Shown: piece by piece, positions 1 to 64,000 of the stretch
Numbering within the stretch: the stretch's first letter is position 1
Layout of the letters: every line of letters begins with the position of its first letter
From: an uncultured Gammaproteobacteria bacterium
Lineage (GTDB): Bacteria; Patescibacteriota; Patescibacteriia; UBA9934
Assembly: GCA_964582615.1 (NCBI GenBank)
Contig: CAZORP010000004.1
Location: 1,900-65,899, forward strand
Direction of reading: 5' to 3'
Length of the DNA stretch: 64,000 nt
Translations under genes and position numbers: made by a program
The notes under the pieces: model-generated
The model's input: the letters and a program-made list of their open reading frames with translations, nothing else
Told to the model about the DNA's origin: nothing
Databases searched by the model: none

Positions 1-2
1 CA

Positions 3-689
3 GCAAAGACGCTCTTTGATGCTGTGGCAATTGCGAATGAATTTAAAGAAAGAAAAGATCTTGTTGATAATCTTATTGGTGCAGATGAAAATCGTGGATG
101 CTCAGGTGGTGGGGGAGTTTCTGATTGGTATGTGGGTGCAAAGAACGCCGGATTTTCCTATATTAACGGTATCGTAGGATTTCACTATCTTGCAGTTCCT
201 GTCGCGGAACGTCCTCAGGGGTGGGATGATCAAAAGATTCTCCACGACTTCTTTCACTATGTTGCTCCTCAAGATACGTCCACCTACTTCTATCCGTTCC
301 TCATAAGCAAGGTTGGATTCACTGAAGATCCTCAGGGGGATTTGCTAGTTTCCGCGGGATCCCTTGGAAACATTCGTTCATTCGCGGAAGAGTCTCCTTG
401 GACGCTTCTTGCGGATACGCACTGTCCAAAGGGGACTTGCCCGCTAACTTCGGAAGATGCTCAGGGAATTGTTTCGTACATCGCAGATTTTGCAGAACAA
501 TTTGATGGCCATCGCCCGGCGAAGATCACTATTTACCTTCCAACGGATCTTTTTTCTGGATCAGACGATGCAGTTCTTCGGGAGCTTTTCTCGGGAATTC
601 AAGGATTGGTTGAAGAAAAGGGGGTAGTTTGGGCTACGCAGGGAGATGTGTATGATGGTGTCATGGAATATTATCGTGAAACATACTAA
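3..689 (+). CDS. hypothetical protein, 5'-truncated by window edge
   Basis: Frame is open from nt 3 with no upstream stop; 221-aa ORF from the first Met at 24; followed by an intrinsic terminator; no recognisable motif. Confidence 0.4.
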   Translation, partial: AKTLFDAVAIANEFKERKDLVDNLIGADENRGCSGGGGVSDWYVGAKNAGFSYINGIVGFHYLAVPVAERPQGWDDQKILHDFFHYVAPQDTSTYFYPFLISKVGFTEDPQGDLLVSAGSLGNIRSFAEESPWTLLADTHCPKGTCPLTSEDAQGIVSYIADFAEQFDGHRPAKITIYLPTDLFSGSDDAVLRELFSGIQGLVEEKGVVWATQGDVYDGVMEYYRETY

Positions 690-691
690 AA

Positions 692-720
692 AACATCACC
701 CAAAAGGGTGATGTTTTTTG
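692..720. terminator. bidirectional rho-independent terminator between convergent genes
   Basis: catcaccc-aaaa-gggtgatg hairpin with an A-run before and a T-run (tttttt) after. Confidence 0.6.
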
Positions 721-731
721 TTGGGCACTTG

Positions 732-1313
732 CTACTCAGCCTGCGCTACGTCTGATTCTGGAGCGAATTCCTGAGGTTGACCCATGTCGCCTGGCATCAT
801 GCGGTGCTCTCCACTCATCTCTCCACGTCCTCCTCCGCGGCGCATGTCACCAAAGATTTCACGAAGAGTTTCCTTGGAGATTCCCTCTGACTCAAGAAAT
901 GCATCCATGGATTCGCGTCGTTCCTCCATAGCAGCTTGACGCTCTTCTTCGGTCATGGAAGCGAAGCTTTCACGGTCAGATTCACGGTCTTGTTCGTGCT
1001 CTTCGTGTTGAGCTTTGAGCGCATCTGCCTGATCTTGCGTGAGCTTGCCATCGGTTACTGCTTGAGCGAGCTTTGCTTCAAGTTCAGCTTCACGTTCCTG
1101 CGCACGCTCTTCCTCCATTGCTTCGTGGTGCTCGGTGAAGACTTCGCGAACATCATCGGCGTTAAGATCGAACTTGCTTGCAAGTGTTGTAATGAGATCA
1201 TCAATCGATCCTCCGCTTGTTTTTTCTGCGGCAAATACCGTTGCGCCTGTTACTCCAGCGCCAAGCGTACTTACAAGTGCCGCACCTACCAAACCTTGTT
1301 TGAGGGTAATCAT
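732..1313 (-). CDS. secreted acidic coiled-coil protein, Spy/CpxP-like (LTXXQ motif)
   Basis: N-terminal signal-like hydrophobic segment; LTQDQ motif inside a charged helical region (KLTQDQADALKAQHEEHEQ); E/R-rich. Confidence 0.4.
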   Translation of the reverse strand: MITLKQGLVGAALVSTLGAGVTGATVFAAEKTSGGSIDDLITTLASKFDLNADDVREVFTEHHEAMEEERAQEREAELEAKLAQAVTDGKLTQDQADALKAQHEEHEQDRESDRESFASMTEEERQAAMEERRESMDAFLESEGISKETLREIFGDMRRGGGRGEMSGEHRMMPGDMGQPQEFAPESDVAQAE

Positions 1314-1403
1314 AGAAAGAAAGTGAAGAATGAAGGTGTCACTTTTTGGTGACGTTGGTACTATAAAAAAACCTCAATGAAGAAAAGATGAAGAGGATGT
1401 GGA

Positions 1404-2042
1404 TTAAGGTTTATGAAGAAAAAGCCATGATATTGGGCCAAAAATCATCCATGCAGATATCCAAGCGAGAATGCCGATGATAAGAAAAGCTTCGTAAGGA
1501 CGTTCTCGTGAGGATTGTTTGCTGAAAGCTTGTTGAGTTGCATAGACGGCGACCGATCCTTGGAGACAGCTTCCGACAAACAATAAAGATGCAATGTGCG
1601 ACGGAAGTTGTGCGGCGTAGGATATACAAAGTACGGTCATTCCAATTCCAACCGGACCAAGAAGTGCAAGTGTGGTTTTTTTGTCGGAAGATGTTGGTGC
1701 ATGAAGAATGGTTGTAGCGATAACTCCAAAGATGACCGCGGTTATTTCACTTAGCGAGAAAGAGATAATGCCTAGTAGTGGAGCTGTGCCGAATAAGATG
1801 GTGAGAATAAGCCAAAAAGGTCCATCCAAAAGAAGGGTAAGTGCGGAGAAGGGATTTTTTGGTTCTTTGAGCGTTGCACTAAAAAAACCAAGATAAAGCG
1901 CAGTTCCGATGGTTCCACCAAGAAGTGCTATGAGGATGTTGGGTGAAAATTGTAAAATAAAAATTCCCACAATAACAGCTAGAGCTGGCATGCAGACGGT
2001 AATACCTGCGTGAAGTGATGTAATAGCTTTTATAGTATTCAC
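1404..2042 (-). CDS. polytopic membrane protein of unknown function
   Basis: 212 aa, about 6 hydrophobic helices; 4-nt overlap with murI. Confidence 0.45.
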   Translation of the reverse strand: MNTIKAITSLHAGITVCMPALAVIVGIFILQFSPNILIALLGGTIGTALYLGFFSATLKEPKNPFSALTLLLDGPFWLILTILFGTAPLLGIISFSLSEITAVIFGVIATTILHAPTSSDKKTTLALLGPVGIGMTVLCISYAAQLPSHIASLLFVGSCLQGSVAVYATQQAFSKQSSRERPYEAFLIIGILAWISAWMIFGPISWLFLHKP

Positions 2043-2809
2043 AGGTCTAGAGATGTGCGAATAAGTTGATGTCCTTGATTGGGAAAAAGTTCTTGAATAT
2101 ATGCGCTAAAATTGGGGTTTGGTTGCGTGCTAAAAAACGTCACATCTCCCGATCCGTCAAGAAAGGCTTCTGGGTGGTGTGTAATGACGCTTTCTGCAAC
2201 TCGTGAGGATGGGTCAAGAAGTGGAAGGTGGTAGTTGTGCTTGGCGAGTATTTTTGCGATGTATTGTTTGGCGAGGGGGTAGTGTGTGCACCCAAGAACA
2301 ATAGCATCGGTTGGTGTTATAGAGAGGCTTTTTAGTAAAGGAAGAAGAGCTTCTTCTATGCGCTGGAGTGATTGTCGAGCGTCAATGGCATGAGCAAGAA
2401 GTGGGAGTGCAACTTCGTGCACGGTGAGGTGTTTTGGCGCGAGCCTTTGATACAGGTGCGAAGCCTCTGTTTTTGGCGTACAGATAACGGTTAGATGTTT
2501 GTAGGAATTTTCCTGAAGTAGGCGAGATATTCCCTCGTGCATAGTGATAAGTTTTGGGACTTGCCGCGCCTCTTTTGAGAAGACGGTTCCCGAAAGGGTA
2601 TTGCATGCGCACAGGGAAATATCGACATGCTCGTCATCCATTTTTTCAAGAAGAGCGGTTCCTAATATAGAAAGCTCTTTGAGAGTTTTCTCGCCGTACG
2701 GCATATTGGCATGGTCTCCAAGAAAGCGTATATCGGCGAGCGGCATGATATCAATAATGGCTCGCATGACGGAGAGTCCACCTGATCCTGAGTCAAAAAT
2801 TCCTAACAT
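2039..2809 (-). CDS. murI: glutamate racemase
   Basis: N-terminal IFDSGSGGLSV and the CACNTLS motif typical of MurI; 256 aa. Confidence 0.8.
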   Translation of the reverse strand: MLGIFDSGSGGLSVMRAIIDIMPLADIRFLGDHANMPYGEKTLKELSILGTALLEKMDDEHVDISLCACNTLSGTVFSKEARQVPKLITMHEGISRLLQENSYKHLTVICTPKTEASHLYQRLAPKHLTVHEVALPLLAHAIDARQSLQRIEEALLPLLKSLSITPTDAIVLGCTHYPLAKQYIAKILAKHNYHLPLLDPSSRVAESVITHHPEAFLDGSGDVTFFSTQPNPNFSAYIQELFPNQGHQLIRTSLDL

Positions 2810-3828
2810 ATACGGGGAATTTTTAGCGTAACAGTCGTGCCCTTGCCTTGTGTGCTTTCTATAGAGAGTCTTCCGCCAAGACGTTCAAGTGCTTCTTTTG
2901 CAAAAGCTACGCCAAGACCGCTTCCACCACGTGATCGATTGCGACTTTTTTCGACTCGGAAGAAGCGTTCTCCGATACGAGGAATATCTTCTTGTGAGAT
3001 GCCAACGCCAGTATCTTCAATGCGGACCATGACCCATGTGTCATCATGCGTTACCAAACAAGTCACGCGACCACCCTCTGGAGTGTAGCTTATGCCGTTA
3101 TGTATGATGTTGGTAAGAATGTGTGAAAGCGTTGTTTGGGGAACCTCAAAAGAGATGAGTTCTTGGGGAAAGGTAATCTCTGCAAGTGTCACGCCGTGCT
3201 CTTTTGCAAGAGGAAGAAGTCGTTCTCGTGTTGTTGTTATGACTGAGAAAAGGGATGTTTTTATATCATCTTGAGCGAAATGGTCATCAAGTGAGGCCAA
3301 GTGAAGAAGGTGCGCGATGAGGTTACGCATACGATCGATTTCTTCGAGGCTTTTTTTGAGTGGCGAAGTGCGCTGGGGGTCTTCTGATGATTGTGCATTC
3401 TCAATCTGAAGCCGAAGAATGGTGAGAGGTGTTTTAAGCTCATGAGCAGCATTGCGAACAAAATCACGCTGTTTCTCATACGCCTGTTCGATAGGGGAGA
3501 AGGTAATTCCTGCAATAACGTAACTCAGGCCTCCTGCAAAAATAAGCAGGGTAATATTTACCAGGAGAATAACAAAATGAATATCTTCTCGAAAGGCTCG
3601 AAGGTTTTCTTCAGAGGGGGGAAGAGGGAGTGCTTCATTGGTGGTAGGTCGTATGAATCGAGTATCAAGACGGAGACGTAAAAGACTATTGGTGATGCCT
3701 CCGGAAAGAAAAAGAAGTATGCACGCGAGGGATGTATACGCTAGCGTGAGGGTGACTCGAGATGTTGTGAAGAGTGCGTTAAACGAGGCGATACCCTTTT
3801 CCCCAGACGGTTTTGATGCGTTTTCCAT
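2803..3828 (-). CDS. two-component sensor histidine kinase
   Basis: Two N-terminal TM segments; H-box HELKTPLT; HATPase G-boxes (DTGVGI, GGSGLGV). Start uncertain because the ORF overlaps the RR gene by 50 nt. Confidence 0.75.
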   Translation of the reverse strand: MENASKPSGEKGIASFNALFTTSRVTLTLAYTSLACILLFLSGGITNSLLRLRLDTRFIRPTTNEALPLPPSEENLRAFREDIHFVILLVNITLLIFAGGLSYVIAGITFSPIEQAYEKQRDFVRNAAHELKTPLTILRLQIENAQSSEDPQRTSPLKKSLEEIDRMRNLIAHLLHLASLDDHFAQDDIKTSLFSVITTTRERLLPLAKEHGVTLAEITFPQELISFEVPQTTLSHILTNIIHNGISYTPEGGRVTCLVTHDDTWVMVRIEDTGVGISQEDIPRIGERFFRVEKSRNRSRGGSGLGVAFAKEALERLGGRLSIESTQGKGTTVTLKIPRIC

Positions 3829-4441
3829 AAGATGGAGGAAGTTTTTTTCGAAGATTTTTTACGTGGACATCAACGACGTTGCTTAATGAGTCAAAAAATC
3901 GGTCCCAAACATGTTCAAGAATATCTTCTCTGGTAACGACGCTTCCTTGATGTCGAAGAAAATATTCTAAAAGTCCGTACTCGCGAAGAGTGAGCGAGAT
4001 AACTTTTCCAGCAACGGCTACCTCTTGGGTTCTTGTATTTAAGTGAAGATCCTCGAGACGAAGAATGTCTTCGTGGAGAAGATTTCCCCTGCGCACAAGT
4101 GCACGAATTCTTGCGAATACCTCATCAAGTGAGAAAGGTTTTCCAAGATAATCGTCAGCTCCAGCATCGAGCCCTGTAATGCGATCGCTGGTAGCGTCCT
4201 GGGCGGTAAGAAAGAGAATAGGTGTTGCAATAGAGGCTTCTCGAAGTTTTTTGCACACATCAAGTCCTGAGATGTCAGGAAGCATGAGATCAAGAAGAAT
4301 GGCATCGTAGGTATTGATTCTTGCAAGGCTGATCCCATCTTTTCCTTTAAGGGCAATATCAACAACGCATCCGCGATTCCGCAGACCTTGCGCAAGTGCG
4401 TCTGCGAGATCTTGCTCATCCTCGATAACAAGAAGCTTCAT
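3779..4441 (-). CDS. OmpR-family response regulator
   Basis: MKLLVIEDE receiver start (D/LDLMLPD); C-terminal winged-helix ending GKGYRLV; start moved to an internal Met from the longer ORF 3779..4594. Confidence 0.8.
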   Translation of the reverse strand: MKLLVIEDEQDLADALAQGLRNRGCVVDIALKGKDGISLARINTYDAILLDLMLPDISGLDVCKKLREASIATPILFLTAQDATSDRITGLDAGADDYLGKPFSLDEVFARIRALVRRGNLLHEDILRLEDLHLNTRTQEVAVAGKVISLTLREYGLLEYFLRHQGSVVTREDILEHVWDRFFDSLSNVVDVHVKNLRKKLPPSYGKRIKTVWGKGYRLV

Positions 4442-4531
4442 AGATATCGTTATGGTAGCAAAAAAAGATGAAGAAAGCATGAAAGCGGGTGATCTTGCGG
4501 AACTTTTATCATTTGCTACGATGAGGTTCCT

Positions 4532-5167
4532 ATGAACGAAGCTATTCAAAAGGCGCTTACGTGGCGCTATGCGGTTAAGGTTTTTGACGCTCAAAAGATG
4601 GTAGATGAGAAGGTTTTTTCAACGATTCTTGAATCAGGACGCCTTGCTCCTAGTGCATTCGGACTTGAGCCTTGGAAATTTTTTGTGATTTCTAAAAAAG
4701 AACTTCGACAAGAGCTTCGAGCGGTAAGTTTTGATCAGGCGAAAGTTACCGATGCAAGTCATCTCATTGTTCTTGCTCGTCGTACGGATATGAAGACTCG
4801 TGGATGGGAAGAACTTGAGAGTCGTGTTATGGCGCAAACAGGAGCTTCATCTGAACAGCTCGCGGGATACAAGGCTATGGTTTCTGGATTTCTTGAGGGA
4901 ATGCCTGAAAATGCACTTGACGCATGGGCTCGAAGTCAGACGTACATTCCTCTTGGTATGATGATGGAAACCGCGGCACTTCTTGGTGTGGATACGTGTC
5001 CTATGGAGGGGTTTGATGCACAGAAGGTTGATGAGATTCTTGGGCTTTCACAACAAAACCTGTCTGTTACCGCAATGCTTGCTGTTGGTTACCGTGGCGA
5101 AGATGCGTATGCAGGACATCCAAAAGTTCGTCGCTCAGCTGAGGAGGTTATTGTAAAAGTTGTTTAG
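4532..5167 (+). CDS. NAD(P)H nitroreductase family protein
   Basis: RYAVKxF...LAPSAxGLEPWKFxVI pattern; 211 aa; typical nitroreductase fold signature. Confidence 0.7.
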   Translation: MNEAIQKALTWRYAVKVFDAQKMVDEKVFSTILESGRLAPSAFGLEPWKFFVISKKELRQELRAVSFDQAKVTDASHLIVLARRTDMKTRGWEELESRVMAQTGASSEQLAGYKAMVSGFLEGMPENALDAWARSQTYIPLGMMMETAALLGVDTCPMEGFDAQKVDEILGLSQQNLSVTAMLAVGYRGEDAYAGHPKVRRSAEEVIVKVV

Positions 5168-5171
5168 CAAA

Positions 5172-5199
5172 AAACACCCCAAACAGGGGTGTTTTTTAT
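5172..5199. terminator. bidirectional rho-independent terminator
   Basis: acacccc-aaaca-ggggtgt hairpin flanked by an A-run and a T-run, between convergent genes. Confidence 0.6.
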
Positions 5200-5555
5200 T
5201 AAAGATTTTTTCCGGGATAGACCGGCGGGGTGAGCGTGTCGAGAGGAAAGTCATCGGCACAGCGAAGATTGATGGCGAATGTTTTATTTCCAGCCTCGTC
5301 GATGCCTTGACTAAAAGACTTTACTCCACAAGTTTTACAGAAGAAGTGGTGAATAACGCGTTTATTGAACTGATAGTCTGCGAGCTGATCTTCGCCCTGT
5401 ATAAGTGTGAAGCGTTCTTGGGGGACAAAGGTGAGCACCCAGCCGAGTTTTGCGCAGTGGGAACAATCACACATCATGACAGCTGAAGGATCAATCTCTG
5501 CGGAAAATCGGACGGCTCCGCAATGGCAACCTCCGGTGATGGTTTGTTGTGACAT
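5199..5555 (-). CDS. GFA-family (CENP-V / glutathione-dependent formaldehyde-activating enzyme-like) zinc protein
   Basis: CHCGAV...CDCSHC...CKTCG cysteine pattern; 118 aa. Confidence 0.65.
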   Translation of the reverse strand: MSQQTITGGCHCGAVRFSAEIDPSAVMMCDCSHCAKLGWVLTFVPQERFTLIQGEDQLADYQFNKRVIHHFFCKTCGVKSFSQGIDEAGNKTFAINLRCADDFPLDTLTPPVYPGKNL

Positions 5556-5603
5556 AGGGTGTTATTGTAGCAAGAAAATTCCTTGAGGTATACTTGATGC
5601 ATT

Positions 5604-6665
5604 ATGAAAGAAGAGATGAAGCGGCTAGAAAAAGGTTCGAAAATATTTCATGATTTTCCCACGATTGTGCCATCGGTCGATGCTTTGCGTGAAGCTATTC
5701 GTAGTGATAAGCGTCCTAGCGAGTATGATCTTGGGGAAGATAGCCGCATTAAAGATCTTGAAAAGTATTTTCGCGAAGCATATCCTCTCGCAAAATATCC
5801 CAAAAAAGCCTTTGAACCTCTTGTGGTTTTTGATGGAAAAAATGAAGAGCTTGACGAGGAAAATATTCCCAACAATAAGAGCTATCTTAGTTTAGACGGA
5901 ACATTTTGTGCATACGTGGGTACCTCCGGATCTGAGGGGGTATTTCGAGATGTTGATGTTGCTTGTTTTGTTGATGAGCGCGGTAGGCATCAATCCTATA
6001 AAGAATTCGAGGCGTTGGATAGTGGCGCCTCGCGCTCCTCTTTTGTGCAAAGAGCAACGAATCCTTTTGACTTTATGTCAGGAAAGATCGTATTTACGAT
6101 AATCTCGGAAGTTACCGCACAAGAAGCTCCAGTAAAGACCGATGAGGCTATTGTAATGTGTTTGCGTAAAATTTTCAGGCTTCAAAGATCTTCTGGAAAT
6201 GAGATGTTTTCCTTGATGGTGGATCGTGCTCGCCGAGATGTTTTACCTGCCCTCTATGCTCTTGGCGCATCGCATGAGGAAGTTGATGGAATTGAGACAT
6301 TGCTTATCGATAGTACGCCCGAGAAATTCACCATGCTTCAGGAGAAAATAAAGAATTTTCTTATTCCAAAACTTTCACATGACGTTGCCTTGGAGGTTTT
6401 TAAAGATTCATTGTGGAATGTTGATGCTTTTGTTCTGGTGCGTGGAAGAAAGACTGTTCGTATTGAACAAAGAGTTACAGCTGAGCTTGATAAGGATGGT
6501 GAGATTTGGGATAGCGTCTTTGATGCGCCTCGGTGGAGCGTTCTTCAAAATACTACTTTTGTACCATCACAGCCGCTTGAGTACATGTTTTCACCGAATG
6601 ACCATGAAGAGATTTTTGATAGAGCGCTTCTTGCATTTCAAAGAATCGACAAGCTCCGCAGGTAG
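5604..6665 (+). CDS. hypothetical protein (353 aa)
   Basis: Long ORF with coding-like composition; no motif recognised. Confidence 0.4.
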   Translation: MKEEMKRLEKGSKIFHDFPTIVPSVDALREAIRSDKRPSEYDLGEDSRIKDLEKYFREAYPLAKYPKKAFEPLVVFDGKNEELDEENIPNNKSYLSLDGTFCAYVGTSGSEGVFRDVDVACFVDERGRHQSYKEFEALDSGASRSSFVQRATNPFDFMSGKIVFTIISEVTAQEAPVKTDEAIVMCLRKIFRLQRSSGNEMFSLMVDRARRDVLPALYALGASHEEVDGIETLLIDSTPEKFTMLQEKIKNFLIPKLSHDVALEVFKDSLWNVDAFVLVRGRKTVRIEQRVTAELDKDGEIWDSVFDAPRWSVLQNTTFVPSQPLEYMFSPNDHEEIFDRALLAFQRIDKLRR

Positions 6666-6677
6666 GGGAATGGGCTC

Positions 6678-6711
6678 TTGAAAAAAAGGTAAAAAAGTGC
6701 TAGTATATAAT
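6678..6711 (+). promoter_or_regulatory. sigma70-like promoter (TTGAAA, 17-nt spacer, extended -10 TGcTAGTAT)
   Basis: -35 TTGAAA at 6678-6683, TG at 6698-6699, -10 TAGTAT at 6701-6706; tataat follows immediately. Confidence 0.5.
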
Positions 6712-6712
6712 G

Positions 6713-7278
6713 TTTTTCTTAATTTCGGGAAAAACAAGGAGGGAGATGTCGGAGTATTTCAGTATACAGCCCACGCCTCCTGTTAGGGGTGGTGGGCGTG
6801 GGTTCCTTTCCGCAGAGCTTCTGCGGTTTGGAATCAGTCCCCGCTGGATTGAGGGGTTTCGCGAGCCAAGTGCGGGTGAAGTGCCCGTTCCTCGACTCGA
6901 TTCACCCCGAGCAACCTTGAGATTTGCCGTTCAGGTTGCGGCAAATCTTGGAATGAAAACCTTTGTCTCCAAGGAGCTTTATGCGTTCTTGGAGACTGGA
7001 GAGGTCTCTGTGGTTGATTGGCGGGCATGGAGTTTTTCGTGCCCTGAGGCCAGTCATTGGGCGGGTGATGTTCTCTGCCCCGCCTTTCTCCCAATTTACT
7101 ATGCACATTCGAGGGACGCCTCGGTGCTTGGTGATTGGGATGCTAGCGGTGTTGGCTTTCCTGCGTTAGCGCGGGGGAGGGGGCATAGAATCCTCGTGGT
7201 GAGGATTCGTACAGATGCCTGTACGTTCGATATCGTGTAGCGATCCGGAACGCTCTTTGTGAGAGTTCCGGTTTTTTT
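6713..7278 (+). ncRNA. candidate ~570-nt structured RNA of unknown class (alternative: small GC-rich acquired ORF 6745-7240)
   Basis: GC-enriched block versus its flanks; many local hairpins (ccgcaga..tctgcgg, gcaacct..aggttgc, gaatcctc..gaggattc, gtacag..ctgtac); own promoter and strong intrinsic terminator; ORFs open in several frames in the GC-rich manner, with a W/R/G-rich translation. Confidence 0.3.
7245..7278 (+). terminator. rho-independent terminator
   Basis: ccggaac-gctctttgtgaga-gttccgg followed by ttttttt. Confidence 0.7.
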
Positions 7279-7332
7279 ATGCCTTCACACACGATCTTGA
7301 CATACCCCTAGGGGGGTATATTATGAGACTGT

Positions 7333-7599
7333 ATGGAAAAAACCTCCCAACAAAAAATTCTTCGAAGATTAAAAATTCTTGAAGGACAGCTTCGTGGATT
7401 GCAGGAAATGATCGAAAAAGATACGTACTGTATCGATGTTATTACGCAGACTTCAGCGGTAAAGCAGGGGCTCTCAGTGGTTGAGGATATTCTTCTTGAG
7501 CGCCATCTTGGACATTGCGTTGTTCATCAAATGAAACGAGGTGAAGAAAAGAAGGCGGTTGGTGAAATACTCAAAGTTTATCAGCTTAAGCGAAAGTAG
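7333..7599 (+). CDS. csoR: CsoR/RcnR-family metal-sensing transcriptional repressor
   Basis: 88 aa; C..DV..Q..A...H.C pattern (YCIDVITQTSAV...HLGHC); directly upstream of a Cu-ATPase. Confidence 0.75.
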   Translation: MEKTSQQKILRRLKILEGQLRGLQEMIEKDTYCIDVITQTSAVKQGLSVVEDILLERHLGHCVVHQMKRGEEKKAVGEILKVYQLKRK

Positions 7600-7600
7600 T

Positions 7601-9853
7601 ATGAAGAAAATTACCGCAAAAGTTACCGGTATACACTGCGCTTCCTGCATTTATCGGATTGAAAAAACTTTAAAAAAACATGAAAAAGTTGAGGATGTAA
7701 GTGTCAATGGATCAAGTCACGAAGCGGTTATTACCCTGCGCGATGCACTGATTGATCTCGCGGAACTTTCAAAGAGTATTGAGCCTTTTGGTTATGCACT
7801 TCAGAGCCTTTCTCCAAAGGACGATCGGCACACGGGTGGTGCTCAGCTTGGTGAAGATGATGAGATTATGCTTCTTAAAAAGCAACTTCTTATTTCATTA
7901 CCGCTTGTTCTTTTTTCTTCGGGAATGATGCTGTGGGATATTGGAGCGGAATATTTTCGTATACTTCCAGAGTTTTCTGATGTTGTTAAAACTTTTTTTC
8001 ACCACCTTCTCCCCGTCATGGCGACGTACATGATGACGGTTATAGGTGTGCCGTACCTTCGAGGTCTCCTTCGATTTGTTCGTACGGGTAGTGCTGACAT
8101 GGATGCACTCATTGGACTTGGCACGCTTTCAGCCTTTCTTTACAGTTTCGTACTTTCGGCATTTGAAAATTCTCTTGCAAAATACATGAATGTCGAGGCT
8201 ACATACTACGATGTTACCATTGTGGTTATTGGATTAGTTACACTTGGAAAGTATCTTGAGGTTCGTGCAAAAAGGAAAACAGGAGAAGCTATGAAGAAGC
8301 TTCTTGGTTTGCAGGTAAAGACGGCGATTGTTGTGCGAGAGGGTACTGAGCGTGAAATTTCCCTTGATGCAGTTGAGAAGGGGGATGTTCTTCTTGTAAA
8401 GCCCAGCATGAGCATTCCTGTTGATGGGGTGATTCTTGATGGGGAGTCTTTTCTTGATGAGGCGCTCATGACGGGGGAGTCAGTTCCGCGTTATAAGAAA
8501 GTGGGTGACAGTGTTCATGCGGGAACGATGAATACTACTGGCGCGTTTCACATGAAGGCCACGGCTGTTGGAGGGGAGACGGTGCTTGCAAGAATGATTG
8601 AGCTTGTTCGTGAAGCGCAAGGGTCAAAGTCTCATCTTCAACGATTGGTTGATCGTGTGGCTTCGGTATTTGTACCAAGTGTGCTTGGCATTGCGGTGGT
8701 TTCGTTTGGAGCTTGGATGATGGCCGCGCCGTCATGGCAAGAGGCATTACCGCTGGCCATTTCTTCATTTGTTAGCATTTTAGTTATCGCATGTCCTTGC
8801 GCGCTTGGTCTTGCTACGCCGACGGCGATTATGGTGGGTATTGGTCGGGGGGCGTTCATGGGAATTCTTATAAAAAATGCTGATGCACTTGAGCGTCTTT
8901 ATGATGTAAAAACACTTGTACTTGATAAAACAGGAACGCTCACCATGGGAAGTCCAAGAGTTCTTAAGGTGTATATCAACGATCCTGATCGTGTAAAGAT
9001 TCTCACGAATCTTTACTCACTTGAGTCGTACTCGCATCATCCTCTTGCTCGTGCTATTGAACATTATGCTGAGAAAGAAGGCGCGCAGAAGGTTGCTGTC
9101 ACGCAGATAGTAGATACTCCGGGCGTGGGTATTGAGGGTGTGATTGATGGGGTTTCTTATGCGGTGGGAGGTCCGGAGCTTCTTCGAAGAAAGGGAATTG
9201 CTCAAGATGGGCGCTTGCTTAAGCTTTCGTCTTCTACGCATGTATACTTCGTTGAGCATGATCGAGTTATTGCGGCACTCGCGCTGGGAGATGAAATTAA
9301 GCCTCATGCAAAGAAGACCGTTGCACAGTTGCAGAAGATGGGCATTGATGTTGTCATGGCTACGGGAGATCGTAGAGAGGTTGCGGAATATGTTGCTCGT
9401 GAACTCGGCATCGCTACGGTATTCTCAGAAGTTTCTCCCGAAGAAAAGTTGAGAATTATTGAAAGACTTCAGAAAGATAGGGTTTCTGTGGGTATGGTTG
9501 GTGATGGAGTCAATGATGCTCCCGCACTTGCAAAAGCCACGGTCGGCATAGTTATGAGCACAGGATCTGATATCGCTTTGGAAGCGGGAGATGTCACCCT
9601 TTTGCAAGGTGATATTGAAAAAATTCCTCAAGCGCTAAGTTTGGCAAGAGAGACCATGAGAACTATGCGGCAGAATCTTTTCTGGGCATGTATGTACAAT
9701 GTCATTGGTATACCGCTTGCGGCCGGCGCATTCTTTCCTGTATTCGGCTGGCTTCTTTCCCCGGTTTTTGCAGGTTTCGCCATGGCGATGTCCTCCGTTT
9801 CTGTGGTGCTTAATGCGCTTCGTTTAAAAACCAAAAAACTTTCGTATGAGTAA
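7601..9853 (+). CDS. copA: copper-translocating P1B-type ATPase
   Basis: N-terminal HMA (GIHCASC); CPC motif (IACPCALGLATP); DKTGTLT; GDGVNDAP. Start set at the Met 2 nt after the csoR stop rather than the upstream in-frame Met. Confidence 0.85.
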   Translation: MKKITAKVTGIHCASCIYRIEKTLKKHEKVEDVSVNGSSHEAVITLRDALIDLAELSKSIEPFGYALQSLSPKDDRHTGGAQLGEDDEIMLLKKQLLISLPLVLFSSGMMLWDIGAEYFRILPEFSDVVKTFFHHLLPVMATYMMTVIGVPYLRGLLRFVRTGSADMDALIGLGTLSAFLYSFVLSAFENSLAKYMNVEATYYDVTIVVIGLVTLGKYLEVRAKRKTGEAMKKLLGLQVKTAIVVREGTEREISLDAVEKGDVLLVKPSMSIPVDGVILDGESFLDEALMTGESVPRYKKVGDSVHAGTMNTTGAFHMKATAVGGETVLARMIELVREAQGSKSHLQRLVDRVASVFVPSVLGIAVVSFGAWMMAAPSWQEALPLAISSFVSILVIACPCALGLATPTAIMVGIGRGAFMGILIKNADALERLYDVKTLVLDKTGTLTMGSPRVLKVYINDPDRVKILTNLYSLESYSHHPLARAIEHYAEKEGAQKVAVTQIVDTPGVGIEGVIDGVSYAVGGPELLRRKGIAQDGRLLKLSSSTHVYFVEHDRVIAALALGDEIKPHAKKTVAQLQKMGIDVVMATGDRREVAEYVARELGIATVFSEVSPEEKLRIIERLQKDRVSVGMVGDGVNDAPALAKATVGIVMSTGSDIALEAGDVTLLQGDIEKIPQALSLARETMRTMRQNLFWACMYNVIGIPLAAGAFFPVFGWLLSPVFAGFAMAMSSVSVVLNALRLKTKKLSYE

Positions 9854-10862
9854 ACGCTCTGAAGTACTCCATGTTTCCGGGATGCATTGTGCCTCCTGTG
9901 AAGATCTTCTTGAAGACACTTGTAAAGAAATTTTTGGAAATGTTGAAGTGAAGGCTGATTTTTCTAAAGGAATATTGGTTCTTGAAGGCGAAGATCTTGG
10001 TAGTCGATCCGAGCTTGTTGGTGCACTCACCGAACGTATTAGCGAACGAGGGTATCGTGTGAGTGAGGAAAAGCTCACTCGACCAAATGCTTTTCGGGAG
10101 TATGTTCTTGCTCTGCCTCCGGTTTTGGCTATTGTCTTTGGATTTTTCATGCTTCAGAACATGGGACTTGAGAGCATAGTTTCCTTTAGTGAAATGACGT
10201 ATGCTACATCTTTTCTTGTAGGTATCGTTGCTTCAGTTTCAACGTGTCTTGCTGTGGTTGGTGGCCTTGTTCTTTCACTTTCTGCGCACGTCGCGAAGCA
10301 ACAGGGAGCTTTGCGATCGCATGTACTTTTTCATCTTGGACGTCTTGGAGGATTCTTTGTGCTTGGGGGTTTTATTGGTCTTTTGGGCGGAGTTGTGCAT
10401 GTTAGCGCCGTTGCAACAGCGGGAATTACGCTTTTTGCAGCTTTTGTAATGGCGGTACTTGGCATAACATTGCTTGATATATTTCCTGGACTGCAAAAAA
10501 TGCAAATTCGCATACCCAAATCGATGGCAAAACGCGCGACATTATTGCCAGGGATTTCGAAAAACCTTGCGCCACTTCTTGCCGGTGTTGCGACATTTTT
10601 CTTGCCGTGTGGCTTTACGCAGTCCATGCAGGTTTATGCACTGACCACGGGAACATATTTTTCGGGTGGACTCACTATGTTGTTCTTTGCTCTTGGTACT
10701 TTTCCGGTTCTTGCCATGCTTTCATTTGGTGTCTTTGAACTTTCTCAGGCTTCTTGGAAGGGGGTTTTCTTCAAGGCTACAGGAATGCTTGTGTTGGTTT
10801 TTGCTGGATTTAACGCATGGAATGCAATTCGTACGCTGATATTTACATATTCATCTTTTTAA
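9846..10862 (+). CDS. HMA-domain protein fused to a polytopic membrane domain with conserved intramembrane cysteines
   Basis: GMHCASC metal-binding motif; about 6 TM helices with TCLAVVGG and FLPCGFTQ cysteines, CcdA/DsbD- or TauE-like. Confidence 0.5.
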   Translation: MSKRSEVLHVSGMHCASCEDLLEDTCKEIFGNVEVKADFSKGILVLEGEDLGSRSELVGALTERISERGYRVSEEKLTRPNAFREYVLALPPVLAIVFGFFMLQNMGLESIVSFSEMTYATSFLVGIVASVSTCLAVVGGLVLSLSAHVAKQQGALRSHVLFHLGRLGGFFVLGGFIGLLGGVVHVSAVATAGITLFAAFVMAVLGITLLDIFPGLQKMQIRIPKSMAKRATLLPGISKNLAPLLAGVATFFLPCGFTQSMQVYALTTGTYFSGGLTMLFFALGTFPVLAMLSFGVFELSQASWKGVFFKATGMLVLVFAGFNAWNAIRTLIFTYSSF

Positions 10863-10865
10863 CAT

Positions 10866-11276
10866 ATGCAACAAGATACAAAAATCGCTCTTGGATTTTG
10901 TGGAATATTTCTTGTGCTTATCATGATTTCGGTATACAGAGCCGCTCCAAAAAGTGATGTTTATTTTGCGAATAGCGAAGTTGTCTCTTGGAGGGAGGGT
11001 GTTCAGGTGATTACCATTTCAGCAAAGGGCGGGTACACTCCTTCAAAAGTTACCGCAAGAAGCGGGGTGCCAACGGAGCTTCATGTGGTGACCGATGCAA
11101 CGTATGATTGTTCTTCGGCGTTTGTTATTCCGAAGCTTGGTGTTGATACGTTGCTTCCTCCCTCGGGAACAACGGTTTTCTCCTTTTCAAAAGATCAAGC
11201 CGAGGGAGTGGTATCTGCACAGTGCGCCATGGGCATGTATCGGATGACGATAGATTTTCAGGATGCTGAAATGTAA
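10866..11276 (+). CDS. membrane-anchored cupredoxin-like protein (putative)
   Basis: N-terminal TM anchor, beta-rich; C-terminal CAMGMYRM resembles a type-1 copper-site C..GM motif; sits in the copper cluster. Confidence 0.35.
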   Translation: MQQDTKIALGFCGIFLVLIMISVYRAAPKSDVYFANSEVVSWREGVQVITISAKGGYTPSKVTARSGVPTELHVVTDATYDCSSAFVIPKLGVDTLLPPSGTTVFSFSKDQAEGVVSAQCAMGMYRMTIDFQDAEM

Positions 11277-11282
11277 ACATGG

Positions 11283-11759
11283 ATGATATTTTGTATGATA
11301 AAAGCTGTCGTTGCGTTGGTGTGTAATGATAAAAAAGAGCTTGCTTTGCAGCTGCGTTCTGCAAAGGATGATGCATATCCGCTACATTGGGATTTTTCTG
11401 CGGGCGGGGGAGTGCATGATGGAGAATTAGAGAAGGATGCTGTTTTGCGCGAAGTGCATGAAGAGCTTGGGGTTGTGCTTGAACTGAAGAAATTTGATGA
11501 ATTTTGTTATAAAGATGTTCAGTTAATGGTTCCGACATATACCTATAATCACGCAAACGCTGACGATCAGACGGGAGTTTTTTATGCTCAGTATCGCGGT
11601 GATTTCTCACCCTCGCAAAAGGAGGTTGAGAGTGTTCGGTTTGTTGATCGAGAAACGCTAAGAGACATGATTATGCGTGGTGAAAAATTTCATCCCGAAC
11701 TTTTCTTTTATGCGGAAAAGAGACTTTTGAAAAATCCGGTGATGTTGGATTTGTTGTAA
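11283..11759 (+). CDS. NUDIX hydrolase
   Basis: Nudix box GGGVHDGELEKDAVLREVHEELGV. Confidence 0.7.
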   Translation: MIFCMIKAVVALVCNDKKELALQLRSAKDDAYPLHWDFSAGGGVHDGELEKDAVLREVHEELGVVLELKKFDEFCYKDVQLMVPTYTYNHANADDQTGVFYAQYRGDFSPSQKEVESVRFVDRETLRDMIMRGEKFHPELFFYAEKRLLKNPVMLDLL

Positions 11760-11868
11760 AAGAATGTTTTGATAAGTAAAAAACCACCCGACTGTCAAAG
11801 TCTCGTGTCGTATTGAGTATTAGAGGCTCCTATTGTTGAAGATATTTTCCCGCTACGGTGATATAGGG

Positions 11869-12084
11869 TTATGGCTGTAATATCTTTAAAATCTCTTCGT
11901 TTTCACGATCAAACCCGCCCGTTCTTGTAACGTAAGGAAGATGATACTTTTCGCACTCTTCCCGAATCCACGCTCCGTATGCAACAAAAAAGGCTGTAAC
12001 GGATTTGTAGGTTGCATCTGAAGCTCCATGTAGCCAGTCGAAGTGACTTGAATTTTTACGCGGCTTACCGTTGAAGGTTTTCAT
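11869..12084 (-). CDS. small hypothetical protein (71 aa)
   Basis: ORF only. Confidence 0.25.
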   Translation of the reverse strand: MKTFNGKPRKNSSHFDWLHGASDATYKSVTAFFVAYGAWIREECEKYHLPYVTRTGGFDRENEEILKILQP

Positions 12085-12161
12085 TCTTGGTAATAATCAC
12101 ACTGTACGAACCCCCCACGTGTGGAGCGCCACCAATGAGGTAGAACATAGGCTAGATGTAG

Positions 12162-12533
12162 TTATTCGCCAAATGTCACCACTTCGATATTGTTTCCATC
12201 CGGATCACGTACAAAGGCCGCGTAGTAGTTCTCGCCATACTCTAAGCGAACTCCAGGCTTCCCGTTGTCCGTTCCTCCGGTCGTGAGCGCCAATGCATGA
12301 AATGTATTCACGGCGATACGGCTAGACGCTGAAAATGCGATGTGAACACCATGACAGGCGGGATTTTCATTATCGCCTTGTGAAATCCAAAAGTGGGCGC
12401 GTTCAATACCAAATCCGCAGTAAATACCATCCTCACTGGCGACGACTTTGTAACCCAGAGGCGCCAAGGCTTGTTCGTAAAAAGTTTTACTACGAGAAAA
12501 ATTGCTTACATTGAGAGTGATGTGATCAAACAT
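12162..12533 (-). CDS. VOC-family (glyoxalase / bleomycin-resistance fold) protein
   Basis: MFDHITLNVSNF...H.AF...DPDGN..E pattern; 123 aa. Confidence 0.7.
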   Translation of the reverse strand: MFDHITLNVSNFSRSKTFYEQALAPLGYKVVASEDGIYCGFGIERAHFWISQGDNENPACHGVHIAFSASSRIAVNTFHALALTTGGTDNGKPGVRLEYGENYYAAFVRDPDGNNIEVVTFGE

Positions 12534-12617
12534 AGGTGGCTAGTTTATTTTTAGTAAGTGCGTAAAGCAACTTTTTTATCTTGTAATACGCGTAATTTTT
12601 TAAAGAAAGATTGTCAC

Positions 12618-13421
12618 TTATTCTAAACGTTCAAAGAGTGCGTGTATGAGCTCGGGAATCTCTTGTTCGAATGGATTTGGATGTCGTTCGAGTGCGCGAA
12701 GTAGAACATATCGATCAAACGTTTCTCGATCACTCAGTATGTCTTTACCATACCCCTCCATGAGCGCGTTCATAAGTTCGACGTCTTTATGTAATCGGGT
12801 GCCAATTCCGTAAAGTCCTGGAAGGGTAATTCCGAACAAGCTCAAATCGTACATCGAATCTCCAGAAAAAATATGATCTGCCTTATCGAAGAGATGTATG
12901 CGATCATCTTGAATGAGGACGTTGTTTGCATGGAGATCGCCGTGAATCGGAACGTTTCTTTGAGCTGGGGGAATTTTTCTAAGTATCTCAACGGCGCGTT
13001 GAACGGTATCTTTGGATATTCCTTTTCGTTCTTGTTGCCGAGCTCGACCGTATTCGATTTGTTTTCTCATGAAGTCTGCCCACCCAATGACTCGTTTTTC
13101 TCCTTGAGCATCGATCCAAAATGGGGATTGATATTCTTGTGTATGGAGTGTTTTTAAAGCTCTTCCGAGTTGAATATATTGTTCCGGCGTTTCAGTATCG
13201 GCAAGAGTTTCTGCATTCTCAAGAAATGTGATAATGAGATCCGTTTGTTCTTCGTGTATTTCCATGTACGGCATTCCAAGCTGGTGCAACAACTCATGAA
13301 AAGCAATTTCATTTTTACGTTCTTGCGTATCGATGGATTTAACAATGACGGTTTTTCCGTCACGTTGTTCGGTTCGCAATTTTGATGAATAAGCCTTTTC
13401 AATCGCCTTGGCAGAATCCAT
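12618..13421 (-). CDS. APH / choline-kinase family phosphotransferase
   Basis: Brenner motif HGDLHANNVL and D.....GDSMYDL. Confidence 0.65.
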   Translation of the reverse strand: MDSAKAIEKAYSSKLRTEQRDGKTVIVKSIDTQERKNEIAFHELLHQLGMPYMEIHEEQTDLIITFLENAETLADTETPEQYIQLGRALKTLHTQEYQSPFWIDAQGEKRVIGWADFMRKQIEYGRARQQERKGISKDTVQRAVEILRKIPPAQRNVPIHGDLHANNVLIQDDRIHLFDKADHIFSGDSMYDLSLFGITLPGLYGIGTRLHKDVELMNALMEGYGKDILSDRETFDRYVLLRALERHPNPFEQEIPELIHALFERLE

Positions 13422-13434
13422 ATTGCTTCAAATT

Positions 13435-14187
13435 TTAGCAGGATAAAGAGCTCTTGCGAAGAATGGCGATGAGATGAGGTTTTGCAAACCGACCAAAGAG
13501 ATGCACGGAAAGTTTCGATGCGAGATATGTGAGGTGATTGAACGAGGTGTATGAAGGATCTTCATTGAGCATGACGAATTCGGAAGAAAAACCAGCTTTA
13601 CCAGCCAAGCTGATGATGTCTTTTTCTGTATTAGCTCGATAATATACGCTAAAAGCATCCTCCTCTTCTCGACCATAAAAAAATTTTAACAATCGTCGAG
13701 CGATGCTGTTGGGGGTTAGTTGTCGAAGCTTGATGAGAAAACTCTCTTTATTCGGTGTCACAAATGCTAAAAAGCCACCGGGTTTAAGAACGCGGTATAG
13801 TTCCCTAAGGGATTCCTCGGGTTTTTCAAGGTGTTCAAATACCCACAAGGAAACGATGATATCCATACTTGCATCAGGGAGGGGGAGTCTCGATGTGTTG
13901 CTAGTGATAATACGGTCGCAAGTTATGTTACCTGTTACCGATTCTTGCGAAACGTCAAAGCCAATTTTTTCAGACCAAGAACCGTGTAATTCATCGATAA
14001 TAAAATTTCCTCGTCCGCAACCAAAGTCCAAAACAATGGACTTGCTGGTGATTCGTTCGCGAACGATGGTTGTCAACTTTACCATTGAGTCGTCCCATGC
14101 GGGATGTTCTTTTTTGTATTGACGTTTATATTTGAGTTGCCGCAATTCTTGAGATGTCAACTCTGAGTATTGTTGGATGTATGGCAT
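13435..14187 (-). CDS. class I SAM-dependent methyltransferase
   Basis: VLDFGCGRGNF motif I; LKPGGFLAFVTP. Confidence 0.7.
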   Translation of the reverse strand: MPYIQQYSELTSQELRQLKYKRQYKKEHPAWDDSMVKLTTIVRERITSKSIVLDFGCGRGNFIIDELHGSWSEKIGFDVSQESVTGNITCDRIITSNTSRLPLPDASMDIIVSLWVFEHLEKPEESLRELYRVLKPGGFLAFVTPNKESFLIKLRQLTPNSIARRLLKFFYGREEEDAFSVYYRANTEKDIISLAGKAGFSSEFVMLNEDPSYTSFNHLTYLASKLSVHLFGRFAKPHLIAILRKSSLSC

Positions 14188-14222
14188 GTGGGCAGTTTAC
14201 CTTCTTGTGAGGATGGGGGAGA

Positions 14223-14594
14223 TTATGACTCTTGTTTGGAATCGTCATACTCCATGAGATAGTGAGTGTCGGTTTCTTCGATTTCTCTAAAACCCATTTT
14301 TCGGTAAAGCTTCACCGCATTATTCTCCTTCAAGACCTGCAAGCGAGCTGGTCTATGTGTCTCTTTTGCTTTTACCAACACCTCTGCAAGCATGCTACTG
14401 CCAATGCCTTTGCCTTGAAAATTTGGCAGGAGAACAAGTTCGTGCAATGTAATTACATCGGGGGTTTCCTCCACTGAAGCATAGCCACACAGCTCTCCAT
14501 TAATGGAGAGAATTTGGTAACGAGAACTGTTCCAAGATTTTGCAAAAAAATCATCTTGAAGCCGCTCATCCCAAGAACCGAATTGTCGCACCAC
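14223..14594 (-). CDS. GNAT-family N-acetyltransferase
   Basis: NFQGKGIGSSMLAEVL acetyl-CoA-binding motif. Confidence 0.7.
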   Translation of the reverse strand: MVRQFGSWDERLQDDFFAKSWNSSRYQILSINGELCGYASVEETPDVITLHELVLLPNFQGKGIGSSMLAEVLVKAKETHRPARLQVLKENNAVKLYRKMGFREIEETDTHYLMEYDDSKQES

Positions 14595-14878
14595 GACATC
14601 GCGATATGCCTGATGGTGAGTTTTGCGAGCGAATTCGAAATCATCCTCTCCTGCCGGTCTTCGTTCAATAACGTTTTTTTCTACAGATCTGTATCGAACT
14701 CATGAGGGGTTTTCATAGTGAAGAAAGTGTATCCAAAATTCTGCATAAGTTCTATCGTTTTTCGCGAAGCACGGTTATTCTCAGCTGTAATGCCGGTTGA
14801 TTGTGTCGCTCTTGCTGACGACGATAGCAGTCGCGAATCTTCACGTTCGATGTATATCGAGCAGTGAGGTGGTAATTA

Positions 14879-15823
14879 TCATACCGACTGTGACTGTAGC
14901 AATTTCAGAATCTGTTTCCTCTGATGAATTGGCACCCGAATCCATACCGAGGTGGATTCAGCGACATTCGAAAAGAGCGGTTCAAGTACGCCATGTAACC
15001 ACTCTGAATCATCTGAGTAAAGCAAAGATGACTTCGATGTGATATCGGGAATATTCACCAGGCATCGCTTGTTCCCAAATTCAGACCAGTAGGCGTCGAT
15101 GGCTTCTTTGTAGTGACCTAGAAACGCAACTGGATCTTCGCTAATTTCAAGTTGCGAAAACACGAAGGTCTTATCATTGAAATAATTCTCCATGATCTTC
15201 GTGTCATTTCGGAGCGTCTCATCAAAGTGCTCGCGCATGCCAGCTGCACATTCTTCGAAATAGCGTCGCTCCCAGCCGCCCGACATCGTGACGTGCGGTG
15301 CTAATTCCTTAAATGCCGAAAGATCACGATCGTTCGTCTCTGACGACGTAAAGTTCAAAGTGTTCTGAAGAATTGCCAATGCAAGAACATTGGCACTCGT
15401 CGACGAAATTTTCTCATCGAAACCCCGCTTCTTGAACTCTTCCCAAATCAAGGTACCAGCGGCACCGACGCGTTCAATATGTGAGTGATCGCCGAGCCGT
15501 TCCTTCCAATACTCTTCGTAACCGTAGTGATGATCGTAAATCTCACAGATCTTTGATTCGTCCTCATTGGGAAAAGCAAAATGCTCTGGACCCGAAAGAT
15601 CGACGTAGACAAAACGATCTTCTGTAGTCGGCACATATTCCGTGAGGTAATCGCCTCCCTGTTCAAGAGCTAGTTTTGTAACAGAATGATTAAGCGGACC
15701 AATAAAAACAGCCACCGCATCCTTTCCTTCTTTCTGAAGGAGCTCGGCGTAGGCGATAGCACAACCAAAGGCGTCGATGTCATTAAAAGCCTTTCCGGCG
15801 GATACAATGTACATACTAGCCAC
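14879..15823 (-). CDS. ppaC: DHH-family manganese-dependent inorganic pyrophosphatase (family II PPase)
   Basis: NDIDAFGCAIAYAEL, DHHYGY, GAAGTLI and LALAILQNTLNFTS...AFKELA segments are collinear with family II PPase motifs; 314 aa. Confidence 0.65.
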   Translation of the reverse strand: MASMYIVSAGKAFNDIDAFGCAIAYAELLQKEGKDAVAVFIGPLNHSVTKLALEQGGDYLTEYVPTTEDRFVYVDLSGPEHFAFPNEDESKICEIYDHHYGYEEYWKERLGDHSHIERVGAAGTLIWEEFKKRGFDEKISSTSANVLALAILQNTLNFTSSETNDRDLSAFKELAPHVTMSGGWERRYFEECAAGMREHFDETLRNDTKIMENYFNDKTFVFSQLEISEDPVAFLGHYKEAIDAYWSEFGNKRCLVNIPDITSKSSLLYSDDSEWLHGVLEPLFSNVAESTSVWIRVPIHQRKQILKLLQSQSV

Positions 15824-15863
15824 AGATTACCGCACATTTCCTGAACCGCAAAACTCTCAGTTA

Positions 15864-15953
15864 TTGAAAAACCACCACTAAATGGTGACGGGTTTTCAGC
15901 AGTCGCTTTGGCTAGGAATCCTATAATAGTACCAAAGCGGCTCTTGGCGGGGC
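15864..15953. repeat. intergenic repeat element R1: palindromic terminator hairpin plus tRNA-Trp 3'-end-like fragment
   Basis: ttgaaaaacc-caccactaaatggtg-gggttttca hairpin, then a 28-nt block gggttttcagcagtcgctttggctagga and a 24-nt block accaaagcggctcttggc(g)gggc, both shared with R3 next to tRNA-Trp. Confidence 0.6.
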
Positions 15954-15981
15954 TTAGTAAGCGAGGTTGGAACCTTGATGA

Positions 15982-16431
15982 TCAGCGAGTGATGTATCGA
16001 AGGATGCTGAATTTCGAAGTGGCGGTGTATACAGCCCCATTGTATAAAGCTTCGCCGTCGTTAAGCGTAAGTGTCTCGCGATAGCTATCGCCCTTCTCTC
16101 CAGCCTCCGCGTATTTGAGTGTCAAAATTTCTTGATCGCTATCAGCTTGTCGAGACTCAATCTCCATGATTGAGTAAGAACGTTTTTCGCAATATTTATA
16201 GGCGCTACCGAAACCGGGTGAAGGTTCTGCTTCGGTAACTTCACGACGACATCCTGGGTCTATAGTGACTTTTGTAACAGATTGCGGATAGACGTGGACG
16301 TACGTGATTGCACTCGAAGCATCCTGGGTATGAACATACGAAGCTCGAGGCATCAACAGCCACACGAACACAATGAGTCCGGCGAGCGGCAGTACTCCTA
16401 TTACTGTCAATATTTGCAAGTGATGTTTCAT
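15982..16431 (-). CDS. small membrane-anchored hypothetical protein
   Basis: Internal Met MKHHLQILTVIGVLPLAGLIVFVWLL is followed by a TM helix; the upstream extension of the ORF runs into repeat R4 and is probably not coding. Confidence 0.35.
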   Translation of the reverse strand: MKHHLQILTVIGVLPLAGLIVFVWLLMPRASYVHTQDASSAITYVHVYPQSVTKVTIDPGCRREVTEAEPSPGFGSAYKYCEKRSYSIMEIESRQADSDQEILTLKYAEAGEKGDSYRETLTLNDGEALYNGAVYTATSKFSILRYITR

Positions 16432-16439
16432 ACCGGATG

Positions 16440-16640
16440 AAGCATAGCGGATTTTATCTCTTGCCACAATGCGGATTCGACTCAAAAGGCACCTCACACG
16501 CATGGGTTCGATCCTCTGATGGCATAAACAAAAATCCCCGCTGAAATTAGCGGAGACTTTTGTGGCAGGGCACATGACTACTGAACTCAATTTTCAGAGG
16601 CTTTCAAAGGGTTTCAGGAACTAGATACTGGGACGCAGGT
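16440..16640. repeat. intergenic repeat element R4 with tRNA-like fragments and a terminator
   Basis: tggcagggcac..ctgaactc..ttcag block shared with R2; gggttcgatcc T-loop-like fragment; ccccgctgaaattagcgg hairpin with a T-run on the minus strand. Confidence 0.5.
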
Positions 16641-16682
16641 ACAATTAAATGGATAACTGTATATCGTATGTATTTTAAAAGC

Positions 16683-17525
16683 TCACTCATCTTGAATTAA
16701 ATGGTTGGAAAGATCCATGCTCCCCAATTTTTGGAGCATTGTTTGAAAATCTGTTACTGGATAGAGGAGGCTTATAAATGAAGAAGGAATTGCGGCGTTG
16801 TTGACGGCTGCTCGATCATCAAACCCACCCATAAAATGCAGAAATGCTTGTGTATCTTGTGCTTGAGGAGGAAGATCTTGCATTCTTAAGAGTAAAATTT
16901 TATTAGCGATAGGATTTATATCTGGTGCTGCTAAAATAAATCCCCATTGTGGCGGATTCGTGTTATATTTGAAAATTGATATGAATTGTTCTCCTGATGG
17001 CAGTTCTATTTCTTTCTGCAAGCTCTCTAAAGACTGCCAAGTTGCTATTAGTTTTATACCTTCCCGTTTATTTTCTCCAAGGTTAAAATTTACGACCGAA
17101 CGTTTATTTGTAGTTTTATGATAATCTTCTGCACATTTGACTTCTTCAAATTCGCAAACGCCTTTAATTGATATAGTAAAGAAATGGCCGTTAAGTCTTG
17201 GTAGTGGAACGGATTGTTTTTTGATCGTTGTGATTATTTGACCATCCATTGAAAGATGAGCCTCGCCAAAATAATGATGAGCGAATTTAATTCTACGCCT
17301 TGTAACTTTTGCGAAATCTTTTGTAAGACTTAAGTCAAATTTTTGCGGCATATGGGGAGGCATAATTACGAGGCTCCCCAGCCCTTCAGATTTTTTATAG
17401 TAGGGAAATGTTACATAAACACTACCATCTGAAGAATACAAAATATCAAAAATTTTAAAACACTTTCCTGATTGTGTAACTGTGATTACGTGTCTTTTTG
17501 ATCTTATGGGTGCGAGTATTGCCAT
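16683..17525 (-). CDS. AT-rich orphan hypothetical protein (280 aa)
   Basis: Long ORF with markedly lower GC than the flanking genes (about 22-40% in sampled 60-nt stretches); flanked by R4 and R2. Confidence 0.45.
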   Translation of the reverse strand: MAILAPIRSKRHVITVTQSGKCFKIFDILYSSDGSVYVTFPYYKKSEGLGSLVIMPPHMPQKFDLSLTKDFAKVTRRRIKFAHHYFGEAHLSMDGQIITTIKKQSVPLPRLNGHFFTISIKGVCEFEEVKCAEDYHKTTNKRSVVNFNLGENKREGIKLIATWQSLESLQKEIELPSGEQFISIFKYNTNPPQWGFILAAPDINPIANKILLLRMQDLPPQAQDTQAFLHFMGGFDDRAAVNNAAIPSSFISLLYPVTDFQTMLQKLGSMDLSNHLIQDE

Positions 17526-17528
17526 ACA

Positions 17529-17760
17529 GTTGAAAAACCACCAGACATTGCTGGTGGGTTTTCAACTGCGGTCATAATGCACTTAACTGCCTTTGAGAGA
17601 CGCAGGTATCCGTGAGGATAATTAGCGTTGCCCTAGGTATTCAGGTATTTCGCACCATGACAGCGCTTGGCAGGGCACTCCGCTCCTGAACTCGTTTATT
17701 CAGGGGGTTTCGGAGGATTCTGACGGTATCAAGCGAGGGACTCCGGTCACGTAAACTGTT
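17529..17760. repeat. intergenic repeat element R2
   Basis: ttgaaaaaccaccag-acattg-ctggtgggttttcaa palindromic hairpin; gcgcttggcagggcac and ggactccggtcac blocks shared with R3 and R4. Confidence 0.55.
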
Positions 17761-17790
17761 ACAAAATGTTACATGTGACGGGTATGTTCA

Positions 17791-18177
17791 CTATTCGGTA
17801 CCTTCATCAATATCTTCGATATCTTGGGCTCTTTCGAGAGCTTCCACATCAACTTCGGAACTTAGGTCTTTTAGCTCACTGGATCTATCATCGTCCTGGG
17901 TACCTGTCGGCGAAACTGGCCGGCTGTACTCATCTAATGCATCAAATACAAATGGGAGATGTTCGTCGTAACTTACTTTATAGTTACGCGCATCTACAGT
18001 CTTTTTAATGTCCTTAGTTGCGGCAATTACTTTTTCACGATTTTTAATCCAGTAATCCTTCAACTCGTTTTCCCCTAAAATTTCAGCGATATACTTCGGA
18101 TCAAATTCATATCTCGTCGCCTCAAGCGCCCTGTGATCCTGGAAATGAATGAGTAAGAAATCGGCAAAAAACTCCAC
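17791..18177 (-). CDS. small acidic hypothetical protein (128 aa)
   Basis: ORF immediately downstream of the KAP NTPase gene; D/E-rich C-terminus. Confidence 0.4.
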   Translation of the reverse strand: MEFFADFLLIHFQDHRALEATRYEFDPKYIAEILGENELKDYWIKNREKVIAATKDIKKTVDARNYKVSYDEHLPFVFDALDEYSRPVSPTGTQDDDRSSELKDLSSEVDVEALERAQDIEDIDEGTE

Positions 18178-18204
18178 TGCCCGTTCGTTGCCCTGAGGAT
18201 TGAA

Positions 18205-20904
18205 TCAGACGTCAAAAATGTATACCTGCATCTCCTTACGGATCCCTTCGTTGTCATTGATGCCGTCAGGATCGAATAGACCACTTCCTAAGTCTGAATT
18301 AGTAATCCGATTATTTATTAACTGATAAATAATAAAACTTGCGGAGATAATTTTCTCGGTCTGAACCTCATTACTGATATCTTTCTTTTCCGAGCGGACG
18401 TAACTAAGCGAATCCCCGAATAATTCTTGGTCGCTTAATGCGTAAATATCAGAAATGAAGTTTTTATTCTGACCTACGTATCTATTCTTGAATTCTTTAT
18501 ATACCAACTGAGTAATTCGTCTCACCGTATCTTTACCTTCGTGATCTGTTGTTTCACCAATTTTCTTCGCATATGCACGCAATCCGCGTTCGAGGTTATA
18601 AAAATTACCGCCTCTATATGGACTACAGTGCAAGCGTAACTTGAGACCATCGTAAAACCCAATTACTCCATTTTCTGGATCTAGAACCTTACTAACGACA
18701 CTCTTCCGCTCGCCATCCTCGAACAATGCCTCGGCAATCTGTACGACATTTGTATCATCGTTGTGGTAATAGCCGTCGCGCTGATCTTGCCAGCCTCGTT
18801 GATTCAAAAGGTAGAGTATGCGCAGAGAAATGTCGTCCCGCAAGCCCGTTCCGAGACCATCCATCTCAATCGTCGAGAAACGACGCATGCTCTCCACGAA
18901 CCAGTGGATCGTAGCCAGCGCCGTTTGCTTTGAAAATAGATCCGTATTACGAACCATGGCCTGCAGCAGCAGGCTAAAATGATATTCGGCTGGGTTGCTG
19001 ACAGAGAAAATAAACTCCTCCTCTGAGGCGAGATCGCTCATCGTCTTCTCTCCAGATCCAATCTTCCTTGCTTCATTCACATAAAACTTTTTTGCTTGAG
19101 TTTTGATTTGAGTGACACGTTCGGTCATGAGTCGCAGATAACGCTCCAAACTTCTATCAAGATGGACCGTGCCGTTCATTGCTGCAGAAAAAACACTAAA
19201 ATCATCTTCTTTGTATTTTTTCGAGAATAATTGTGCGTCAAAAAGGTTTCTTAACAAAAATCTTTCGGCATCTGTCTTTTTCAATAAGTACTCTTTGAAA
19301 AATGCTGAATTTTCATATGAACTTTTTGAGCTTTCCCATTTCCACTTAATAGAAAAGTGCTCTTTTCCGTTAATTTCGGCCGTGTAAATGTCTCGAAAAG
19401 TTTCCGAAAAATTTAGATGCAACAAAAACAGGTTGATCAAATCGTAACCCTCAAAATCAAGCTGTTCGACATCCAGATCCAACAGTCGTAATCGGATAGT
19501 ATTTACCAATCGTTTTATTTTTCGAATATCACCCAAGACATCCTTGTATCTATAAAAGATCTCGGGTTTGAATACTTCATCAATTGCTTTCTCCATTGAT
19601 TCTTTCGAAGTTGGCGTAAATGAAGAGCCCTCTTCCTCTGTCTGCTCAAATAATTTATCTATAAGATATTTTTTAAGCATTTCTGGATTAATCGTTAAAA
19701 CCTGCTTCACCGTAACTACTTTCTCGAAGTATTCCCTGATCTGAGCGGTATCGATCGATTCACGTTCAATTTTAACCAACCTAGGATCATGATCGTTATC
19801 TGGCTTTTTACCCTGAGTGGTTTTCTCCGTCTGATCTGAGCCGCCTAGAGAAACCTGAAGGTGCTCTCGCGTCTTCGTGAGATGATAAAAGCTATTAACG
19901 TTCTGCGTATCGAAACAAGTTACAAAGGAAATATATGGCAGCTTGAGACTGACACGGATTACATCGATAAAGCGCTTCACCTCATCAATGGGAAGCCTAT
20001 CAAGATCATCAATAACAATGACGAGTCGCCGCCGGGCGATTTCCAGCTGCTCTCGAATCGCCTGAACTCTATCTTCGTCAGACAGCGAATCCGGAATAAA
20101 CGACGCTAACTCTAACTTAAATAACTTCGGATAAGGCTCAATCGCCTTGGCGTACCTTGCAAAGTAATCTCCAAGTTGAGGAACGAAATTATTCTCATCT
20201 AAAAAGCCAGACAGCTGTCGTAGGAATGCCGAAAGTACATGATCTTGATCGTATCTTAATGGTTCAAATGAAAAGACTAGCGCACCAGTCTCTTCGAGAC
20301 GCTTTTTACAAAAATGAAGATACGATGACTTGCCGTAGCCCCACGGTGCATCAATTCCGAATACAAGGCTATTTGGAGACCCATTATTTTCAAGTTTATT
20401 GGCAAAATCAATCGCGTCATTCTTAACACCAAGTACGTCCGATTCTTCATCGTCAGAGAGTGGTTCATCGGATAGAAAAAATGGCTTCACTGTATTCTTA
20501 TTCTTCAAACCGAGACGCCAACCTCTCAAATGTGTAGCAGCGATTATGACAATGATTAACTTAATAACCTCAAAGAGAGCTCCATTAAACAGTGGCAAAA
20601 ATGACCACTCGGCAAAGCATGCTCTGATGACTTCATGGTATCCCGCCGCCATCCCGACACCTAGGATTACCGAGATAGCGGAATCCCACTCGGATTCTAG
20701 ATGTCTAATGATTTTAAATGCGGGAAATACGACGAGCACAAGAAAGCCAATCGCGATCAGTGGAATCGCAAATAGCGCGGCAGGCTGATACTTTTCAAAA
20801 CTTTCATAACCCAATAAAACCGCCAATGCTATGCCGATCGAGACCGTGAAGATCTGAACATTCTTCTTCACTCTAGCTGTAAGTATTGTTTTGGTTAATG
20901 ACAC
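18205..20904 (-). CDS. KAP-family P-loop NTPase with N-terminal 4-TM membrane anchor
   Basis: Walker A GIDAPWGYGKSSY; Walker B LVIVIDDLDR; 899 aa; four N-terminal hydrophobic helices. Confidence 0.7.
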   Translation of the reverse strand: MSLTKTILTARVKKNVQIFTVSIGIALAVLLGYESFEKYQPAALFAIPLIAIGFLVLVVFPAFKIIRHLESEWDSAISVILGVGMAAGYHEVIRACFAEWSFLPLFNGALFEVIKLIIVIIAATHLRGWRLGLKNKNTVKPFFLSDEPLSDDEESDVLGVKNDAIDFANKLENNGSPNSLVFGIDAPWGYGKSSYLHFCKKRLEETGALVFSFEPLRYDQDHVLSAFLRQLSGFLDENNFVPQLGDYFARYAKAIEPYPKLFKLELASFIPDSLSDEDRVQAIREQLEIARRRLVIVIDDLDRLPIDEVKRFIDVIRVSLKLPYISFVTCFDTQNVNSFYHLTKTREHLQVSLGGSDQTEKTTQGKKPDNDHDPRLVKIERESIDTAQIREYFEKVVTVKQVLTINPEMLKKYLIDKLFEQTEEEGSSFTPTSKESMEKAIDEVFKPEIFYRYKDVLGDIRKIKRLVNTIRLRLLDLDVEQLDFEGYDLINLFLLHLNFSETFRDIYTAEINGKEHFSIKWKWESSKSSYENSAFFKEYLLKKTDAERFLLRNLFDAQLFSKKYKEDDFSVFSAAMNGTVHLDRSLERYLRLMTERVTQIKTQAKKFYVNEARKIGSGEKTMSDLASEEEFIFSVSNPAEYHFSLLLQAMVRNTDLFSKQTALATIHWFVESMRRFSTIEMDGLGTGLRDDISLRILYLLNQRGWQDQRDGYYHNDDTNVVQIAEALFEDGERKSVVSKVLDPENGVIGFYDGLKLRLHCSPYRGGNFYNLERGLRAYAKKIGETTDHEGKDTVRRITQLVYKEFKNRYVGQNKNFISDIYALSDQELFGDSLSYVRSEKKDISNEVQTEKIISASFIIYQLINNRITNSDLGSGLFDPDGINDNEGIRKEMQVYIFDV

Positions 20905-21353
20905 AGTTGTATGCGGAAAACCCTATCAAAATTGCGGCCAAATGACCAGCTCAAATGTCATGCAGAAAAGTCATTCTTCTTATCGTGCACAAAAAGCACA
21001 TTCTGACTCATACTGTACTATTTTGTACCAAAATAAGGCACTTATGCACAGATTCTCTCCGGAAAATTGACGTTGATTGTACGGGCGATAAAATATCTGT
21101 TGATCGCAATCACGATTACTAACTCGTAACTCATTTTTGCCCATGCAAATGTAAAACTATTGACGCGCATGACATGTCTTCTGGCGCAATGATGCTAAGA
21201 CCATCGATGCCAAAGACAAAAAGCTATGAACATTACTGCTCCGAAGGAGGGAGCAAATCAGCAATAGCCTTTTGTTTTTGTTATCGATCTCGTTAGGAAG
21301 TCCTATCGAATCGGTAGGGCTTCTTTGCTTTTTAACAACTTAATTTCAAATGT

Positions 21354-22631
21354 ATGCCTACTCAGATACAAACCACGTATGTTCCCATAACTAATCTGAA
21401 TCCCGCGCTCTACAACCCGCGCAAATGGGACAAAGAGGCGACGAAGAAGCTCCGCGAAAGCTTGGAGCGATTCGGCTTCGTCGACCCCATCCTCGTAAAC
21501 GGCGCACCCGATCGCATGAATATTGTCATCGGTGGTCATTTCCGTCTCAAAGTTGCGAAGGATATGGGCATGACGGAAGTCCCTGTCGTCTATCTCCATA
21601 TCCCAGACATCGAGAAGGAGAAGGAACTCAACCTTCGTCTCAATCGTAATACCGGTACGTGGGATTACGACCTTCTCAAGGCATTCGATACTAACTTCCT
21701 ACAGGATGTCGGCTTTGATGCGTTGGACCTCCAGAATGTCTGGGGAGATCTTGCATCCATCGACGACCGACTCATTCTGAAGGAGGGTGAGGTTGAACCT
21801 CCAGAAAAACCAACCATTCAAGATGGCGAAATCTATAAGCTCGGAGATCATCTTTTGATGTGTGCGGATTCTACAGGCCCCGCCAATGCCGCTCGTCTCA
21901 TGAGAGAAGAAAAAGCAGACATGATCTATTGTGATCCTCCGTATAACATCAAACTAGATTACGCGAATGGCGTTTCAACGGACGGCAAATACGCTGGGCA
22001 AGTAAATGATGCGTTGCCAGACGGTGAGTACCAAGAATTCATCAAAAAATCAGTCGAGGTTGCACTATCCGTCGCGAAGCCCGACGCACACATCTTTTAC
22101 TGGTGTGACCAGAGGTATATCTGGTTGGTTCAGCGTGTATATCGGCACTGGAAGATTGAAAATCGCCGCGTGTGCTTGTGGATCAAGAACAACTTCAACA
22201 TGACTCCGCAGGTTGCCTTCAATAAGGCATACGAGCCGTGCGTCTATGGAACGATCGGAAAGCCATACCTCAATCCTGATGTCACGAATCTTCACGAGAT
22301 CGTGAACAAAGACGTGGACGCGGGTAACCGAGCAACGAGCGACATCATCGATCTTTTTGACATCTGGCTTGCGAGTCGTGATGCAGGACAGGAATACGAA
22401 CACCCGACTCAAAAACCCCTCTCACTCCACGAGAAGCCACTGAAACGCTGCACAAAGCCGGGTGACGTTATCTTGGATCTCTTTGGTGGCAGCGGATCGA
22501 CGCTTCTTGCGTGCGAGCAAATGCGTCGCAAAGCAAGGCTCATAGAAAAGAATCCTGCATTTTGTCACGTCATCATCAAAAGATTCGAGGAGATGACCGG
22601 TCTTAAGGCTGAAAAAGTAACGAGTAACTAA
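21354..22631 (+). CDS. ParB-like nuclease domain fused to a beta-class N6A/N4C DNA methyltransferase
   Basis: N-terminal ParB/Srx-like region (YNPRKW...VNGAPDRMNIVIGGHFR); MTase motif IV CDPPYN before motif I FGGSGST. Confidence 0.75.
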   Translation: MPTQIQTTYVPITNLNPALYNPRKWDKEATKKLRESLERFGFVDPILVNGAPDRMNIVIGGHFRLKVAKDMGMTEVPVVYLHIPDIEKEKELNLRLNRNTGTWDYDLLKAFDTNFLQDVGFDALDLQNVWGDLASIDDRLILKEGEVEPPEKPTIQDGEIYKLGDHLLMCADSTGPANAARLMREEKADMIYCDPPYNIKLDYANGVSTDGKYAGQVNDALPDGEYQEFIKKSVEVALSVAKPDAHIFYWCDQRYIWLVQRVYRHWKIENRRVCLWIKNNFNMTPQVAFNKAYEPCVYGTIGKPYLNPDVTNLHEIVNKDVDAGNRATSDIIDLFDIWLASRDAGQEYEHPTQKPLSLHEKPLKRCTKPGDVILDLFGGSGSTLLACEQMRRKARLIEKNPAFCHVIIKRFEEMTGLKAEKVTSN

Positions 22632-22632
22632 T

Positions 22633-23418
22633 ATGGAAATTCAAAACGGTGCATTCATTCAACTTGGAAAGCATCGGCTTCTATGCGGTGATTCAACGAA
22701 TCCTTCAGATGTCGCAATGCTTCTTGGAGATACCCGCATCGATCTCGTGCTCACAGATCCTCCTTACGGCGTCGGTTATGTGGAAAGCAAGGAAGGATTC
22801 ACGCAGGAACTCGCTAAACCGAAGGTCATCGAGAATGATCACGTACAGACCGAAGAAGAGTATTTGGAGTTCACTAAGAAATGGCTCTCACTTATTCCTC
22901 CGTACCTCACAGATAAGAACGCGATCTACATCTTCAATACCGACAAAATGCTCTTTCCATTGCGAGCGGGTATGGAGTCATGTGGCATGAAGTTTGCGCA
23001 GCTCCTCATCTGGGCTAAGACTCATGCGGTCATTGGTCGCTTGGATTATCTTCCGCAGCACGAACTTATTGCTTACGGCTGGCACGGGACGCACGCGTTC
23101 AAGAAAGCCAAGGACAAAAGCATCCTCGTGCACCCAAAACCCGCCAAGAGCAAGTATCACCCGACCATGAAGCCGATTGGTCTTCTACGACGTCTTATTC
23201 TTAATAGCTCAGATGTTGGTTCAAACGTCTTTGATCCTTTTGGTGGAAGCGGCTCAACACTCCTTGCTTGCGAGCAAACAGGGCGTGTCTGCTTCATGAT
23301 CGAGAAAGACAAAGAGTACTGCCAAACCATCGTGAGTCTCTATGAACGCATGACGGGCGACGTCGCGGTAGTAATTGAACCAGCATATGGAGGAACCGAA
23401 GCAGCAACGCCGGTATGA
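22633..23418 (+). CDS. beta-class N6A/N4C DNA methyltransferase, paralog of the upstream MTase domain
   Basis: TDPPYGVGY and FGGSGSTLLACEQ; C-terminus near-identical in pattern to the upstream gene. Confidence 0.75.
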   Translation: MEIQNGAFIQLGKHRLLCGDSTNPSDVAMLLGDTRIDLVLTDPPYGVGYVESKEGFTQELAKPKVIENDHVQTEEEYLEFTKKWLSLIPPYLTDKNAIYIFNTDKMLFPLRAGMESCGMKFAQLLIWAKTHAVIGRLDYLPQHELIAYGWHGTHAFKKAKDKSILVHPKPAKSKYHPTMKPIGLLRRLILNSSDVGSNVFDPFGGSGSTLLACEQTGRVCFMIEKDKEYCQTIVSLYERMTGDVAVVIEPAYGGTEAATPV

Positions 23419-23926
23419 GAACGCTCAACGTCGGAAGGCTAAACAGAAACTACAAATCATCAATACGCTTCGAGAGACGGGCAATATCGAGGCCGCCTGT
23501 CGCAAAGTCGGCATCGCGCGCAATACGTATTACGTGTGGGCTAAGGATGATCACGAATTCAAGATTGAAGCCGAGAAGGCTCTTGTCATTGGCACCGAGG
23601 TAGTTTGTGACACTCTTGAAAGCAGGTTAGTCGCTCGAGCGAATTCGGGCGAGGGCTGGGCGTTGAAGTACTATCTCGGGAATAAGCATCCAGATTACAG
23701 TCCGCGAGCCAGCGCCCGCAAATATCATCGAGAGAATGAGCAGTCTGATGAATTCTCTGATGAAGATGAGCGCCACATTGAGCATGCTCTAAAAATGCTC
23801 GAGTACTTGGAGCCCTGTGAGGACCCGTCCCACCATGGCCACAAGATGCTACCTCCGCCTCCGCCGGCGGCTGTCAATGACAAAGCAGGCGACGACGACG
23901 AGGATCTTGACGGTGCATTTAGCTAA
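23387..23926 (+). CDS. HTH protein resembling terminase small-subunit / transposase-type HTH, with an acidic C-terminal tail
   Basis: GNIEAACRKVGIARNTYYVW helix-turn-helix; start could also be 23375. Confidence 0.4.
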   Translation: MEEPKQQRRYENAQRRKAKQKLQIINTLRETGNIEAACRKVGIARNTYYVWAKDDHEFKIEAEKALVIGTEVVCDTLESRLVARANSGEGWALKYYLGNKHPDYSPRASARKYHRENEQSDEFSDEDERHIEHALKMLEYLEPCEDPSHHGHKMLPPPPPAAVNDKAGDDDEDLDGAFS

Positions 23927-24529
23927 CTACTTTGTCACTTCCGTAGAAAGGAAAACCGTGGTGGTCTGCTTCGTGGCATCGTTTACCGCAACGAGTCCAT
24001 AGCCGATCGTGTCACTTGGGATTTCATAAACGATCACGCCCTTCTTTGGAATGGACGGACTGAGCGTCTGAACTTCCAAATAGTTATCGATAGATCCGAT
24101 GGTGTCATCGTAGGTCGTATAACCCCGCCCTTCGCCATCTCCGAGTCGCAAGTACTGGTTTGGCATGTAGAGAAAATCCGAGGTCGACTTCGAGGTCACT
24201 TGCAGTTCAATAATGACAAACTTCGTCCCCTCAACGGCAGCGACCGGCTTGCCGTAGCGTGAACTCATGGTTTGCGCCTCACGGACACTGAGAACCTTCA
24301 TCTCATGCGTTGCGAGGTCGATTGGATTGTTGATCTTTGCCTCGACGACTTCTTTCTCGGAATTCTTGGTGTTCGTAGTTATGGAACCGGACGGAGTTAC
24401 CGTGGTCTTTGGACGATCGCTTCCGTCATCCATGTACGGTGCGATAATGAAAATGAACAAAATGAAACCGAGGACTCCCGTGAGGATCTTATGCTGCTTG
24501 AACCAGCTCTGTTTTGGGTCATTCGACAT
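23927..24529 (-). CDS. membrane-anchored DUF4352-like protein
   Basis: N-terminal TM helix; Thr/Ser-rich linker; beta-rich domain with YLRLGDGEGRGY...VIVYEIP. Confidence 0.4.
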   Translation of the reverse strand: MSNDPKQSWFKQHKILTGVLGFILFIFIIAPYMDDGSDRPKTTVTPSGSITTNTKNSEKEVVEAKINNPIDLATHEMKVLSVREAQTMSSRYGKPVAAVEGTKFVIIELQVTSKSTSDFLYMPNQYLRLGDGEGRGYTTYDDTIGSIDNYLEVQTLSPSIPKKGVIVYEIPSDTIGYGLVAVNDATKQTTTVFLSTEVTK

Positions 24530-24879
24530 AGTAAAGCGTATGAGGAATTAATCCCGAGTATTGCTAAAACAAAAAGCGACACCCGGTGGCGCTTTACAAC
24601 CCAGCCCAAGCACGGATCGTGCAAGGTCTGTTTTAACCGGATGCCGCTCATTGCGCGCGATCCGGAAATAGCCAAATACGGCCTGCAAAGGCTGAGTTGT
24701 AAAGCACCGACATAGTAGCATAGGCACCCCCAAAGTAAAGCGATTTGCTCAGTATTTTGCCTTTCCTTATACCTTGAGGGCTTTTGAGTTACCTACAGGT
24801 CTGGGGCTAGGCACCCCGGACAGGTGTGGCATCAATGTAGCTGTCCCCTAGGGAACTAGGGCGCACAAACTACGAACAT

Positions 24880-26295
24880 ATGCCGGAACACAATCCGCTC
24901 CACAGTCCCACGCTTCTCGCGGAAAATAGAGCTAACAATATAGGTAAAGGCGATGCAAAAGTTGATCTTCGGTATTGCCTCTATGCACGCAAGTCATCCG
25001 AAGATGACGAACGTCAAGCGTTGTCCATCGATTCACAAATCAACGAAATGATGGAACTGGCGAGAAAGGAAGGAATGGACATCGTTGAGACGCGTCGAGA
25101 GAGTCATTCAGCAAAGTCATCCGGCGAGCGACCGGAATTCAATCAATTGATGATCGATATCGATAAAGGACTCTTCAATGCCATTCTCACATGGGCGCCA
25201 GATCGCTTGAGTCGTAACGCTGGAGATCTTGGGTCACTCGTTGATCTCATGGATCGTGCGAAGCTTCATGAGATCAGGACGCACTCACAGAAGTTCACGA
25301 ACTCACCGAATGAAAAGTTCCTCCTGATGATCCTCGGAAGCCAGGCAAAGCTCGAGAATGACAATCGCGGTATTAATGTAAAACGTGGCCTCAAGAACAA
25401 AGTTGAAATGGGATGGCGGCCAGGACTTCCGCCCCTTGGCTACTACAACGAGAGATCAATTAATCGCGGTCAGAATAGAATCTTCATCGATGAAGAACGT
25501 GCACCGACCATTAAAAAGCTCTTTGAACTCGTCGCGTACGAAAAGATGACTGGAAGGGCACTTTTTACCTACTTGAAAGAGATTAATTTCAAAACGCGAA
25601 CCGATAAATTCGTCAGTGTTAGTAGCGTCTACAAGATCCTCAAGAACAGATTTTATTACGGCGAGTTCGAGTTCCCGGAAGGGAGCAGCAAGATCTATAA
25701 GGGAGCACACGAACCGCTTATAACAAAAGAGTTGTTCGATCGCGTACAAAATCAGCTCACTATTCCCGACCGACCAATCCAAGGCATTAAAGAATTCTCT
25801 TTTACGAAGATGTTCAAATGCGGCGCATGCGGCTCCGGCATCACCGCAGAGGAAAAGATTAAGAAGATCAAAGGAACAGAAGAGATACGAAAATACATCT
25901 ACTATCGGTGCGGAAAATCCAACGGGCGTATCTGTGACGAGAAGCCGATGCGTGAACAAGATATCCTCAATCAGCTCCTAGAACTTATTGATTCAATCGA
26001 GATCGATAGGATTGGTGCGCAAAAACGCATCGAAGACGAGCTGAAGCGTTACGCTGCATTCTCAGAAGGGGTGCTCGGAAAGAAGATCAATAAGCCAAAA
26101 CAAAAGGAGGTCAGCATTCGAAAATATGCAAAGCATATTCTCACAAATGGAACTCGCGAGGAGAAGCGAGAAATTCTGGAGCATGTAAAACACTGTATAG
26201 TGATATTCAATAGAGCTCTAAAGCTCGAATCCCTGGCACTGCCTAATGAAGCAAGAGAAGACCCCCCACGTTTAGAGAAACGCGGGGGGTCATGA
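24880..26295 (+). CDS. large serine recombinase (integrase)
   Basis: Resolvase catalytic region YARKSSEDDERQALSIDSQ; recombinase domain; zinc-ribbon CGACGSG...YYRCG; coiled-coil C-terminus. Confidence 0.8.
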   Translation: MPEHNPLHSPTLLAENRANNIGKGDAKVDLRYCLYARKSSEDDERQALSIDSQINEMMELARKEGMDIVETRRESHSAKSSGERPEFNQLMIDIDKGLFNAILTWAPDRLSRNAGDLGSLVDLMDRAKLHEIRTHSQKFTNSPNEKFLLMILGSQAKLENDNRGINVKRGLKNKVEMGWRPGLPPLGYYNERSINRGQNRIFIDEERAPTIKKLFELVAYEKMTGRALFTYLKEINFKTRTDKFVSVSSVYKILKNRFYYGEFEFPEGSSKIYKGAHEPLITKELFDRVQNQLTIPDRPIQGIKEFSFTKMFKCGACGSGITAEEKIKKIKGTEEIRKYIYYRCGKSNGRICDEKPMREQDILNQLLELIDSIEIDRIGAQKRIEDELKRYAAFSEGVLGKKINKPKQKEVSIRKYAKHILTNGTREEKREILEHVKHCIVIFNRALKLESLALPNEAREDPPRLEKRGGS

Positions 26296-26297
26296 AG

Positions 26298-27143
26298 TCA
26301 CTCGAGGCGTCGAATCGCAGCCCGGAGGACGTCGGCTGCGAGGGTGTTGGGCTTATACCTCAGACCGAGAACGCTCCGAGGCAACTCACCGCACGTGATA
26401 CCGAGGGAATCGTAAAAGTCTGCGGTTGCACCGAGGACTCTTCTCGAAAACTCTCGTTCGACGTTCTTCGGAATCGAAGCCCACTGCGTGGGCTTCCCGA
26501 ACGGCAAGACATAGGGAGCTCCGGTATTCAGAAGGCCCATGACCGTTCTTCCGGAAAGTGGCGCACCCGGCATGAAGTCTCGTTCGCAGATCTCATCTGT
26601 GACTTCGGAGTATTCACGTACTGCCGTGACAGAGCAGTTACGTGCCCGCAGTCGCTCAATACCTTCACCGATTGCGACACCGGCGAAAACGTGGCCAACC
26701 CGAATGTTTCGCTCCAGGAAGAGATCGATGATGCGTTCCATCATCGCTCCGCTGAAAACCACGTCATCCACGAGAGCTATGTCACGCTCATGGATAGTCG
26801 CAGCTACCTCGTCCACGATGGCGGTCAAATCCGTGTAGATGCCATCTCTCGTCCCGTAACCAGCATCACGTAGACCGCCATCAACCAGTCTGGTGACGTT
26901 GATCTGCAGCGCTCTCGGTGCGTAGACTCGATCCAGGCTGACGACCGGGAACGAAGAGTTGGCGAGGATATCCGAGAGCCCATCACGCAGCTCGCTCTCG
27001 GAAATCCATTCAGTCGAGCCAACGCTAACGTGCAAGGCGCTCTTCACCTCAGCGCGAAACCCCTCCAACACCGTATCGGGAACAACAAACCCAGCCTCTC
27101 GCCACAGCGTAGCGAGATCACAGGACACAACGTACGGACGCAT
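26298..27143 (-). CDS. type I phosphoribosyltransferase-domain protein, GC-rich
   Basis: PRPP-binding motif IALVDDVVFSGAMM; GC content clearly above that of its neighbours. Confidence 0.5.
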   Translation of the reverse strand: MRPYVVSCDLATLWREAGFVVPDTVLEGFRAEVKSALHVSVGSTEWISESELRDGLSDILANSSFPVVSLDRVYAPRALQINVTRLVDGGLRDAGYGTRDGIYTDLTAIVDEVAATIHERDIALVDDVVFSGAMMERIIDLFLERNIRVGHVFAGVAIGEGIERLRARNCSVTAVREYSEVTDEICERDFMPGAPLSGRTVMGLLNTGAPYVLPFGKPTQWASIPKNVEREFSRRVLGATADFYDSLGITCGELPRSVLGLRYKPNTLAADVLRAAIRRLE

Positions 27144-27220
27144 GTCGAACTCCTTGGAACCTCCCAGCGTCTTTGCCGGGAGGGAGCGAATGCACTGCTT
27201 TCACTGCAACCGATCCCTTC

Positions 27221-27772
27221 CTACAAAGAAGGGATTTGATGCACGACACGCACCGCTTGGATGGCCATAGCGACCGCAGCTTCCGGAGTTGATGCAACTT
27301 CGATACGTACTCGTTCACGCGGGTCAATAAATGTCCCAGCGAGACGTTCACTCCAGCCGCCAGTATTCTCGATGGTAATAATCGGAATATTGGCCTGATA
27401 GGCGATAGCCATTTCCGTGAGTGTTCCGGAGCCACCGTTTAAACAAATGATTGCATCGCAAGATGATACAAGTACAAACTCTCGACCGCCGCCACGACCC
27501 ATACCTGCCGTGACAATTGCGTCAGCGTTCTTTTCAACAACACCGTCAATGTCTTTGCCGTAGGTAACCCCAACCACAAAGCCTCCCGCACGCTTTGCAC
27601 CGCGGCAGGCGGCGGATGAAAGCGAATCAAGGTCTTTCTCTGCGCCGAACAATAAAATCGCACCCGCTTTCGCAATCTCTTCACCGACGCTTTCGGCTAA
27701 CACTGCAATCTTCGTTGAGTACTGAAGATCCGAACAAGAGCCCATCACGCCAATCTGTAATTTTCGTTTCAT
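27221..27772 (-). CDS. LOG / TIGR00725-like Rossmann-fold nucleotide-binding protein
   Basis: IGVMGS start and NGGSGTLTEMA (GGxGTxxE) motif. Confidence 0.55.
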   Translation of the reverse strand: MKRKLQIGVMGSCSDLQYSTKIAVLAESVGEEIAKAGAILLFGAEKDLDSLSSAACRGAKRAGGFVVGVTYGKDIDGVVEKNADAIVTAGMGRGGGREFVLVSSCDAIICLNGGSGTLTEMAIAYQANIPIITIENTGGWSERLAGTFIDPRERVRIEVASTPEAAVAMAIQAVRVVHQIPSL

Positions 27773-27773
27773 A

Positions 27774-28997
27774 TTATTTCGTGTAGTTTGTGATATCGAC
27801 AGTTCGCTGTTCTCCGGAAACCATGTTCTTCACTATCACCGAATTCGATGCCGCCTCTTCGGGGGTAATCATGATCACTTCTGTCGCATTGAGGCGATTC
27901 GCCATCGTCAGCTGCTTTTTCATACTGTAGGGCGGCATAGCAAGAATAGCGATCTTTCCGTCTACTCTGAGACTCTGCGCGATAGTCGTTGCAAGCGATG
28001 CTTCGTTTTCAGAAAACGGCAAAATGAACGTCTTCTCAGGCGAATTAACTGTGACGGTTTTTTGCTGCGCCTCAAGTGCCGCGAGTAGTGCCACGTCGCT
28101 TACAGCAAACCCAATACCACTCATCGACTTACCGCCGACTGCCTCCAGGAGGTTGTCATAGCGACCGCCGCCAAACACAGCTCTATTGAATGATCCGGAT
28201 GTCTCGACCACTTCAAAAACAATACCCGTGTAATAAGAGAAGCCACGCATAAGCTTTGGATCGTATACAAGCTGTGTCCAGCCAAGCTTTTTCGCTCCGG
28301 CAATTACATTCAATAATCGTTGTGTCGGTTGAATGTCGTCAAGAATAGCCAAATCTTCCTGCCGCAGGTTCGGACTAATTTCCTTCAGTCGAGCGATGAA
28401 TTCTTCTAATGTCAGTTTATCTCGTTCGTCCAGAAGTGTGAGCATTTGCCCCTTTTCATCTCCGACAATGGACAGTCGTTCGCATGTGACGTCGAAAGAT
28501 GTTCGATCATTCATGCACATCTGAATCTTCTCCATATCGAATCCGATCTTTTTCATGATCGAAAGGGCGACGTCAACGATCTCGATATCGGCTTCAATAG
28601 TATTCGATCCAAGAAAATCAACATTGATCTGGACAAAGTTTCTCGTACGACCTTTCTGAGGGCGTTCGTAACGCCAGCATTCAGGAAAACTAAACCATCG
28701 AATAAGTGATGGGAGTTCGCCTTGCTTATTCGCCACCATACGTGCGAATGAAGGCGTAAGTTCTGGACGAACAACGATCTTTTCCCCGCCACGATCCGTG
28801 AAAACATAAGACTGACGCTCAACGATTTCGGCACTGGATTTCGCCTCATAAAGAGCCATCGGCTCCAAGATTGGTGCTTCGTATTCTTCGTAACCAGCGC
28901 ACTCCAAAACAGCTCTACAAGAGCTCGTTAGTGCATTGCGCTCACGCATGTCGTTCGGATAGAGGTTACGTGTACCTCGTAATGGTTGAATCTGCAT
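27774..28997 (-). CDS. hisS: histidine--tRNA ligase
   Basis: Motif 2 RYERPQKGRTRNFVQINVDFLG; motif 3 GGGRYDNL; C-terminal anticodon-binding-like domain; 407 aa. Confidence 0.75.
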   Translation of the reverse strand: MQIQPLRGTRNLYPNDMRERNALTSSCRAVLECAGYEEYEAPILEPMALYEAKSSAEIVERQSYVFTDRGGEKIVVRPELTPSFARMVANKQGELPSLIRWFSFPECWRYERPQKGRTRNFVQINVDFLGSNTIEADIEIVDVALSIMKKIGFDMEKIQMCMNDRTSFDVTCERLSIVGDEKGQMLTLLDERDKLTLEEFIARLKEISPNLRQEDLAILDDIQPTQRLLNVIAGAKKLGWTQLVYDPKLMRGFSYYTGIVFEVVETSGSFNRAVFGGGRYDNLLEAVGGKSMSGIGFAVSDVALLAALEAQQKTVTVNSPEKTFILPFSENEASLATTIAQSLRVDGKIAILAMPPYSMKKQLTMANRLNATEVIMITPEEAASNSVIVKNMVSGEQRTVDITNYTK

Positions 28998-29180
28998 ATA
29001 CTTTGCTTAGAAAATAAAGAAACCCGCCGATAAGCGGGCTTCTCTGCAGTCATTCAATGGAATAACGTCAAACAATCCCGCTTATGCATGGCGGGTATGA
29101 TGAGAAACGTTAAATGCGTTGCGCATTGATTCCATAACGCTGGAAGAATACCGTGAACTCTGAAAAATGTCAATATAGAT
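28998..29180 (-). promoter_or_regulatory. possible hisS promoter with a structured leader containing alternative hairpins
   Basis: TTGACA on the minus strand near 29170; two hairpins with the same stem (cccgc..gcggg), the second followed by a T-run about 25 nt before the hisS ATG. Confidence 0.25.
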
Positions 29181-29189
29181 CCGATAGGC

Positions 29190-29987
29190 CTACTTTAGAA
29201 TGATAGGCCTTGCCGCAAATTTGTTAACCAATTCAACAACCGCTTTTACGCTTGCTTCATAATCTGCATCTAGTAGCCGAACATACAATGGCTCATATCC
29301 GGAGATGGAAACACCTCCGTTTTTCTGGTGCACAACCGCATCTCTAAGCTTCTTAGCTTTCATGAAAGTACCCCAGAAAGCCTCCTGTTTGATTGAAGAT
29401 TGATCCTTAATATCGGCCAACACTTCCAACTTCTCAACGGTCGATAACCTATGTTCAATTTCAACCTTCGTGAGTTTCTCTGTGTAATTTTTCCCGAAGA
29501 AAGCCATAATCTTTTGAAGAATTCCTCGAGGCTTTACGGTTCGATGAAGCACGTGCTGACTCGGTATCGCCTGCGTGCAAAATACCTCAACAGCTGCAAG
29601 AAGAGCGAAGTGAAAGGACATTGCGCTTTGGAAGAAGCGATAGGCGAGTTCTTTTGGAACAATAGTTACCACCTCTGCGTTTGGATCTTCTTGCAATGCG
29701 CGTTCTGCAGTCATCTCAGGATCCGGACTCGATGTAAACACCTGCTTCTGTGGCGTAGATGCAATCTCTGCTTTTAAGGCGGCAACTTCATCAGCCAATC
29801 GGCATGCCTCGTTCAAAAGAAGATGACAGGGTGATTGAGCGATAATCATCAGACTTCCGAAGGTCATTGTATCGAGCTTGTGGCTCAATACGAGTTTAGC
29901 ACCCTTCTCGTGTTTTATTTTTGAACCAGCTATCTGGACAGGTTGTGCTAACTCTGATTCGAAGATAGGTTCAATTTCTATATGCAT
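29190..29987 (-). CDS. hypothetical protein (265 aa)
   Basis: ORF with coding-like composition between R3/tRNA-Trp and the hisS leader; no motif recognised. Confidence 0.4.
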   Translation of the reverse strand: MHIEIEPIFESELAQPVQIAGSKIKHEKGAKLVLSHKLDTMTFGSLMIIAQSPCHLLLNEACRLADEVAALKAEIASTPQKQVFTSSPDPEMTAERALQEDPNAEVVTIVPKELAYRFFQSAMSFHFALLAAVEVFCTQAIPSQHVLHRTVKPRGILQKIMAFFGKNYTEKLTKVEIEHRLSTVEKLEVLADIKDQSSIKQEAFWGTFMKAKKLRDAVVHQKNGGVSISGYEPLYVRLLDADYEASVKAVVELVNKFAARPIILK

Positions 29988-30010
29988 ACTATTATTTTAA
30001 AGTTTACCTA

Positions 30011-30127
30011 TTGAAAAACCGCCACCTTTCGATGACGGGTTTTCAGCAGTCGCTTTGGCTAGGACTCCGGTCACAGGAACCCGTCCTGAGTCCTATGGGA
30101 ATCCGGTCACAGCACCAAAGCGGCTCT
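30011..30127. repeat. repeat element R3 immediately downstream of tRNA-Trp: hairpin plus nested inverted repeats
   Basis: Shares the 28-nt and 24-nt blocks with R1; internal palindromes (gtgaccgga[tg]tcc x2, aggactc..gagtcct). Confidence 0.6.
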
Positions 30128-30201
30128 TGGCAGGGGCGGAGGGAATCGAACCCGCGCTAAAGGTTTTGGAGACCTCTGTACTGCCATTATACGACGCCCC
30201 T
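30128..30201 (-). tRNA. trnW: tRNA-Trp (anticodon CCA)
   Basis: Reverse-complement reads AGGGGCGTCGTATAATGGCAGTACAGAGGTCTCCAAAACCTTTAGCGCGGGTTCGATTCCCTCCGCCCCTGCCA; acceptor AGGGGCG/CGCCCCT; U8; anticodon loop CTCCAAA; TTCGATT T-loop; encoded CCA; ends closely resemble E. coli tRNA-Trp. Confidence 0.85.
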
Positions 30202-30278
30202 AAGAAGGAACCGAAAGTAGTTTACGAGGAAAAAGGACTTCTGTAAAGCTCTGAAAAGACGAAGGTTTTTGGTTTATT

Positions 30279-30806
30279 TTGCATGCTATACTTTTCCTCA
30301 TGAAATACGCTTCCTCTCAAGCAAAAAAAATGCCCTCTCGTACCCACCGCATTGCACGCACGCCCAGAACGCGCGGCGAGCGATTTGCTGATGCTTGTAC
30401 AGCGTGGTGCGGAACAAGTACCTTTCTCATTTTTCACCTTGCAATATTTGCAGGTTGGATTTTTTGGAATATGGGATTTCTTGAGGGGTTCATACCGGTT
30501 GATCCTTTCCCATTTCCTTTTCTTACAACCGTCGTCTCGCTTGAAGCCATTATCCTCTCAATTATTGTGCTCATGAGTCAAAATCGTGCAGAGCGCGTGG
30601 CAAATATTCGCGATGAAGTTGATTTGGAAGTAAATATTCAATCCGAACGAGAAGTGACGGAAATTTTACGTATCCTTGTTGCCCTTGAAAAGAAAATTCT
30701 TGGCTTAAAAAAACATGACACCGAGGTCGGTGCCATGCTTCGCGAAACTGATCTTGCGGAAATAGAGACGAGAGTTATCCGTGCACTTGAACGTGCAGAT
30801 CGATAG
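30279..30806 (+). CDS. DUF1003-like small membrane protein
   Basis: Two TM helices followed by a charged coiled C-terminus; start possibly at 30330. Confidence 0.45.
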   Translation: MHAILFLMKYASSQAKKMPSRTHRIARTPRTRGERFADACTAWCGTSTFLIFHLAIFAGWIFWNMGFLEGFIPVDPFPFPFLTTVVSLEAIILSIIVLMSQNRAERVANIRDEVDLEVNIQSEREVTEILRILVALEKKILGLKKHDTEVGAMLRETDLAEIETRVIRALERADR

Positions 30807-31544
30807 TTACTTTTTAGCAAAGCCGGTAAATGCCTGCAAAACTTCAAGAGGAACAGTGAATACAACAGTGTTGCTCTGATCGGAGCTAATGTCGTTAATA
30901 GCATGAAGCGTGCGAAGATGAAGTGCTCCGGGAGCTTCCGAGAGCATGCGTGCGGCGTTGGCGATATTTTCTGCGGCGCGCATTTCTCCTTCGGAGTTAA
31001 TAACGACTGCGTCGCGTTCGCGTTCAGCCTCTGCTTTCTTTGCCATGGTGCGAACCATTTCTGGGGCGAGGTTGATATCTTTCAACTCCACCGAAGAAAC
31101 TTCCACACCCCACATTGCGGTAACTGTTTCAAGAAGTTGTTCAATTTTTTGGGAAATAATCGCACGACCAGCAAGAAGTTCATCGAGTGTTGCTTCACCG
31201 ACAACGTTGCGCATGGTGGTTTGCGCAAGTTGCATAACTGCGTAGTGGACGTGCTCAACTTCAAGAACCGATTTTGCAGGATCGGAAATACGGTAATAAA
31301 TAACTGCATTGATTTTTGCAGAAACGTTGTCTTTGGTAATAGCATCTTGAGAGGGGACGTCAAGCGCTTTTACGCGAAGATCAACCTTCTGCATGCTTTG
31401 AAATACGGGAATAACCAATCTCCATCCCGGGTTTACGGTTGATGAATATGTTCCCATGGTAAAGGTAATTCCACGCTCGTATTGATTAACCTGTCGAAGT
31501 GATGAAATAAGTCCCACGATGACGATGATAAAAAGAAGTTCCAT
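30807..31544 (-). CDS. SPFH / band-7 (stomatin/prohibitin-like) membrane protein
   Basis: TM anchor then SPFH core (LDVPSQDAITKDNV...EATLDELL...AEAERER); start set at an internal Met to avoid overlap with htrA. Confidence 0.7.
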   Translation of the reverse strand: MELLFIIVIVGLISSLRQVNQYERGITFTMGTYSSTVNPGWRLVIPVFQSMQKVDLRVKALDVPSQDAITKDNVSAKINAVIYYRISDPAKSVLEVEHVHYAVMQLAQTTMRNVVGEATLDELLAGRAIISQKIEQLLETVTAMWGVEVSSVELKDINLAPEMVRTMAKKAEAERERDAVVINSEGEMRAAENIANAARMLSEAPGALHLRTLHAINDISSDQSNTVVFTVPLEVLQAFTGFAKK

Positions 31545-31614
31545 AAAAGTTTTTACTACGTTCACCCTACAGGAATTTGAAGATTTTTGCAAGATTTTTT
31601 ATGCTCATAAAGCT

Positions 31615-32838
31615 ATGACATTTCATGAACAATCTCCTATGGGAAAAATCTTTATTTGGGGTATGTGCGGTGGCATGGTGGCTTTTTTCTTGCTTTGCGC
31701 GGGAATGTATGGAGGAATCGTATATTATGGAATTCCGTCATCGCTTCTTGCTGAAATTACGCCAGAGTTAAGCGATGCTCTTCCAAGGTCGCCTGCTTCA
31801 TCTCTCGCATCTGATCCTGTGGTTGCCGTTGCCGACGCGGCAAGTCCCGCGGTGGTTTCTCTTGTTGTGAGTAAAGAAGTTCCTCAGATGGAAAAATTTT
31901 ATAAAAATATTCTACCGTTTGGTTTTTCGGTGCCTTCATATCGTCAGGTTGGTACAAAAGAAGAGGAAGTTGCTGGTGGAACAGGATTTTTCATTTCCCC
32001 TGATGGATATCTTGTAACAAATAATCACGTCATTGATATCGAAGAGTCTTCGTATACGGTGTACCTTAACGATGGAACGTCGTATCCGGCAACGCTTATT
32101 GCCGCCGACGAAATGCTCGACGTTGCGTTGCTTAAAGTTGAGAGCCCTTCGGCGCTTCCTTTTCTTGAATTTGGATCGTCCGATGAAGTACGCGTTGGAC
32201 AGGCGGTGGTCGCGATAGGAAATGCGCTTGGCGAATATCGTAATACCGTATCTTCCGGAGTTATTTCAGGAGTTTCTCGTACGGTTGTTGCGCAAAAGGG
32301 GGGAGGTGACGAGGAACGTCTTCAGGATATTTTGCAAACTGACGCGGCAATTAATCCGGGAAATTCTGGAGGGCCGTTGTTGGATCTTTCGGGTAAGGTT
32401 ATTGGTGTAAACGTCGCCGCCTCTGCGGGTGGAGCTGAGAATATCGGTTTTGCGCTCCCGTCCTCTGCAGTTTCCTCGGCTGTTAATTCTCTTCGTGAGC
32501 ATGGCTATGTTGTGCGTCCGTGGCTTGGTGTTCGATATGCAATGATTTCGGAAGATATGGCGAAAGAGGAGTATCTTCCCGTGAATCACGGAGCGCTCAT
32601 TCGTCGTTCTTCGGAGAACGATCTTGCGGTTATTCCCGGATCACCCGCCGACAAAGCTGGACTTGAAGAGAACGATATTATTACAAAGGTTAACGGAAAA
32701 GACCTTACGGAAGCCTACGATCTTCGTTTGGCAATGCAGGGTTTGCACGTTGGCGATGTACTCGAGCTTGAGGTATTTCATGACGATGGTGTAAAAACGG
32801 TACATGTAACGCTTTCGGAAGGTCCGAAGAGCTTGTAA
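31615..32838 (+). CDS. htrA: HtrA/DegP-family serine protease with PDZ domain
   Basis: TNNHVI (His), GNSGGPL (Ser) and a PDZ-like C-terminus; start at an internal Met. Confidence 0.8.
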   Translation: MTFHEQSPMGKIFIWGMCGGMVAFFLLCAGMYGGIVYYGIPSSLLAEITPELSDALPRSPASSLASDPVVAVADAASPAVVSLVVSKEVPQMEKFYKNILPFGFSVPSYRQVGTKEEEVAGGTGFFISPDGYLVTNNHVIDIEESSYTVYLNDGTSYPATLIAADEMLDVALLKVESPSALPFLEFGSSDEVRVGQAVVAIGNALGEYRNTVSSGVISGVSRTVVAQKGGGDEERLQDILQTDAAINPGNSGGPLLDLSGKVIGVNVAASAGGAENIGFALPSSAVSSAVNSLREHGYVVRPWLGVRYAMISEDMAKEEYLPVNHGALIRRSSENDLAVIPGSPADKAGLEENDIITKVNGKDLTEAYDLRLAMQGLHVGDVLELEVFHDDGVKTVHVTLSEGPKSL

Positions 32839-32839
32839 T

Positions 32840-33673
32840 ATGCAAATTTCTCCATTTCGTGCAGTGCTTGTTTTTGGCGGAATTCTTTTTTTAGGAATAT
32901 GGCTCAGGGAAGCATTTTATGCATCGTTAGATGCTGAGATTGCACCGGTTGTTCCTCAGGAGATTTCAGATGTCAGTCAAGAAGAGGAAAATATTCTCGT
33001 GGACGATCCTGTTTCCGGCGGGGAAATTCATTTACCGCTTACACTTCATGGGCAGGCTAGGGTATTTGAAAATGTTGTAAGCTATCGTCTTGAAGATGAG
33101 TCTGGTGCGGTGCTTGCCGAGGGTACGGCAACAGCTCAGGCACCCGATGTCGGTATGTACGGCATTTTTTCGAAAGAAATCTTTTTTTCGGAACCAGCAA
33201 CGCCGCGGGGTTTTATGACGGTATATTCGGTAAGTCCTAAAGACGGGTCAGAGCAAGACAGCGTTCGTATACCGGTTGTCTTTGCAAATGACGCCGCGGT
33301 TAATCTTAGTATTTCCGTTGCTCGTGCTGAAGATTTTGCTCGGGGAGAATGTTCGGCGACGGCACTTCTTCCAAGAAGACGTCCCGCAACGAAGCTTGTT
33401 GCACATGAGGCGCTTCGCGCTCTTGAAGAAGGTGTTACCGAGGAGGAATATTTAGAGGGTTATCGTTCATTTTTTGGGGATAAAAAGATTCTTCGCTCAA
33501 TTACTCTTCGTGATGGAGTCGCTGAAGTGCTTGTTCCCAAGGGGTTATTTTCTGGAGAAGAGCATGCGTGTGTTCATTCCGTTATGCACGATCAAATTGT
33601 GCAAACATTAGAGCAATTTCCAACTATTTCTCGCGTTGAAATTCGCGAAGAGGGAAGCGATGTTCTTTGGTAG
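32840..33673 (+). CDS. GerMN-domain (Gmad2 + GerMN) exported protein
   Basis: N-terminal TM/signal; Ig-like region then GerMN-like C-terminal half. Confidence 0.5.
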   Translation: MQISPFRAVLVFGGILFLGIWLREAFYASLDAEIAPVVPQEISDVSQEEENILVDDPVSGGEIHLPLTLHGQARVFENVVSYRLEDESGAVLAEGTATAQAPDVGMYGIFSKEIFFSEPATPRGFMTVYSVSPKDGSEQDSVRIPVVFANDAAVNLSISVARAEDFARGECSATALLPRRRPATKLVAHEALRALEEGVTEEEYLEGYRSFFGDKKILRSITLRDGVAEVLVPKGLFSGEEHACVHSVMHDQIVQTLEQFPTISRVEIREEGSDVLW

Positions 33674-33806
33674 ATTTGCTAAAAAAGTATAAAATTACTG
33701 GGGTTTTCTTGTGGTTCTTGTTGATAACTTATTAGGAGATTTATCGTACTGTGCTACGCTTTCCCCGCAAAATCTTAATATTTTCTTTGATATGGCAGCA
33801 AAGCGC

Positions 33807-34079
33807 ATGACAAAGAGTCAGATGATCGCAGATCTTTCTGAACGCTGGGGAGTTTCTAAGAAGCAAGCAGGAGAGATGTACGATGGTCTTCTCGAACTTG
33901 CATACAAGGAAATCAAGCGCGCAGGCGAGTTTGTAATGCCTGGACTTGGTAAGCTTGTAAAGAAGAACCGCCCAGCACGTCAGGGTCGCAACCCAGCAAC
34001 GGGTGCAACTATCAAAATCCCTGCAAAGACCGTTATCAAGTTTACGGTTGCAAAGGCGGCAAAGGAAGCTCTTCTTTAA
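33807..34079 (+). CDS. hup: HU-family DNA-binding protein
   Basis: MTKSQMIADLS...PARQGRNPATGATIKIPAKTVIKF; 90 aa from the internal Met. Confidence 0.75.
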   Translation: MTKSQMIADLSERWGVSKKQAGEMYDGLLELAYKEIKRAGEFVMPGLGKLVKKNRPARQGRNPATGATIKIPAKTVIKFTVAKAAKEALL

Positions 34080-34097
34080 TTCTTCCCCATGCTAATA

Positions 34098-34130
34098 AAA
34101 AGACTCTCGACGAAAGAGAGTCTTTTTTGT
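34098..34130 (+). terminator. rho-independent terminator
   Basis: agactctc-gacgaaa-gagagtct followed by tttttt. Confidence 0.7.
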
Positions 34131-34216
34131 TATGTATAGCGTATCCTCCATGTTCGGGAAAAAGCCCTTGTGACATCTTTTCTTTTTCATTACTATCGTT
34201 CGCTGGAAAAATATTT

Positions 34217-35476
34217 ATGACACCACGACGTATTCACGGGGCTATCGCTTTTTTTGCACTTGCACTGCTTATTGGAGCATCGTGGAAATTTTCTCACCAC
34301 TCCTCAGCCGAAGTAGGGGACGGCACTTCTCAGGATATTGCCCGTAGCATTGTAGAGAAAAAAATTGCAGATCGAGAAGGTCAAATTTCTCAAGAGGGGT
34401 CTTCTTATGAAGGTGCTCATGAAATTCACATTCTTACACTTGGTATCGATTCTCGAAAAGAAGGCAATGAAAAGCATTGCGACGCAATTCACGTGGTGAC
34501 GCTTAATACCGACAATTGGACAATGAACATTCTCTCGGTTCCTCGAGGAACCTACGCGGCGCTACCTGCGGGAGGATCGTACAAGACAACCGATTATTAT
34601 CTTGCGAATGCCTGTGCATTTGGTGGTCTTGAGTATGGCATTGAACAGATTACAAGAGTTACCAATATAACACCTGACTATATTGCAACGGTTGGATTTT
34701 CTGAGGCTTTGGGAATATTCCGTGTACTCAATCTTCCAACAACCGAAACGCTCCAATGGCTCAGGCATCGTCAAAGCTATGCCGTGGGGGATCCTCAACG
34801 AAGTCAAAATCAAGCAACTTTCATGAAGGATGTCGCGCTTCAGCTTTTTCAAAATCCTGACGTTTCACGGCCGCTTATCTACATGCTCTATCAGTTCATC
34901 GAAACCGACTTCTCATTTTCCGATATTTACGCACTTTATCAAGGATACGTTGCTTCCGGAATTGCAGATCACCCTGAACGCATCACATTTTCCATGAAGC
35001 CATTTTATAAGACGCAAGAATATCATCTTGATCCAGGTCGTGCGCAAGAGCAGATCCAAGAACTCCTTTCTCGACTTGAAGGAAGATTGTCTGAGCAGGA
35101 TCTTTCCCATGCGACGCTTCAAGAGGTTCAAGATGCTCTCGTTGGCTATCTTCATGACACGCTGACTTCGGGATCCTCGGAGGACATTCTTCGCGGCTTT
35201 GATGATGCGATGTGGAATCAGGTGGAGGATGATGAGCTTCGTTACGCACTGCAGTTTGACTATCTTGAAGCGTATATAGGCCTTACGCGAGAGAGCGATC
35301 CTATTGCGGCTCAAGATGCGGTTGTTTCTTTTATTATGGAAATGCAATTCTTCGAGCAGGCGACGTATGAAGAGCGTGGAAAAGAATTGTTGGAGACGCT
35401 TATTCGCGAGGAAGGCACAGGGGCGCAATCCACGGAGCCGATTCAGGAAGCGCCCATGCAGAAGGTAGGGGAGTAG
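34217..35476 (+). CDS. LytR-CpsA-Psr (LCP) family protein
   Basis: TM anchor; LCP core (LTLGIDSR...DAIHVVTLN...ILSVPRGTY...GFSEA). Confidence 0.7.
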   Translation: MTPRRIHGAIAFFALALLIGASWKFSHHSSAEVGDGTSQDIARSIVEKKIADREGQISQEGSSYEGAHEIHILTLGIDSRKEGNEKHCDAIHVVTLNTDNWTMNILSVPRGTYAALPAGGSYKTTDYYLANACAFGGLEYGIEQITRVTNITPDYIATVGFSEALGIFRVLNLPTTETLQWLRHRQSYAVGDPQRSQNQATFMKDVALQLFQNPDVSRPLIYMLYQFIETDFSFSDIYALYQGYVASGIADHPERITFSMKPFYKTQEYHLDPGRAQEQIQELLSRLEGRLSEQDLSHATLQEVQDALVGYLHDTLTSGSSEDILRGFDDAMWNQVEDDELRYALQFDYLEAYIGLTRESDPIAAQDAVVSFIMEMQFFEQATYEERGKELLETLIREEGTGAQSTEPIQEAPMQKVGE

Positions 35477-38189
35477 GGGGAGTTTTGCAGATATCCACCC
35501 GTTCTTTCGCCCAAAGAGCATCGGGAACAAGATTATGTGAATCTCTTTCAACGAGAAAATGGTCGCTGTAACTTATCGCGGAGGATATTCCAAGGTTCGT
35601 GAAAACTCTTCGTTCGTTGATGAAGAGCGAGAAAACTGCATCCTCGGAAATTCTCAGAGGAGTATCGTTCCAAGTAACTGCAAAGCTCGCAAGGGCTCCG
35701 TCTTCGTTTAGTTGTTCTGCAAAGAGCTTTACGATAACTTCAGGGTGAAGGGGGTTGTCAAATTTGTCTTCATATTCTTGGCGAGCTCGTTCGAGAATGG
35801 GAATCCAAAAAGAAGGTGTAAGAGTTTGCACGGCTTTATTGAGAGTTACGGTGAGCGTGACCTTTTCAAGGTATACCGAACGATCAACATGGAGAATCTT
35901 TTCCCCCTCTTGGTACTCTCGACGCTGGTCGGTAAGGTGTCCGTGGTATACAAAGCCTGAAAATGTCATATCAAGCCCATCAACAATCTGTGCATCATAG
36001 GGTTTGGCAAGAAGTGCGTCTTTGGCGATTTCCTGCACGCTCCGTTCTCCTGCGCGAAGTGTTACCATAAGTACAGCATCTGCTGGACTCTGAGTATTCT
36101 GTTGGTGTTTTGGTTGTGATTCTTGAGATTCTTGAGATTCTTGAGATTCTTCGGAATCCTTAGAAAATGTTTGATGAGCGCTTTCGCACAACTCATCATA
36201 AAAAGGTAGAAGGATATCTTCGTTTTGTGTAGCAATATTAAGAATTCCTCCCATGAGAACTCCACTAAAGAGGTAGGGGTGTTGTCGGATGAGGGAGAGG
36301 ACTTGTGTAATGCGCGCTGAGGTGTTCGAGTATTTTCCCGTGTCAAACCTTCCGTCTTGAGGAGATCGGATTAATTCTTGTCTAGCGATGATTTCTACGG
36401 CGCTGGATAGACTTGGTGTATCCGGAAGATTTTTAAGACTCGGATTGCTATGTGTAGCGGTGAAGAAATTCATTGCCGCTGGCCAACTTGGTATGCGTTT
36501 GACATTAGGCGTGAATGCATTGGGTGCTAATAAAAAATCCTCAGCAACTAGATTCTCAAGGTTACAGTCTCGAGAGCCTTTATGTGCCCTTGAGAAGATG
36601 ATTTTGTGATGAGGGTCGGGTTTCCATGGAGAAATTTGCGTTCCATCAACGACGTAATATAAGGGCTTTTCTTTATATCTGGTAACTCGAGCTATATTGC
36701 GTATATGACCAACGGTGCTTAATAAAGCTCCGGGATGGATGCTTTTCTCTTGAAAGAGAAAGATCCTCGGCTTTTCTAGCTGGGTGGGGTTAATTGGGGA
36801 CTCGTCAATGCTTGTGAGAGAGGATTTTTCCAGGATAAGCGTGAAGATGTAAGGAAGGCTATCGAGCTCTTGAAGGCGCTTAAAGATAACCACAATCGCC
36901 TCTGCCTTCGCTGAGCAATTTCCAAGAAAAGGAGGTGTCGCAAGGGACTCCCATTCATAAAACCGCTCAGGTGTTTTTTGATAACTCACTTTCCGAAGTT
37001 GCGTCAGAAGCTCCTGGTAGAGGGGGTATTTTTCAGCGGCAAGCGACTCTGAATAGTAGCCACGTTCTTTGTGAAAGATATCTAAAAAAACTTGAAGGAC
37101 ATTTTTTGGGTCTTGTTCATGGCGTGCCGTTTCGGATACTCGTTCAATCCAACCCGAGAAAGTTACTTGAATATAGTCGCTTGCTAATTGTTCTTTCAGT
37201 GAAATTTTACGGTCGAATGAGCTTGAAGGGGGAATTCCAATCCGTTGATGGGGTTTAATAGATTCAGGGAACTCGGGAGAGTTTCCGTATACAAAATAGA
37301 TAAGGGGTGAGTGTGCAACAGTGCTCCTTTTGAAATAATTCAAAAAATAAAGAGATTTTTTTAAAACTTCGTGCACGCGGTCGGGTTTTTGATCGCTGGG
37401 GGTGCTTTGAAGCTCTTGTATGATTGATCGTTCTAGACGGAGAAGTATTGAGAACATCATTGCGTTGAGCGGTTTATATGACAGTTGCATCTCGCTGAGG
37501 ATATAGATACATGTGTTCGCGAGTTCATGCTCGGGGTCAACTCCCCAGAGACCTTCTCTCAGGAAGTTACTCAAGGATTGTAGGAATTCCACACTTTCCT
37601 CTTCCTCCTCTTCGTTGAAGTGGGTATTTAGGTCAGTAATTTTAGACGCAAAGATTTCTTCACTACTCAAGATTCCTATGCGTTCTGAGGAGAAAAGTTC
37701 TTGAAAAACCTTTCTCATTTCCAGAAAACATTCAAGAATGTGTTTCGGTTGTTGGTGTTTTTGAAAAAACTCCTCAAGAGCGATGAGTTTCTTTAAAAAC
37801 AAAATAAACTCATTTTTACCAACTTCCGTTGACGGAAGTAGATGATAGCCTTTTCCCGTTACTTGCTCAGTAGCAGGATGTGATAGTGAGAGATAGTTGA
37901 TCATTTGCTCAATGTCTTCACGCTTTTCGCGAATTCCCTCGAGTAATCTTTCAAAAATCCTACGTCCACGAACATCAGGAATAACGTCATCGGGTGATGA
38001 TGGTTTTTCTCGAAAAAGCTTTGGTGCGTGGGGGAGAGTAGGGGCTTCGTGCTCCTTGGTAAGACGAGGTTCTTGCGTGGGTGATATTGGAGATCCCGAG
38101 ACGATGGCGGAAGGTTCGTGGGGAAGTAGTGGGCCTTCGTTGGCGGCATTCGGTGTTGGCTCCCGACGTTCCCATGCGTTTGGCTTCAT
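35400..38189 (-). CDS. large cytoplasmic hypothetical protein (929 aa) with SQE tandem repeat
   Basis: Long ORF, no motif recognised; SQESQESQESQ encoded by a 9-nt tandem repeat; 3' end overlaps the LCP gene convergently by 77 nt. Confidence 0.5.
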   Translation of the reverse strand: MKPNAWERREPTPNAANEGPLLPHEPSAIVSGSPISPTQEPRLTKEHEAPTLPHAPKLFREKPSSPDDVIPDVRGRRIFERLLEGIREKREDIEQMINYLSLSHPATEQVTGKGYHLLPSTEVGKNEFILFLKKLIALEEFFQKHQQPKHILECFLEMRKVFQELFSSERIGILSSEEIFASKITDLNTHFNEEEEEESVEFLQSLSNFLREGLWGVDPEHELANTCIYILSEMQLSYKPLNAMMFSILLRLERSIIQELQSTPSDQKPDRVHEVLKKSLYFLNYFKRSTVAHSPLIYFVYGNSPEFPESIKPHQRIGIPPSSSFDRKISLKEQLASDYIQVTFSGWIERVSETARHEQDPKNVLQVFLDIFHKERGYYSESLAAEKYPLYQELLTQLRKVSYQKTPERFYEWESLATPPFLGNCSAKAEAIVVIFKRLQELDSLPYIFTLILEKSSLTSIDESPINPTQLEKPRIFLFQEKSIHPGALLSTVGHIRNIARVTRYKEKPLYYVVDGTQISPWKPDPHHKIIFSRAHKGSRDCNLENLVAEDFLLAPNAFTPNVKRIPSWPAAMNFFTATHSNPSLKNLPDTPSLSSAVEIIARQELIRSPQDGRFDTGKYSNTSARITQVLSLIRQHPYLFSGVLMGGILNIATQNEDILLPFYDELCESAHQTFSKDSEESQESQESQESQPKHQQNTQSPADAVLMVTLRAGERSVQEIAKDALLAKPYDAQIVDGLDMTFSGFVYHGHLTDQRREYQEGEKILHVDRSVYLEKVTLTVTLNKAVQTLTPSFWIPILERARQEYEDKFDNPLHPEVIVKLFAEQLNEDGALASFAVTWNDTPLRISEDAVFSLFINERRVFTNLGISSAISYSDHFLVERDSHNLVPDALWAKERVDICKTPPTPLPSAWALPESAPWIAPLCLPRE
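36112..36152. repeat. 9-nt tandem repeat (gattcttga x about 4)
   Basis: Direct tandem copies visible; encodes the SQE repeats on the minus strand. Confidence 0.7.
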
Positions 38190-38207
38190 AGATTGTGAAA
38201 GTATAAT

Positions 38208-38240
38208 ACAAAAACACTCTCACGAAGGAGAGTGTTTTTT
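38208..38240. terminator. bidirectional terminator downstream of rpmB
   Basis: aaaacactctc-acgaagg-agagtgtttttt. Confidence 0.6.
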
Positions 38241-38241
38241 C

Positions 38242-38475
38242 TTACTTCACAAGGAAGTTGCGAAGATCGATCTTCTTGCCTTCCGCAAGCCACTTGTTGA
38301 GGGTGCGAATGGCACGACCGGTTACCATGAGCGTCATGGAAGTTCCCGTTGCAGGATTTGTAAGAGTTTTCTTCTGCAAATTGGGCATTTGGCGACGCTT
38401 GGTTTTGCGGTTGGAGTGGGAAACGTTGTTTCCTACCAATGGGCGCTTTCCTGTAATTGCGCAAACTTGAGCCAT
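38242..38475 (-). CDS. rpmB: 50S ribosomal protein L28
   Basis: [33 protein letters not shown]; 77 aa; start at an internal Met of a longer ORF. Confidence 0.8.
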
Positions 38476-38569
38476 AAAAGAAAAATAAGAACGGGAGAAG
38501 TGTACACGAGGGGGCATTTTTTTGCAAGGGGGATGGAGAAAAACGAATATCTGTGTATACTGGCGCAGT

Positions 38570-39253
38570 ATGAAACTCACCCCATCGCAACAAAGACTGC
38601 TTGTGCATTTGCAAAAACGTAAAGAACGGGAGCGATTGCAAATGTGCATTATTGAAGGCGAGAAATTCGTTCGCGATGCTCGTGATTTTGTTGAATTTAC
38701 CTTTACCGAGCGCGATACCCCCGTTTTTCGCGAAGTTATTTCCACCGATAGCCCTCAGCGCATTGCCGCAGTTGCTCGTGTTCCTGCATGGAAGCCTGAA
38801 GAGGTTTTTCGCGCTAGAACGGTACTCATCCTTGATGGCGTTCAAGATCCGGGAAATGTGGGGACGCTTTTCCGTCTTGCCCTTGCATTTGATGCGGCAC
38901 TTGTACTTGTTGAGTCCGCTGAGGTAACCAATCCAAAAACCGTTCGTGCATCTGCTGGTGCGGTATTCTCGGTTCCATGGATGAGCGTTGATAGGGATGA
39001 CGTTGAGGGATTGGTGACTGAGGTCGGTTGGCCTGTGTATCGTTTGGAGTTGCGTTCAGGTGCATGCGCTCCTCGTGACTTGCCAGATGCTCCTCTTATG
39101 CTTCTTGTGGGAAATGAGGGTCAGGGTATTCGCTTGCGACTTGGTCAGCACGCAGTTGCTATTGCGCATAATCCGCAACTAGAGTCTCTAAATGTTGCCG
39201 TTGCTACGGGAATCATTCTTTATGAGCGAGGATCGGGTGAATATGAGCGATAA
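38570..39253 (+). CDS. TrmH/SpoU-family RNA 2'-O-methyltransferase
   Basis: [37 protein letters not shown]. Confidence 0.7.
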
Positions 39254-40031
39254 AAAGATTATTCAGTTTCCTGGATCTCGAAAACCACCAACGAGAGAAG
39301 CTGGCGGCGGGGAACTTGTTCGCATGCCTTCTCCGGGTGACGTTGCTGATCGCTTTGCGGCGCAGGGGGATCGAAGTAATGATTTTTTCTCACTTCGTTA
39401 TCTTGAGCTTCTTGCCTGGATAGCGCAATCTGATATTCATTCCGAGGTGTTTGATAGGCATAACCCTCAACACGTCGCGGAATACGGGGCACATTCACCG
39501 CAACAGCGAAGGGAGCTTTTTTTCTCGGCTTCAAGGGAAGATGTGGTGAAAAATCCCGCCTTCTATGCTTTTCTTGTAGACGATGTTTTGAAAATGGAGC
39601 CCGACGCTCTAAACCCAGCTCCGGTACAAAGTTTGAGTCGGGATGATGCTCGTCCCGCAGCAGCACCTAATCCGCCTTACGACCTGTCGGGGTTAACACG
39701 AGTGGTGTTGCCGACGATTCTTACTATAGAACCAGAGCAGTCCGGGCGCGCGCCGCACAGAAGAGAGAATGGGGAATTTCGCGCGGCTCAGCGCGAAAAG
39801 TTTGGGATTGCGCATACAAAAGCTGAATGGGTCTTTTATGCTACAAATGCAATTCTTGCGGGTGTTGAGGTGCTTCCTTCGACAGAGAAAGAAATGCGTC
39901 GTCGTGTTAATCTTTTGTCCGATGATGAGTGCCGTGCAAGCTTCTTGAGTGAAATTTCTGCATTAGAACTTGATGCAAATCCGGTGTTTTGGAATATTCT
40001 TGCTCAGCGAGTTTTAAACTCTGAATCGTAG
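39243..40031 (+). CDS. hypothetical protein
   Basis: ORF; start set at MSDKKIIQF; overlaps the trmH-family stop by 11 nt. Confidence 0.4.
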   Translation: MSDKKIIQFPGSRKPPTREAGGGELVRMPSPGDVADRFAAQGDRSNDFFSLRYLELLAWIAQSDIHSEVFDRHNPQHVAEYGAHSPQQRRELFFSASREDVVKNPAFYAFLVDDVLKMEPDALNPAPVQSLSRDDARPAAAPNPPYDLSGLTRVVLPTILTIEPEQSGRAPHRRENGEFRAAQREKFGIAHTKAEWVFYATNAILAGVEVLPSTEKEMRRRVNLLSDDECRASFLSEISALELDANPVFWNILAQRVLNSES

Positions 40032-40038
40032 GCTTTTT

Positions 40039-41208
40039 ATGTTCCATGTTCATACAGCAAAGGGAAGTGCTCGACGCGCAACGCTCACCACGCCATCGGG
40101 CGAAGTTCAAACTCCAGTTTTCATGCCCATTGCAACGGTTGGCGCCATTAAAACGCTCTTTGCTGATGAGGTTGCAACACTTGGGGCTTCAATTATTCTT
40201 GGCAATACCTACCACTTACTTCTTCGTCCTGGGCAAGATCTTCTTGAAGAAGTCGGTGGCATAAAACCGCTCATGGGATGGCACGGACCCATGCTTACCG
40301 ATAGTGGGGGGTATCAGGTGTTTAGCTTGGCCCAACTTACAAAGACTACCGAAGAGGGGGTTACCTTTCAGTCGCATCTTGATGGATCACCAATCTCCTT
40401 GACTCCAGAAAATTCACTCGCTATGCAGGCGGCAATAGGCTCTGATATCCGCATGCAGTTTGACGACGTTGCCGCGGGAACTTCTCGGCGAGATCGATAC
40501 GAAGAAGCCATGGAGCGTTCGCTACGATGGGCGAAGCGTTCGAAAGAATCTTTTGTCGCAACGCTCGCGAAGCAGGGATTGTCACTTGAGAGCGCCCAAC
40601 GTCCGCAAATGTTTGGCATTGTGCAGGGTGGAACGCACGAAGACTTGCGCCACCGCTCGGCTATGGGGCTTCGTGAGCTTGGGTGTGATGGTTATGCTAT
40701 TGGGGGGCTTTCCGTGGGGGAGTCTCGCGACGACGCTTTTCGTATTGCACGAAGAACGGTGTTTGATCTTCCTGAAGATAAGCCAAGATATTTTATGGGC
40801 GGAGGAATGCCCGAAGAAATCGTGTACTACGTTTCTGTGGGTATCGATATGTTTGACTGCGTGCTTCCCACAAGAAACGCTCGCCATGGACAAGTATTTC
40901 TCTGGAAGGGTGAGCCTCGTGCGTGCGTGCGAGAGGCATTTGCGCGCGCTTGTGAGGGGGCGTCTGATGACCGTATCCGCGAGGCTCTTTATGAAAAGGC
41001 TCATGTTACCAATGAGCGTTTTGCGCGAGACATGTCGCCTCTTGATGCGTATAGCGACTGCACAGCTTCGCTCATGACTTCAAAGGCTTATCTTCGTCAT
41101 CTTTTTAGAACAGGGGAAGTCCTTGGACTTCGTATCGCAACAATGCAAAATCTCCGATTCTATCTCCGTCTCATGGAAGAGTTGCGCGCACTCATTGAAG
41201 AGAAGTAG
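40039..41208 (+). CDS. tgt: queuine tRNA-ribosyltransferase
   Basis: LTDSGGYQV, zinc site C.LPTRNARHG, GGLSVGE. Confidence 0.85.
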   Translation: MFHVHTAKGSARRATLTTPSGEVQTPVFMPIATVGAIKTLFADEVATLGASIILGNTYHLLLRPGQDLLEEVGGIKPLMGWHGPMLTDSGGYQVFSLAQLTKTTEEGVTFQSHLDGSPISLTPENSLAMQAAIGSDIRMQFDDVAAGTSRRDRYEEAMERSLRWAKRSKESFVATLAKQGLSLESAQRPQMFGIVQGGTHEDLRHRSAMGLRELGCDGYAIGGLSVGESRDDAFRIARRTVFDLPEDKPRYFMGGGMPEEIVYYVSVGIDMFDCVLPTRNARHGQVFLWKGEPRACVREAFARACEGASDDRIREALYEKAHVTNERFARDMSPLDAYSDCTASLMTSKAYLRHLFRTGEVLGLRIATMQNLRFYLRLMEELRALIEEK

Positions 41209-41591
41209 TGCTATACTGGTGCCATATGGCTATGGGGGAGCTCTCGCTTGCAATCATCACGCTTATTGCGCGTGATGTGGTTGCATTTCCGGTTTGGTGG
41301 TACACGCAAGGTTTTGTTTTATGGAGTGATGTAGTGTGGCGAGAAATTCGTCACGCTGGTGTTGTGCTTGATGTGGGTATTTGGTTGAGGAATCTTTTTG
41401 TTCCCATGTACGGCGTGCGTGATATTGCAGGAAGAGTCATGAGTTTTGTTATGCGTCTCATGCAGATTATTGCAAGATCACTTGCGTATGGCGTTGTGCT
41501 CATGATTGGCGCTGGGGCGCTTCTTGTCTACCTCCTTCTTCCAATTGCGCTTCTTGGTGGCGTGGGCGTTATTGTTCAATTCATGCTATGA
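41208..41591 (+). CDS. small membrane protein of unknown function
   Basis: 127 aa, 3 hydrophobic helices; 4-nt overlap with the downstream Clp-like gene. Confidence 0.35.
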   Translation: MLYWCHMAMGELSLAIITLIARDVVAFPVWWYTQGFVLWSDVVWREIRHAGVVLDVGIWLRNLFVPMYGVRDIAGRVMSFVMRLMQIIARSLAYGVVLMIGAGALLVYLLLPIALLGGVGVIVQFML

Positions 41592-44206
41592 GTTCCACGC
41601 CTCCACTTTCACGTCCGGTGTTCATGATTGGATCGCATGGATATCATGCCGATCTTTCATTTTCTCAAAACGCCATTGCAAACCAGCGACTTCAAGCAAA
41701 AGCGCGAGCCATTCTTGCACAGCTTGCATTTGGTTTTGCCGCTTTTTTGGCAGTTGGATCTTTTGCTACACTCGTGCTAACAAAAGCAAGATTTGGTGCT
41801 GAAGATGCGCTTCTGCCTTCGCTTCTTGGACTTTGTTGTTCTGGAGTGGTGTGGTGCTATGCCGCGTACCGTCGCGTTGTTCGTGAGGATGTTGTTCGTG
41901 CATTTGTATATCCTCGAGATATTCGCACTCCCGAGCGAACCATGGGTATCGCATCCTCTGCGTTTACTCCGCTTTGGAATGTGACTTCACATGAAGCTCG
42001 TGATGTTTTATATGACGCCTACCTTCTTGCATGTCGTATGCGCGTTGGAAATATCTCTGTACTTCATGTTTTTGGCATTTCATGTGGATCGTTTGATGTC
42101 CGCATGCTTTTTGCTCGACTGGGAATTTCCTTTGAAACTCTTCAGGATGCATTGCGCCATGCTCTTCAGGAACTTCCTCAGGGTGATATTGCACAGTCGA
42201 ATCACGCTGAGATATGTGAAGTCTTTTGTGATGCAGGCATTCGGGCATGGAATGCGCATAGGCCGTCCATTACACCTCTGGATCTTTTCGCATCCGCACT
42301 TGCGCGATCTTCTCGACTACAGGAGATCTTACTTGATAAGGGCATTACACAAGACTTGGTAAACGCGGGAATTTCTTGGATGGAAACGCAGGCATACTTG
42401 CGACACCGATATGAGGAGCTTCGCAGGGCTTCTGCGCTTCGTCCTGAAAATGCCATGAATCGTGCAATGACTGCTCGAGCAACGCCGCTTCTTGACGCGG
42501 TATGTGAAGATCTTACGCGTCAGGCCGCTTGGGGAGGTCTTGGTATTGCCCTTGAGCGTGACGAAGTATTTGAAAGAATGTTTCGCGCTATTTCGTCAGG
42601 CTCTCGAGCAATTGTTCTTGTGGGGGAGACGGGAGTTGGAAAGATGACGATTCTTGAGGAGCTTGCCGTGCGCATGGTTGAAGATCGGGTTCCTCAAGAG
42701 TTGCAAGATAAGCGTTTGCTGGTTCTTGATATCGTGCGTCTTCTTAGCATTGATGGCGGAGCGCGGTCGAGTGAGCTTTTGTTAAAAATTCTTGAAGAAG
42801 CCGCGGCTTCGGGGAATGTTATTCTCATCATTGAGCGCATTGAAGAATTGCATCGCGGTTCTCGTGATGGCGCTGTAGATCTTCAGGCATTGGTTGCGTC
42901 GGAGATCGATCGTGGATCCCTTTGGCTATTTGGCACCCTCACACCAAAAGCATACAAGGAGTCGTATGAACAATCTGCTCTCGCCGCAAAAACTGCGGTT
43001 ATTTCTCTTGAAGAGCCTTCACTTGCTCAGGCGACTCGAATGATACAGGCAAGATCGCACGGTGTTGAATACGACACGGGAACCATGGCGACGGTTAAAA
43101 CCATTTTACGCTGTGCTGAATTTGGAAAAAAATTCTTTTCTGAGCGTGCTCTTCCGGAGAGTGGACTTCTCCTTCTTAAGGAGGCCGCGCTTCTTGCTAA
43201 GCAACGAGGTACTCATCCTGCATGGATAACGGAAGACGATGTTGCACGCGTCGTTGAGGAAAAGACTCACGTTCCCGTTGCTGCACTTACCAAGGATACT
43301 AACAACCTTCTCCTTCATCTTGAAGATGCTTTGCATGAAAGAGTCATCGGACAAGAAGAAGCTGTCCGTGCGATTTCATCAGCGCTCAGAAGAGCAAGAA
43401 CGACGATGCGTTCTCAGAATCGGCCTATTGCAAACTTCCTATTTCTCGGTCCTACAGGTGTTGGAAAGACTGAGCTCGCAAAAGCAACTGCCGCACTTTT
43501 CTTTTCTCACGAAAAAGCTTTTCTTCGTTTTGATATGTCGGAGTATCAAAATAAAGAGTCGCTTGCTCGACTTATTGGTGCTACGGGATCCGAGGGAATC
43601 CTTACGGAGTCTTTGAGAAAGATGCCGTACGCTTTGGTGTTATTTGATGAACTTGAAAAAGCGCATCCCGACATTCTCAATGTCTTCCTTCAGATTATGG
43701 ACGATGGAAGAATTACTGATGGAACGGGGAGAACGGTTGATTGTACAAATGCAATTCTCATTGCGACATCAAACGCTGGAGCGCAATACATCCAAGATGC
43801 CATTGGACAGCATCTTGATCCTTCGGTGATGAAGGAGCAGCTTATGGAGCGTGAGTTGCGAGCGGTCTATCGTCCTGAATTTTTGAACCGCTTTGACGAC
43901 ATTGTGGTATTTCGACCACTTACCAAAGATGACGTTGTTGCTATCGCATACCTCTCGCTTCGTTCACTTGCTAAACGTCTGGAGGCCCGATATGTAAATT
44001 TAGAGACTACCGATGAGGGGGTCCATGTTTTGGCGGAGCGCGGATATCACCCTCAGTTTGGCGCGCGCCCACTTCGTCGCGTGCTTCAGGATACCCTTGA
44101 AAATGCACTTGCTGACATGTTCCTTCGGGGAGAATTACAGGCTCGAGATGCGGTTGTTCTAGAAAAAGATGGAACATTGCGCATTAAAAAAGCTTCCGCG
44201 CTTTAG
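41588..44206 (+). CDS. ClpA/ClpB-family double-AAA+ ATPase with N-terminal TM anchor
   Basis: Two N-terminal TM helices; two Clp_N-like repeats; D1 Walker A GETGVGKMT with atypical Walker B (IIERIEE); D2 GPTGVGKTELAK, FDELEKAH, RPEFLNRFDDIV; no ClpP-docking IGF loop seen. Confidence 0.75.
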   Translation: MSSTPPLSRPVFMIGSHGYHADLSFSQNAIANQRLQAKARAILAQLAFGFAAFLAVGSFATLVLTKARFGAEDALLPSLLGLCCSGVVWCYAAYRRVVREDVVRAFVYPRDIRTPERTMGIASSAFTPLWNVTSHEARDVLYDAYLLACRMRVGNISVLHVFGISCGSFDVRMLFARLGISFETLQDALRHALQELPQGDIAQSNHAEICEVFCDAGIRAWNAHRPSITPLDLFASALARSSRLQEILLDKGITQDLVNAGISWMETQAYLRHRYEELRRASALRPENAMNRAMTARATPLLDAVCEDLTRQAAWGGLGIALERDEVFERMFRAISSGSRAIVLVGETGVGKMTILEELAVRMVEDRVPQELQDKRLLVLDIVRLLSIDGGARSSELLLKILEEAAASGNVILIIERIEELHRGSRDGAVDLQALVASEIDRGSLWLFGTLTPKAYKESYEQSALAAKTAVISLEEPSLAQATRMIQARSHGVEYDTGTMATVKTILRCAEFGKKFFSERALPESGLLLLKEAALLAKQRGTHPAWITEDDVARVVEEKTHVPVAALTKDTNNLLLHLEDALHERVIGQEEAVRAISSALRRARTTMRSQNRPIANFLFLGPTGVGKTELAKATAALFFSHEKAFLRFDMSEYQNKESLARLIGATGSEGILTESLRKMPYALVLFDELEKAHPDILNVFLQIMDDGRITDGTGRTVDCTNAILIATSNAGAQYIQDAIGQHLDPSVMKEQLMERELRAVYRPEFLNRFDDIVVFRPLTKDDVVAIAYLSLRSLAKRLEARYVNLETTDEGVHVLAERGYHPQFGARPLRRVLQDTLENALADMFLRGELQARDAVVLEKDGTLRIKKASAL

Positions 44207-44242
44207 CTTGACGGAAGGTGCTAGTTTGCTAACGTTTCCCAT

Positions 44243-45268
44243 ATGTCCGTGTTTTTTCTTGGAGCGGTGAGCGCTATAGTTTCTTTGCTGGCAACCGCGG
44301 GAGTGAGGCATCTGGCTATACGATGCAATGCTCTTGATGTACCTGATCCAAAGAAGGGTAAACTGCATCCAGTAGCAACCCCCCTCTGGGGCGGGGTTGG
44401 GCTTTTGCTAGCGTTTGTTGTACTTGTTGCCGGTATTGAGGGTATAGCGGGATTTTTTACGCAAGGAAATCTTGAGCCCTTGGCATTTTGGAGTTTTCTC
44501 TTTGGAATTTTGGTACTACTCCTTGGGGGCATGTTAGATGATGTGGTCACCCTTCCGCCAAAGTACTCCGTCATATTTCCTTTAGGGTCTGCGACTCTTG
44601 TTGCGCTTGGTGGCATGGGTGTTGCGCATGTCACAAATCCGCTGGGCGGAGTTATTCCTGTTATAGCTTGGATTATCCCCGTAATTACTTTTTGCTGGGT
44701 TCTTTGCACGACATATACAACAAAAATTCTTGATGGCGTAGATGGATTGGTTACGGTACTTGGTCTTGTTGGTTCTGGGCTTATTGGCGCTTTAGCACTC
44801 ATGCCGCAGTGGTATCAGCCTGATATCGCATTGTTGTCATGGATGTTTTTTGGGGCATTGCTTGGATTTTTTGTTTGGAATGCGCCTCCCGCGAAAATTT
44901 TTCTTGGGGAAGGTGGGAGTACAGGTATTGGTTTTACCTTGGGGTGCCTTGCAATTATGGGTGGAAGTAAATTTGCTACACTTCTCCTCATTCTCGGATT
45001 TCCCGCTTTAGACATCGCCTATGTCATGTTTTCTCGAATTCAATCTGGGCAATCGCCGTTTCGTGGAGGGGACGGTCGCCATTTCCACTCGGCTCTTCGT
45101 CGACGCGGCTTTACGTCACTGCAGATTTTGTTTATATACGCTGGTGTAGCGCTTTCCTTCGGTTTACTCACACTCATTCTCTCGCCAAAAGAAAAACTCC
45201 TCGCGCTAGGGGTTCTTTTTCTGGGAACACTTTGGACGCTTGTCACATTCCCGAGAACGCGTGCATAA
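44243..45268 (+). CDS. polyprenyl-phosphate N-acetylhexosamine-1-phosphate transferase (MraY/WecA GT4 family)
   Basis: About 10 TM helices; DDVVT; NAPPAKIFLGEGGS motif. Confidence 0.65.
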   Translation: MSVFFLGAVSAIVSLLATAGVRHLAIRCNALDVPDPKKGKLHPVATPLWGGVGLLLAFVVLVAGIEGIAGFFTQGNLEPLAFWSFLFGILVLLLGGMLDDVVTLPPKYSVIFPLGSATLVALGGMGVAHVTNPLGGVIPVIAWIIPVITFCWVLCTTYTTKILDGVDGLVTVLGLVGSGLIGALALMPQWYQPDIALLSWMFFGALLGFFVWNAPPAKIFLGEGGSTGIGFTLGCLAIMGGSKFATLLLILGFPALDIAYVMFSRIQSGQSPFRGGDGRHFHSALRRRGFTSLQILFIYAGVALSFGLLTLILSPKEKLLALGVLFLGTLWTLVTFPRTRA

Positions 45269-45278
45269 TGAAGAAACT

Positions 45279-45737
45279 ATGCGCTTCCGTTTTTATACAA
45301 TTTTTGCCCTTGGAGTATTTGGAATACTTGTAGGTCTTGGTTTTATGACTCACGTTCCTCAGCGAGTCATCTCAATAAACGGTCAGGAGATGACGGTACT
45401 TCTCGCGGATCGTGCCTATACTCAGCGCAAGGGACTTGGGGGATATTCCCTTGAAGAACTTGCTCCACGGGACGGTATGCTTTTTACCTTTTCTTCTCAG
45501 GAAGAGCGCTTCTTTTGGATGAAAAACATGGAATTTCCTTTGGATATTGTATGGATTCGCGAGGGAAGAATTGTGGCTATCGATAGGAATATTCAGCCGC
45601 CACTTACCGAACACACCGATCCAGAAAAGGTAACCTCGGCGCCCCTGAGGGTTGATATGGTTCTTGAGGTTCCTGCGGGAACTCTAGAAAAATATGGTAT
45701 TTCCGAGGGAATGACGCTTATACTTCCCAAAAACTAG
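45279..45737 (+). CDS. DUF192-family protein
   Basis: GLGGYSLEELAPRDGMLF...MKNMEFPLDIVWI pattern; start at an internal Met. Confidence 0.55.
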   Translation: MRFRFYTIFALGVFGILVGLGFMTHVPQRVISINGQEMTVLLADRAYTQRKGLGGYSLEELAPRDGMLFTFSSQEERFFWMKNMEFPLDIVWIREGRIVAIDRNIQPPLTEHTDPEKVTSAPLRVDMVLEVPAGTLEKYGISEGMTLILPKN

Positions 45738-45852
45738 GACTTTTTTCTTGACGAGGGTGTGGGGTTTTGCTAGACTACGTACCGTAAATTCTTAAGGCAT
45801 GGTAAGGGCTTTCAAATGCGATATTCGCTGCCCGATCAGCCAGTTATCTATG

Positions 45853-46164
45853 ATGCACGCAGTCATTACCACCGGCGGTAAGCAATATTTTGTAGCCGAG
45901 GGTGAAACTATCCAAGTTGAAAAACTTGTTGAAGATGTTGGCGCAACGCTTTCTTTTGAAGCAATGCTCGTCACTGATTCCGAAGGAACTTCGGTAAAAG
46001 TTGGAAAGCCTTTTGTTGCGGGAGTAAAAGTTACCGCAACGGTAAAGGAACATGGTCGTGGAGATAAGATTTCCGTTATCAAGTTCAAGCGAAAGGCTCG
46101 CTATCGCCGCAACGTTGGTCACCGCCAACCTTTTACATTGATCACTATCGAAAAAATCGCGTAA
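45853..46164 (+). CDS. rplU: 50S ribosomal protein L21
   Basis: MHAVITTGGKQYFV...KFKRKARYRRNVGHRQPFT. Confidence 0.8.
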   Translation: MHAVITTGGKQYFVAEGETIQVEKLVEDVGATLSFEAMLVTDSEGTSVKVGKPFVAGVKVTATVKEHGRGDKISVIKFKRKARYRRNVGHRQPFTLITIEKIA

Positions 46165-46180
46165 TACGCGATTTTTTGTT
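46153..46180 (+). terminator. rho-independent terminator
   Basis: aatcgcg-taata-cgcgatt followed by ttttt. Confidence 0.7.
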
Positions 46181-46195
46181 TTCAAGATTTGAAGT

Positions 46196-47068
46196 CTACG
46201 ATCTCCAGATGAATCTCCAGAGACTTTGTGGAAGATGCACTCGAGTAATGCCAAAGTGGGTTTTGAAGTAAGAAAGTCCCCACCATGGATCGAGTCGAGA
46301 CGTATGCGGGCCCACCATGAGTCCAAAGTTGCCCGCTCGATATCCTCGCGCATGAAGTCCTGAGAGCCAGGTAAATACCAGCCCCGCCATGGGTTGTAGT
46401 TTTGCCGCTTCAGGGAGAAAGTATCCCATAAGGTACATACTCTCCTTCGTCTCCTCGTCGTTTGCGGCAACAAAACAGCCGATGCGTTCTCCTTGCGCAT
46501 TTCTTGCAACGAAGATTTCCATTGTTTCCGGATCAAGACGCATGCGAGCATCGCAGATTTTGGCAAGTGCAAGGCTCATCGCTCGTGGAACTTGAGAGCG
46601 TAACATGTCAGCACGAACATCATCCATGGTTCCCATGGTAATTGAGCATCCGTGCGCAAAGAATGTTTTTACATGGCGTTTAGCGTGCGATGACCACGAG
46701 GCGGTAATGTCTGCCTGTGGATCTTCGGGAAGATATGCGATGCCATGATGAGAAAGAATCCCCATGCGCTTCCATCCTACAATTTCTGATGCGAGAGGCC
46801 AGATTCCCGGAACCCATTCGTGAAGACTGATGAGCGATCTGCGATATTCTGGGTGTTCTTTTACGGCATTACAGTCTGGAGCCATTCCATTCACTGTATA
46901 GTGTCGATACCAAGTAAAAAAGCGCGCATGAAAAACGCGATCGCTAAATCCATTTGTTAACGTCTGTGTTGGTGGAAGTCCGTTTCTATGCCAGACACTG
47001 GATCGCCATGCAGAAAACGGACTTTGTCCAATGTGGCATACGTCACGAACGAAGGTCAGCCGGTCCAT
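46196..47068 (-). CDS. hypothetical protein, possibly an acyltransferase-like fold
   Basis: Long ORF; start ambiguous (47173, 47068 or 46885) because of overlap with the upstream gene. Confidence 0.4.
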   Translation of the reverse strand: MDRLTFVRDVCHIGQSPFSAWRSSVWHRNGLPPTQTLTNGFSDRVFHARFFTWYRHYTVNGMAPDCNAVKEHPEYRRSLISLHEWVPGIWPLASEIVGWKRMGILSHHGIAYLPEDPQADITASWSSHAKRHVKTFFAHGCSITMGTMDDVRADMLRSQVPRAMSLALAKICDARMRLDPETMEIFVARNAQGERIGCFVAANDEETKESMYLMGYFLPEAAKLQPMAGLVFTWLSGLHARGYRAGNFGLMVGPHTSRLDPWWGLSYFKTHFGITRVHLPQSLWRFIWRS

Positions 47069-47606
47069 AAATTCCAATGGTTGAAAGGTAGTAAGTTGCG
47101 GAAAATGCCTTTGCAAAGGTTTCAAAGTTGGAGGTAGTGAGAAGATCTTTATGGGTAAAAATATTCCACGCAATCCAGGAGGTTTTTTGAGCTACTTGAT
47201 GTTGCCATGATGCATCTCGAACACACGGAGCTACGGATGTTCCCGTGAAGAGATCGATGCAGAGAAGGTCGGTATGTGGGGTTTCTTGCGCCCAATCTTC
47301 GGCGCGCTGGTGCCTGAGTGTAATACTTTGCTCAAGTGACCGTTGTTTAATGTTTTTTTCTGCGAGTGCAAGGAGGTGTTCGTCCCAGTCAATGCCAAGA
47401 ATCTTTGCCTTTGGAAATGCTTGCGCACATAAAAGAAGGCCTCCACCCATGCCAACGCCAAGAAATGTGATGTGCTCTGGCATGCAGTGGGCTTGCTTGA
47501 GGGCTTTTATCGCGGTTTTCCAAACGCCATTCATGTACGATCCAGATTGTTCCGTGCGATCTTCTGCAAGAAGGCGCACGCTCCCAAGACACTCTACAAG
47601 AACCAT
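47043..47606 (-). CDS. putative SAM-dependent methyltransferase / spermidine-synthase-like protein
   Basis: FLGVGMGGG glycine-rich motif then an acidic loop; start set at an internal Met. Confidence 0.4.
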   Translation of the reverse strand: MVLVECLGSVRLLAEDRTEQSGSYMNGVWKTAIKALKQAHCMPEHITFLGVGMGGGLLLCAQAFPKAKILGIDWDEHLLALAEKNIKQRSLEQSITLRHQRAEDWAQETPHTDLLCIDLFTGTSVAPCVRDASWQHQVAQKTSWIAWNIFTHKDLLTTSNFETFAKAFSATYYLSTIGIYGPADLRS

Positions 47607-47655
47607 GGTGCCATTTTTTGTTACAATGGGAGTTTCGTGAGGAAGAAAATGCACA

Positions 47656-48168
47656 TTATCGGGAGGAAAAATTCTCCATGCGAAGAATGCGTTCTTTTCG
47701 AGCGCCTTGTGAGCTTGTGATGTACACGCGAAGCTCTTCGTGGGCAAGGCTTCGGTATGCGGCGTACATAATGCCTAGTGCATAATACTGTTCGTGTATT
47801 GCCGCTGACGATGAGATATCTTCGGTAACAACGATGGGAGATGGTGTCGGTTGTTCCTGAAACCAGGTTGTATACCATCCAACAAGCGTATCGCGCTCTT
47901 GGATGCTTCGTGCGGACTCTTGTTCCCAGAAGGTTTTTTCTGAAGATGTTTTCGCGGTTTCTTGTAGTTTTGCAAAGCGAACAATGTCCCTTGCGTTGCT
48001 TTCAATGAGTAGGGTAAGCAAAGGGGCGTCTGATGACATGTCGGCATTGCGTTCTTGGCCTTGTTTCTGATAGGAAAAAAAGTCATCACGCGCAAAAAAT
48101 ACCGCGCCTGTTCCTATGACGCCAAGAAGACATCCTCCCAGTATTCCCAAAGCAAAAAAACGGTTCAT
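47656..48168 (-). CDS. membrane-anchored hypothetical protein
   Basis: N-terminal TM; 4-nt overlap with recR. Confidence 0.35.
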   Translation of the reverse strand: MNRFFALGILGGCLLGVIGTGAVFFARDDFFSYQKQGQERNADMSSDAPLLTLLIESNARDIVRFAKLQETAKTSSEKTFWEQESARSIQERDTLVGWYTTWFQEQPTPSPIVVTEDISSSAAIHEQYYALGIMYAAYRSLAHEELRVYITSSQGARKERILRMENFSSR

Positions 48169-48764
48169 ACTTCACTTCTTCCGTGCAGAGCACTTAAAAG
48201 AGTTACTTCATCAGCATACTCGATGTCTGCCCCCATGGGGAGTCCTCGTGCAAGTCGGGTAATTTTTTTCCCATAAGGCTTAAGATTTCTCCCAAGAAAC
48301 ATCATGGTTGTTTCTCCGTGAACATCCGGAGAAAACGCGAGAATAATTTCCTGAAGAGATGGTGAAGTTTCTATGCGACGCAGAAGGGGAGCTACGTTGA
48401 GGACGTCAGGTGTCTTCCCGTCAATAGGATTGAGAACTCCTCCAAGAACAAAATACTTTCCCTGATATGCCGAGGTTGCTTCCATGGTGGCGATATCTCG
48501 AGATTCTGCAACAATACAAAGCTGTTCTTGATTGCGAGTACTTCGTGAGCAAATTTCGCAAATATCGGTATCGCTAAAAGCAAAACACGACGTGCAGGTG
48601 TGCACGTTCGCGAGTTGCTCGAGCGCTTTTGCAAATTGCGCAATGTCGTGTTTGCTTAGTGAGAGTACCGCAAACGTGTAGCGCAGCGCAGTTTTTGGCC
48701 CAACGCCCGGAAGCTTGTGAAAAGCCGCGGCGGCATTGCGAATGAGCGCAGGAAACGTGCGCAT
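48165..48764 (-). CDS. recR: recombination protein RecR
   Basis: HhH (LPGVGPKTA), C4 zinc finger CTSC...CEIC, Toprim. Confidence 0.85.
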   Translation of the reverse strand: MRTFPALIRNAAAAFHKLPGVGPKTALRYTFAVLSLSKHDIAQFAKALEQLANVHTCTSCFAFSDTDICEICSRSTRNQEQLCIVAESRDIATMEATSAYQGKYFVLGGVLNPIDGKTPDVLNVAPLLRRIETSPSLQEIILAFSPDVHGETTMMFLGRNLKPYGKKITRLARGLPMGADIEYADEVTLLSALHGRSEV

Positions 48765-48778
48765 ACCAAGGGTGAAAA

Positions 48779-49078
48779 TTAGGATTCAAGCATTCCCTTG
48801 AGTGCCTCGAGGCCACCTCCAAGCTCTTGCATCTTCTTCATGAGCTCTCCTTGAAGTTTTTGATTTGCATCTACAATGGCATCTTTAACACCCGACTCAA
48901 TAACGCTTGTTGCAAGTCCTTCCTCAATTTTTACACCAAGAACTTCGTGGCTTCCGTTGAATGTCACAAGAACCTTTCCTCCTGCTCCTGAACCAACAAC
49001 AACAACCGCATCAAGCATAGCTTTCATTTGTTTTGCTTGTGCGTGCATGTCTTTGAATTGCTTGAGTTTGTTAAACAT
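48779..49078 (-). CDS. ybaB: YbaB/EbfC nucleoid-associated protein
   Basis: 99 aa; typical MFNKLKQ...GGKVLVTFNG pattern; upstream of recR. Confidence 0.8.
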   Translation of the reverse strand: MFNKLKQFKDMHAQAKQMKAMLDAVVVVGSGAGGKVLVTFNGSHEVLGVKIEEGLATSVIESGVKDAIVDANQKLQGELMKKMQELGGGLEALKGMLES

Positions 49079-49149
49079 AGAAAGAAAATTATAGGCAAGA
49101 TGCAGTGTACGAGAAAAGGAAGTGAAAGAAAATGTTACATGTGGAGGAA

Positions 49150-50688
49150 TTATCCCTTTGGCACGAAGCCTTTTGGAGGAATTCCCGGAGGAAGATGAAG
49201 ATTTTCTTCAGATGGTCCAGAAGGAGGGGGTGTTGGTGAGGGGGCGGTTTGTGCGCTTGGTGGCGCTGAAGATCCCCCCTGAGCACCCTTTCCAAATACG
49301 CCTTTTTGAGGAAGCGCATTGGTTGGGAGTTGTGTCGATCCTTGTCGCGTGTCGAGATTTTTAAAGCTTGCTCGAGCGCTATCCCAGAAAAGTTTTACAA
49401 CGCCGGTTGGTCCGTTACGATGTTTTGCGATGTGAACCTCTGCGGAAGCTTTTTCTTCTGGGGTGAGTTCTTCTGGCTGATAATTTCTATCCGCACCCTT
49501 TCGGTAAAGGAACATCACAACGTCGGCGTCCTGCTCGATGGATCCTGAGTCACGTAGGTGTGAAAGACGTGGAATTGCCGGCTTGTTCAATTCAACAGCA
49601 CGAGAAAGCTGTGCAAGTGCAAGAACAGGAACATTAAGTTCGCGCGCGATTTGTTTAAGTCCTCGACTGATTTCGGCAACTTCTTGCACGCGATTATCAC
49701 TCTTCTTTCCTCGACCCTCCATGAGCTGTAAGTAGTCCACGACGATCATGGAAAGCCCATGTTCGCTTTGGAGGCGTCGGGATTTTGTGCGAATTGCCAT
49801 GACGGAAGCTGCTGAAGAGTCGTCGATATAAATAGGGGCTTCAGAAAGCTTTCCTAGCGCATCACCAATACGAGGGAAGTCGTCTTCATGCTCGGAAAGG
49901 CGTCCTGTGCGAAGTTTCCAAAGATCAACGCCAGCTTCTGCACAAATAAGACGGTCAACAAGCTGTTCTTTAGACATTTCAAGGCTAAAAAAACCAACAG
50001 GAAGTTTTGTTCGCAGTGCAACATTGCGGCAAATATCAAGAGCGAATGACGTCTTACCTACAGAAGGGCGCGCCGCGAGAATGACAAGGTCCGAACGCTG
50101 AAGTCCTGCAAGAAGATTATCAAGTCCGGTGAATCCCGTTGGAACTCCACGGAGCTTTCCTTTGTCGCGATGGAGTTCATCGATGCGGTCAAATGCTTCG
50201 TCGAGAATGTTTTTCAGTGAAACAAAACTCTGCTTGAGAAAATTTCCCGAAACATTAAAAAGTCGTTGCTCTGCCTGGTCGAGTACCGCATCAACGTCTT
50301 GAGCCTCGTCGAAGCCGAGCTCGGTAATTTCTCCAGCGGCACTGATAAGTCGGCGAAGTGCCGCCTTTTTTGCGATGATTTCTGCGTAGTGCGCGATGTT
50401 CGCCGAGGTACTTACGGCGTTAGAAAGTTCAACGAGCATGGTTCGTCCACCAATTTGTTTGAGAAGGCTTTTCTCTTCAAGACGGTTACCAAGTGTAAGT
50501 AGGTCGATGGGATGATGTCCATCGTAGAGCTCCCGCATGGTTTCAAAGATGATGCGGTGAGACTCTTTGTAAAAGTCTTCAGATCGAACTCCGTCGCCAA
50601 TCTTCAAAAAAGCTTCAGGATCTAAAAGAACGCCGCCAAGAAGCGATTGCTCAGCTTGAAGATTGTGGGGGGGAATTCGTCCTTCCAT
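49150..50688 (-). CDS. dnaB: replicative DNA helicase DnaB, with a low-complexity P/G/S-rich C-terminal tail
   Basis: NLQAEQSLLGGVL, Walker A ARPSVGKTSFAL, RecA-like core. Confidence 0.85.
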   Translation of the reverse strand: MEGRIPPHNLQAEQSLLGGVLLDPEAFLKIGDGVRSEDFYKESHRIIFETMRELYDGHHPIDLLTLGNRLEEKSLLKQIGGRTMLVELSNAVSTSANIAHYAEIIAKKAALRRLISAAGEITELGFDEAQDVDAVLDQAEQRLFNVSGNFLKQSFVSLKNILDEAFDRIDELHRDKGKLRGVPTGFTGLDNLLAGLQRSDLVILAARPSVGKTSFALDICRNVALRTKLPVGFFSLEMSKEQLVDRLICAEAGVDLWKLRTGRLSEHEDDFPRIGDALGKLSEAPIYIDDSSAASVMAIRTKSRRLQSEHGLSMIVVDYLQLMEGRGKKSDNRVQEVAEISRGLKQIARELNVPVLALAQLSRAVELNKPAIPRLSHLRDSGSIEQDADVVMFLYRKGADRNYQPEELTPEEKASAEVHIAKHRNGPTGVVKLFWDSARASFKNLDTRQGSTQLPTNALPQKGVFGKGAQGGSSAPPSAQTAPSPTPPPSGPSEENLHLPPGIPPKGFVPKG

Positions 50689-50778
50689 AGCGCTACGATG
50701 CTACTTCCTTTTTAGGATTTAGAGAAGGGGAAAACATGGGGAAAAGCTCGCTTGCAGTCATTGCTATACTATGCCTCT

Positions 50779-51906
50779 ATGAAAGAAGCTTTGCGCAGGG
50801 GGATATTGGGAAGTATTCCGCTTCTTGGAACGGTTGTTGGAATAGGGTTTTTCCGCCTACCATACCTCTTTGGTCAGTACGGTTTTCTTGCTACGTGTGC
50901 AATGCTTGGGGTGGTTTTGGTGGCACAAATACGTTTTTTGCAGGCATACGGGCATCTGGTACTCAGGAGTCCTCGACACGCTCGATTCCTTCACGTAGTA
51001 GAGGATGTCAGCACGCCAATGGTTCGCGCGCTTGCCGCAATATGTTATTTTGCGACGCTTGGTACGGCGCTAGTTGCCTATATTCTCGCCTCGGGAACTT
51101 TTCTCTCCTATCTCACACCCTCAATTCATGCGTACCAAGGATCGCTTATTATGGGATTGGTGCTTGGAGGGATGCTCTTTGGGGGGAAGAGGGTTCTTGG
51201 AAAAATGGAGCATGTTGTCATGCCGTTGTTCTTTCTCTTGCTTGGAAGCATGTTTTTTGCCCTGAGAAATTCTTTTGATAAAAGTGCGTTGATAGGTGTG
51301 TCGGAGCATATGCCAAAAGATCTTCCATTTGGAGCCTTGCTATTTTCGTTAAGTGGGATATCGGCAATTCCTGAAGTTCGTGATGGGGTTTCTGGTAATG
51401 TTCGCGTGTTGTCGTTGGCAATTGCTCTTGGCATGACGTGTGCCGCACTGCTGTATGCGGGATTTTCTGGTGGAGTACTCATGCTTGCTCGTGGCGATGT
51501 TCCTTATGATGCTGTAGCGATGTTTTTACGAGAGGGAGGCACGGTGTACGCCATGGTTGGTGCGGGCATGGGTCTTGCGGTAATGATGATGGTTTACGAT
51601 CATGTTGGCACAGCGCTTGTACATACGCTGATATATGATTTTGGACTTCCGGTGGCATTGTCGCGACTTATTATTGCGGGAATTCCTTTTGCGCTGGTAG
51701 TGGTTGGTGTTGAGGATGTTCTTTTTCTCTTGCAACATGCCGGAGGGTTCTTTGGAGCATTTCTTGGCTTGAGCGTTCTTGTTGCGTATGAACGTGCACG
51801 AGCGCAAAAAAAATTCCCCAAGCACATTCCTCTTCGAGGACGGGGGGAAATCTTTCTTTTGGCAAGTTTTTTCTTAGGAATCTTCCTTTTGACGTTTATC
51901 GGGTAG
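50779..51906 (+). CDS. putative amino-acid permease (Trp/Tyr-permease-like polytopic transporter)
   Basis: About 11 TM helices; length and topology fit; family is tentative. Confidence 0.45.
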   Translation: MKEALRRGILGSIPLLGTVVGIGFFRLPYLFGQYGFLATCAMLGVVLVAQIRFLQAYGHLVLRSPRHARFLHVVEDVSTPMVRALAAICYFATLGTALVAYILASGTFLSYLTPSIHAYQGSLIMGLVLGGMLFGGKRVLGKMEHVVMPLFFLLLGSMFFALRNSFDKSALIGVSEHMPKDLPFGALLFSLSGISAIPEVRDGVSGNVRVLSLAIALGMTCAALLYAGFSGGVLMLARGDVPYDAVAMFLREGGTVYAMVGAGMGLAVMMMVYDHVGTALVHTLIYDFGLPVALSRLIIAGIPFALVVVGVEDVLFLLQHAGGFFGAFLGLSVLVAYERARAQKKFPKHIPLRGRGEIFLLASFFLGIFLLTFIG

Positions 51907-52759
51907 GAGTGTGTTCTTGCATGGCTTGTTCTTGAAGCTCCTTGGCTTTGATGAGGTTCATGAAAAGATATGCAACGGTAAGTGGTCCAACTCCTCCGGG
52001 AACTTTGCTTAAAAATCCCGCCCAATCAAGGAGCGTTGGCGAAGCGTCGCCGATAACCTTTCCTTCGGGTGTTTTATTTGTTCCAACGTCAATAACAATT
52101 GCTGATTCTTTGACGAATCCTCGGGTGAGCATGTGTGCATTTCCAGTTGCAACGATTACGATGTCGGCAAGTCGAGTTTTTTCCTGTGCCTCCGCGTCGG
52201 TACTTGCAACGAATTCTGCCTGTACATCATTTTCACGAAGAAGCTCTTTGAGAGGCTCTGCGAAGATCTCGCTATTTCCTAAAATAACCGCCTGCTTTCC
52301 CTTGAGTGGCTGATGTGTGGCTTGAATGAGTCGCATGATGGCAAGCGCGACGGGGGGAACGAGCATTGGCGTGTCGGCAAGAAGCGCTCGGCGATTTTCC
52401 GGGTGAAATCCATCAACGTCTTTTGTGGGATGAATAGCTAAAATGAGCGTGTCGACGTTAAGGTGTTCTGGAAGGGGAAGTTGTAAAATAATGCCTTGAA
52501 TATCTTGTCGCTTGTTGAGATTTGCGATTGTTTCAAGGAGTGTTTCTTCGGATACGTTTTGCTCGAAAAGATGTTTTTCAACATAAACGCCAACTTCTTT
52601 TCCTGCGCGTTCTTTGAGGCTTACGTAAAGATGTGATGCTGGATTATCGCCAACAAGAATAACGCCAAGTCCCGGCGGTTGGCGAAGATTTGCAACGCGT
52701 TCCGCGACTTTATCCTTTATAGCCTGAGCAAGTACGGATCCATTGAGTATTTCCGTCAT
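51896..52759 (-). CDS. folD: bifunctional methylenetetrahydrofolate dehydrogenase/cyclohydrolase
   Basis: ILNGSVLA...GLGVILVGDNPAS..YV..K; GNAHM; VIDVGTN. Confidence 0.8.
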   Translation of the reverse strand: MTEILNGSVLAQAIKDKVAERVANLRQPPGLGVILVGDNPASHLYVSLKERAGKEVGVYVEKHLFEQNVSEETLLETIANLNKRQDIQGIILQLPLPEHLNVDTLILAIHPTKDVDGFHPENRRALLADTPMLVPPVALAIMRLIQATHQPLKGKQAVILGNSEIFAEPLKELLRENDVQAEFVASTDAEAQEKTRLADIVIVATGNAHMLTRGFVKESAIVIDVGTNKTPEGKVIGDASPTLLDWAGFLSKVPGGVGPLTVAYLFMNLIKAKELQEQAMQEHTPTR

Positions 52760-52804
52760 AGATGCTCGCAACTATGCCTGAAGTTTCCAAAAAAAGCAAC
52801 GTTC

Positions 52805-54061
52805 TTAACCTTGCGGAAGATGGTCTGCAAAGAGGGGGCGGTGTTCCATGTGTCCACGAACTTCTTGGCGAATCTTACTCAGCACTTCGGTGTTTTTGGC
52901 ATTTTTTAGAGCGCTATCAATCCAATTTGCAACCTGTACCATATCTTCTTCGCCAAGGCCTCGTGTAGTAATTGCTGGAGTTCCCAGACGAATTCCCGAG
53001 GGGTCTAGTGGCGATCGGGGATCGTTGGGAATCATGTTCTTGTTAACGGTAATTCCAGCAAGATCTAGCGCATGTTGCGCTTCTTTTCCTGAAAGTCCCT
53101 GCACGGTAACGTCAAGAAGGAGGAGGTGATTTTCCGTTCCGCCAAAAGCGAATTGATACCCTTTCTCCTGAAGTGAAGTGCAAAGACGTGAGGCATTACA
53201 AACGATGCGTTGCGCGTAGTTTGCAAACGAAGGTTGAAGCGCCTCGCGGAATGCTACGGCTTTTGCGGCGATAGTATGCATGTGAGGGCCTCCTTGCATG
53301 CCGGGGAATACCATCTTATCAATGCTTTTTGCAAAAGATTCTTTGCAGAGAATCATGCCTCCGCGTGGTCCGCGAAGGGTTTTATGTGTTGTCGTTGTAA
53401 CAATGTCAATGCCTTCGCGAAGTGGATTTTTCATGACTCCACCCGCAATGAGTCCGGCAATGTGTGCAATATCGGCCATGGTTATCGCCCCAACCTCGTC
53501 AGCAATTGCACGAACCGTTGCATAGTCAATGTCTCGCGTGTATGCGGAATAGCCAACAAGGATAAGCTTTGGACGATGTTCTTTTGCTTGGGTGCGAAGG
53601 TGGTCGTAATCAATAGCTCCACTTGGGGTGGTTTGATAGCGAAGAAAATTGTATCGCTTTGCGCCATCGGTTACGGGATGTCCGTGGCTAAGGTGGCCGC
53701 CGTGTGCCAAGTCCATGCCAAGAATAGAGGATCCTGCTTCAAGAAGCGCCGCATACACGATGGCGTTTGCGGGGGCTCCTGAATGAGGTTGTACATTTGC
53801 GTGTTCGGCGCCAAAGAGTTTCTTAGCTCGGGAAAGTGCAAGGTCCTCAATGATGTCAACAGCCTCACAGCCTCCGTAATAGCGCTTGCCCGGATAGCCC
53901 TCGGCGTACTTATTTGTTGCAACAGATCCAAGTGCCTCAAGAACAGCGGGAGATACAAAATTTTCCGAAGGAATCATTTCGAGGCCTTCGCGCTGACGAC
54001 GTTCTTCGTGAAGAAGTGCTTCGGAGATTTGTGGATCGGTTGTTGCAAGAATGGATGACAT
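52805..54061 (-). CDS. glyA: serine hydroxymethyltransferase
   Basis: LEMIPSENFVSPAVLEALGS..NKYAEGYPGKRYYGG; PLP region TTTTHKTLRGPRGG. Confidence 0.85.
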   Translation of the reverse strand: MSSILATTDPQISEALLHEERRQREGLEMIPSENFVSPAVLEALGSVATNKYAEGYPGKRYYGGCEAVDIIEDLALSRAKKLFGAEHANVQPHSGAPANAIVYAALLEAGSSILGMDLAHGGHLSHGHPVTDGAKRYNFLRYQTTPSGAIDYDHLRTQAKEHRPKLILVGYSAYTRDIDYATVRAIADEVGAITMADIAHIAGLIAGGVMKNPLREGIDIVTTTTHKTLRGPRGGMILCKESFAKSIDKMVFPGMQGGPHMHTIAAKAVAFREALQPSFANYAQRIVCNASRLCTSLQEKGYQFAFGGTENHLLLLDVTVQGLSGKEAQHALDLAGITVNKNMIPNDPRSPLDPSGIRLGTPAITTRGLGEEDMVQVANWIDSALKNAKNTEVLSKIRQEVRGHMEHRPLFADHLPQG

Positions 54062-54154
54062 AGGTGGTGAGAGTATCGAAAAAACATCAAGAAAGTGCAA
54101 GGGAGGATGTGGCGATCGTGACGAACGCCTACAAAACGCGTATGCTTTGCTTCT

Positions 54155-55129
54155 ATGGCAAGTTTGGAAGAACAGCTATCTCAACGCTTTGGCTCCTCCT
54201 ATCATCAACAGGATCCACTTTCCCGATACACTACACTACATCTTGGCGGACCCGCTCGCCATGTAGTGCTTGTACATACCGTACAGGACGTTCTTGATCT
54301 TTTCGCAATAACAAGAGTCGCCAATGTTCCCTGTGCGATTCTTGGAGGAGGCTCGAATACACTTGCTTCTGACGCGGGTTATTCTGGCGTTGTCATGATT
54401 ATGCGTCTTATGGATTGGCGCATTGAGGGATCTGAGGTCTTTGCTGAGGCGGGTGTTTTTTCGTCGCTTCTTGCTCGACAGTCTGCACAAAGAGGGCTTG
54501 GAGGATTTTCCTGGGCGGTTTCATTGCCAGGAACGTTGGGTGGAGCGGTTCGTGGAAATGCGGGATGTTTTGGGGGAGAAATGAAAGATACTGTGACGAG
54601 CGTTTGTGCCATTCGTCCTTCTGGAGAGATGGTGACATACACTCGTGATGAATGTCAGTTTGCATATCGTGAAAGTCGCTGGAAGCACGAGGAATCTCGT
54701 GGCGAGGTTATTGTGTCTTTGATGATGCAATTGCGAGAAAGTTCGAAAGAAGAAGAGATGAACATTCTTGCTTCTTGTTTAGAGCGCAGAAAAACCTCTC
54801 AGCCACTGGGAACATCATCGGCGGGATGTATGTTTAAAAATTGGGAATACGCCAATCTTCCTGAAGTCCTTCGTGACATTCCCCAGAATTTTTTAGAAAA
54901 ACGAGTTATTCCCGCCGGTTGGATTATTGAACAGCTTGGTATGAAGGGATTTTCTTGCGGGGGAGCTCAAATCTCCCCAGTTCATGGAAATTTCCTCATG
55001 AATCATGAAGGAGCTTCTGCTAAGGATATTCTTCGTGTAGTTCAAGAGGTTCAAAAAAGAGCTATGGATGTCTACGGCATTACGCTTGAACCTGAGGTTT
55101 CGTATCTTGGAGAGGGCTTTGGTGAATAG
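54155..55129 (+). CDS. murB: UDP-N-acetylenolpyruvoylglucosamine reductase
   Basis: FAD-binding region ILGGGSN; GNFLMNHEGASAKDI. Confidence 0.75.
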   Translation: MASLEEQLSQRFGSSYHQQDPLSRYTTLHLGGPARHVVLVHTVQDVLDLFAITRVANVPCAILGGGSNTLASDAGYSGVVMIMRLMDWRIEGSEVFAEAGVFSSLLARQSAQRGLGGFSWAVSLPGTLGGAVRGNAGCFGGEMKDTVTSVCAIRPSGEMVTYTRDECQFAYRESRWKHEESRGEVIVSLMMQLRESSKEEEMNILASCLERRKTSQPLGTSSAGCMFKNWEYANLPEVLRDIPQNFLEKRVIPAGWIIEQLGMKGFSCGGAQISPVHGNFLMNHEGASAKDILRVVQEVQKRAMDVYGITLEPEVSYLGEGFGE

Positions 55130-55190
55130 AGTTCTTGTCATTTTTCTTCTTCGTGCTACAACAGAGATGTGTTCTTAACATCGTCATTGT

Positions 55191-55490
55191 ATGCGAATCA
55201 TCGACATTCGAGGCACGTCCCTTGAGCTTACCGAAGCGCTAAAGACATTTGTTCAAGAAAAAACTGCGTCTCTTGAAAGGCTTTGTGGAGCCTATGATCC
55301 TTGTGAAGTTTCTTGGGAGTTGGGAAAGACCACTCAGGGACAGCAAAAAGGTGATATTTGGCGCGCTGAAGTACACATTGCAATTCCTGGTCACGCCTTT
55401 CGCATCGAGCGCGTAGCGCAGGATGTATACGCCGCAATCGATGCCGCGAAAGATGCTATTAAAGAACAAATTATTCGTTATAAAAAATAA
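55191..55490 (+). CDS. hpf: ribosome hibernation-promoting factor / RaiA
   Basis: 99 aa; MRIIDIRGTSLELTEALKTFVQEK...AIDAAKD typical YfiA/HPF. Confidence 0.75.
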   Translation: MRIIDIRGTSLELTEALKTFVQEKTASLERLCGAYDPCEVSWELGKTTQGQQKGDIWRAEVHIAIPGHAFRIERVAQDVYAAIDAAKDAIKEQIIRYKK

Positions 55491-55492
55491 GT

Positions 55493-55525
55493 ACAAAAGC
55501 GCCCTTTGGCGCTTTTCTTTTTATA
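55493..55525 (+). terminator. rho-independent terminator
   Basis: aaaagcgcc-ctttg-gcgctttt followed by ctttttat. Confidence 0.65.
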
Positions 55526-55549
55526 CGAAGAAACGTACACTGCCAGAGT

Positions 55550-56956
55550 ATGAACTTTCTCTCAACGTTTTCATCGGTTCACCTTGTGGGTATTGGCGGT
55601 ATTGGAGTTTCTGGCGTTGCTCGTTTTTGCAAGCTTCATGATAAACGTGTAAGCGGATCTGATATGACGCAGACAGCGCTGACTGATGCTTTGGAACGCG
55701 AGGGTATGGTGGTGCATATTGGCCCATCTCAGGCTTCGTGGCTTCCGGAAGACTGTGACCTTCTGGTGTATTCAGAGGCGGTTCCTGAATCTGCTCCTGA
55801 GCGACAAGAGGCTCTAAGAAGAGGCATTCGTCAGTTTGGACATTTTGGTTTCATGGGAGAGCTTTCCTCGGACTACACAACGGTTTGTATTTCTGGAACA
55901 AACGGCAAGTCAACGACGACGGCTATGGTTGGACAAATGGCAATTGATGCCGGTCTTTCTCCAACAGTTTTTGTTGGATCGCTTGTGCCTGGATGGGAGT
56001 ATGGAAATGTTATTGTAGGAACAAGTAATCTTCTTATTGTTGAGGGGGATGAATATAAGCGAAAAATGCTTCAGTTGAAGCCTCAGATAACATTGATCAC
56101 CAATGTTGAAGTTGATCACCTTGATGTTTACAAGGATCTTGAAGATATCGAGCACGCATTTCATAAACTTTGTGAGCAGACCACGGGGAGCATCTTTCTT
56201 CGTCGTGAAGAGATTGAGCGTGGAATTGTTTGTGGCCATGAATCTGCTGATGTTCAAACGTTTGGCGACGCACTGCAAACCGGCATTCGGACATCGTCCT
56301 CGGGCATTCAAGAGCTTATCCTTCGCGAACGCATCATCCCTTATCTTCCGATTTTTAAAAAAACCGGACGGGTTTCTTTGCGTATTCCGGGAGAGTTTAA
56401 CATGATGAATGCGCTTGGGGCGTTAGCGGTTGGCGAAGCGCTTGGCATATCGTTTGCTTCAATGCAAAAAACTCTCGAAGATTTTCCGGGAATTTGGCGA
56501 AGATTTGAGCGTGTCGGTGAGCGTGATGGTGCAATTATCTACAGTGATTACGCGCATCATCCAACGGCGATTCGCGGAACACTACAGGCCGCTCGTGAAT
56601 TTTTTCCCGACAAGCGAATTCTTGCAGTTTTTCAGCCACACCAGCACAGCAGAACTCGCGAACTCTTCAATGACTTTGTTGCGGCTTTTGATGGTGCGGA
56701 TGAGGTTATTCTTTCTGAGATCTACGGAGTAGCAGGAAGGGAACAAGATGGATCGCCGGTTTCGAGTGAGGATCTTTGTGAAGCTATGCGCCGTCGCGAA
56801 GTAGCGCGTGGTCGCGGAGTTGAGATGACTCGGGTTTGGTGCAAAACACTCGATGAGACAGAGTCTGAAGTACGTCGTCGCATGCATGCCTCCACGGTGG
56901 TACTAGTTATGGGTGCGGGAAATATTGACACCGTGGCTCGTCGTCTTGTTTTGTAA
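55550..56956 (+). CDS. murC: UDP-N-acetylmuramate--L-alanine ligase
   Basis: VHLVGIGGIGVSGVA, ISGTNGKSTTT, DEYKRK. Confidence 0.8.
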   Translation: MNFLSTFSSVHLVGIGGIGVSGVARFCKLHDKRVSGSDMTQTALTDALEREGMVVHIGPSQASWLPEDCDLLVYSEAVPESAPERQEALRRGIRQFGHFGFMGELSSDYTTVCISGTNGKSTTTAMVGQMAIDAGLSPTVFVGSLVPGWEYGNVIVGTSNLLIVEGDEYKRKMLQLKPQITLITNVEVDHLDVYKDLEDIEHAFHKLCEQTTGSIFLRREEIERGIVCGHESADVQTFGDALQTGIRTSSSGIQELILRERIIPYLPIFKKTGRVSLRIPGEFNMMNALGALAVGEALGISFASMQKTLEDFPGIWRRFERVGERDGAIIYSDYAHHPTAIRGTLQAAREFFPDKRILAVFQPHQHSRTRELFNDFVAAFDGADEVILSEIYGVAGREQDGSPVSSEDLCEAMRRREVARGRGVEMTRVWCKTLDETESEVRRRMHASTVVLVMGAGNIDTVARRLVL

Positions 56957-56958
56957 GT

Positions 56959-57684
56959 ATGGCAATACTGCCCGTGGTTAAGTGCAAGGGCGAGACTCCA
57001 TACGAGACGCTTCAGAGGAATGTTCCTTCTGGAACTCTAGCAACATACATCGGGCGACTTGATCCACTCGCGGATGGCGTCATGCTCCTCGCGACAGATG
57101 AAGATCGCTACAATAAGGCTTTGTACCAACATCTTAAAAAGACGTATCGCGCTACGTTTCTTCTGGGATATGCTTCAGATACGGGGGATGTTTTGGGAAT
57201 TGCTCGTCGGGGCGCCTCTCCGGATATTACCACTTCAACAGAGACGTGCTTAATGGAGGGACTTCGAGGTCGACACCTGCTTTCTCTGCCGCGCTACGCT
57301 GGATATAAGGTACAGGGAGATCCTTTGCACGTGTGGGCAAGGAGGGGAGAGGCGTTGCCCTACGGTATTGCTCGAGTCATGGAGGTTGAAAGCGTGTTTG
57401 ATGTTGTGTACGAGCGACGTTCTCAGGCTTTGGTTTACGATGAGATTCTTTCCTCAATTTCCCTTGTGCGAGGAGATTTTCGACAACGAGAGAGTATAAA
57501 AACCTGGGAGAGCATGATGGATTACTCGTCAAACGCTGAGGACGTTGTGATGATTACATGTTCGTTACTGGTGACTTCAGGAACGTTCATTCGTGCTCTT
57601 GCAGAAGTTGTTGGTGATATTTTTTCTACTGAAGCGGTTGTTTTTTCGCTTACACGAACGCGGATGGGGGAGTTTTCTTTGTGA
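56959..57684 (+). CDS. truB: tRNA pseudouridine(55) synthase, without PUA domain
   Basis: GRLDPLADGVMLLA with catalytic Asp; KTYRATFLLGYASDTGDVLG. Confidence 0.7.
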   Translation: MAILPVVKCKGETPYETLQRNVPSGTLATYIGRLDPLADGVMLLATDEDRYNKALYQHLKKTYRATFLLGYASDTGDVLGIARRGASPDITTSTETCLMEGLRGRHLLSLPRYAGYKVQGDPLHVWARRGEALPYGIARVMEVESVFDVVYERRSQALVYDEILSSISLVRGDFRQRESIKTWESMMDYSSNAEDVVMITCSLLVTSGTFIRALAEVVGDIFSTEAVVFSLTRTRMGEFSL

Positions 57685-57744
57685 TTTGTCTTTTTCCCTG
57701 AAGTGAGGCACACTTTTCTTCGATTATCTTTATTTGGCTAAGGT

Positions 57745-60405
57745 ATGGGTTTTCTTCCTTCATGGCTTTTTGATGCACAGGCAAAGAGGATTCGCGCACT
57801 CGAAAAAGAAGTTGCGAATATCGCAGCTCAAGAGCCTGCGCTTCTTGAACTTACCGATGATGCGCTTCGTGAAAAAACAGCGGAGTTTCGCAATCGTCTT
57901 GCTGAGGGGGCTTCGCTTGCATCGATTCTTCCTGAAGCATTCGCCGTGTGTCGCGAGGCCGCTCGCAGAACGCTTGGTCAGCGTCATTACGACGTGCAGA
58001 TCATGGGAGGACTTGTTCTTCATCAGGGTGGCATTGCTGAAATGCGTACTGGTGAAGGAAAGACGCTTACGGCAACCACGGCTATTTATGCTAACGCATT
58101 GGAGGGAAAGGGCGTTCATGTTGTTACGGTAAACGATTATCTTGCCAAGCGTGATGCCGCATGGATGGGGCGTGTTTTTCATACCCTTGGTCTTTCCACG
58201 GGATGTATTCAGCATGAAGGAGGATACGTCTTTGATAAAGACTTCCGAGCACCAGAGCAAACACAAGAAGAAAAGGCTTCCGAGGCAGAAAAGAGCGGAT
58301 TTAAAGTTCACATGGATTTCTTGCGTCCGGTATCTCGCAAGGACGCTTACGCTGCGGATATTACTTACGGAACCAACAATGAGTTTGGATTTGACTATCT
58401 TCGAGATAACATGGCGCAGAAGCCAGATATGCTCGTTCAGCGTGGATTGCATTTTGCAATTGTTGACGAAGTTGACTCGATCCTTATTGACGAAGCTCGA
58501 ACGCCGCTTATCATTTCAGCTCCCGCCGAGGAATCCTCTCAGACGTATTATCGCTTTGCAGATATTGTAAAAAATCTTGTTGTAAATGAAGATTTCAACA
58601 TTGATGAAAAGCTCAAAACGGCAACGTATACCGAGCAAGGCTTGCAAAAAGTAGAGGCAGCTCTTGGTGTTGAAAATATTTACGCATCAGGATTGGCAAA
58701 TATTCATCATGCCGAGCAGGCTCTTCGTGCGCATGCACTTTTTACGAAAGATAAAGAATACGTTGTTCGAGGTACGGAGGTTGTCATTGTTGATGAATTC
58801 ACAGGAAGAATTATGGAGGGTCGTCGATATTCCGACGGCCTTCATCAGGCGATTGAAGCAAAAGAGCAGGTTCCTATTCAGCGTGAAAGTAAAACGCTTG
58901 CAACGATTACTTTCCAAAATTATTTCCGTCTTTATACAAAACTTGCCGGAATGACAGGAACTGCGGCGACTGAGGCTGAAGAATTTGCAAAGATCTATAA
59001 TCTCGAAGTATTGCAAATACCAACGCACCGAGGAAATAAGCGTACCGATGCTCCTGATCATATTTTTAAGAATGAGCAGGGAAAGTGGATGGCGCTTATT
59101 CGCGAGGTAAAGGCGCGTCACGAGAAGGGCCAACCTGTACTCATTGGAACGGTTTCCATTGAGAAAAACCAACTTCTTTCTCGGGCACTTTCTGCGGCAG
59201 GAGTTCCTCATCAAATTCTCAACGCAAAAAATCACGAAAAAGAAGCTGAGATTATCGCTCAAGCTGGAAAGAGGGGGGCTGTTACACTTGCTACAAACAT
59301 GGCGGGTCGTGGAGTTGACATTCTCCTTGGAGGAAACCCTCAGGACGCAAAAGAAGCCGAAGAAATTCGGGCATTAGGAGGGCTTTGTGTGTTTGGAACT
59401 GAACGTCATGAAAGTCGTCGCATTGATAATCAGTTGCGAGGACGTGCTGGACGTCAGGGCGATGTTGGTTACACGCAATTCTTTGTATCGCTTGATGACG
59501 ATTTGATGCGTATTTTTGGATCGGATCGCATTCAGGGAATGATGCAAACGCTTGGCATACCGGATGATGAACCCATTGTAAGTAAAATGGTGACGAGAGC
59601 TTTGGAAAAGGCTCAACAGCGTGTTGAAGGTCATCACTTTGATACACGTAAGCATGTCTTGCAATATGATGACGTGTTAAACAAGCACCGTCTTGCGATT
59701 TACGCGGAACGCCGAGCGCTCCTTTTTGACGAGCATGCACACGCTCATGAGGAGGTTCTTCGTATGATTGAAGACGAGCTTGAACGCGTTGTTCATGCGC
59801 ATACGGTAATTCCTGAAGATATTCACACTACGCAACAAGATTGGAATCCTCGCGAACTTCTTGAGGTATTTGGAACAATCATCACTCTTTCTGAGGATGA
59901 AAAGGCTCGTCTTGCCGCGCATCTTCCTGAACTTTCTCGCGATAAAGAGGTTCTTCTTCGCGCGAGAACTGCTATTATTGATGATGTACTTTCTGCGGTT
60001 CGAGAACGCTTTGCGACGTATGCTGAAAAGCTTGGGGGCAATGAAAAGATGTATCGCCTCGAGCGATCGCTTATGCTTCGTGCGAGCGATGGCGCTTGGA
60101 TGCGGCATCTTGATGACATGACCTATCTTCGCAGAACTATTGGTCTTCAAGGGTATGCACAGCGCGATCCTCTTGTTGAATATAAAAAGGAAGCATTTCG
60201 ACTCTTTGCACTTCTACGTGAAGAAAGTAAGCGTGAGGTTGTATATAACATCATGAAAATGCTTCATGAGGCTTCTGCGGCGCAGGCATTTATCGCTTCG
60301 GTTCCTGACTTTATTAAACAAGCAGGTGAGCTTTTTGGGGGAATTAACGGTACGTCTTCACAAAAGCCCCCCGAGGATTCCTCCTCCTCAACGACCAGTG
60401 CATAA
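57745..60405 (+). CDS. secA: preprotein translocase ATPase SecA
   Basis: DVQIMGGLVLHQGGIAEMRTGEGKTL, DEVDSILIDEARTPLIIS, GTERHESRRIDNQLRGRAGRQGD. Confidence 0.9.
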   Translation: MGFLPSWLFDAQAKRIRALEKEVANIAAQEPALLELTDDALREKTAEFRNRLAEGASLASILPEAFAVCREAARRTLGQRHYDVQIMGGLVLHQGGIAEMRTGEGKTLTATTAIYANALEGKGVHVVTVNDYLAKRDAAWMGRVFHTLGLSTGCIQHEGGYVFDKDFRAPEQTQEEKASEAEKSGFKVHMDFLRPVSRKDAYAADITYGTNNEFGFDYLRDNMAQKPDMLVQRGLHFAIVDEVDSILIDEARTPLIISAPAEESSQTYYRFADIVKNLVVNEDFNIDEKLKTATYTEQGLQKVEAALGVENIYASGLANIHHAEQALRAHALFTKDKEYVVRGTEVVIVDEFTGRIMEGRRYSDGLHQAIEAKEQVPIQRESKTLATITFQNYFRLYTKLAGMTGTAATEAEEFAKIYNLEVLQIPTHRGNKRTDAPDHIFKNEQGKWMALIREVKARHEKGQPVLIGTVSIEKNQLLSRALSAAGVPHQILNAKNHEKEAEIIAQAGKRGAVTLATNMAGRGVDILLGGNPQDAKEAEEIRALGGLCVFGTERHESRRIDNQLRGRAGRQGDVGYTQFFVSLDDDLMRIFGSDRIQGMMQTLGIPDDEPIVSKMVTRALEKAQQRVEGHHFDTRKHVLQYDDVLNKHRLAIYAERRALLFDEHAHAHEEVLRMIEDELERVVHAHTVIPEDIHTTQQDWNPRELLEVFGTIITLSEDEKARLAAHLPELSRDKEVLLRARTAIIDDVLSAVRERFATYAEKLGGNEKMYRLERSLMLRASDGAWMRHLDDMTYLRRTIGLQGYAQRDPLVEYKKEAFRLFALLREESKREVVYNIMKMLHEASAAQAFIASVPDFIKQAGELFGGINGTSSQKPPEDSSSSTTSA

Positions 60406-60436
60406 CTTTTGAAGATTCGCTATACTCTTTCCACCT

Positions 60437-60784
60437 ATGCAATCTCTCGCCGATATCTACCAGCGCCTTGTCATGACCAAGCGTCAGCGCAAGGATCTCA
60501 TGACCTCATTTAAAGATGCACTTGCAAGCAATGCTCGTTATAAAGAAATTACCGATCAGATTGCTGAACTTCGTTTGCAGAAGAAGGCCATCGAAAACGA
60601 GGTTCTCTCTGTTGAAATCGACAAGGCTCGTCTTGAGGAACTTAAGCAAGATATTAAAACTGACACAGAAGCCTTGGCTGATATTGCGCTTACAATGTAC
60701 GTTTCCGGGGAGCCTGTGGAAATCACTGATGATACCAATACGAAATGGTCGCCAGTCTTCCGGGTTACCTTCAAGAAAGGCTAA
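60437..60784 (+). CDS. hypothetical coiled-coil protein (115 aa)
   Basis: ORF with its own terminator; no motif recognised. Confidence 0.35.
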   Translation: MQSLADIYQRLVMTKRQRKDLMTSFKDALASNARYKEITDQIAELRLQKKAIENEVLSVEIDKARLEELKQDIKTDTEALADIALTMYVSGEPVEITDDTNTKWSPVFRVTFKKG

Positions 60785-60810
60785 TATTCGCACTTTTCCC
60801 CTCTTTTGCA

Positions 60811-60840
60811 AAAACACCCTTTCCATAAGGGTGTTTTTCT
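60811..60840 (+). terminator. rho-independent terminator
   Basis: aaaacaccc-tttccata-agggtgttttt. Confidence 0.7.
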
Positions 60841-60861
60841 GTAAGAATACTCCGCAAATCT

Positions 60862-62895
60862 ATGACTACGTACGATACACGTCGTGCTCAGCAACGATCA
60901 GCGTTGCGTTGGGCGCTGGGTGCAATCACCCTTCTTTCGCTTGGATTGTTTATTGGTGTCTTTCCGCAAGTTTACAACATGGGCGCTACTCGTCTTGAAA
61001 CTGTCGTGGGTAAGGACATACTTCCCGAGCTTTCTCCCGCGACGTATCGTTTAGGCCTCGATCTTCAAGGGGGAGTTCATGTGACGTATGACGCCGACAT
61101 GACAAGTATTCCAGAAGAAGATCGCTCCGCCGCACTTGAAGGTGCTCGTGATGTTATTGAGCGTCGCGTGAATGCTTTTGGTGTTAGCGAGCCTATCGTT
61201 CAGACGTCTTCAACAAGTGGATATCGAATCATGGTCGATCTTCCCGGTGTAACAGATGCACAAGAGGCAATTGCACAAATTGGTGAAACTCCAGTTTTGG
61301 AATTTAAGCTTCCTCGCACGGATTTTTCTCTTGAACCAACGCAAGAAGAGCAGGCGAGCATCGATGCCGCTCAAGAGTCCGAGCGTTCTGCGGCACTTGA
61401 TGTTCTTGAGCAAGCCAAGAAACGGGGGGCGGATTTTTCTGCGCTCGTAGCTCAATACTCTCTTGATGAGGCGACGAAGGCCGAAAATGGTTACCTCGGA
61501 TTTTTTGATTCTTCCGACGAAGAGTACGGTGGATTGGTTGACCGTATTGTAAAAGATCGCCTAAAGACAGGAGTTATTGATGGTCTTTATGAGGGGACTT
61601 CACGCATGCATATCGTGAAATATCTTGGCACGAAATCTGAAACCGAAGCGCATGCTTCGCATATCCTCATTTGTTATGCTGGAGCTAAGGGATGTGAAGG
61701 AACGTTGACTCGTGATGAGGCTCGTGCGAAAGCTGAAGAGCTTCAGGGAAAGGCAACGAAAGAGAACTTTGCACAGCTCGCGCTTGAAAATTCAACAGAG
61801 CCAAGCGCGAAGACGTCGAAGGGTGATCTTGGCTGGGTGAGGGAGGGCCAAATGGTTGCACCTTTTGAGGATGCGCTCTTCGCGCTTCGTAATGGTCGAA
61901 TTTCAAATGTTGTTGAAACCGATTTTGGCTTTCATATTATTTATCGACAGGAAAGTCGAAAAACCACACTTTACGAGCTTGCGCACATTGAGATGCCCTG
62001 GACAACGGCATCGGATGTCGTAAAGATTGATCCTTGGCAAAATACCGAGTTATCAGGAAAGCATATCGCTCAAGCGGCAGTTGCTTTCGATCAAACCACG
62101 GGAAAGCCTTATATTGATTTGCAGTTCAATGACGATGGGGCGAAGTTATTCGCGCAAATCACCGAAGCGAATATTGGTAAGGTTGTGGGAATATTCCTCG
62201 ATGGTCAGCCTATTACTACCCCTGTCGTGCAAGATGCTATTTACGGAGGACGCGCAAGTATTTCGGGAGATTTTACGCTCGCGGAAGCAAAGCTTCTTGC
62301 TCAGCGTCTTACCGCTGGTGCGCTTCCTGTTCCCGTGACGCTACTTTCTCAACAGACGATTGGTCCAACGCTTGGACTCATTTCTCTTGAGCAAAGTGTT
62401 CGTGCAGGACTTCTTGGCTTCGCGCTTATCGCACTCTTCATGGTGCTTTACTACCGCTTGCCAGGATTTATTGCCGCGGTTGCGCTGGTTATTTACGCAG
62501 GCATGAACCTTGCGGCATATCGTGTGTTTGGAGTGACAACAACGCTTTCTGGAATTGCTGGACTTGTTCTCTCGCTTGGAGTTGCGGTTGACGCAAACGT
62601 GCTCGTGTATGAGCGTCTCAAGGAGGAGCTTCGCGCTGGTCGTGATCTTGTTTCTGCTATTGAAGAGGCATATCGTCGTGCATGGCCATCCATTCGTGAC
62701 GGAAACTTTACAACGCTTATTGCAACGGGTGTGTTATATGCAATGAGCACCGGATTCATTCGTGGATTTGCACTTACACTGACGCTCGGAATTCTATTCT
62801 CCATGTTTACAGCTCTTTGGATTACGCGCATGATGCTCCTTTCACTTGCTCGCTTCTCGTTCCTTCGCAAGAAAATCTTCTTCCTTGGCTTGTAA
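60862..62895 (+). CDS. secD: protein translocase subunit SecD carrying a tandem parvulin (PpiC-type PPIase) insertion in its periplasmic domain
   Basis: SecD N-terminus (LGLDLQGGVHVTYDAD...RRVNAFGVSEPIVQ); then a partial and a complete parvulin domain (GDLGWVREGQMVAPFEDALFALRNGRISNVVETDFGFHII); then the SecD C-terminal TM bundle (VAVDANVLVYERLKEE). Confidence 0.8.
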   Translation: MTTYDTRRAQQRSALRWALGAITLLSLGLFIGVFPQVYNMGATRLETVVGKDILPELSPATYRLGLDLQGGVHVTYDADMTSIPEEDRSAALEGARDVIERRVNAFGVSEPIVQTSSTSGYRIMVDLPGVTDAQEAIAQIGETPVLEFKLPRTDFSLEPTQEEQASIDAAQESERSAALDVLEQAKKRGADFSALVAQYSLDEATKAENGYLGFFDSSDEEYGGLVDRIVKDRLKTGVIDGLYEGTSRMHIVKYLGTKSETEAHASHILICYAGAKGCEGTLTRDEARAKAEELQGKATKENFAQLALENSTEPSAKTSKGDLGWVREGQMVAPFEDALFALRNGRISNVVETDFGFHIIYRQESRKTTLYELAHIEMPWTTASDVVKIDPWQNTELSGKHIAQAAVAFDQTTGKPYIDLQFNDDGAKLFAQITEANIGKVVGIFLDGQPITTPVVQDAIYGGRASISGDFTLAEAKLLAQRLTAGALPVPVTLLSQQTIGPTLGLISLEQSVRAGLLGFALIALFMVLYYRLPGFIAAVALVIYAGMNLAAYRVFGVTTTLSGIAGLVLSLGVAVDANVLVYERLKEELRAGRDLVSAIEEAYRRAWPSIRDGNFTTLIATGVLYAMSTGFIRGFALTLTLGILFSMFTALWITRMMLLSLARFSFLRKKIFFLGL

Positions 62896-62901
62896 AAATC
62901 T

Positions 62902-63801
62902 ATGACTTCTTTTCATCTCATGCGCTTTCGCTCTCTTTGGATCGCGCTTTCTCTCACGAGCATCGTTCTTTCCTGTGTATCTCTTGGAGTATTTGGTCTT
63001 GAGTACGGAGTAGATTTTACTGGAGGAACTCGAAGCGAGCTTCAGACCACGCTTTCTTCGGATGAGATTCGTGAAACAGTTTCGAGTCTTGGATACGATG
63101 ATGTTGTTGTGCAAAATGGTGAGGGCGATCAGCGATTTGTTCGCATGGGTCTTCTTCGTGAGGATGAGCATCAAAAGGTGCTTACCGCCCTTAAGAATCG
63201 TGGTGATGTGTATGAGGTGAGTTACAGTGCAGTTGGACCTTCTGTTGGCGCTGAATTGCGTTCATCAGCAATTGCCGCAGTTGCCATACTTCTTGTGCTT
63301 ATTGCGGTCTATGTTGCGTGGGCGTTCCGTAATGTTGCTGGTGAGGTTTCTTCTTGGAAATTTGGCGTCGTTACGCTTGTTACAGCCTTTCACGACATTA
63401 TTATTCCTCTTGGAGTATTTGCTGTTCTTGGTCGCGTGCTTGGCTATGCCGTCGATACGGCGTTTGTTGCGGCCATTCTTACGATTCTTGGATATTCAAT
63501 CAATGACACGATCGTCGTATTTGATCGCACGCGTGAGCGCCTTCAGCGCGTAAGAAGCTCCGAGCCTTTTGAAGATGTTGTAAATAAGAGTGTCATGGAA
63601 ACGCTCGGTCGATCTATTAACACCACGCTTGCAGTATTGCTTCCGCTATTTGCGATTTTCTTCATAGGGGGAACTTCTACACGTCCTTTTGTTCTCGCGC
63701 TTATCATTGGTGTTGCCGCAGGTGCTTTTTCCTCGATCTTCTTCGCAAGTCCGCTTATCGTTGCGTGGCAGGCATGGTCAGACTCTCGAAGAAAGGCGTA
63801 A
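62902..63801 (+). CDS. secF: protein translocase subunit SecF
   Basis: GVDFTGGT...INDTIVVFDRTRE...TTLAVLLPLF. Confidence 0.85.
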   Translation: MTSFHLMRFRSLWIALSLTSIVLSCVSLGVFGLEYGVDFTGGTRSELQTTLSSDEIRETVSSLGYDDVVVQNGEGDQRFVRMGLLREDEHQKVLTALKNRGDVYEVSYSAVGPSVGAELRSSAIAAVAILLVLIAVYVAWAFRNVAGEVSSWKFGVVTLVTAFHDIIIPLGVFAVLGRVLGYAVDTAFVAAILTILGYSINDTIVVFDRTRERLQRVRSSEPFEDVVNKSVMETLGRSINTTLAVLLPLFAIFFIGGTSTRPFVLALIIGVAAGAFSSIFFASPLIVAWQAWSDSRRKA

Positions 63802-63852
63802 GCTTTTTCGCACAGTGCGCACTCGTGTAACGTGGTATGCTATAGAGAGTAT

Positions 63853-64000
63853 ATGCTTGGCATTATCATCACCCTTCCCCCGATTCTTGAGCGCGTACTT
63901 TTTGGCATGCCGCCAGATGTTCTCGCGGCATACATTCTTCTCTTTATTGCGCCAATCCCCATTTTGTGTGTTATCACGTGGGGATTTTCGCATTTGTGGC
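63853..64000 (+). CDS. partial membrane protein (3'-truncated by window edge)
   Basis: ATG at 63853, hydrophobic translation MLGIIITLPPILERVLFGMPPDVLAAYILLFIAPIPILCV; open to the window end. Confidence 0.3.
   Translation, partial: MLGIIITLPPILERVLFGMPPDVLAAYILLFIAPIPILCVITWGFSHLW

Follow-up and report, generated by a model that had tools for sequence, protein, structure and literature searches.

Single-gene proteins that combine transmembrane (TM) helices with a KAP P-loop NTPase, namely EF_KAP and three metagenomic proteins, protect against phage (PLoS Biol 2026; PMC13552941), and protection by EF_KAP requires both the Walker B motif and the C-terminal region (PMC13552941). PifA of the F plasmid, which is responsible for T7 exclusion, acts at the membrane, where it causes depolarisation and the leakage of nucleotides (summarised in PMC13001434). 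In the RADAR system, RdrA assembles into heptameric rings (PMC9994260), and Tmn illustrates how infection can be arrested by ion export. A KAP-type NTPase is also found as QatA in the QatABCD system.

The KAP gene analysed here lies on the minus strand of a 64-kb stretch of DNA (the window), and adds a further member to the known type of membrane KAP ATPases shown to block phages. It has the single-gene TM plus KAP architecture described in PMC13552941: like the EF_KAP-type proteins, it combines in one polypeptide membrane helices, a KAP NTPase and an extended C-terminal part that has no known domain, and it is encoded near a serine recombinase on mobile DNA. The likeness to EF_KAP is one of architecture, and there are several differences. 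The EF_KAP model places one TM helix at the N-terminus and a second within the KAP domain, whereas the present protein has four, all N-terminal; the C-terminal region comprises 322 aa in EF_KAP and approximately 480 aa here; and the small serine recombinases that serve as markers in PMC13552941 are replaced by a large serine integrase (471 aa).

The KAP NTPase core is also shared with PifA. The PADLOC PifA profile (PDLC02361) matches this core with an E-value of 1.6e-18 over model positions 7–226 of 720, which falls short of a full-length match. PifA has no TM helices, and the C-terminal regions of the two proteins are unrelated as far as tested. The best structural match to the whole-protein model is RdrA (PDB codes 8hr8, 8fnu and others), with an E-value of 1e-5 and 900+ columns aligned over the ATPase and helical regions, but the TM-score of only 0.24–0.28 makes this a weak match; the leading PDB matches in Foldseek are chains of the RADAR RdrA heptamer and ORC/Cdc6. 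Unlike the KAP protein, RdrA lacks a membrane domain. The adjacent RdrB adenosine deaminase that characterises RADAR is missing next to the KAP gene at 18205..20904, and no deaminase appears for 135 neighbours of its homologs among the best 25 of 100 and of 65 matching families. QatA has a KAP-type NTPase in common with our protein, with weak, local PADLOC matches (1.3e-4 and 3.2e-4), and neither QatB, QatC (QueC-like) nor QatD occurs near the KAP gene or among the matches listed for homolog neighbours; with marginal QatA matches and no Qat neighbours, the locus does not qualify as QatABCD. Tmn, a membrane-anchored P-loop NTPase defence protein with a cytosolic sensor arm, resembles the organisation proposed for the KAP protein, but is of another NTPase family, with a P-loop domain into which two TM helices are inserted, and no homology was detected.

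Reading frame and domain content of the KAP gene

The features of the gene are as follows, with all coordinates referring to the window:

17791..20904, minus strand: frame of one complete KAP NTPase gene, with 1,037 codon positions, of which one is an internal TGA
18205..20904, minus strand: ORF of 899 aa from the maximal GTG start, covering the 4-TM N-terminus, the KAP NTPase and the greater part of the conserved C-terminal helical region
20530..20853, minus strand: predicted membrane region, residues 18–125, three clear and one weaker hydrophobic helix by hydropathy
19894..20406, minus strand: match to Pfam KAP_NTPase (PF07693), residues 167–337, model positions 8–196 of 293
20323..20358, minus strand: Walker A GIDAPWGYGKSS, intact
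19996..20022, minus strand: Walker B VIVIDDLDR, intact
18205..18207, minus strand: in-frame TGA, in a column where, of 28 homologs, 25 have Cys, two Ala and one Phe
17791..18204, minus strand: severed C-terminal 137 codons, the first ~90 conserved and the last ~45 non-conserved and acidic
17527..17568, minus strand: hairpin resembling an intrinsic terminator, 18-nt arms, 94% complementary, followed by TTTTT

The original prediction described an 899-aa KAP NTPase followed by a separate, small acidic partner. Two ORFs are indeed present on the minus strand, one of 899 aa at 18205..20904 and one of 128 aa at 17791..18177, and gene callers call them separately. The two share one frame, and between them are one TGA (18205–18207) and nine sense codons, so that translation across the stop reads ...YIFDV, stop, FNPQGNERAVEFF.... 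On the sequence evidence, 17791..20904 is a single gene for a membrane-anchored KAP P-loop NTPase of ~1,037 residues, because the frame is shared, homologs are colinear through the stop, a tail-only profile matches the ends of long proteins, and the terminator-like hairpin is placed downstream of the tail and not of the TGA. In ~30 homologs of 950–1,060 aa, the C-terminal ~130 residues are colinear with the 128-aa ORF, and as single proteins the homologs span as much as 95% of the query of 1,037 aa in which body and tail are fused. Body and tail form one ORF, of 920–1,057 aa, in 24 of 26 homologous loci, as they do in all homologs that reach the tail region (28/28); the exceptions that were examined are frameshifts, another nonsense codon and contig edges. 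A local all-against-all BLASTP comparison groups the 128-aa ORF with the KAP family. The tail-only profile gave 244 matches in a search of 1.84 billion representatives; these matches are cluster representatives at 50% identity, and in long proteins the match is always at the extreme C-terminus. Among the short matches, seven start at the same Met, as stand-alone tail genes might; the three short matches inspected are accounted for by a frameshift in a C8 run (L070), an in-frame TAA (L071) and a contig edge (L072).

The 128-aa ORF is thus, judged from its homology, the severed C-terminus of the KAP protein and no separate gene. Its predicted acidity holds (33 D/E in 128 residues, pI 4.4). The first ~90 of the 137 severed codons encode a conserved alpha/beta subdomain with the motifs W and NY..Y.E.L..VF..LD, and the equivalent residues in the AlphaFold model of P0002, the nearest full-length homolog, form helices and a small sheet with pLDDT about 90. 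Identity to the nearest homologs is 30–34% in the tail compared with 37–42% in the body.

The profile searches that had been proposed place the protein in the KAP family: Pfam KAP_NTPase matches the 899-aa protein with an E-value of 2.4e-25 and 89.9 bits (cut-off 20), and PADLOC PifA matches the NTPase core. Both nucleotide-binding motifs were located as originally described and agree with the definitions tested (GxxxxGK[ST] for Walker A, hhhhDD for Walker B). The family-invariant NTPase residues are G183, G189, G191, K192, D299, D300 and D302; all 60 columns that are invariant in alignment A1 are retained in this copy (60/60), and PF07693 is carried by all KAP homologs. The remainder of the protein is less familiar. 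Residues ~530–1,000 gave no match to family profiles or the PDB, a PDB sequence search returned no relative, and a search of BFVD matched the ATPase core only; for the C-terminal ~480 residues of the family, sequence and structure searches found no match to anything with known function.

The hydrophobic segments comprise residues 18–34, 42–62, 76–92 (weak) and 109–125, and in the AlphaFold model of P0002 this region is predicted as four long helices. All three to four segments precede Walker A, and no hydrophobic segment is found C-terminal to it in the KAP ORF or in the full-length homologs; the N-terminal placement of the TM helices, as opposed to insertion in the NTPase domain, is therefore as originally predicted, and membership at the Pfam level is unaffected. 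Inserted TM helices are not a universal feature of KAP proteins, since PifA has none at all. An R-x-D motif in the loop after TM2 is conserved, with R72 nearly invariant and D74 invariant. TM1 is preceded and TM4 followed by stretches rich in K/R, which favours an N-in/C-in topology.

The phage-derived element and its relatives

Upstream of the KAP gene, the following features were located:

20905..21353: spacer that separates the KAP gene from the divergently oriented ParB-methylase gene, 449 nt, GC 39.4% compared with about 46% in the window
21295..21325: hairpin with a 14-bp stem, in the spacer
21354..26295: rest of the phage-derived remnant beyond the spacer
21354..22631, plus strand: ParB-methylase (ParB_N and N6_N4_Mtase)
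22633..23418, plus strand: second N6/N4 methylase
23375..23926, plus strand: small-terminase-like HTH protein
23927..24529, minus strand: DUF4352/phrog_806 protein
24880..26295, plus strand: large serine integrase, 471 aa, with Recombinase and Zn-ribbon domains

The spacer had been described as an AT-rich divergent promoter region of 450 nt. Its length and composition bear this out, and putative sigma-70-like hexamers occur on both strands, but promoter-like hexamers are no commoner over 17300..21400 than in shuffled sequence (8 found, 9.1 expected). The neighbouring ParB-methyltransferase was recognised by matches to ParB_N and N6_N4_Mtase, and with the large serine integrase and the small terminase it agrees with the proposed mobile region.

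The KAP gene is cargo of what remains, over ~11 kb, of a phage-derived integrative element; the chromosome is that of a Patescibacteria (Uhrbacteria-like) bacterium. The best named SecA matches are all from Patescibacteria or Uhrbacteria, at 59–77% identity. Spore-germination-type domains are present among the proteins encoded in the window; the Bacillota/Firmicute affiliation that they suggest is ruled out by the SecA matches. No large terminase is present in the remnant, megablast of 17000..24000 against phage and plasmid collections gave no match, and when the ends of the island were searched for att-like repeats, only short matches of a kind often due to chance and two similar terminator hairpins were found.

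Related elements in other Patescibacteria hold an intact KAP homolog. In three loci (L006, L007 and L015) an integrase, a small terminase, a ParB-methylase and a large terminase are located beside the homolog, and in L007 and L015 the integrase and ParB-methylase are 52% and 43% identical, respectively, to those of the remnant. A PHROG scan of the further flanks of L007 and L015 identified an exonuclease and a helicase and no capsid or portal genes, and these elements are for that reason termed phage-derived and not proven prophages. The distribution of the KAP family is patchy, with members in Patescibacteria, Paenibacillus, Burkholderiaceae (Burkholderiales), Pseudomonas and Bacteroidota. 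The closest full-length homolog adjoins an MmeI-type restriction–modification (RM) gene among housekeeping genes, in a genome that is syntenic but at another chromosomal site. Some homologs are neighbours of restriction or other defence genes, in a handful of the 26 loci, which is anecdotal. No gene family recurs beside the KAP gene in these loci, and the neighbourhood comparison that had been proposed did not find the small acidic gene as a conserved partner.

The internal TGA and alternative readings

The TGA is one base change from TGT or TGC, and the alignment across it reads YLF[ND]VCFNP in the homologs and YIFDV, stop, FNP here. A single base change has converted a conserved Cys codon to TGA, ending the annotated product at residue 899 and leaving 137 codons stranded. 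To judge from the sequence, the gene was recently truncated and is probably inactive in this genome. The mutation is taken to be recent because the tail is still open and homologous (30–34%) and the A1-invariant columns are all intact. Loss of function by truncation is suggested by the conservation of the missing part and by analogy with a different KAP protein.

For the two-gene module of the original prediction, a KAP NTPase with a separately encoded partner, one can cite that the two ORFs are callable and called separately, and that the smaller one is acidic. The shared frame with a lone stop, the homology of the small ORF to the C-terminal end of this protein in ~30 homologs, and the lack of a stand-alone tail gene among the inspected examples and of any conserved neighbour render this module barely credible. 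Conservation of the pair elsewhere had been set beforehand as its test, and as two genes the pair is absent, with which the module claim fails. A functional split gene, in which translation re-initiated at GTG 18177 would supply the tail and the 899-aa product would reassemble with it non-covalently into a working system, is very unlikely. The tail looks like an autonomous subdomain in the model, and the GTG is located 27 nt past the stop; a Shine-Dalgarno motif precedes only 6 of the 61 genes, so its absence is no argument against initiation and says nothing on whether the tail is translated independently. The break, however, takes away the end of a helix and nine residues of a conserved region, including the FNP motif; no other genome is split at the same point, and other split copies bear different, plainly accidental lesions. 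We consider it highly improbable that the TGA arose in sequencing or consensus building or represents a minor allele, with the gene intact in most cells. The contig is metagenome-assembled and the tail is perfectly open and conserved, as this reading would have it, but the lesion is a substitution and not an indel. The same TGA is present in the Logan assembly SRR16481183, which is 100% identical to 15888..26987, and the two assemblies are thus identical in every base over 11.1 kb; this contig, from one sample, was probably built from the same reads, and therefore does not confirm the TGA independently.

Recoding of the TGA, as selenocysteine or by low-efficiency readthrough, would restore the full-length protein. 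The classic Sec/Cys signature is a TGA that lines up with Cys in homologs, and this is the pattern observed, with Cys in 25 of 28 homologs. There is also a hairpin 12 nt downstream of the TGA (dG -8.0; loop GGGCAGUGGA, 22 nt from the UGA) which presumably fits loose criteria for a bacterial SECIS-like element. Against this, an equally good hairpin follows 15.7% of 300 random TGAs in the window, the folding z-score of the region is 0.12 and an Rfam search gave no match, which makes the hairpin no better than chance. Furthermore, the 64-kb window holds no tRNA-Sec, TGA is an ordinary stop here that terminates 14 of the 61 genes, and the column accepts Ala and Phe, and the Cys is therefore not catalytic. 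The host belongs to the reduced-genome Patescibacteria, for which we know of no Sec usage. Recoding is thus unsupported and extremely unlikely, and equally remote is the idea that a decoded TGA throttles translation and so holds a potentially toxic membrane effector at a low level. If true, this would give candidate-phyla-radiation bacteria their first recoding event or selenoprotein, none having been reported so far to our knowledge. The remaining alternative accepts a single gene and concerns the function of the intact protein, which would serve the mobile element itself in membrane-linked DNA entry or exit, maintenance or signalling, and not in defence. The linkage to integrase and terminase genes in four elements is consistent with such a role, and the KAP family has been linked broadly with mobile elements since its first description. 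Nevertheless, about 22 of the 26 homologous loci are without adjacent integrase or terminase genes, the nearest homolog is paired with an RM gene between housekeeping genes, and frequent disruption and patchy distribution fit dispensable defence cargo; we regard a role in service of the element as unlikely.

Proposed role of the intact protein

The reading that we prefer, and consider likely to be correct as a whole, is a single KAP gene carried as cargo by a phage-derived element, truncated by the TGA and probably inactive here, whose intact form would act in antiphage defence or superinfection exclusion. By analogy with the systems discussed above, the intact protein may be regarded as a single-gene membrane defence candidate. 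To this extent the proposal of a defence candidate is supported, in view of the PifA match, the patchiness, some defence neighbours and the validated TM plus KAP proteins, while its two-gene composition does not.

The protein begins with a four-helix N-terminal membrane domain, which is followed by a cytoplasmic KAP ATPase, a conserved helical region of ~480 residues, and the alpha/beta subdomain with the acidic tail. In the proposed mechanism, the intact protein would function on its own as an antiphage or superinfection-exclusion protein, with the C-terminal region possibly acting as infection sensor. ATP binding or hydrolysis may then drive oligomerisation into a ring similar to those of RdrA and ORC, and the clustered membrane helices could disturb membrane integrity or ion balance.

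The annotation of this locus is corrected, in that what was taken for a two-gene defence module is a single interrupted gene, and the acidic protein is not worth pursuing as a partner. The roughly 244 representatives with the C-terminal subdomain constitute a coherent, uncharacterised branch of membrane-anchored KAP NTPases, sometimes located on elements with integrase and terminase genes or next to restriction enzymes, and the antiphage activity of single-gene TM plus KAP proteins was validated as late as 2026 (PMC13552941). Intact members of the branch, such as P0002 and the Paenibacillus copies, are reasonable candidates for learning how a KAP ATPase is coupled to a four-helix membrane domain, and also offer a rare handle on the immunity genes of mobile elements in the candidate phyla radiation.

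The KAP gene and its C-terminal tail

The original prediction described a membrane-anchored KAP NTPase and a small acidic partner, encoded by two ORFs that we find at the positions and with the lengths described:

18205..20904, minus: KAP NTPase ORF, 899 aa (ORF call)
17791..18177, minus: small acidic ORF, 128 aa (ORF call)

The translated 899-aa ORF contains Walker A (GIDAPWGYGKSS) and Walker B (VIVIDDLDR) motifs, and matches Pfam KAP_NTPase far over the curated cut-off (E 2.4e-25), which together support its identity as a KAP P-loop NTPase. The smaller product is indeed acidic (33 of 128 residues are Asp or Glu, pI 4.4), and constitutes the C-terminus of the same protein rather than a separate partner. 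Both ORFs share one frame, with a single TGA (18205-18207) and nine sense codons between them, and read-through translation gives ...EMQVYIFDV*FNPQGNERAVEFFADF... With the fused 1,037-residue sequence as query, 33 relatives were found, most of 950–1,040 aa and several with 91–95% query coverage; in all aligned relatives the tail, i.e., the part beyond the TGA, is colinear with the final ~130 residues. The TGA occupies the Cys position of a conserved YLF[ND]VCFNP motif, a column where 25 homologs have Cys, 2 have Ala and 1 has Phe. A scan with one genome per species gave 27 full-length relatives, body and tail form one ORF of 920–1,057 aa in 24 of 26 loci, and a local all-against-all BLASTP clusters the 128-aa ORF with the KAP family. 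A tail-only profile run against 1.84 billion representative proteins produced 244 hits, and the match lies at the extreme C-terminus in all long proteins among them. The only convincing terminator is located ~230 nt past the stop codon of the tail, with none behind the TGA. Body and tail are a single gene, and the two-gene module was wrong.

Many of the tail-profile hits are short, and seven share the same starting Met. Three were inspected as possible stand-alone genes, and proved to be a frameshift within a C8 homopolymer run (L070:4700-5000), an in-frame TAA replacing Gln of an IYQL motif (L071:3880-3910), and a contig edge (locus L072). Broken copies are frequent in the family; in addition to L070 and L071, the KAP copies in two species-representative MAGs (loci L013 and L026) are frameshifted. 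Such lesions may reflect either decaying dispensable genes or indel errors in the MAGs.

Kyte-Doolittle hydropathy places hydrophobic segments of the 899-aa protein at residues 18–34, 42–62, 76–92 (weaker) and 109–125, with K/R-rich stretches ahead of the first and behind the last, and none downstream of Walker A. All full-length homologs are patterned likewise, and the AlphaFold model of the closest one, P0002 (38% identity), has four long helices at the N-terminus. Since the segments all precede Walker A, also in the homologs and the model, the claim that the TM helices are N-terminal and not inserted in the NTPase domain holds. After TM2, Asp74 is invariant and Arg72 nearly invariant in the family alignment, a hint that the membrane domain may be more than an anchor. 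Three homologs (P0003, P0013 and P0025) lack the entire membrane region and start just ahead of a conserved F-x-SD motif, with Walker A at residues 39–56; these could be soluble forms comparable to PifA, or their starts could be mis-called.

Nature of the TGA

TGA closes 14 of 61 genes in the window (TAA 30, TAG 17) and so works as a normal stop codon here, which rules out a deviant genetic code. A TGA at a Cys-aligned position is the classic selenoprotein signature, and decoding as selenocysteine would agree with the Cys in the homologs and with a hairpin downstream of the TGA (dG −8.0) that fits loose SECIS-like criteria. However, a hairpin at least as good follows 15.7% of 300 random window TGAs, shuffled versions of the region fold just as well (z 0.12), and Ala and Phe are tolerated at the column. 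Rfam gave no match, and no tRNA-Sec was found within the 64-kb window.

The tail is free of further stops and frameshifts, the window copy retains every invariant column of the family alignment, and identity to the nearest homologs is 30–34% for the tail versus 37–42% for the body. The simplest reading is a recent TGY-to-TGA nonsense mutation. That the TGA is instead an artefact or a minor allele seems very improbable, as a second assembly (Logan, SRR16481183), 100% identical over 11.1 kb, shows the same base; its contig and the window probably derive from the same reads, so a slight chance of this explanation is retained.

The island, its flanks and homologous loci

The window otherwise contains housekeeping genes (SecA, SecD, DnaB, MurC, GlyA, Tgt), and a Firmicute host is rejected because the top SecA matches with a name come without exception from Patescibacteria or Candidatus Uhrbacteria (59–77% identity). 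The features of the island and elsewhere in the window are:

21354..23926: tandem N6/N4 DNA methylases (one fused to ParB_N) and small-terminase-like gene
21295..21325, plus: hairpin in the divergent spacer, strong 14-bp stem, then T-rich run
15864..15898 and 17530..17564: two terminator-type hairpins, 35 nt each, 80% identical (TTGAAAAACCACC...GGGTTTTCA)
26298..27143, minus: flanking ORF, 281 aa, GC 57%
16683..17525, minus: flanking ORF, 280 aa, GC 36%
15982..16590, minus: flanking ORF, 202 aa
60862..62895, plus: SecD homolog, 677 aa, also matching peptidyl-prolyl isomerase (PrsA/SurA-type) models at residues ~170–373
35400..38189, minus: 929-aa ORF

The KAP gene adjoins genes for the ParB-methylase (confirmed by domain search), for another methylase, for a large serine integrase and for two further products, one resembling a small terminase and the other a DUF4352/phrog_806 protein; a large terminase is absent. 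The proposed mobile setting is borne out by the adjoining integrase, small-terminase-like and ParB-methylase genes, and the island is a remnant of a phage-derived integrative element. The methylases have in common a 51-nt motif (82% identical), the second is overlapped by the small-terminase-like gene by 44 nt, and no restriction endonuclease was matched among ORFs scanned at 14.9–27.1 kb. The spacer to the ParB-methylase gene is 449 nt and AT-rich as described (GC 39.4%). Its hairpin lies ~30 nt 5′ of the ParB-methylase start codon, with no same-strand upstream gene to terminate. Of the paired 35-nt hairpins, one is 3′ of the KAP gene and the other lies at the island's left end. The three flanking ORFs have no match in Pfam, PADLOC or PHROGs, and no homolog in the fetched loci. 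The Logan contig starts and stops exactly at 15888..26987, and the following contig begins at 26996; the two breaks lie on either side of the island and could stem from heterogeneity in the population at its ends, where no att-like repeats were found. A Shine-Dalgarno-like motif precedes only 6 of 61 long ORFs in the window, so this genome appears to initiate translation mostly without one. The SecD homolog matches suggest an inserted or fused PPIase domain, and the 929-aa ORF has zero Pfam or NCBIfam matches.

In three Patescibacteria/Saccharibacteria contigs (L006, L007 and L015), genes for serine integrase, ParB-methylase and large terminase lie within a few genes of an intact KAP homolog, and L006 and L007 additionally have a small terminase. 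The window integrase and ParB-methylase are 52% and 43% identical, respectively, to their L007 and L015 counterparts, and gene order is rearranged between these elements. Capsid or portal genes were not found in the available flanks of L007 and L015, and the elements are therefore termed phage-derived integrative. The P0002 gene directly follows an MmeI-type restriction-modification gene of 926 aa (L073:3457-9382), and this pair, flanked by RsmH and a ClpB-like gene, appears to be a two-gene defence islet. The P0002 contig is syntenic with 41–50 kb of the window (DnaB 67%, ClpB-like 42% identical), so the KAP gene occupies different sites in related genomes. Among the matches listed for 135 neighbours of 26 homologs, no partner family recurs; serine recombinases (4 neighbours) occur most often, then methylases (2), with single cases of a type II restriction enzyme, a type III methylase, JetA, HEPN, MzaA and PDC-S56/57.

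Comparison with known systems

The P0002 model (mean pLDDT 80.3, pTM 0.68) begins with a membrane domain of four helices, continues through the ATPase core and a long helical stretch, and ends in a compact α/β C-terminal subdomain (pLDDT about 90). The window TGA cuts off this last subdomain. In Foldseek, the top PDB matches are chains of RdrA, the heptameric ring of the RADAR defence system (E 1e-5, >900 aligned columns), but with a TM-score of only 0.24–0.28, followed by ORC/Cdc6, HslU and Apaf-1. The PADLOC model for PifA matches the NTPase core alone of the window protein. In Enterococcus, single-gene proteins that combine TM helices and a KAP NTPase with a C-terminal region that is uncharacterised shield cells from phages, and protection was abolished by Walker B mutations or deletion of the C-terminal region (PMC13552941). 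PifA, as summarised in PMC13001434, causes membrane depolarisation and nucleotide leakage, and Tmn, an unrelated membrane NTPase, assembles into a transmembrane decamer that selectively exports Mg2+ (PMC13001434).

By analogy, the intact KAP protein would most likely sense infection via its C-terminal region, oligomerise in an ATP-driven manner, and perturb the membrane through its clustered membrane helices, activities probably abolished in the window copy by its truncation. From the original interpretation, the KAP NTPase, the unusual location of its TM helices and the mobile context stand, while the partner and the two-gene module do not. The family represents a new, uncharacterised branch within a known kind of protein, and its copy in the window is broken.

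Follow-up and report, generated by a model that had tools for sequence, protein, structure and literature searches.

Two DNA methyltransferases and a TerS-like protein in a candidate satellite-type integrative island of a family found mostly in Patescibacteria

Introduction

The PICI-type satellites are small integrated islands that have an integrase at one end and their own terS gene and lack genes for capsid, portal or tail. The locus analysed here lies in a stretch of 64,000 nucleotides (hereafter the window) and resembles them in these characters: it measures ~5.3 kb, encodes a large serine recombinase (LSR) and a TerS-like protein, and lacks structural genes. Further likenesses to the PICI are that the copies of its family devoid of TerL, such as that of the window, keep TerS only, and that relatives of the island carry defence cargo. 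On the other hand, the integrase is here an LSR, most members of the family also carry TerL and two DNA methylases belong to the core genes. Neither a PICI-like repressor switch nor a replication module of its own, primase included, was recognised in the window copy. The hosts, as judged by record titles, are mostly Patescibacteria.

Similar gene orders are found in phages. In the Streptococcus phages Javan117 (MK448672.1) and phi1207.3, a ParB-methyltransferase (ParB-MTase) homologue is located just upstream of a terS-like gene, terL and the portal gene. Homologues of this type are full-length (32-33% identity over 97-99%) and belong to the same PHROG (498) as the window protein. These phages are 36-55 kb long with complete structural modules, whereas the window module ends in an integrase. 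The phage contig L087 displays the order ParB-MTase, TerS, TerL and portal. That the same gene order precedes the portal in phages points to a phage origin of the island. Two candidates were rejected: the 259-aa gene that follows the ParB-MTase in Javan117 is not a homologue of the second methyltransferase of the window, and the locus L062, considered as a true phage with the module, has helicase-like or unknown genes downstream and not a portal gene.

Fusions of ParB with an N6_N4 methyltransferase are reported to be enriched in phages and prophages and are suspected of an anti-defence role (PMC12704722). The ParB-CTPase-fold/N6_N4 fusions surveyed there have the same architecture as the first protein of the locus, which keeps the NPR and GxxR-type residues; linkage to TerS, TerL and LSR, and islands of Patescibacteria, are not described in the passages of this survey that were consulted. 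Among solved structures, CcrM (6pbd) and 8urk/9c3u are the best matches to both methyltransferases of the window (E 1e-10 to 2e-16) and share the order DPPY before FxGxG. Unlike CcrM, the window enzymes lack a C-terminal CcrM-type domain and one of them has an N-terminal ParB domain. Finally, the phBC6A51-type protein 2ao9, after which relatives of the third protein are named, is treated as a nonameric TerS (PMC7672466).

Gene content and limits of the island

The original prediction described three adjacent open reading frames, two methyltransferases and a helix-turn-helix (HTH) protein, and proposed a phage, satellite or ICE-type origin. The three frames were confirmed at their coordinates. 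The phage or satellite character of the trio is supported, whereas an ICE is not, as no conjugation genes were seen. The prediction had missed the LSR gene located downstream, as well as the membership of the trio in a large island family. Since an LSR stands beside the trio, the segment can be delimited as a discrete integrative island, composed of the following features:

21000-26295, + strand: whole island, approximate ends (leader, ParB-MTase, MTase, TerS-like, DUF4352, RNA and LSR; ~5.3 kb)
21067-21094, + strand: promoter-like site TTGACG-16-TAAAAT, a sigma-70-type consensus match only, conserved in the relative L104
21110-21353, + strand: structured leader with a terminator-like hairpin at its end (folding compared with shuffles)
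21354-22631, + strand: ParB-MTase (ORF1), 425 aa, ParB/Srx N-domain fused to a beta-class N6/N4 MTase (Pfam, PHROG)
22633-23418, + strand: second methyltransferase MT2 (ORF2), 261 aa, stand-alone beta-class DNA MTase (Pfam)
23387-23926, + strand: TerS-like HTH protein, 179 aa from the ATG or 183 aa from a TTG at 23375 (TerS match in PHROG)
23927-24529, - strand: DUF4352 membrane-anchored cargo gene, 200 aa (Pfam 34 bits; phrog_806 8e-19)
24572-24724, + strand: structured RNA motif of ~150 nt, with covariation, not in Rfam
24787-24838, no strand assigned: conserved stretch shortly before the LSR gene, a candidate for its promoter or for an att-related site
24880-26295, + strand: LSR, 471 aa, three Pfam domains (phrog_95)

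The left end corresponds to a homology breakpoint with L104, the closest relative of the island (blastn similarity from 21007, tblastx from ~20970); the genes upstream of this breakpoint are unrelated between the window and L104. The right end is set at the LSR stop codon (26295), immediately followed by a convergent gene (26298-27143, - strand) whose terminator-like hairpin (26291-26260, - strand) is included in the last LSR codons. The GC content of the island is 0.47-0.51 versus 0.41 for the left flank. The neighbours of the methyltransferases are a KAP NTPase, the DUF4352 protein, whose family is also present in 17 related loci and in L104, and the LSR, which starts 950 bp downstream of the TerS-like gene. 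The three domains of the LSR all score above the Pfam cut-offs (Resolvase 81.1, Recombinase 61.5 and Zn_ribbon_recom 29.7 bits) and the protein matches the integrases of phrog_95 (6.8e-65); it reaches no NCBIfam equivalog (105 vs 900 bits for CcrB).

No TerL gene was found anywhere in the 64-kb window, where the arrangement of TerS upstream of TerL is consequently not seen. No portal, major capsid or tail gene, as expected of a prophage, stands beside the module in the window (Pfam and PHROG), and no replication gene, repressor or excision-directionality factor was found in the window copy. A search for repeats over positions 15500-27500 revealed no terminal repeats, direct or inverted, that were convincing as att sites. 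Exact-protein look-ups of the KAP NTPase and of the 281-aa right neighbour, as a way to an empty integration site, returned the source contig only, or nothing. At the DNA level, the region 21000-27200 gave just two short matches (~60-95 nt) with 50,697 phage records.

The two methyltransferases

The ParB-type domain predicted at the N-terminus of ORF1 was recovered at residues 9-87 (ParB_N, PF02195; 35.2 bits for a cut-off of 26.3) and its methyltransferase domain at residues 189-408 (N6_N4_Mtase, PF01555; 104.8 bits for a cut-off of 26.7), while phrog_498 covers residues 3-421 (1.2e-97). ORF2 is recognised by PF01555 with 118.1 bits (same cut-off). The motifs occur in the beta-class order in both proteins, as the original prediction had stated: CDPPYN around residue 192-193 then FGGSGST around residue 377 in ORF1, and TDPPYG around residue 41-42 then FGGSGST around residue 203 in ORF2. 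The multi-alignments reveal that DPPY and FGGSGST are conserved across 90 ORF1 and 66 ORF2 orthologues. In the 90 ORF1 orthologues, the NPR box and the arginine of the GGHxR motif of the ParB domain are also conserved (at least 80-95% for N21-P22-R23 and for G60/R63). The ParB part matches the structures of Spo0J, Noc and ParB (E 3.5e-5 to 1e-3), and the methyltransferase part of ORF1 has 8urk and CcrM 6pbd as closest solved structures (E ~1e-10 to 1e-11). ORF1 is not a canonical partition ParB: of the parts of such a protein it has the N-domain alone, joined to a methyltransferase, the score against TIGR00180 is 28.1 bits (cut-off 58.45), and no ParA gene was detected by Pfam among the neighbours examined.

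The methyltransferase domains of ORF1 and ORF2 share 28% identity (74/265, E=1e-27), from which we consider ORF2 to be an old paralogue of the ORF1 domain. The C-terminal modules had been described as near-identical; this is overstated for the domains as a whole, and holds for a block of 13 residues, FGGSGSTLLACEQ, which is identical in both proteins. At the DNA level this block corresponds to a 51-nt repeat with 82% identity (22471-22521 and 23228-23278). It is conserved family-wide and is not peculiar to this pair. No NCBIfam family scores above its cut-off for any core gene; the two methyltransferases obtain 57.5 and 67.8 bits with the CcrM equivalog, whose cut-off is 830 bits. The DPPY motif and the nearest relatives, of CcrM, DpnA and RsrI type, suggest an N6-adenine specificity, and both proteins probably methylate adenine at N6, each at a target sequence of its own. 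PADLOC and Pfam detected no restriction enzyme among 10 neighbouring proteins, and no type II restriction-modification (R-M) pair is thus formed; of the defence-system models of PADLOC, only generic methyltransferase models matched. Given this absence of a restriction enzyme nearby, both methyltransferases are orphans, in agreement with the original prediction.

The TerS-like protein

Read from the ATG at 23387, where the public gene call places its start, the third gene has an overlap of 32 nt with MT2, in agreement with the ~30 nt first reported; with the TTG at 23375 as start, the overlap is 44 nt. A homologue search with the single sequence recovered only the protein itself and one relative, and a profile was needed to find more. 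The window protein matches the TerS family phrog_4044 (7.2e-9) and three other TerS PHROGs; phrog_4044 is matched by 54/55 TerS-like members of the family (best E 7.5e-13), and the profile matches behind the TerS assignment have E ~1e-9 to 1e-13. The residues W55, D79 and L101, invariant in the family, are retained in the window protein. Among the related loci, 56 of which could be evaluated, a TerL gene follows it directly in 35. From these profile matches and this synteny, the assignment of the HTH protein to the TerS family, as first predicted, is supported. A transposase or a regulator, the alternative raised with that prediction, was also checked: the matches are all weak and below cut-off (21.6 bits in Pfam, cut-off 27.9; 19.7 bits for NCBIfam IS3, cut-off 160), and the evidence for TerS is stronger.

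The relatives are named "phBC6A51 family helix-turn-helix protein" at NCBI and many match PF13022, whereas the window protein (21.6 bits) is below the cut-off of this model (27.9) and differs from the phBC6A51 type by a C-terminal acidic/proline-rich tail of 40 residues. This tail is of low confidence in the AF2 monomer, which has a mean pLDDT of 76 and values above 90 for residues 11-80. Foldseek comparison of this model with the PDB gave 2ao9 and Sf6 gp1 as top matches, which are non-significant (E 1.4-1.9), and the profile-versus-PDB sequence search gave HTH-level matches only (E>0.05).

Distribution of the island family

Relatives of the ParB-MTase were detected in species-representative genomes (194 proteins), and 80 loci were kept, most of them with record titles of Patescibacteria lineages; the host assignment relies on these titles, ~20 of which name non-CPR taxa. 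The full order ParB-MTase, MTase, TerS, TerL and LSR recurs in dozens of genome loci, with a median distance of 6.1 kb from the start of the ParB-MTase to the end of the LSR. Of the 56 evaluable loci, 43 have MT2 (orthologues of 47-67% identity, at the same position), 41 have TerS, 41 have TerL and 44 have the LSR (orthologues of 44-55% identity, flanking the module). Closed genomes with the module include OY970181.1, OZ246394.1, CP129476.1, OZ246423.1 and OY781871.1. The TerL proteins (cluster C3) match phrog_38 end to end (2.3e-73) and Terminase_6C, and their gene usually overlaps the preceding TerS-like gene. The core can be written as ParB-MTase, MTase, TerS, with or without TerL, and LSR, to which a new RNA of ~150 nt is added in one sub-lineage.

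The related loci were examined to ~10 kb on either side, and within this span the genome loci contain no homologue of the portal and capsid proteins that related phage contigs encode; no head or tail family occurs among the 25 most frequent of the 120 PHROG families matched by 137 neighbouring proteins. The six genes of L047 come directly after AcrB, cation-efflux and HlyD genes, and the flanks of L009, L100, L101, L102 and L103 contain metabolic, transporter or two-component genes. L100 and L101 share a unit of 6.56 kb at 98.3% identity and a left flank at 92.9%, and the sequences to the right of the unit are unrelated, a comparison that we count in favour of mobility. Two contigs of one isolate carry loci in the pairs L010/L042, L016/L026 and L057/L058. 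LexA-like (S24) repressor genes are found upstream in ~12 related loci, and a primase-like gene was seen only in the variant L065. The cargo of the relatives includes a type I R-M system, a reverse transcriptase with bAvd and a Pycsar-like effector.

No description of this island family was found in the open-access literature, and the family is apparently undescribed. CPR bacteria (Patescibacteria) represent a large share of bacterial diversity, and to our knowledge almost nothing is known about the movement of genes between them or about their phages. The island is a concrete candidate vehicle of gene transfer and defence cargo across many lineages with Patescibacteria titles. It is also a natural setting in which to ask the role of the ParB-MTase fusions, which are common in phages and functionally unexplained. 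If att sites are mapped, its serine integrases would enlarge the pool of recombinases for genome engineering.

Proposed function and alternative explanations

The interpretation towards which we lean is that the trio is the core operon of a phage-derived, LSR-integrated satellite-type island of ~5.3 kb. The LSR at the right end would insert and excise the island. The orphan methyltransferases would methylate its DNA, which could then survive restriction on entering a new cell, and the ParB/Srx domain, whose nucleotide-binding residues are conserved, may tether or load the first methyltransferase onto DNA. The TerS-like protein would mark the island DNA for packaging. As the island has no TerL of its own, that of a helper would be needed: the TerS-like protein would recruit, in the manner of the PICI, TerL and capsids from a helper phage that infects the cell or already resides in it. 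The packaging machinery of this phage is, we infer, probably redirected by the island TerS. For the family in its entirety, we put forward with more reserve that it represents capsid-less, terminase-encoding islands, mostly of Patescibacteria, which would live as satellites of CPR phages or hitchhike on them by packaging themselves. Were this borne out, the large uncultured CPR radiation would have its first satellite-type system, with DNA methylases as core and not accessory genes.

The original prediction had also envisaged a remnant packaging module. The island could indeed be a decaying and functionless prophage remnant, where the end of an early region and terS were left beside an integrase after deletion of TerL and the structural genes: the window has no TerL while phages have this order followed by the portal, and damage is visible in other members (TerL truncated in L100 compared with L101, LSR split in L018, MT2 truncated in L043). 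However, every gene of the window is intact. L104 has the same TerL-less gene order, and the dN/dS values between the window and L104 are 0.04, 0.06 and 0.12 for the three genes, with saturated dS. The TerS proteins of TerL-less islands are longer, with a median of 170 aa against 144 aa for the others (p=0.003), and the majority fall into one old clade with this distinctive form. Moreover, the compact set recurs in dozens of distant genomes and is adjoined by host genes where annotated. Because the TerL-less order is common to a diverged relative and the three genes are under purifying selection, a remnant is improbable; these comparisons show the window copy as a stable TerL-less variant maintained by purifying selection and not decaying. 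The window segment is a maintained mobile island, neither an R-M system nor a dead prophage stump.

Mobility could also be independent of capsids, if the TerS-like HTH protein has taken on the role of a regulator or of recombination-directionality factor for the LSR; the LSR would move the island and the methyltransferases would shield it when it enters a cell, for instance by natural transformation. LSRs require a small accessory protein for excision, and no other candidate for this function is evident in the window. The HTH protein is small, with weak matches to transposase and regulator HTHs, TerL is dispensable in a whole clade and no helper has been identified. We nevertheless regard this explanation as unlikely, given that 54 of the 55 TerS-like members match TerS PHROGs and that the bona fide TerL following this gene in 35 of 56 loci is hard to explain without packaging. 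The relationship with CcrM-type adenine methyltransferases (best NCBIfam and PDB relatives) and the strong purifying selection would fit domesticated host epigenetic regulators, acting on gene regulation or the cell cycle in an incidental mobile context. This is very unlikely, as the scores are far under the CcrM cut-off, the homologues are typical phage genes, and the genes always travel with TerS, TerL and LSR at varying chromosomal sites, sometimes with two loci per MAG. There is even less to recommend an R-M-like defence system in which the TerL-like ATPase-nuclease of the relatives would restrict while the methyltransferases protect self, the window copy having lost the nuclease. The loss of R with conservation of M is common in R-M decay, and the relatives do combine methyltransferase(s), a controller-like HTH protein and an ATPase-nuclease, but the last is a genuine TerL over its entire length, the same genes precede the portal in real phages, and no defence-system model beyond the generic methyltransferase ones was matched.

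Promoter-like site, leader and RNA motif

The promoter-like site is the best sigma-70-type match in positions 20800-26500 (10/12 positions). The leader that follows folds with an MFE of -69.3 kcal/mol (z = -4.4, 0/200 shuffles as good) and its hairpin (21295-21325) consists of a 14-bp stem and a T run, 28 nt before the ATG of the ParB-MTase. In the alignment with L104, the leader has a mean column identity of 85%, which exceeds the 76% of the entire blastn match, and ~21170-21345 is almost invariant. This association of a promoter with a terminator-containing leader suggests that expression of the operon may be gated by antitermination, like that of a phage late operon.

The RNA motif displays 75-90% nucleotide identity with its copies in related islands. 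From 14 distinct copies, compensatory changes were observed in 14 of 41 pairs, and 92.5% of cells pair, versus 23-38% in slid controls. No Rfam match was obtained, either with the gathering thresholds over the whole window or in E-value mode over 24450-24950. An RNA antisense to terS was envisaged from an inverted pair (23490-23524 and 24650-24684; 74%, the longest) and was discarded, duplex scans of 8 loci giving no consistent terS target. The covarying motif and the promoter-terminator leader offer further handles on regulation. The conserved stretch 24787-24838 is 86% identical to positions 19743-19794 of L002, likewise just upstream of an LSR gene, and an imperfect inverted repeat can be seen in it by eye.

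Organisation of the MTase operon

The three open reading frames of the original prediction were found exactly at their predicted coordinates, at the head of an island that ends with a large serine recombinase (LSR).

Features of the island (window positions)
21067-21094 (+): promoter-like site, 10/12 positions, the best of the region
21295-21325 (+): terminator-like hairpin, 14-bp stem and T run, 28 nt before the ORF1 ATG
21354-22631 (+): ORF1, ParB-MTase, 425 aa; ParB N-terminal domain, 35.2 bits (cut-off 26.3); N6_N4 DNA methylase, 104.8 bits (cut-off 26.7)
22633-23418 (+): ORF2 (MT2), stand-alone N6_N4 methylase, 261 aa, 118.1 bits
23387 (ATG of the public gene call)-23926 (+): ORF3, TerS-like helix-turn-helix (HTH) protein
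23927-24529 (-): DUF4352 gene, downstream of ORF3
24572-24724 (+): structured RNA of ~150 nt, in the 350-nt spacer between the DUF4352 gene and the LSR
24880-26295 (+): LSR with Resolvase, Recombinase and zinc-ribbon domains; phrog_95 integrase, 6.8e-65

In both methyltransferases (MTases) the motif DPPY precedes FGGSGST, which is the predicted beta-class order, and the ParB domain is located as expected at the N-terminus of ORF1, with conserved NPR and arginine motifs. The block FGGSGSTLLACEQ, which corresponds at the DNA level to a 51-nt repeat of 82% identity, is identical in ORF1 and ORF2, but their MTase domains are only 28% identical. The description of their C-terminal modules as near-identical was overstated, because this block is kept throughout the family. 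Counted from ATG 23387, ORF3 overlaps ORF2 by 32 nt (about 30 nt had been proposed). As anticipated, no protein neighbouring the three ORFs matched the restriction-enzyme models.

A conserved island family with terminase genes

Relatives of ORF1 were detected in 194 stretches of species-representative genomes, of which 80 loci were kept, and 18 additional loci were taken from IMG/VR. The record titles of most of the 80 loci indicate Patescibacteria/CPR lineages (Saccharimonadia, Gracilibacteria, Peribacteria, Moran-, Uhr-, Woese-, Nomura- and Kaiserbacteria, among others), and about 20 bear other labels. Gene order was derived by tblastn with the window proteins, after which naive ORF calls were clustered all against all. 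The common order is ParB-MTase, MTase, HTH protein, a protein of ~500 aa and LSR. The ~500-aa cluster (C3) is the terminase large subunit (TerL; phrog_38, 2.3e-73; Terminase_6C, 25.9 bits for a cut-off of 22.6). Among the 56 loci having enough downstream sequence, MT2 is present in 43, the HTH protein in 41, TerL in 41 and the LSR in 44 (downstream on the same strand in 35, upstream and divergent in 8). The median distance from the ParB-MTase start to the LSR end is 6.1 kb (range 3.1-11.2 kb).

The original prediction had proposed a search for large terminase, portal and capsid genes outside the window. Large terminase genes were found in the genome loci, and the portal and capsid proteins of phage-like IMG/VR contigs have no homologue there. 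When 137 non-core proteins encoded near the core genes of 48 loci were searched against PHROG, the recurrent families included helicases, MTases, a reverse transcriptase and repressors; no portal or capsid family is among the 25 most frequent of 120 families, which is supportive but not exhaustive. In a closed chromosome (L047), genes for AcrB, a cation-efflux protein and an HlyD-type protein lie directly upstream of the six-gene unit, and the left flank of locus L009 encodes glycerol kinase, G3P dehydrogenase and a Cys/Met PLP enzyme. Four independent contigs (L100-L103, precomputed Pfam annotation) carry four or five core genes amid TetR/ABC-transporter, two-component system or defence genes. 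The island family is conserved, compact and LSR-bearing, with terminase genes and without detectable virion genes, and the window copy is a member.

Full-length ParB-MTase homologues occur in 311 annotated phage genomes. In the phage locus L087, the ParB-MTase is followed by a 141-aa protein, TerL and portal (phrog_2662, 2e-126); in Streptococcus phage Javan117, its gene stands just before those of a small HTH protein, TerL, portal and a minor capsid protein. This true-phage order is the ancestral arrangement.

The TerS-like protein and the form without TerL

ORF3 matches four small-terminase (TerS) PHROGs (best 7.2e-9), as the original prediction had suspected from its HTH. Of its aligned relatives, 54/55 match phrog_4044 and 40-45 match three other TerS families. 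A profile search of a large protein collection recovered 307 relatives, many with Pfam PF13022 matches and some named by NCBI "phBC6A51 family helix-turn-helix protein"; the phBC6A51 structure, 2ao9, is regarded as a nonameric TerS (PMC7672466). The AlphaFold model of ORF3 (66 sequences) has a mean pLDDT of 76, above 90 at residues 11-80, and its best fold matches are 2ao9 and Sf6 gp1, at a non-significant E of 1.4-1.9. From its family matches, the HTH protein is a predicted small terminase.

No TerL was found by tblastn (E<1e-3) in the whole 64-kb window. The closest relative of the window copy, L104 (Logan run SRR30542704), shows the same order of ParB-MTase, MTase, TerS-like gene and minus-strand DUF4352 gene. 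Between these two copies, amino-acid identity and dN/dS, the latter calculated on saturated dS, are 84% and 0.04 for the ParB-MTase, 77% and 0.06 for the MTase, and 61% and 0.12 for the TerS-like protein. The TerL-less variant is under purifying selection. Its TerS has a median length of 170 aa vs 144 aa for TerL-linked TerS (Mann-Whitney p=0.003), and in a rough NJ tree most TerL-less TerS (window, L002, L015, L028/29) are apart from the TerL-linked ones, the remaining ones being near the root. Taken together, the selection values, the longer TerS and the tree grouping indicate that the TerL-less form is old and maintained and does not result from a fresh deletion.

In TerL-less islands, the TerS-like protein has an acidic C-terminal tail of the GDDDED type (about residues 145-183 in the window, preceded by a proline run; also in L016 and L026), which is absent from TerL-linked relatives. 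This tail could serve for interaction with a foreign TerL or portal.

Leader and structured RNA

Conservation between the window and L104 is higher in the 350 nt upstream of ORF1 than in the coding sequence; ~21170-21345 is almost invariant, against 76% identity over the whole match. The leader fold is far below shuffled controls (z = -4.4). The late operons of lambdoid phages are controlled by antitermination, and the succession of promoter, structured leader and terminator before a packaging operon resembles them. By this analogy, the ParB-MTase operon may be under attenuation or antitermination control (21067-21353).

The RNA at 24572-24724 has 75-90% nucleotide identity to related islands, whose proteins are just ~50-60% identical. 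Its pairs covary strongly and one hairpin, CCGGAUGCCGCUUAUUGCGCGCGAUCCGG, is invariant; no match was found in Rfam 15. A covariance model applied to the first 98 loci detected 7 strong copies and 2 weak ones, and pattern scans of IMG/VR and JGI metagenomes recovered more, with module genes on the same strand wherever the retrieved flank was long enough.

Copies of the structured RNA in related loci
L002: 13314-13465
L008: 18611-18758
L009: 18652-18809
L011: 11186-11336
L013: 11907-12057
L021: 16801-16960
L105 and L109-L114: further copies

RNAalifold predicted 43 pairs from the first 7 copies, 13 with compensatory changes. In a model-fitted alignment of 14 distinct copies, which favours structure, 92.5% of cells pair vs 23-38% in slid controls, both-side changes affect 14/41 pairs vs 1-4, and 0/500 shuffles equal the observed figures. 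The G:U pairs point to the plus strand. The RNA always has the orientation of the MTase-terminase module and is located between the end of this module and the LSR, frequently flanked by cargo genes. An extra small covarying hairpin, visible by eye, lies in the region left unpaired by the model.

Mobility and island ends

Two loci from different samples, L100 and L101, encode an identical TerS protein. Their 6.56-kb unit (TetR, LSR, ParB-MTase, MTase, TerS, TerL) is 98.3% identical; the left flanks are 92.9% identical and the right flanks unrelated. In L100 (12092-12480), an apparent tRNA 3' end (GGTTCGAATCC...CCCCA) lies ~100 nt past the right edge of the unit. It is followed by tandem repeats of ~85 nt that include this end, where the L101 sequence is unrelated. 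This arrangement bears the mark of successive integrations at a tRNA gene. Several MAG isolates yielded two loci each.

In the window, homology to L104 starts at 21007 and does not extend to the genes farther upstream, so that the left end of the island can be set near 21000. On the other side, the island ends close to the LSR stop: a convergent 281-aa gene ends 2 nt past it, with a terminator-like hairpin (26291-26260, -) that falls inside the final codons of the LSR. No att sites were definable by repeat search.

A Candidatus Uhrbacteria MAG (L043, 13408-19617) shares gene order with the window right flank (30807-38482; 34-78% protein identity). There, a ParB-MTase and a truncated MT2 stand beside a tRNA-Gln, just upstream of a conserved gene of that flank. 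The comparison suggests a shared insertion hotspot, and a placement of the window organism near Uhrbacteria-type Patescibacteria.

Proposed mechanism and alternatives

The gene identities were established by sequence comparison (ParB-MTase, MTase, TerS-like protein and LSR, with TerL in relatives), and a satellite mechanism is inferred. The ParB domain would load the MTase on DNA, and methylation of the island DNA would protect it on entering new, restriction-rich hosts. TerS would mark this DNA for packaging by its own TerL or, for the window copy, by the TerL of a helper. ParB-MTase fusions are reported as phage-enriched, suspected anti-defence factors (PMC12704722).

A decaying remnant, which the original prediction had considered as a remnant packaging module, is made unlikely by the maintenance of the TerL-less form under selection. 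The island could also be capsid-independent, with the TerS-like protein acting as a regulator or directionality factor; all matches of ORF3 to transposase or regulator HTH models, the assignment named beforehand as the alternative to TerS, are below cut-offs. Domesticated host MTases and an R-M-like module are the other explanations considered; both MTases are orphans, with no restriction partner among their neighbours. We found no description of the island family in the open-access literature. Its individual parts are of known kinds (ParB-MTase fusions, TerS, LSR islands, satellites), and the satellite mechanism is a proposal.

Variant modules, cargo and neighbouring genes

In five loci (L017, L064-L066, L074), MT2 is followed not by TerS and TerL but by three different conserved proteins, of ~129, 70 and 510-610 aa, and the two tested have no PHROG match. 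In L065 and L066 a longer serine recombinase (565-577 aa) comes next, and in L065 the ParB-MTase is preceded by a primase/helicase-like gene. Many islands (L009 5812-9861; L010, L014, L019, L045, L077) possess a left arm upstream of the ParB-MTase, with an opposite-strand LexA-like S24 repressor and a small XRE/Cro-like gene; an HNH endonuclease is present in some. The gene of this arm that immediately precedes the ParB-MTase encodes a 200-270-aa protein whose C-terminus is winged-helix-like by eye. The window copy has none of these left-arm genes.

Reverse-transcriptase genes are found as cargo (L004, L009, L014, L036, L102), with adjoining small genes in L004 and L009; in L102 the neighbour is bAvd-like, which indicates a diversity-generating retroelement. 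The same regions contain type I R-M (hsdM/S/R), an OLD-family nuclease and a Pycsar-effector-like protein.

On the left of the window island, a block of four genes (15982-20904, -) has a GC content of 0.41 vs 0.47-0.51 in the module. It encodes a KAP-family P-loop NTPase of 899 aa, whose N-terminus gives a weak PifA-like match, and three proteins without family matches, and could represent a distinct islet for defence or abortive infection. The 16-27 kb stretch as a whole resembles a variable hotspot. On the right, before genes for histidyl-tRNA synthetase and tRNA-Trp, the region 26298-27772 (-) has the highest GC content (0.53) and encodes the 281-aa PRTase-like protein (weak adenine/hypoxanthine PRTase matches), then a SLOG cluster-4 (LOG-like) protein, which may form a nucleotide-processing pair.
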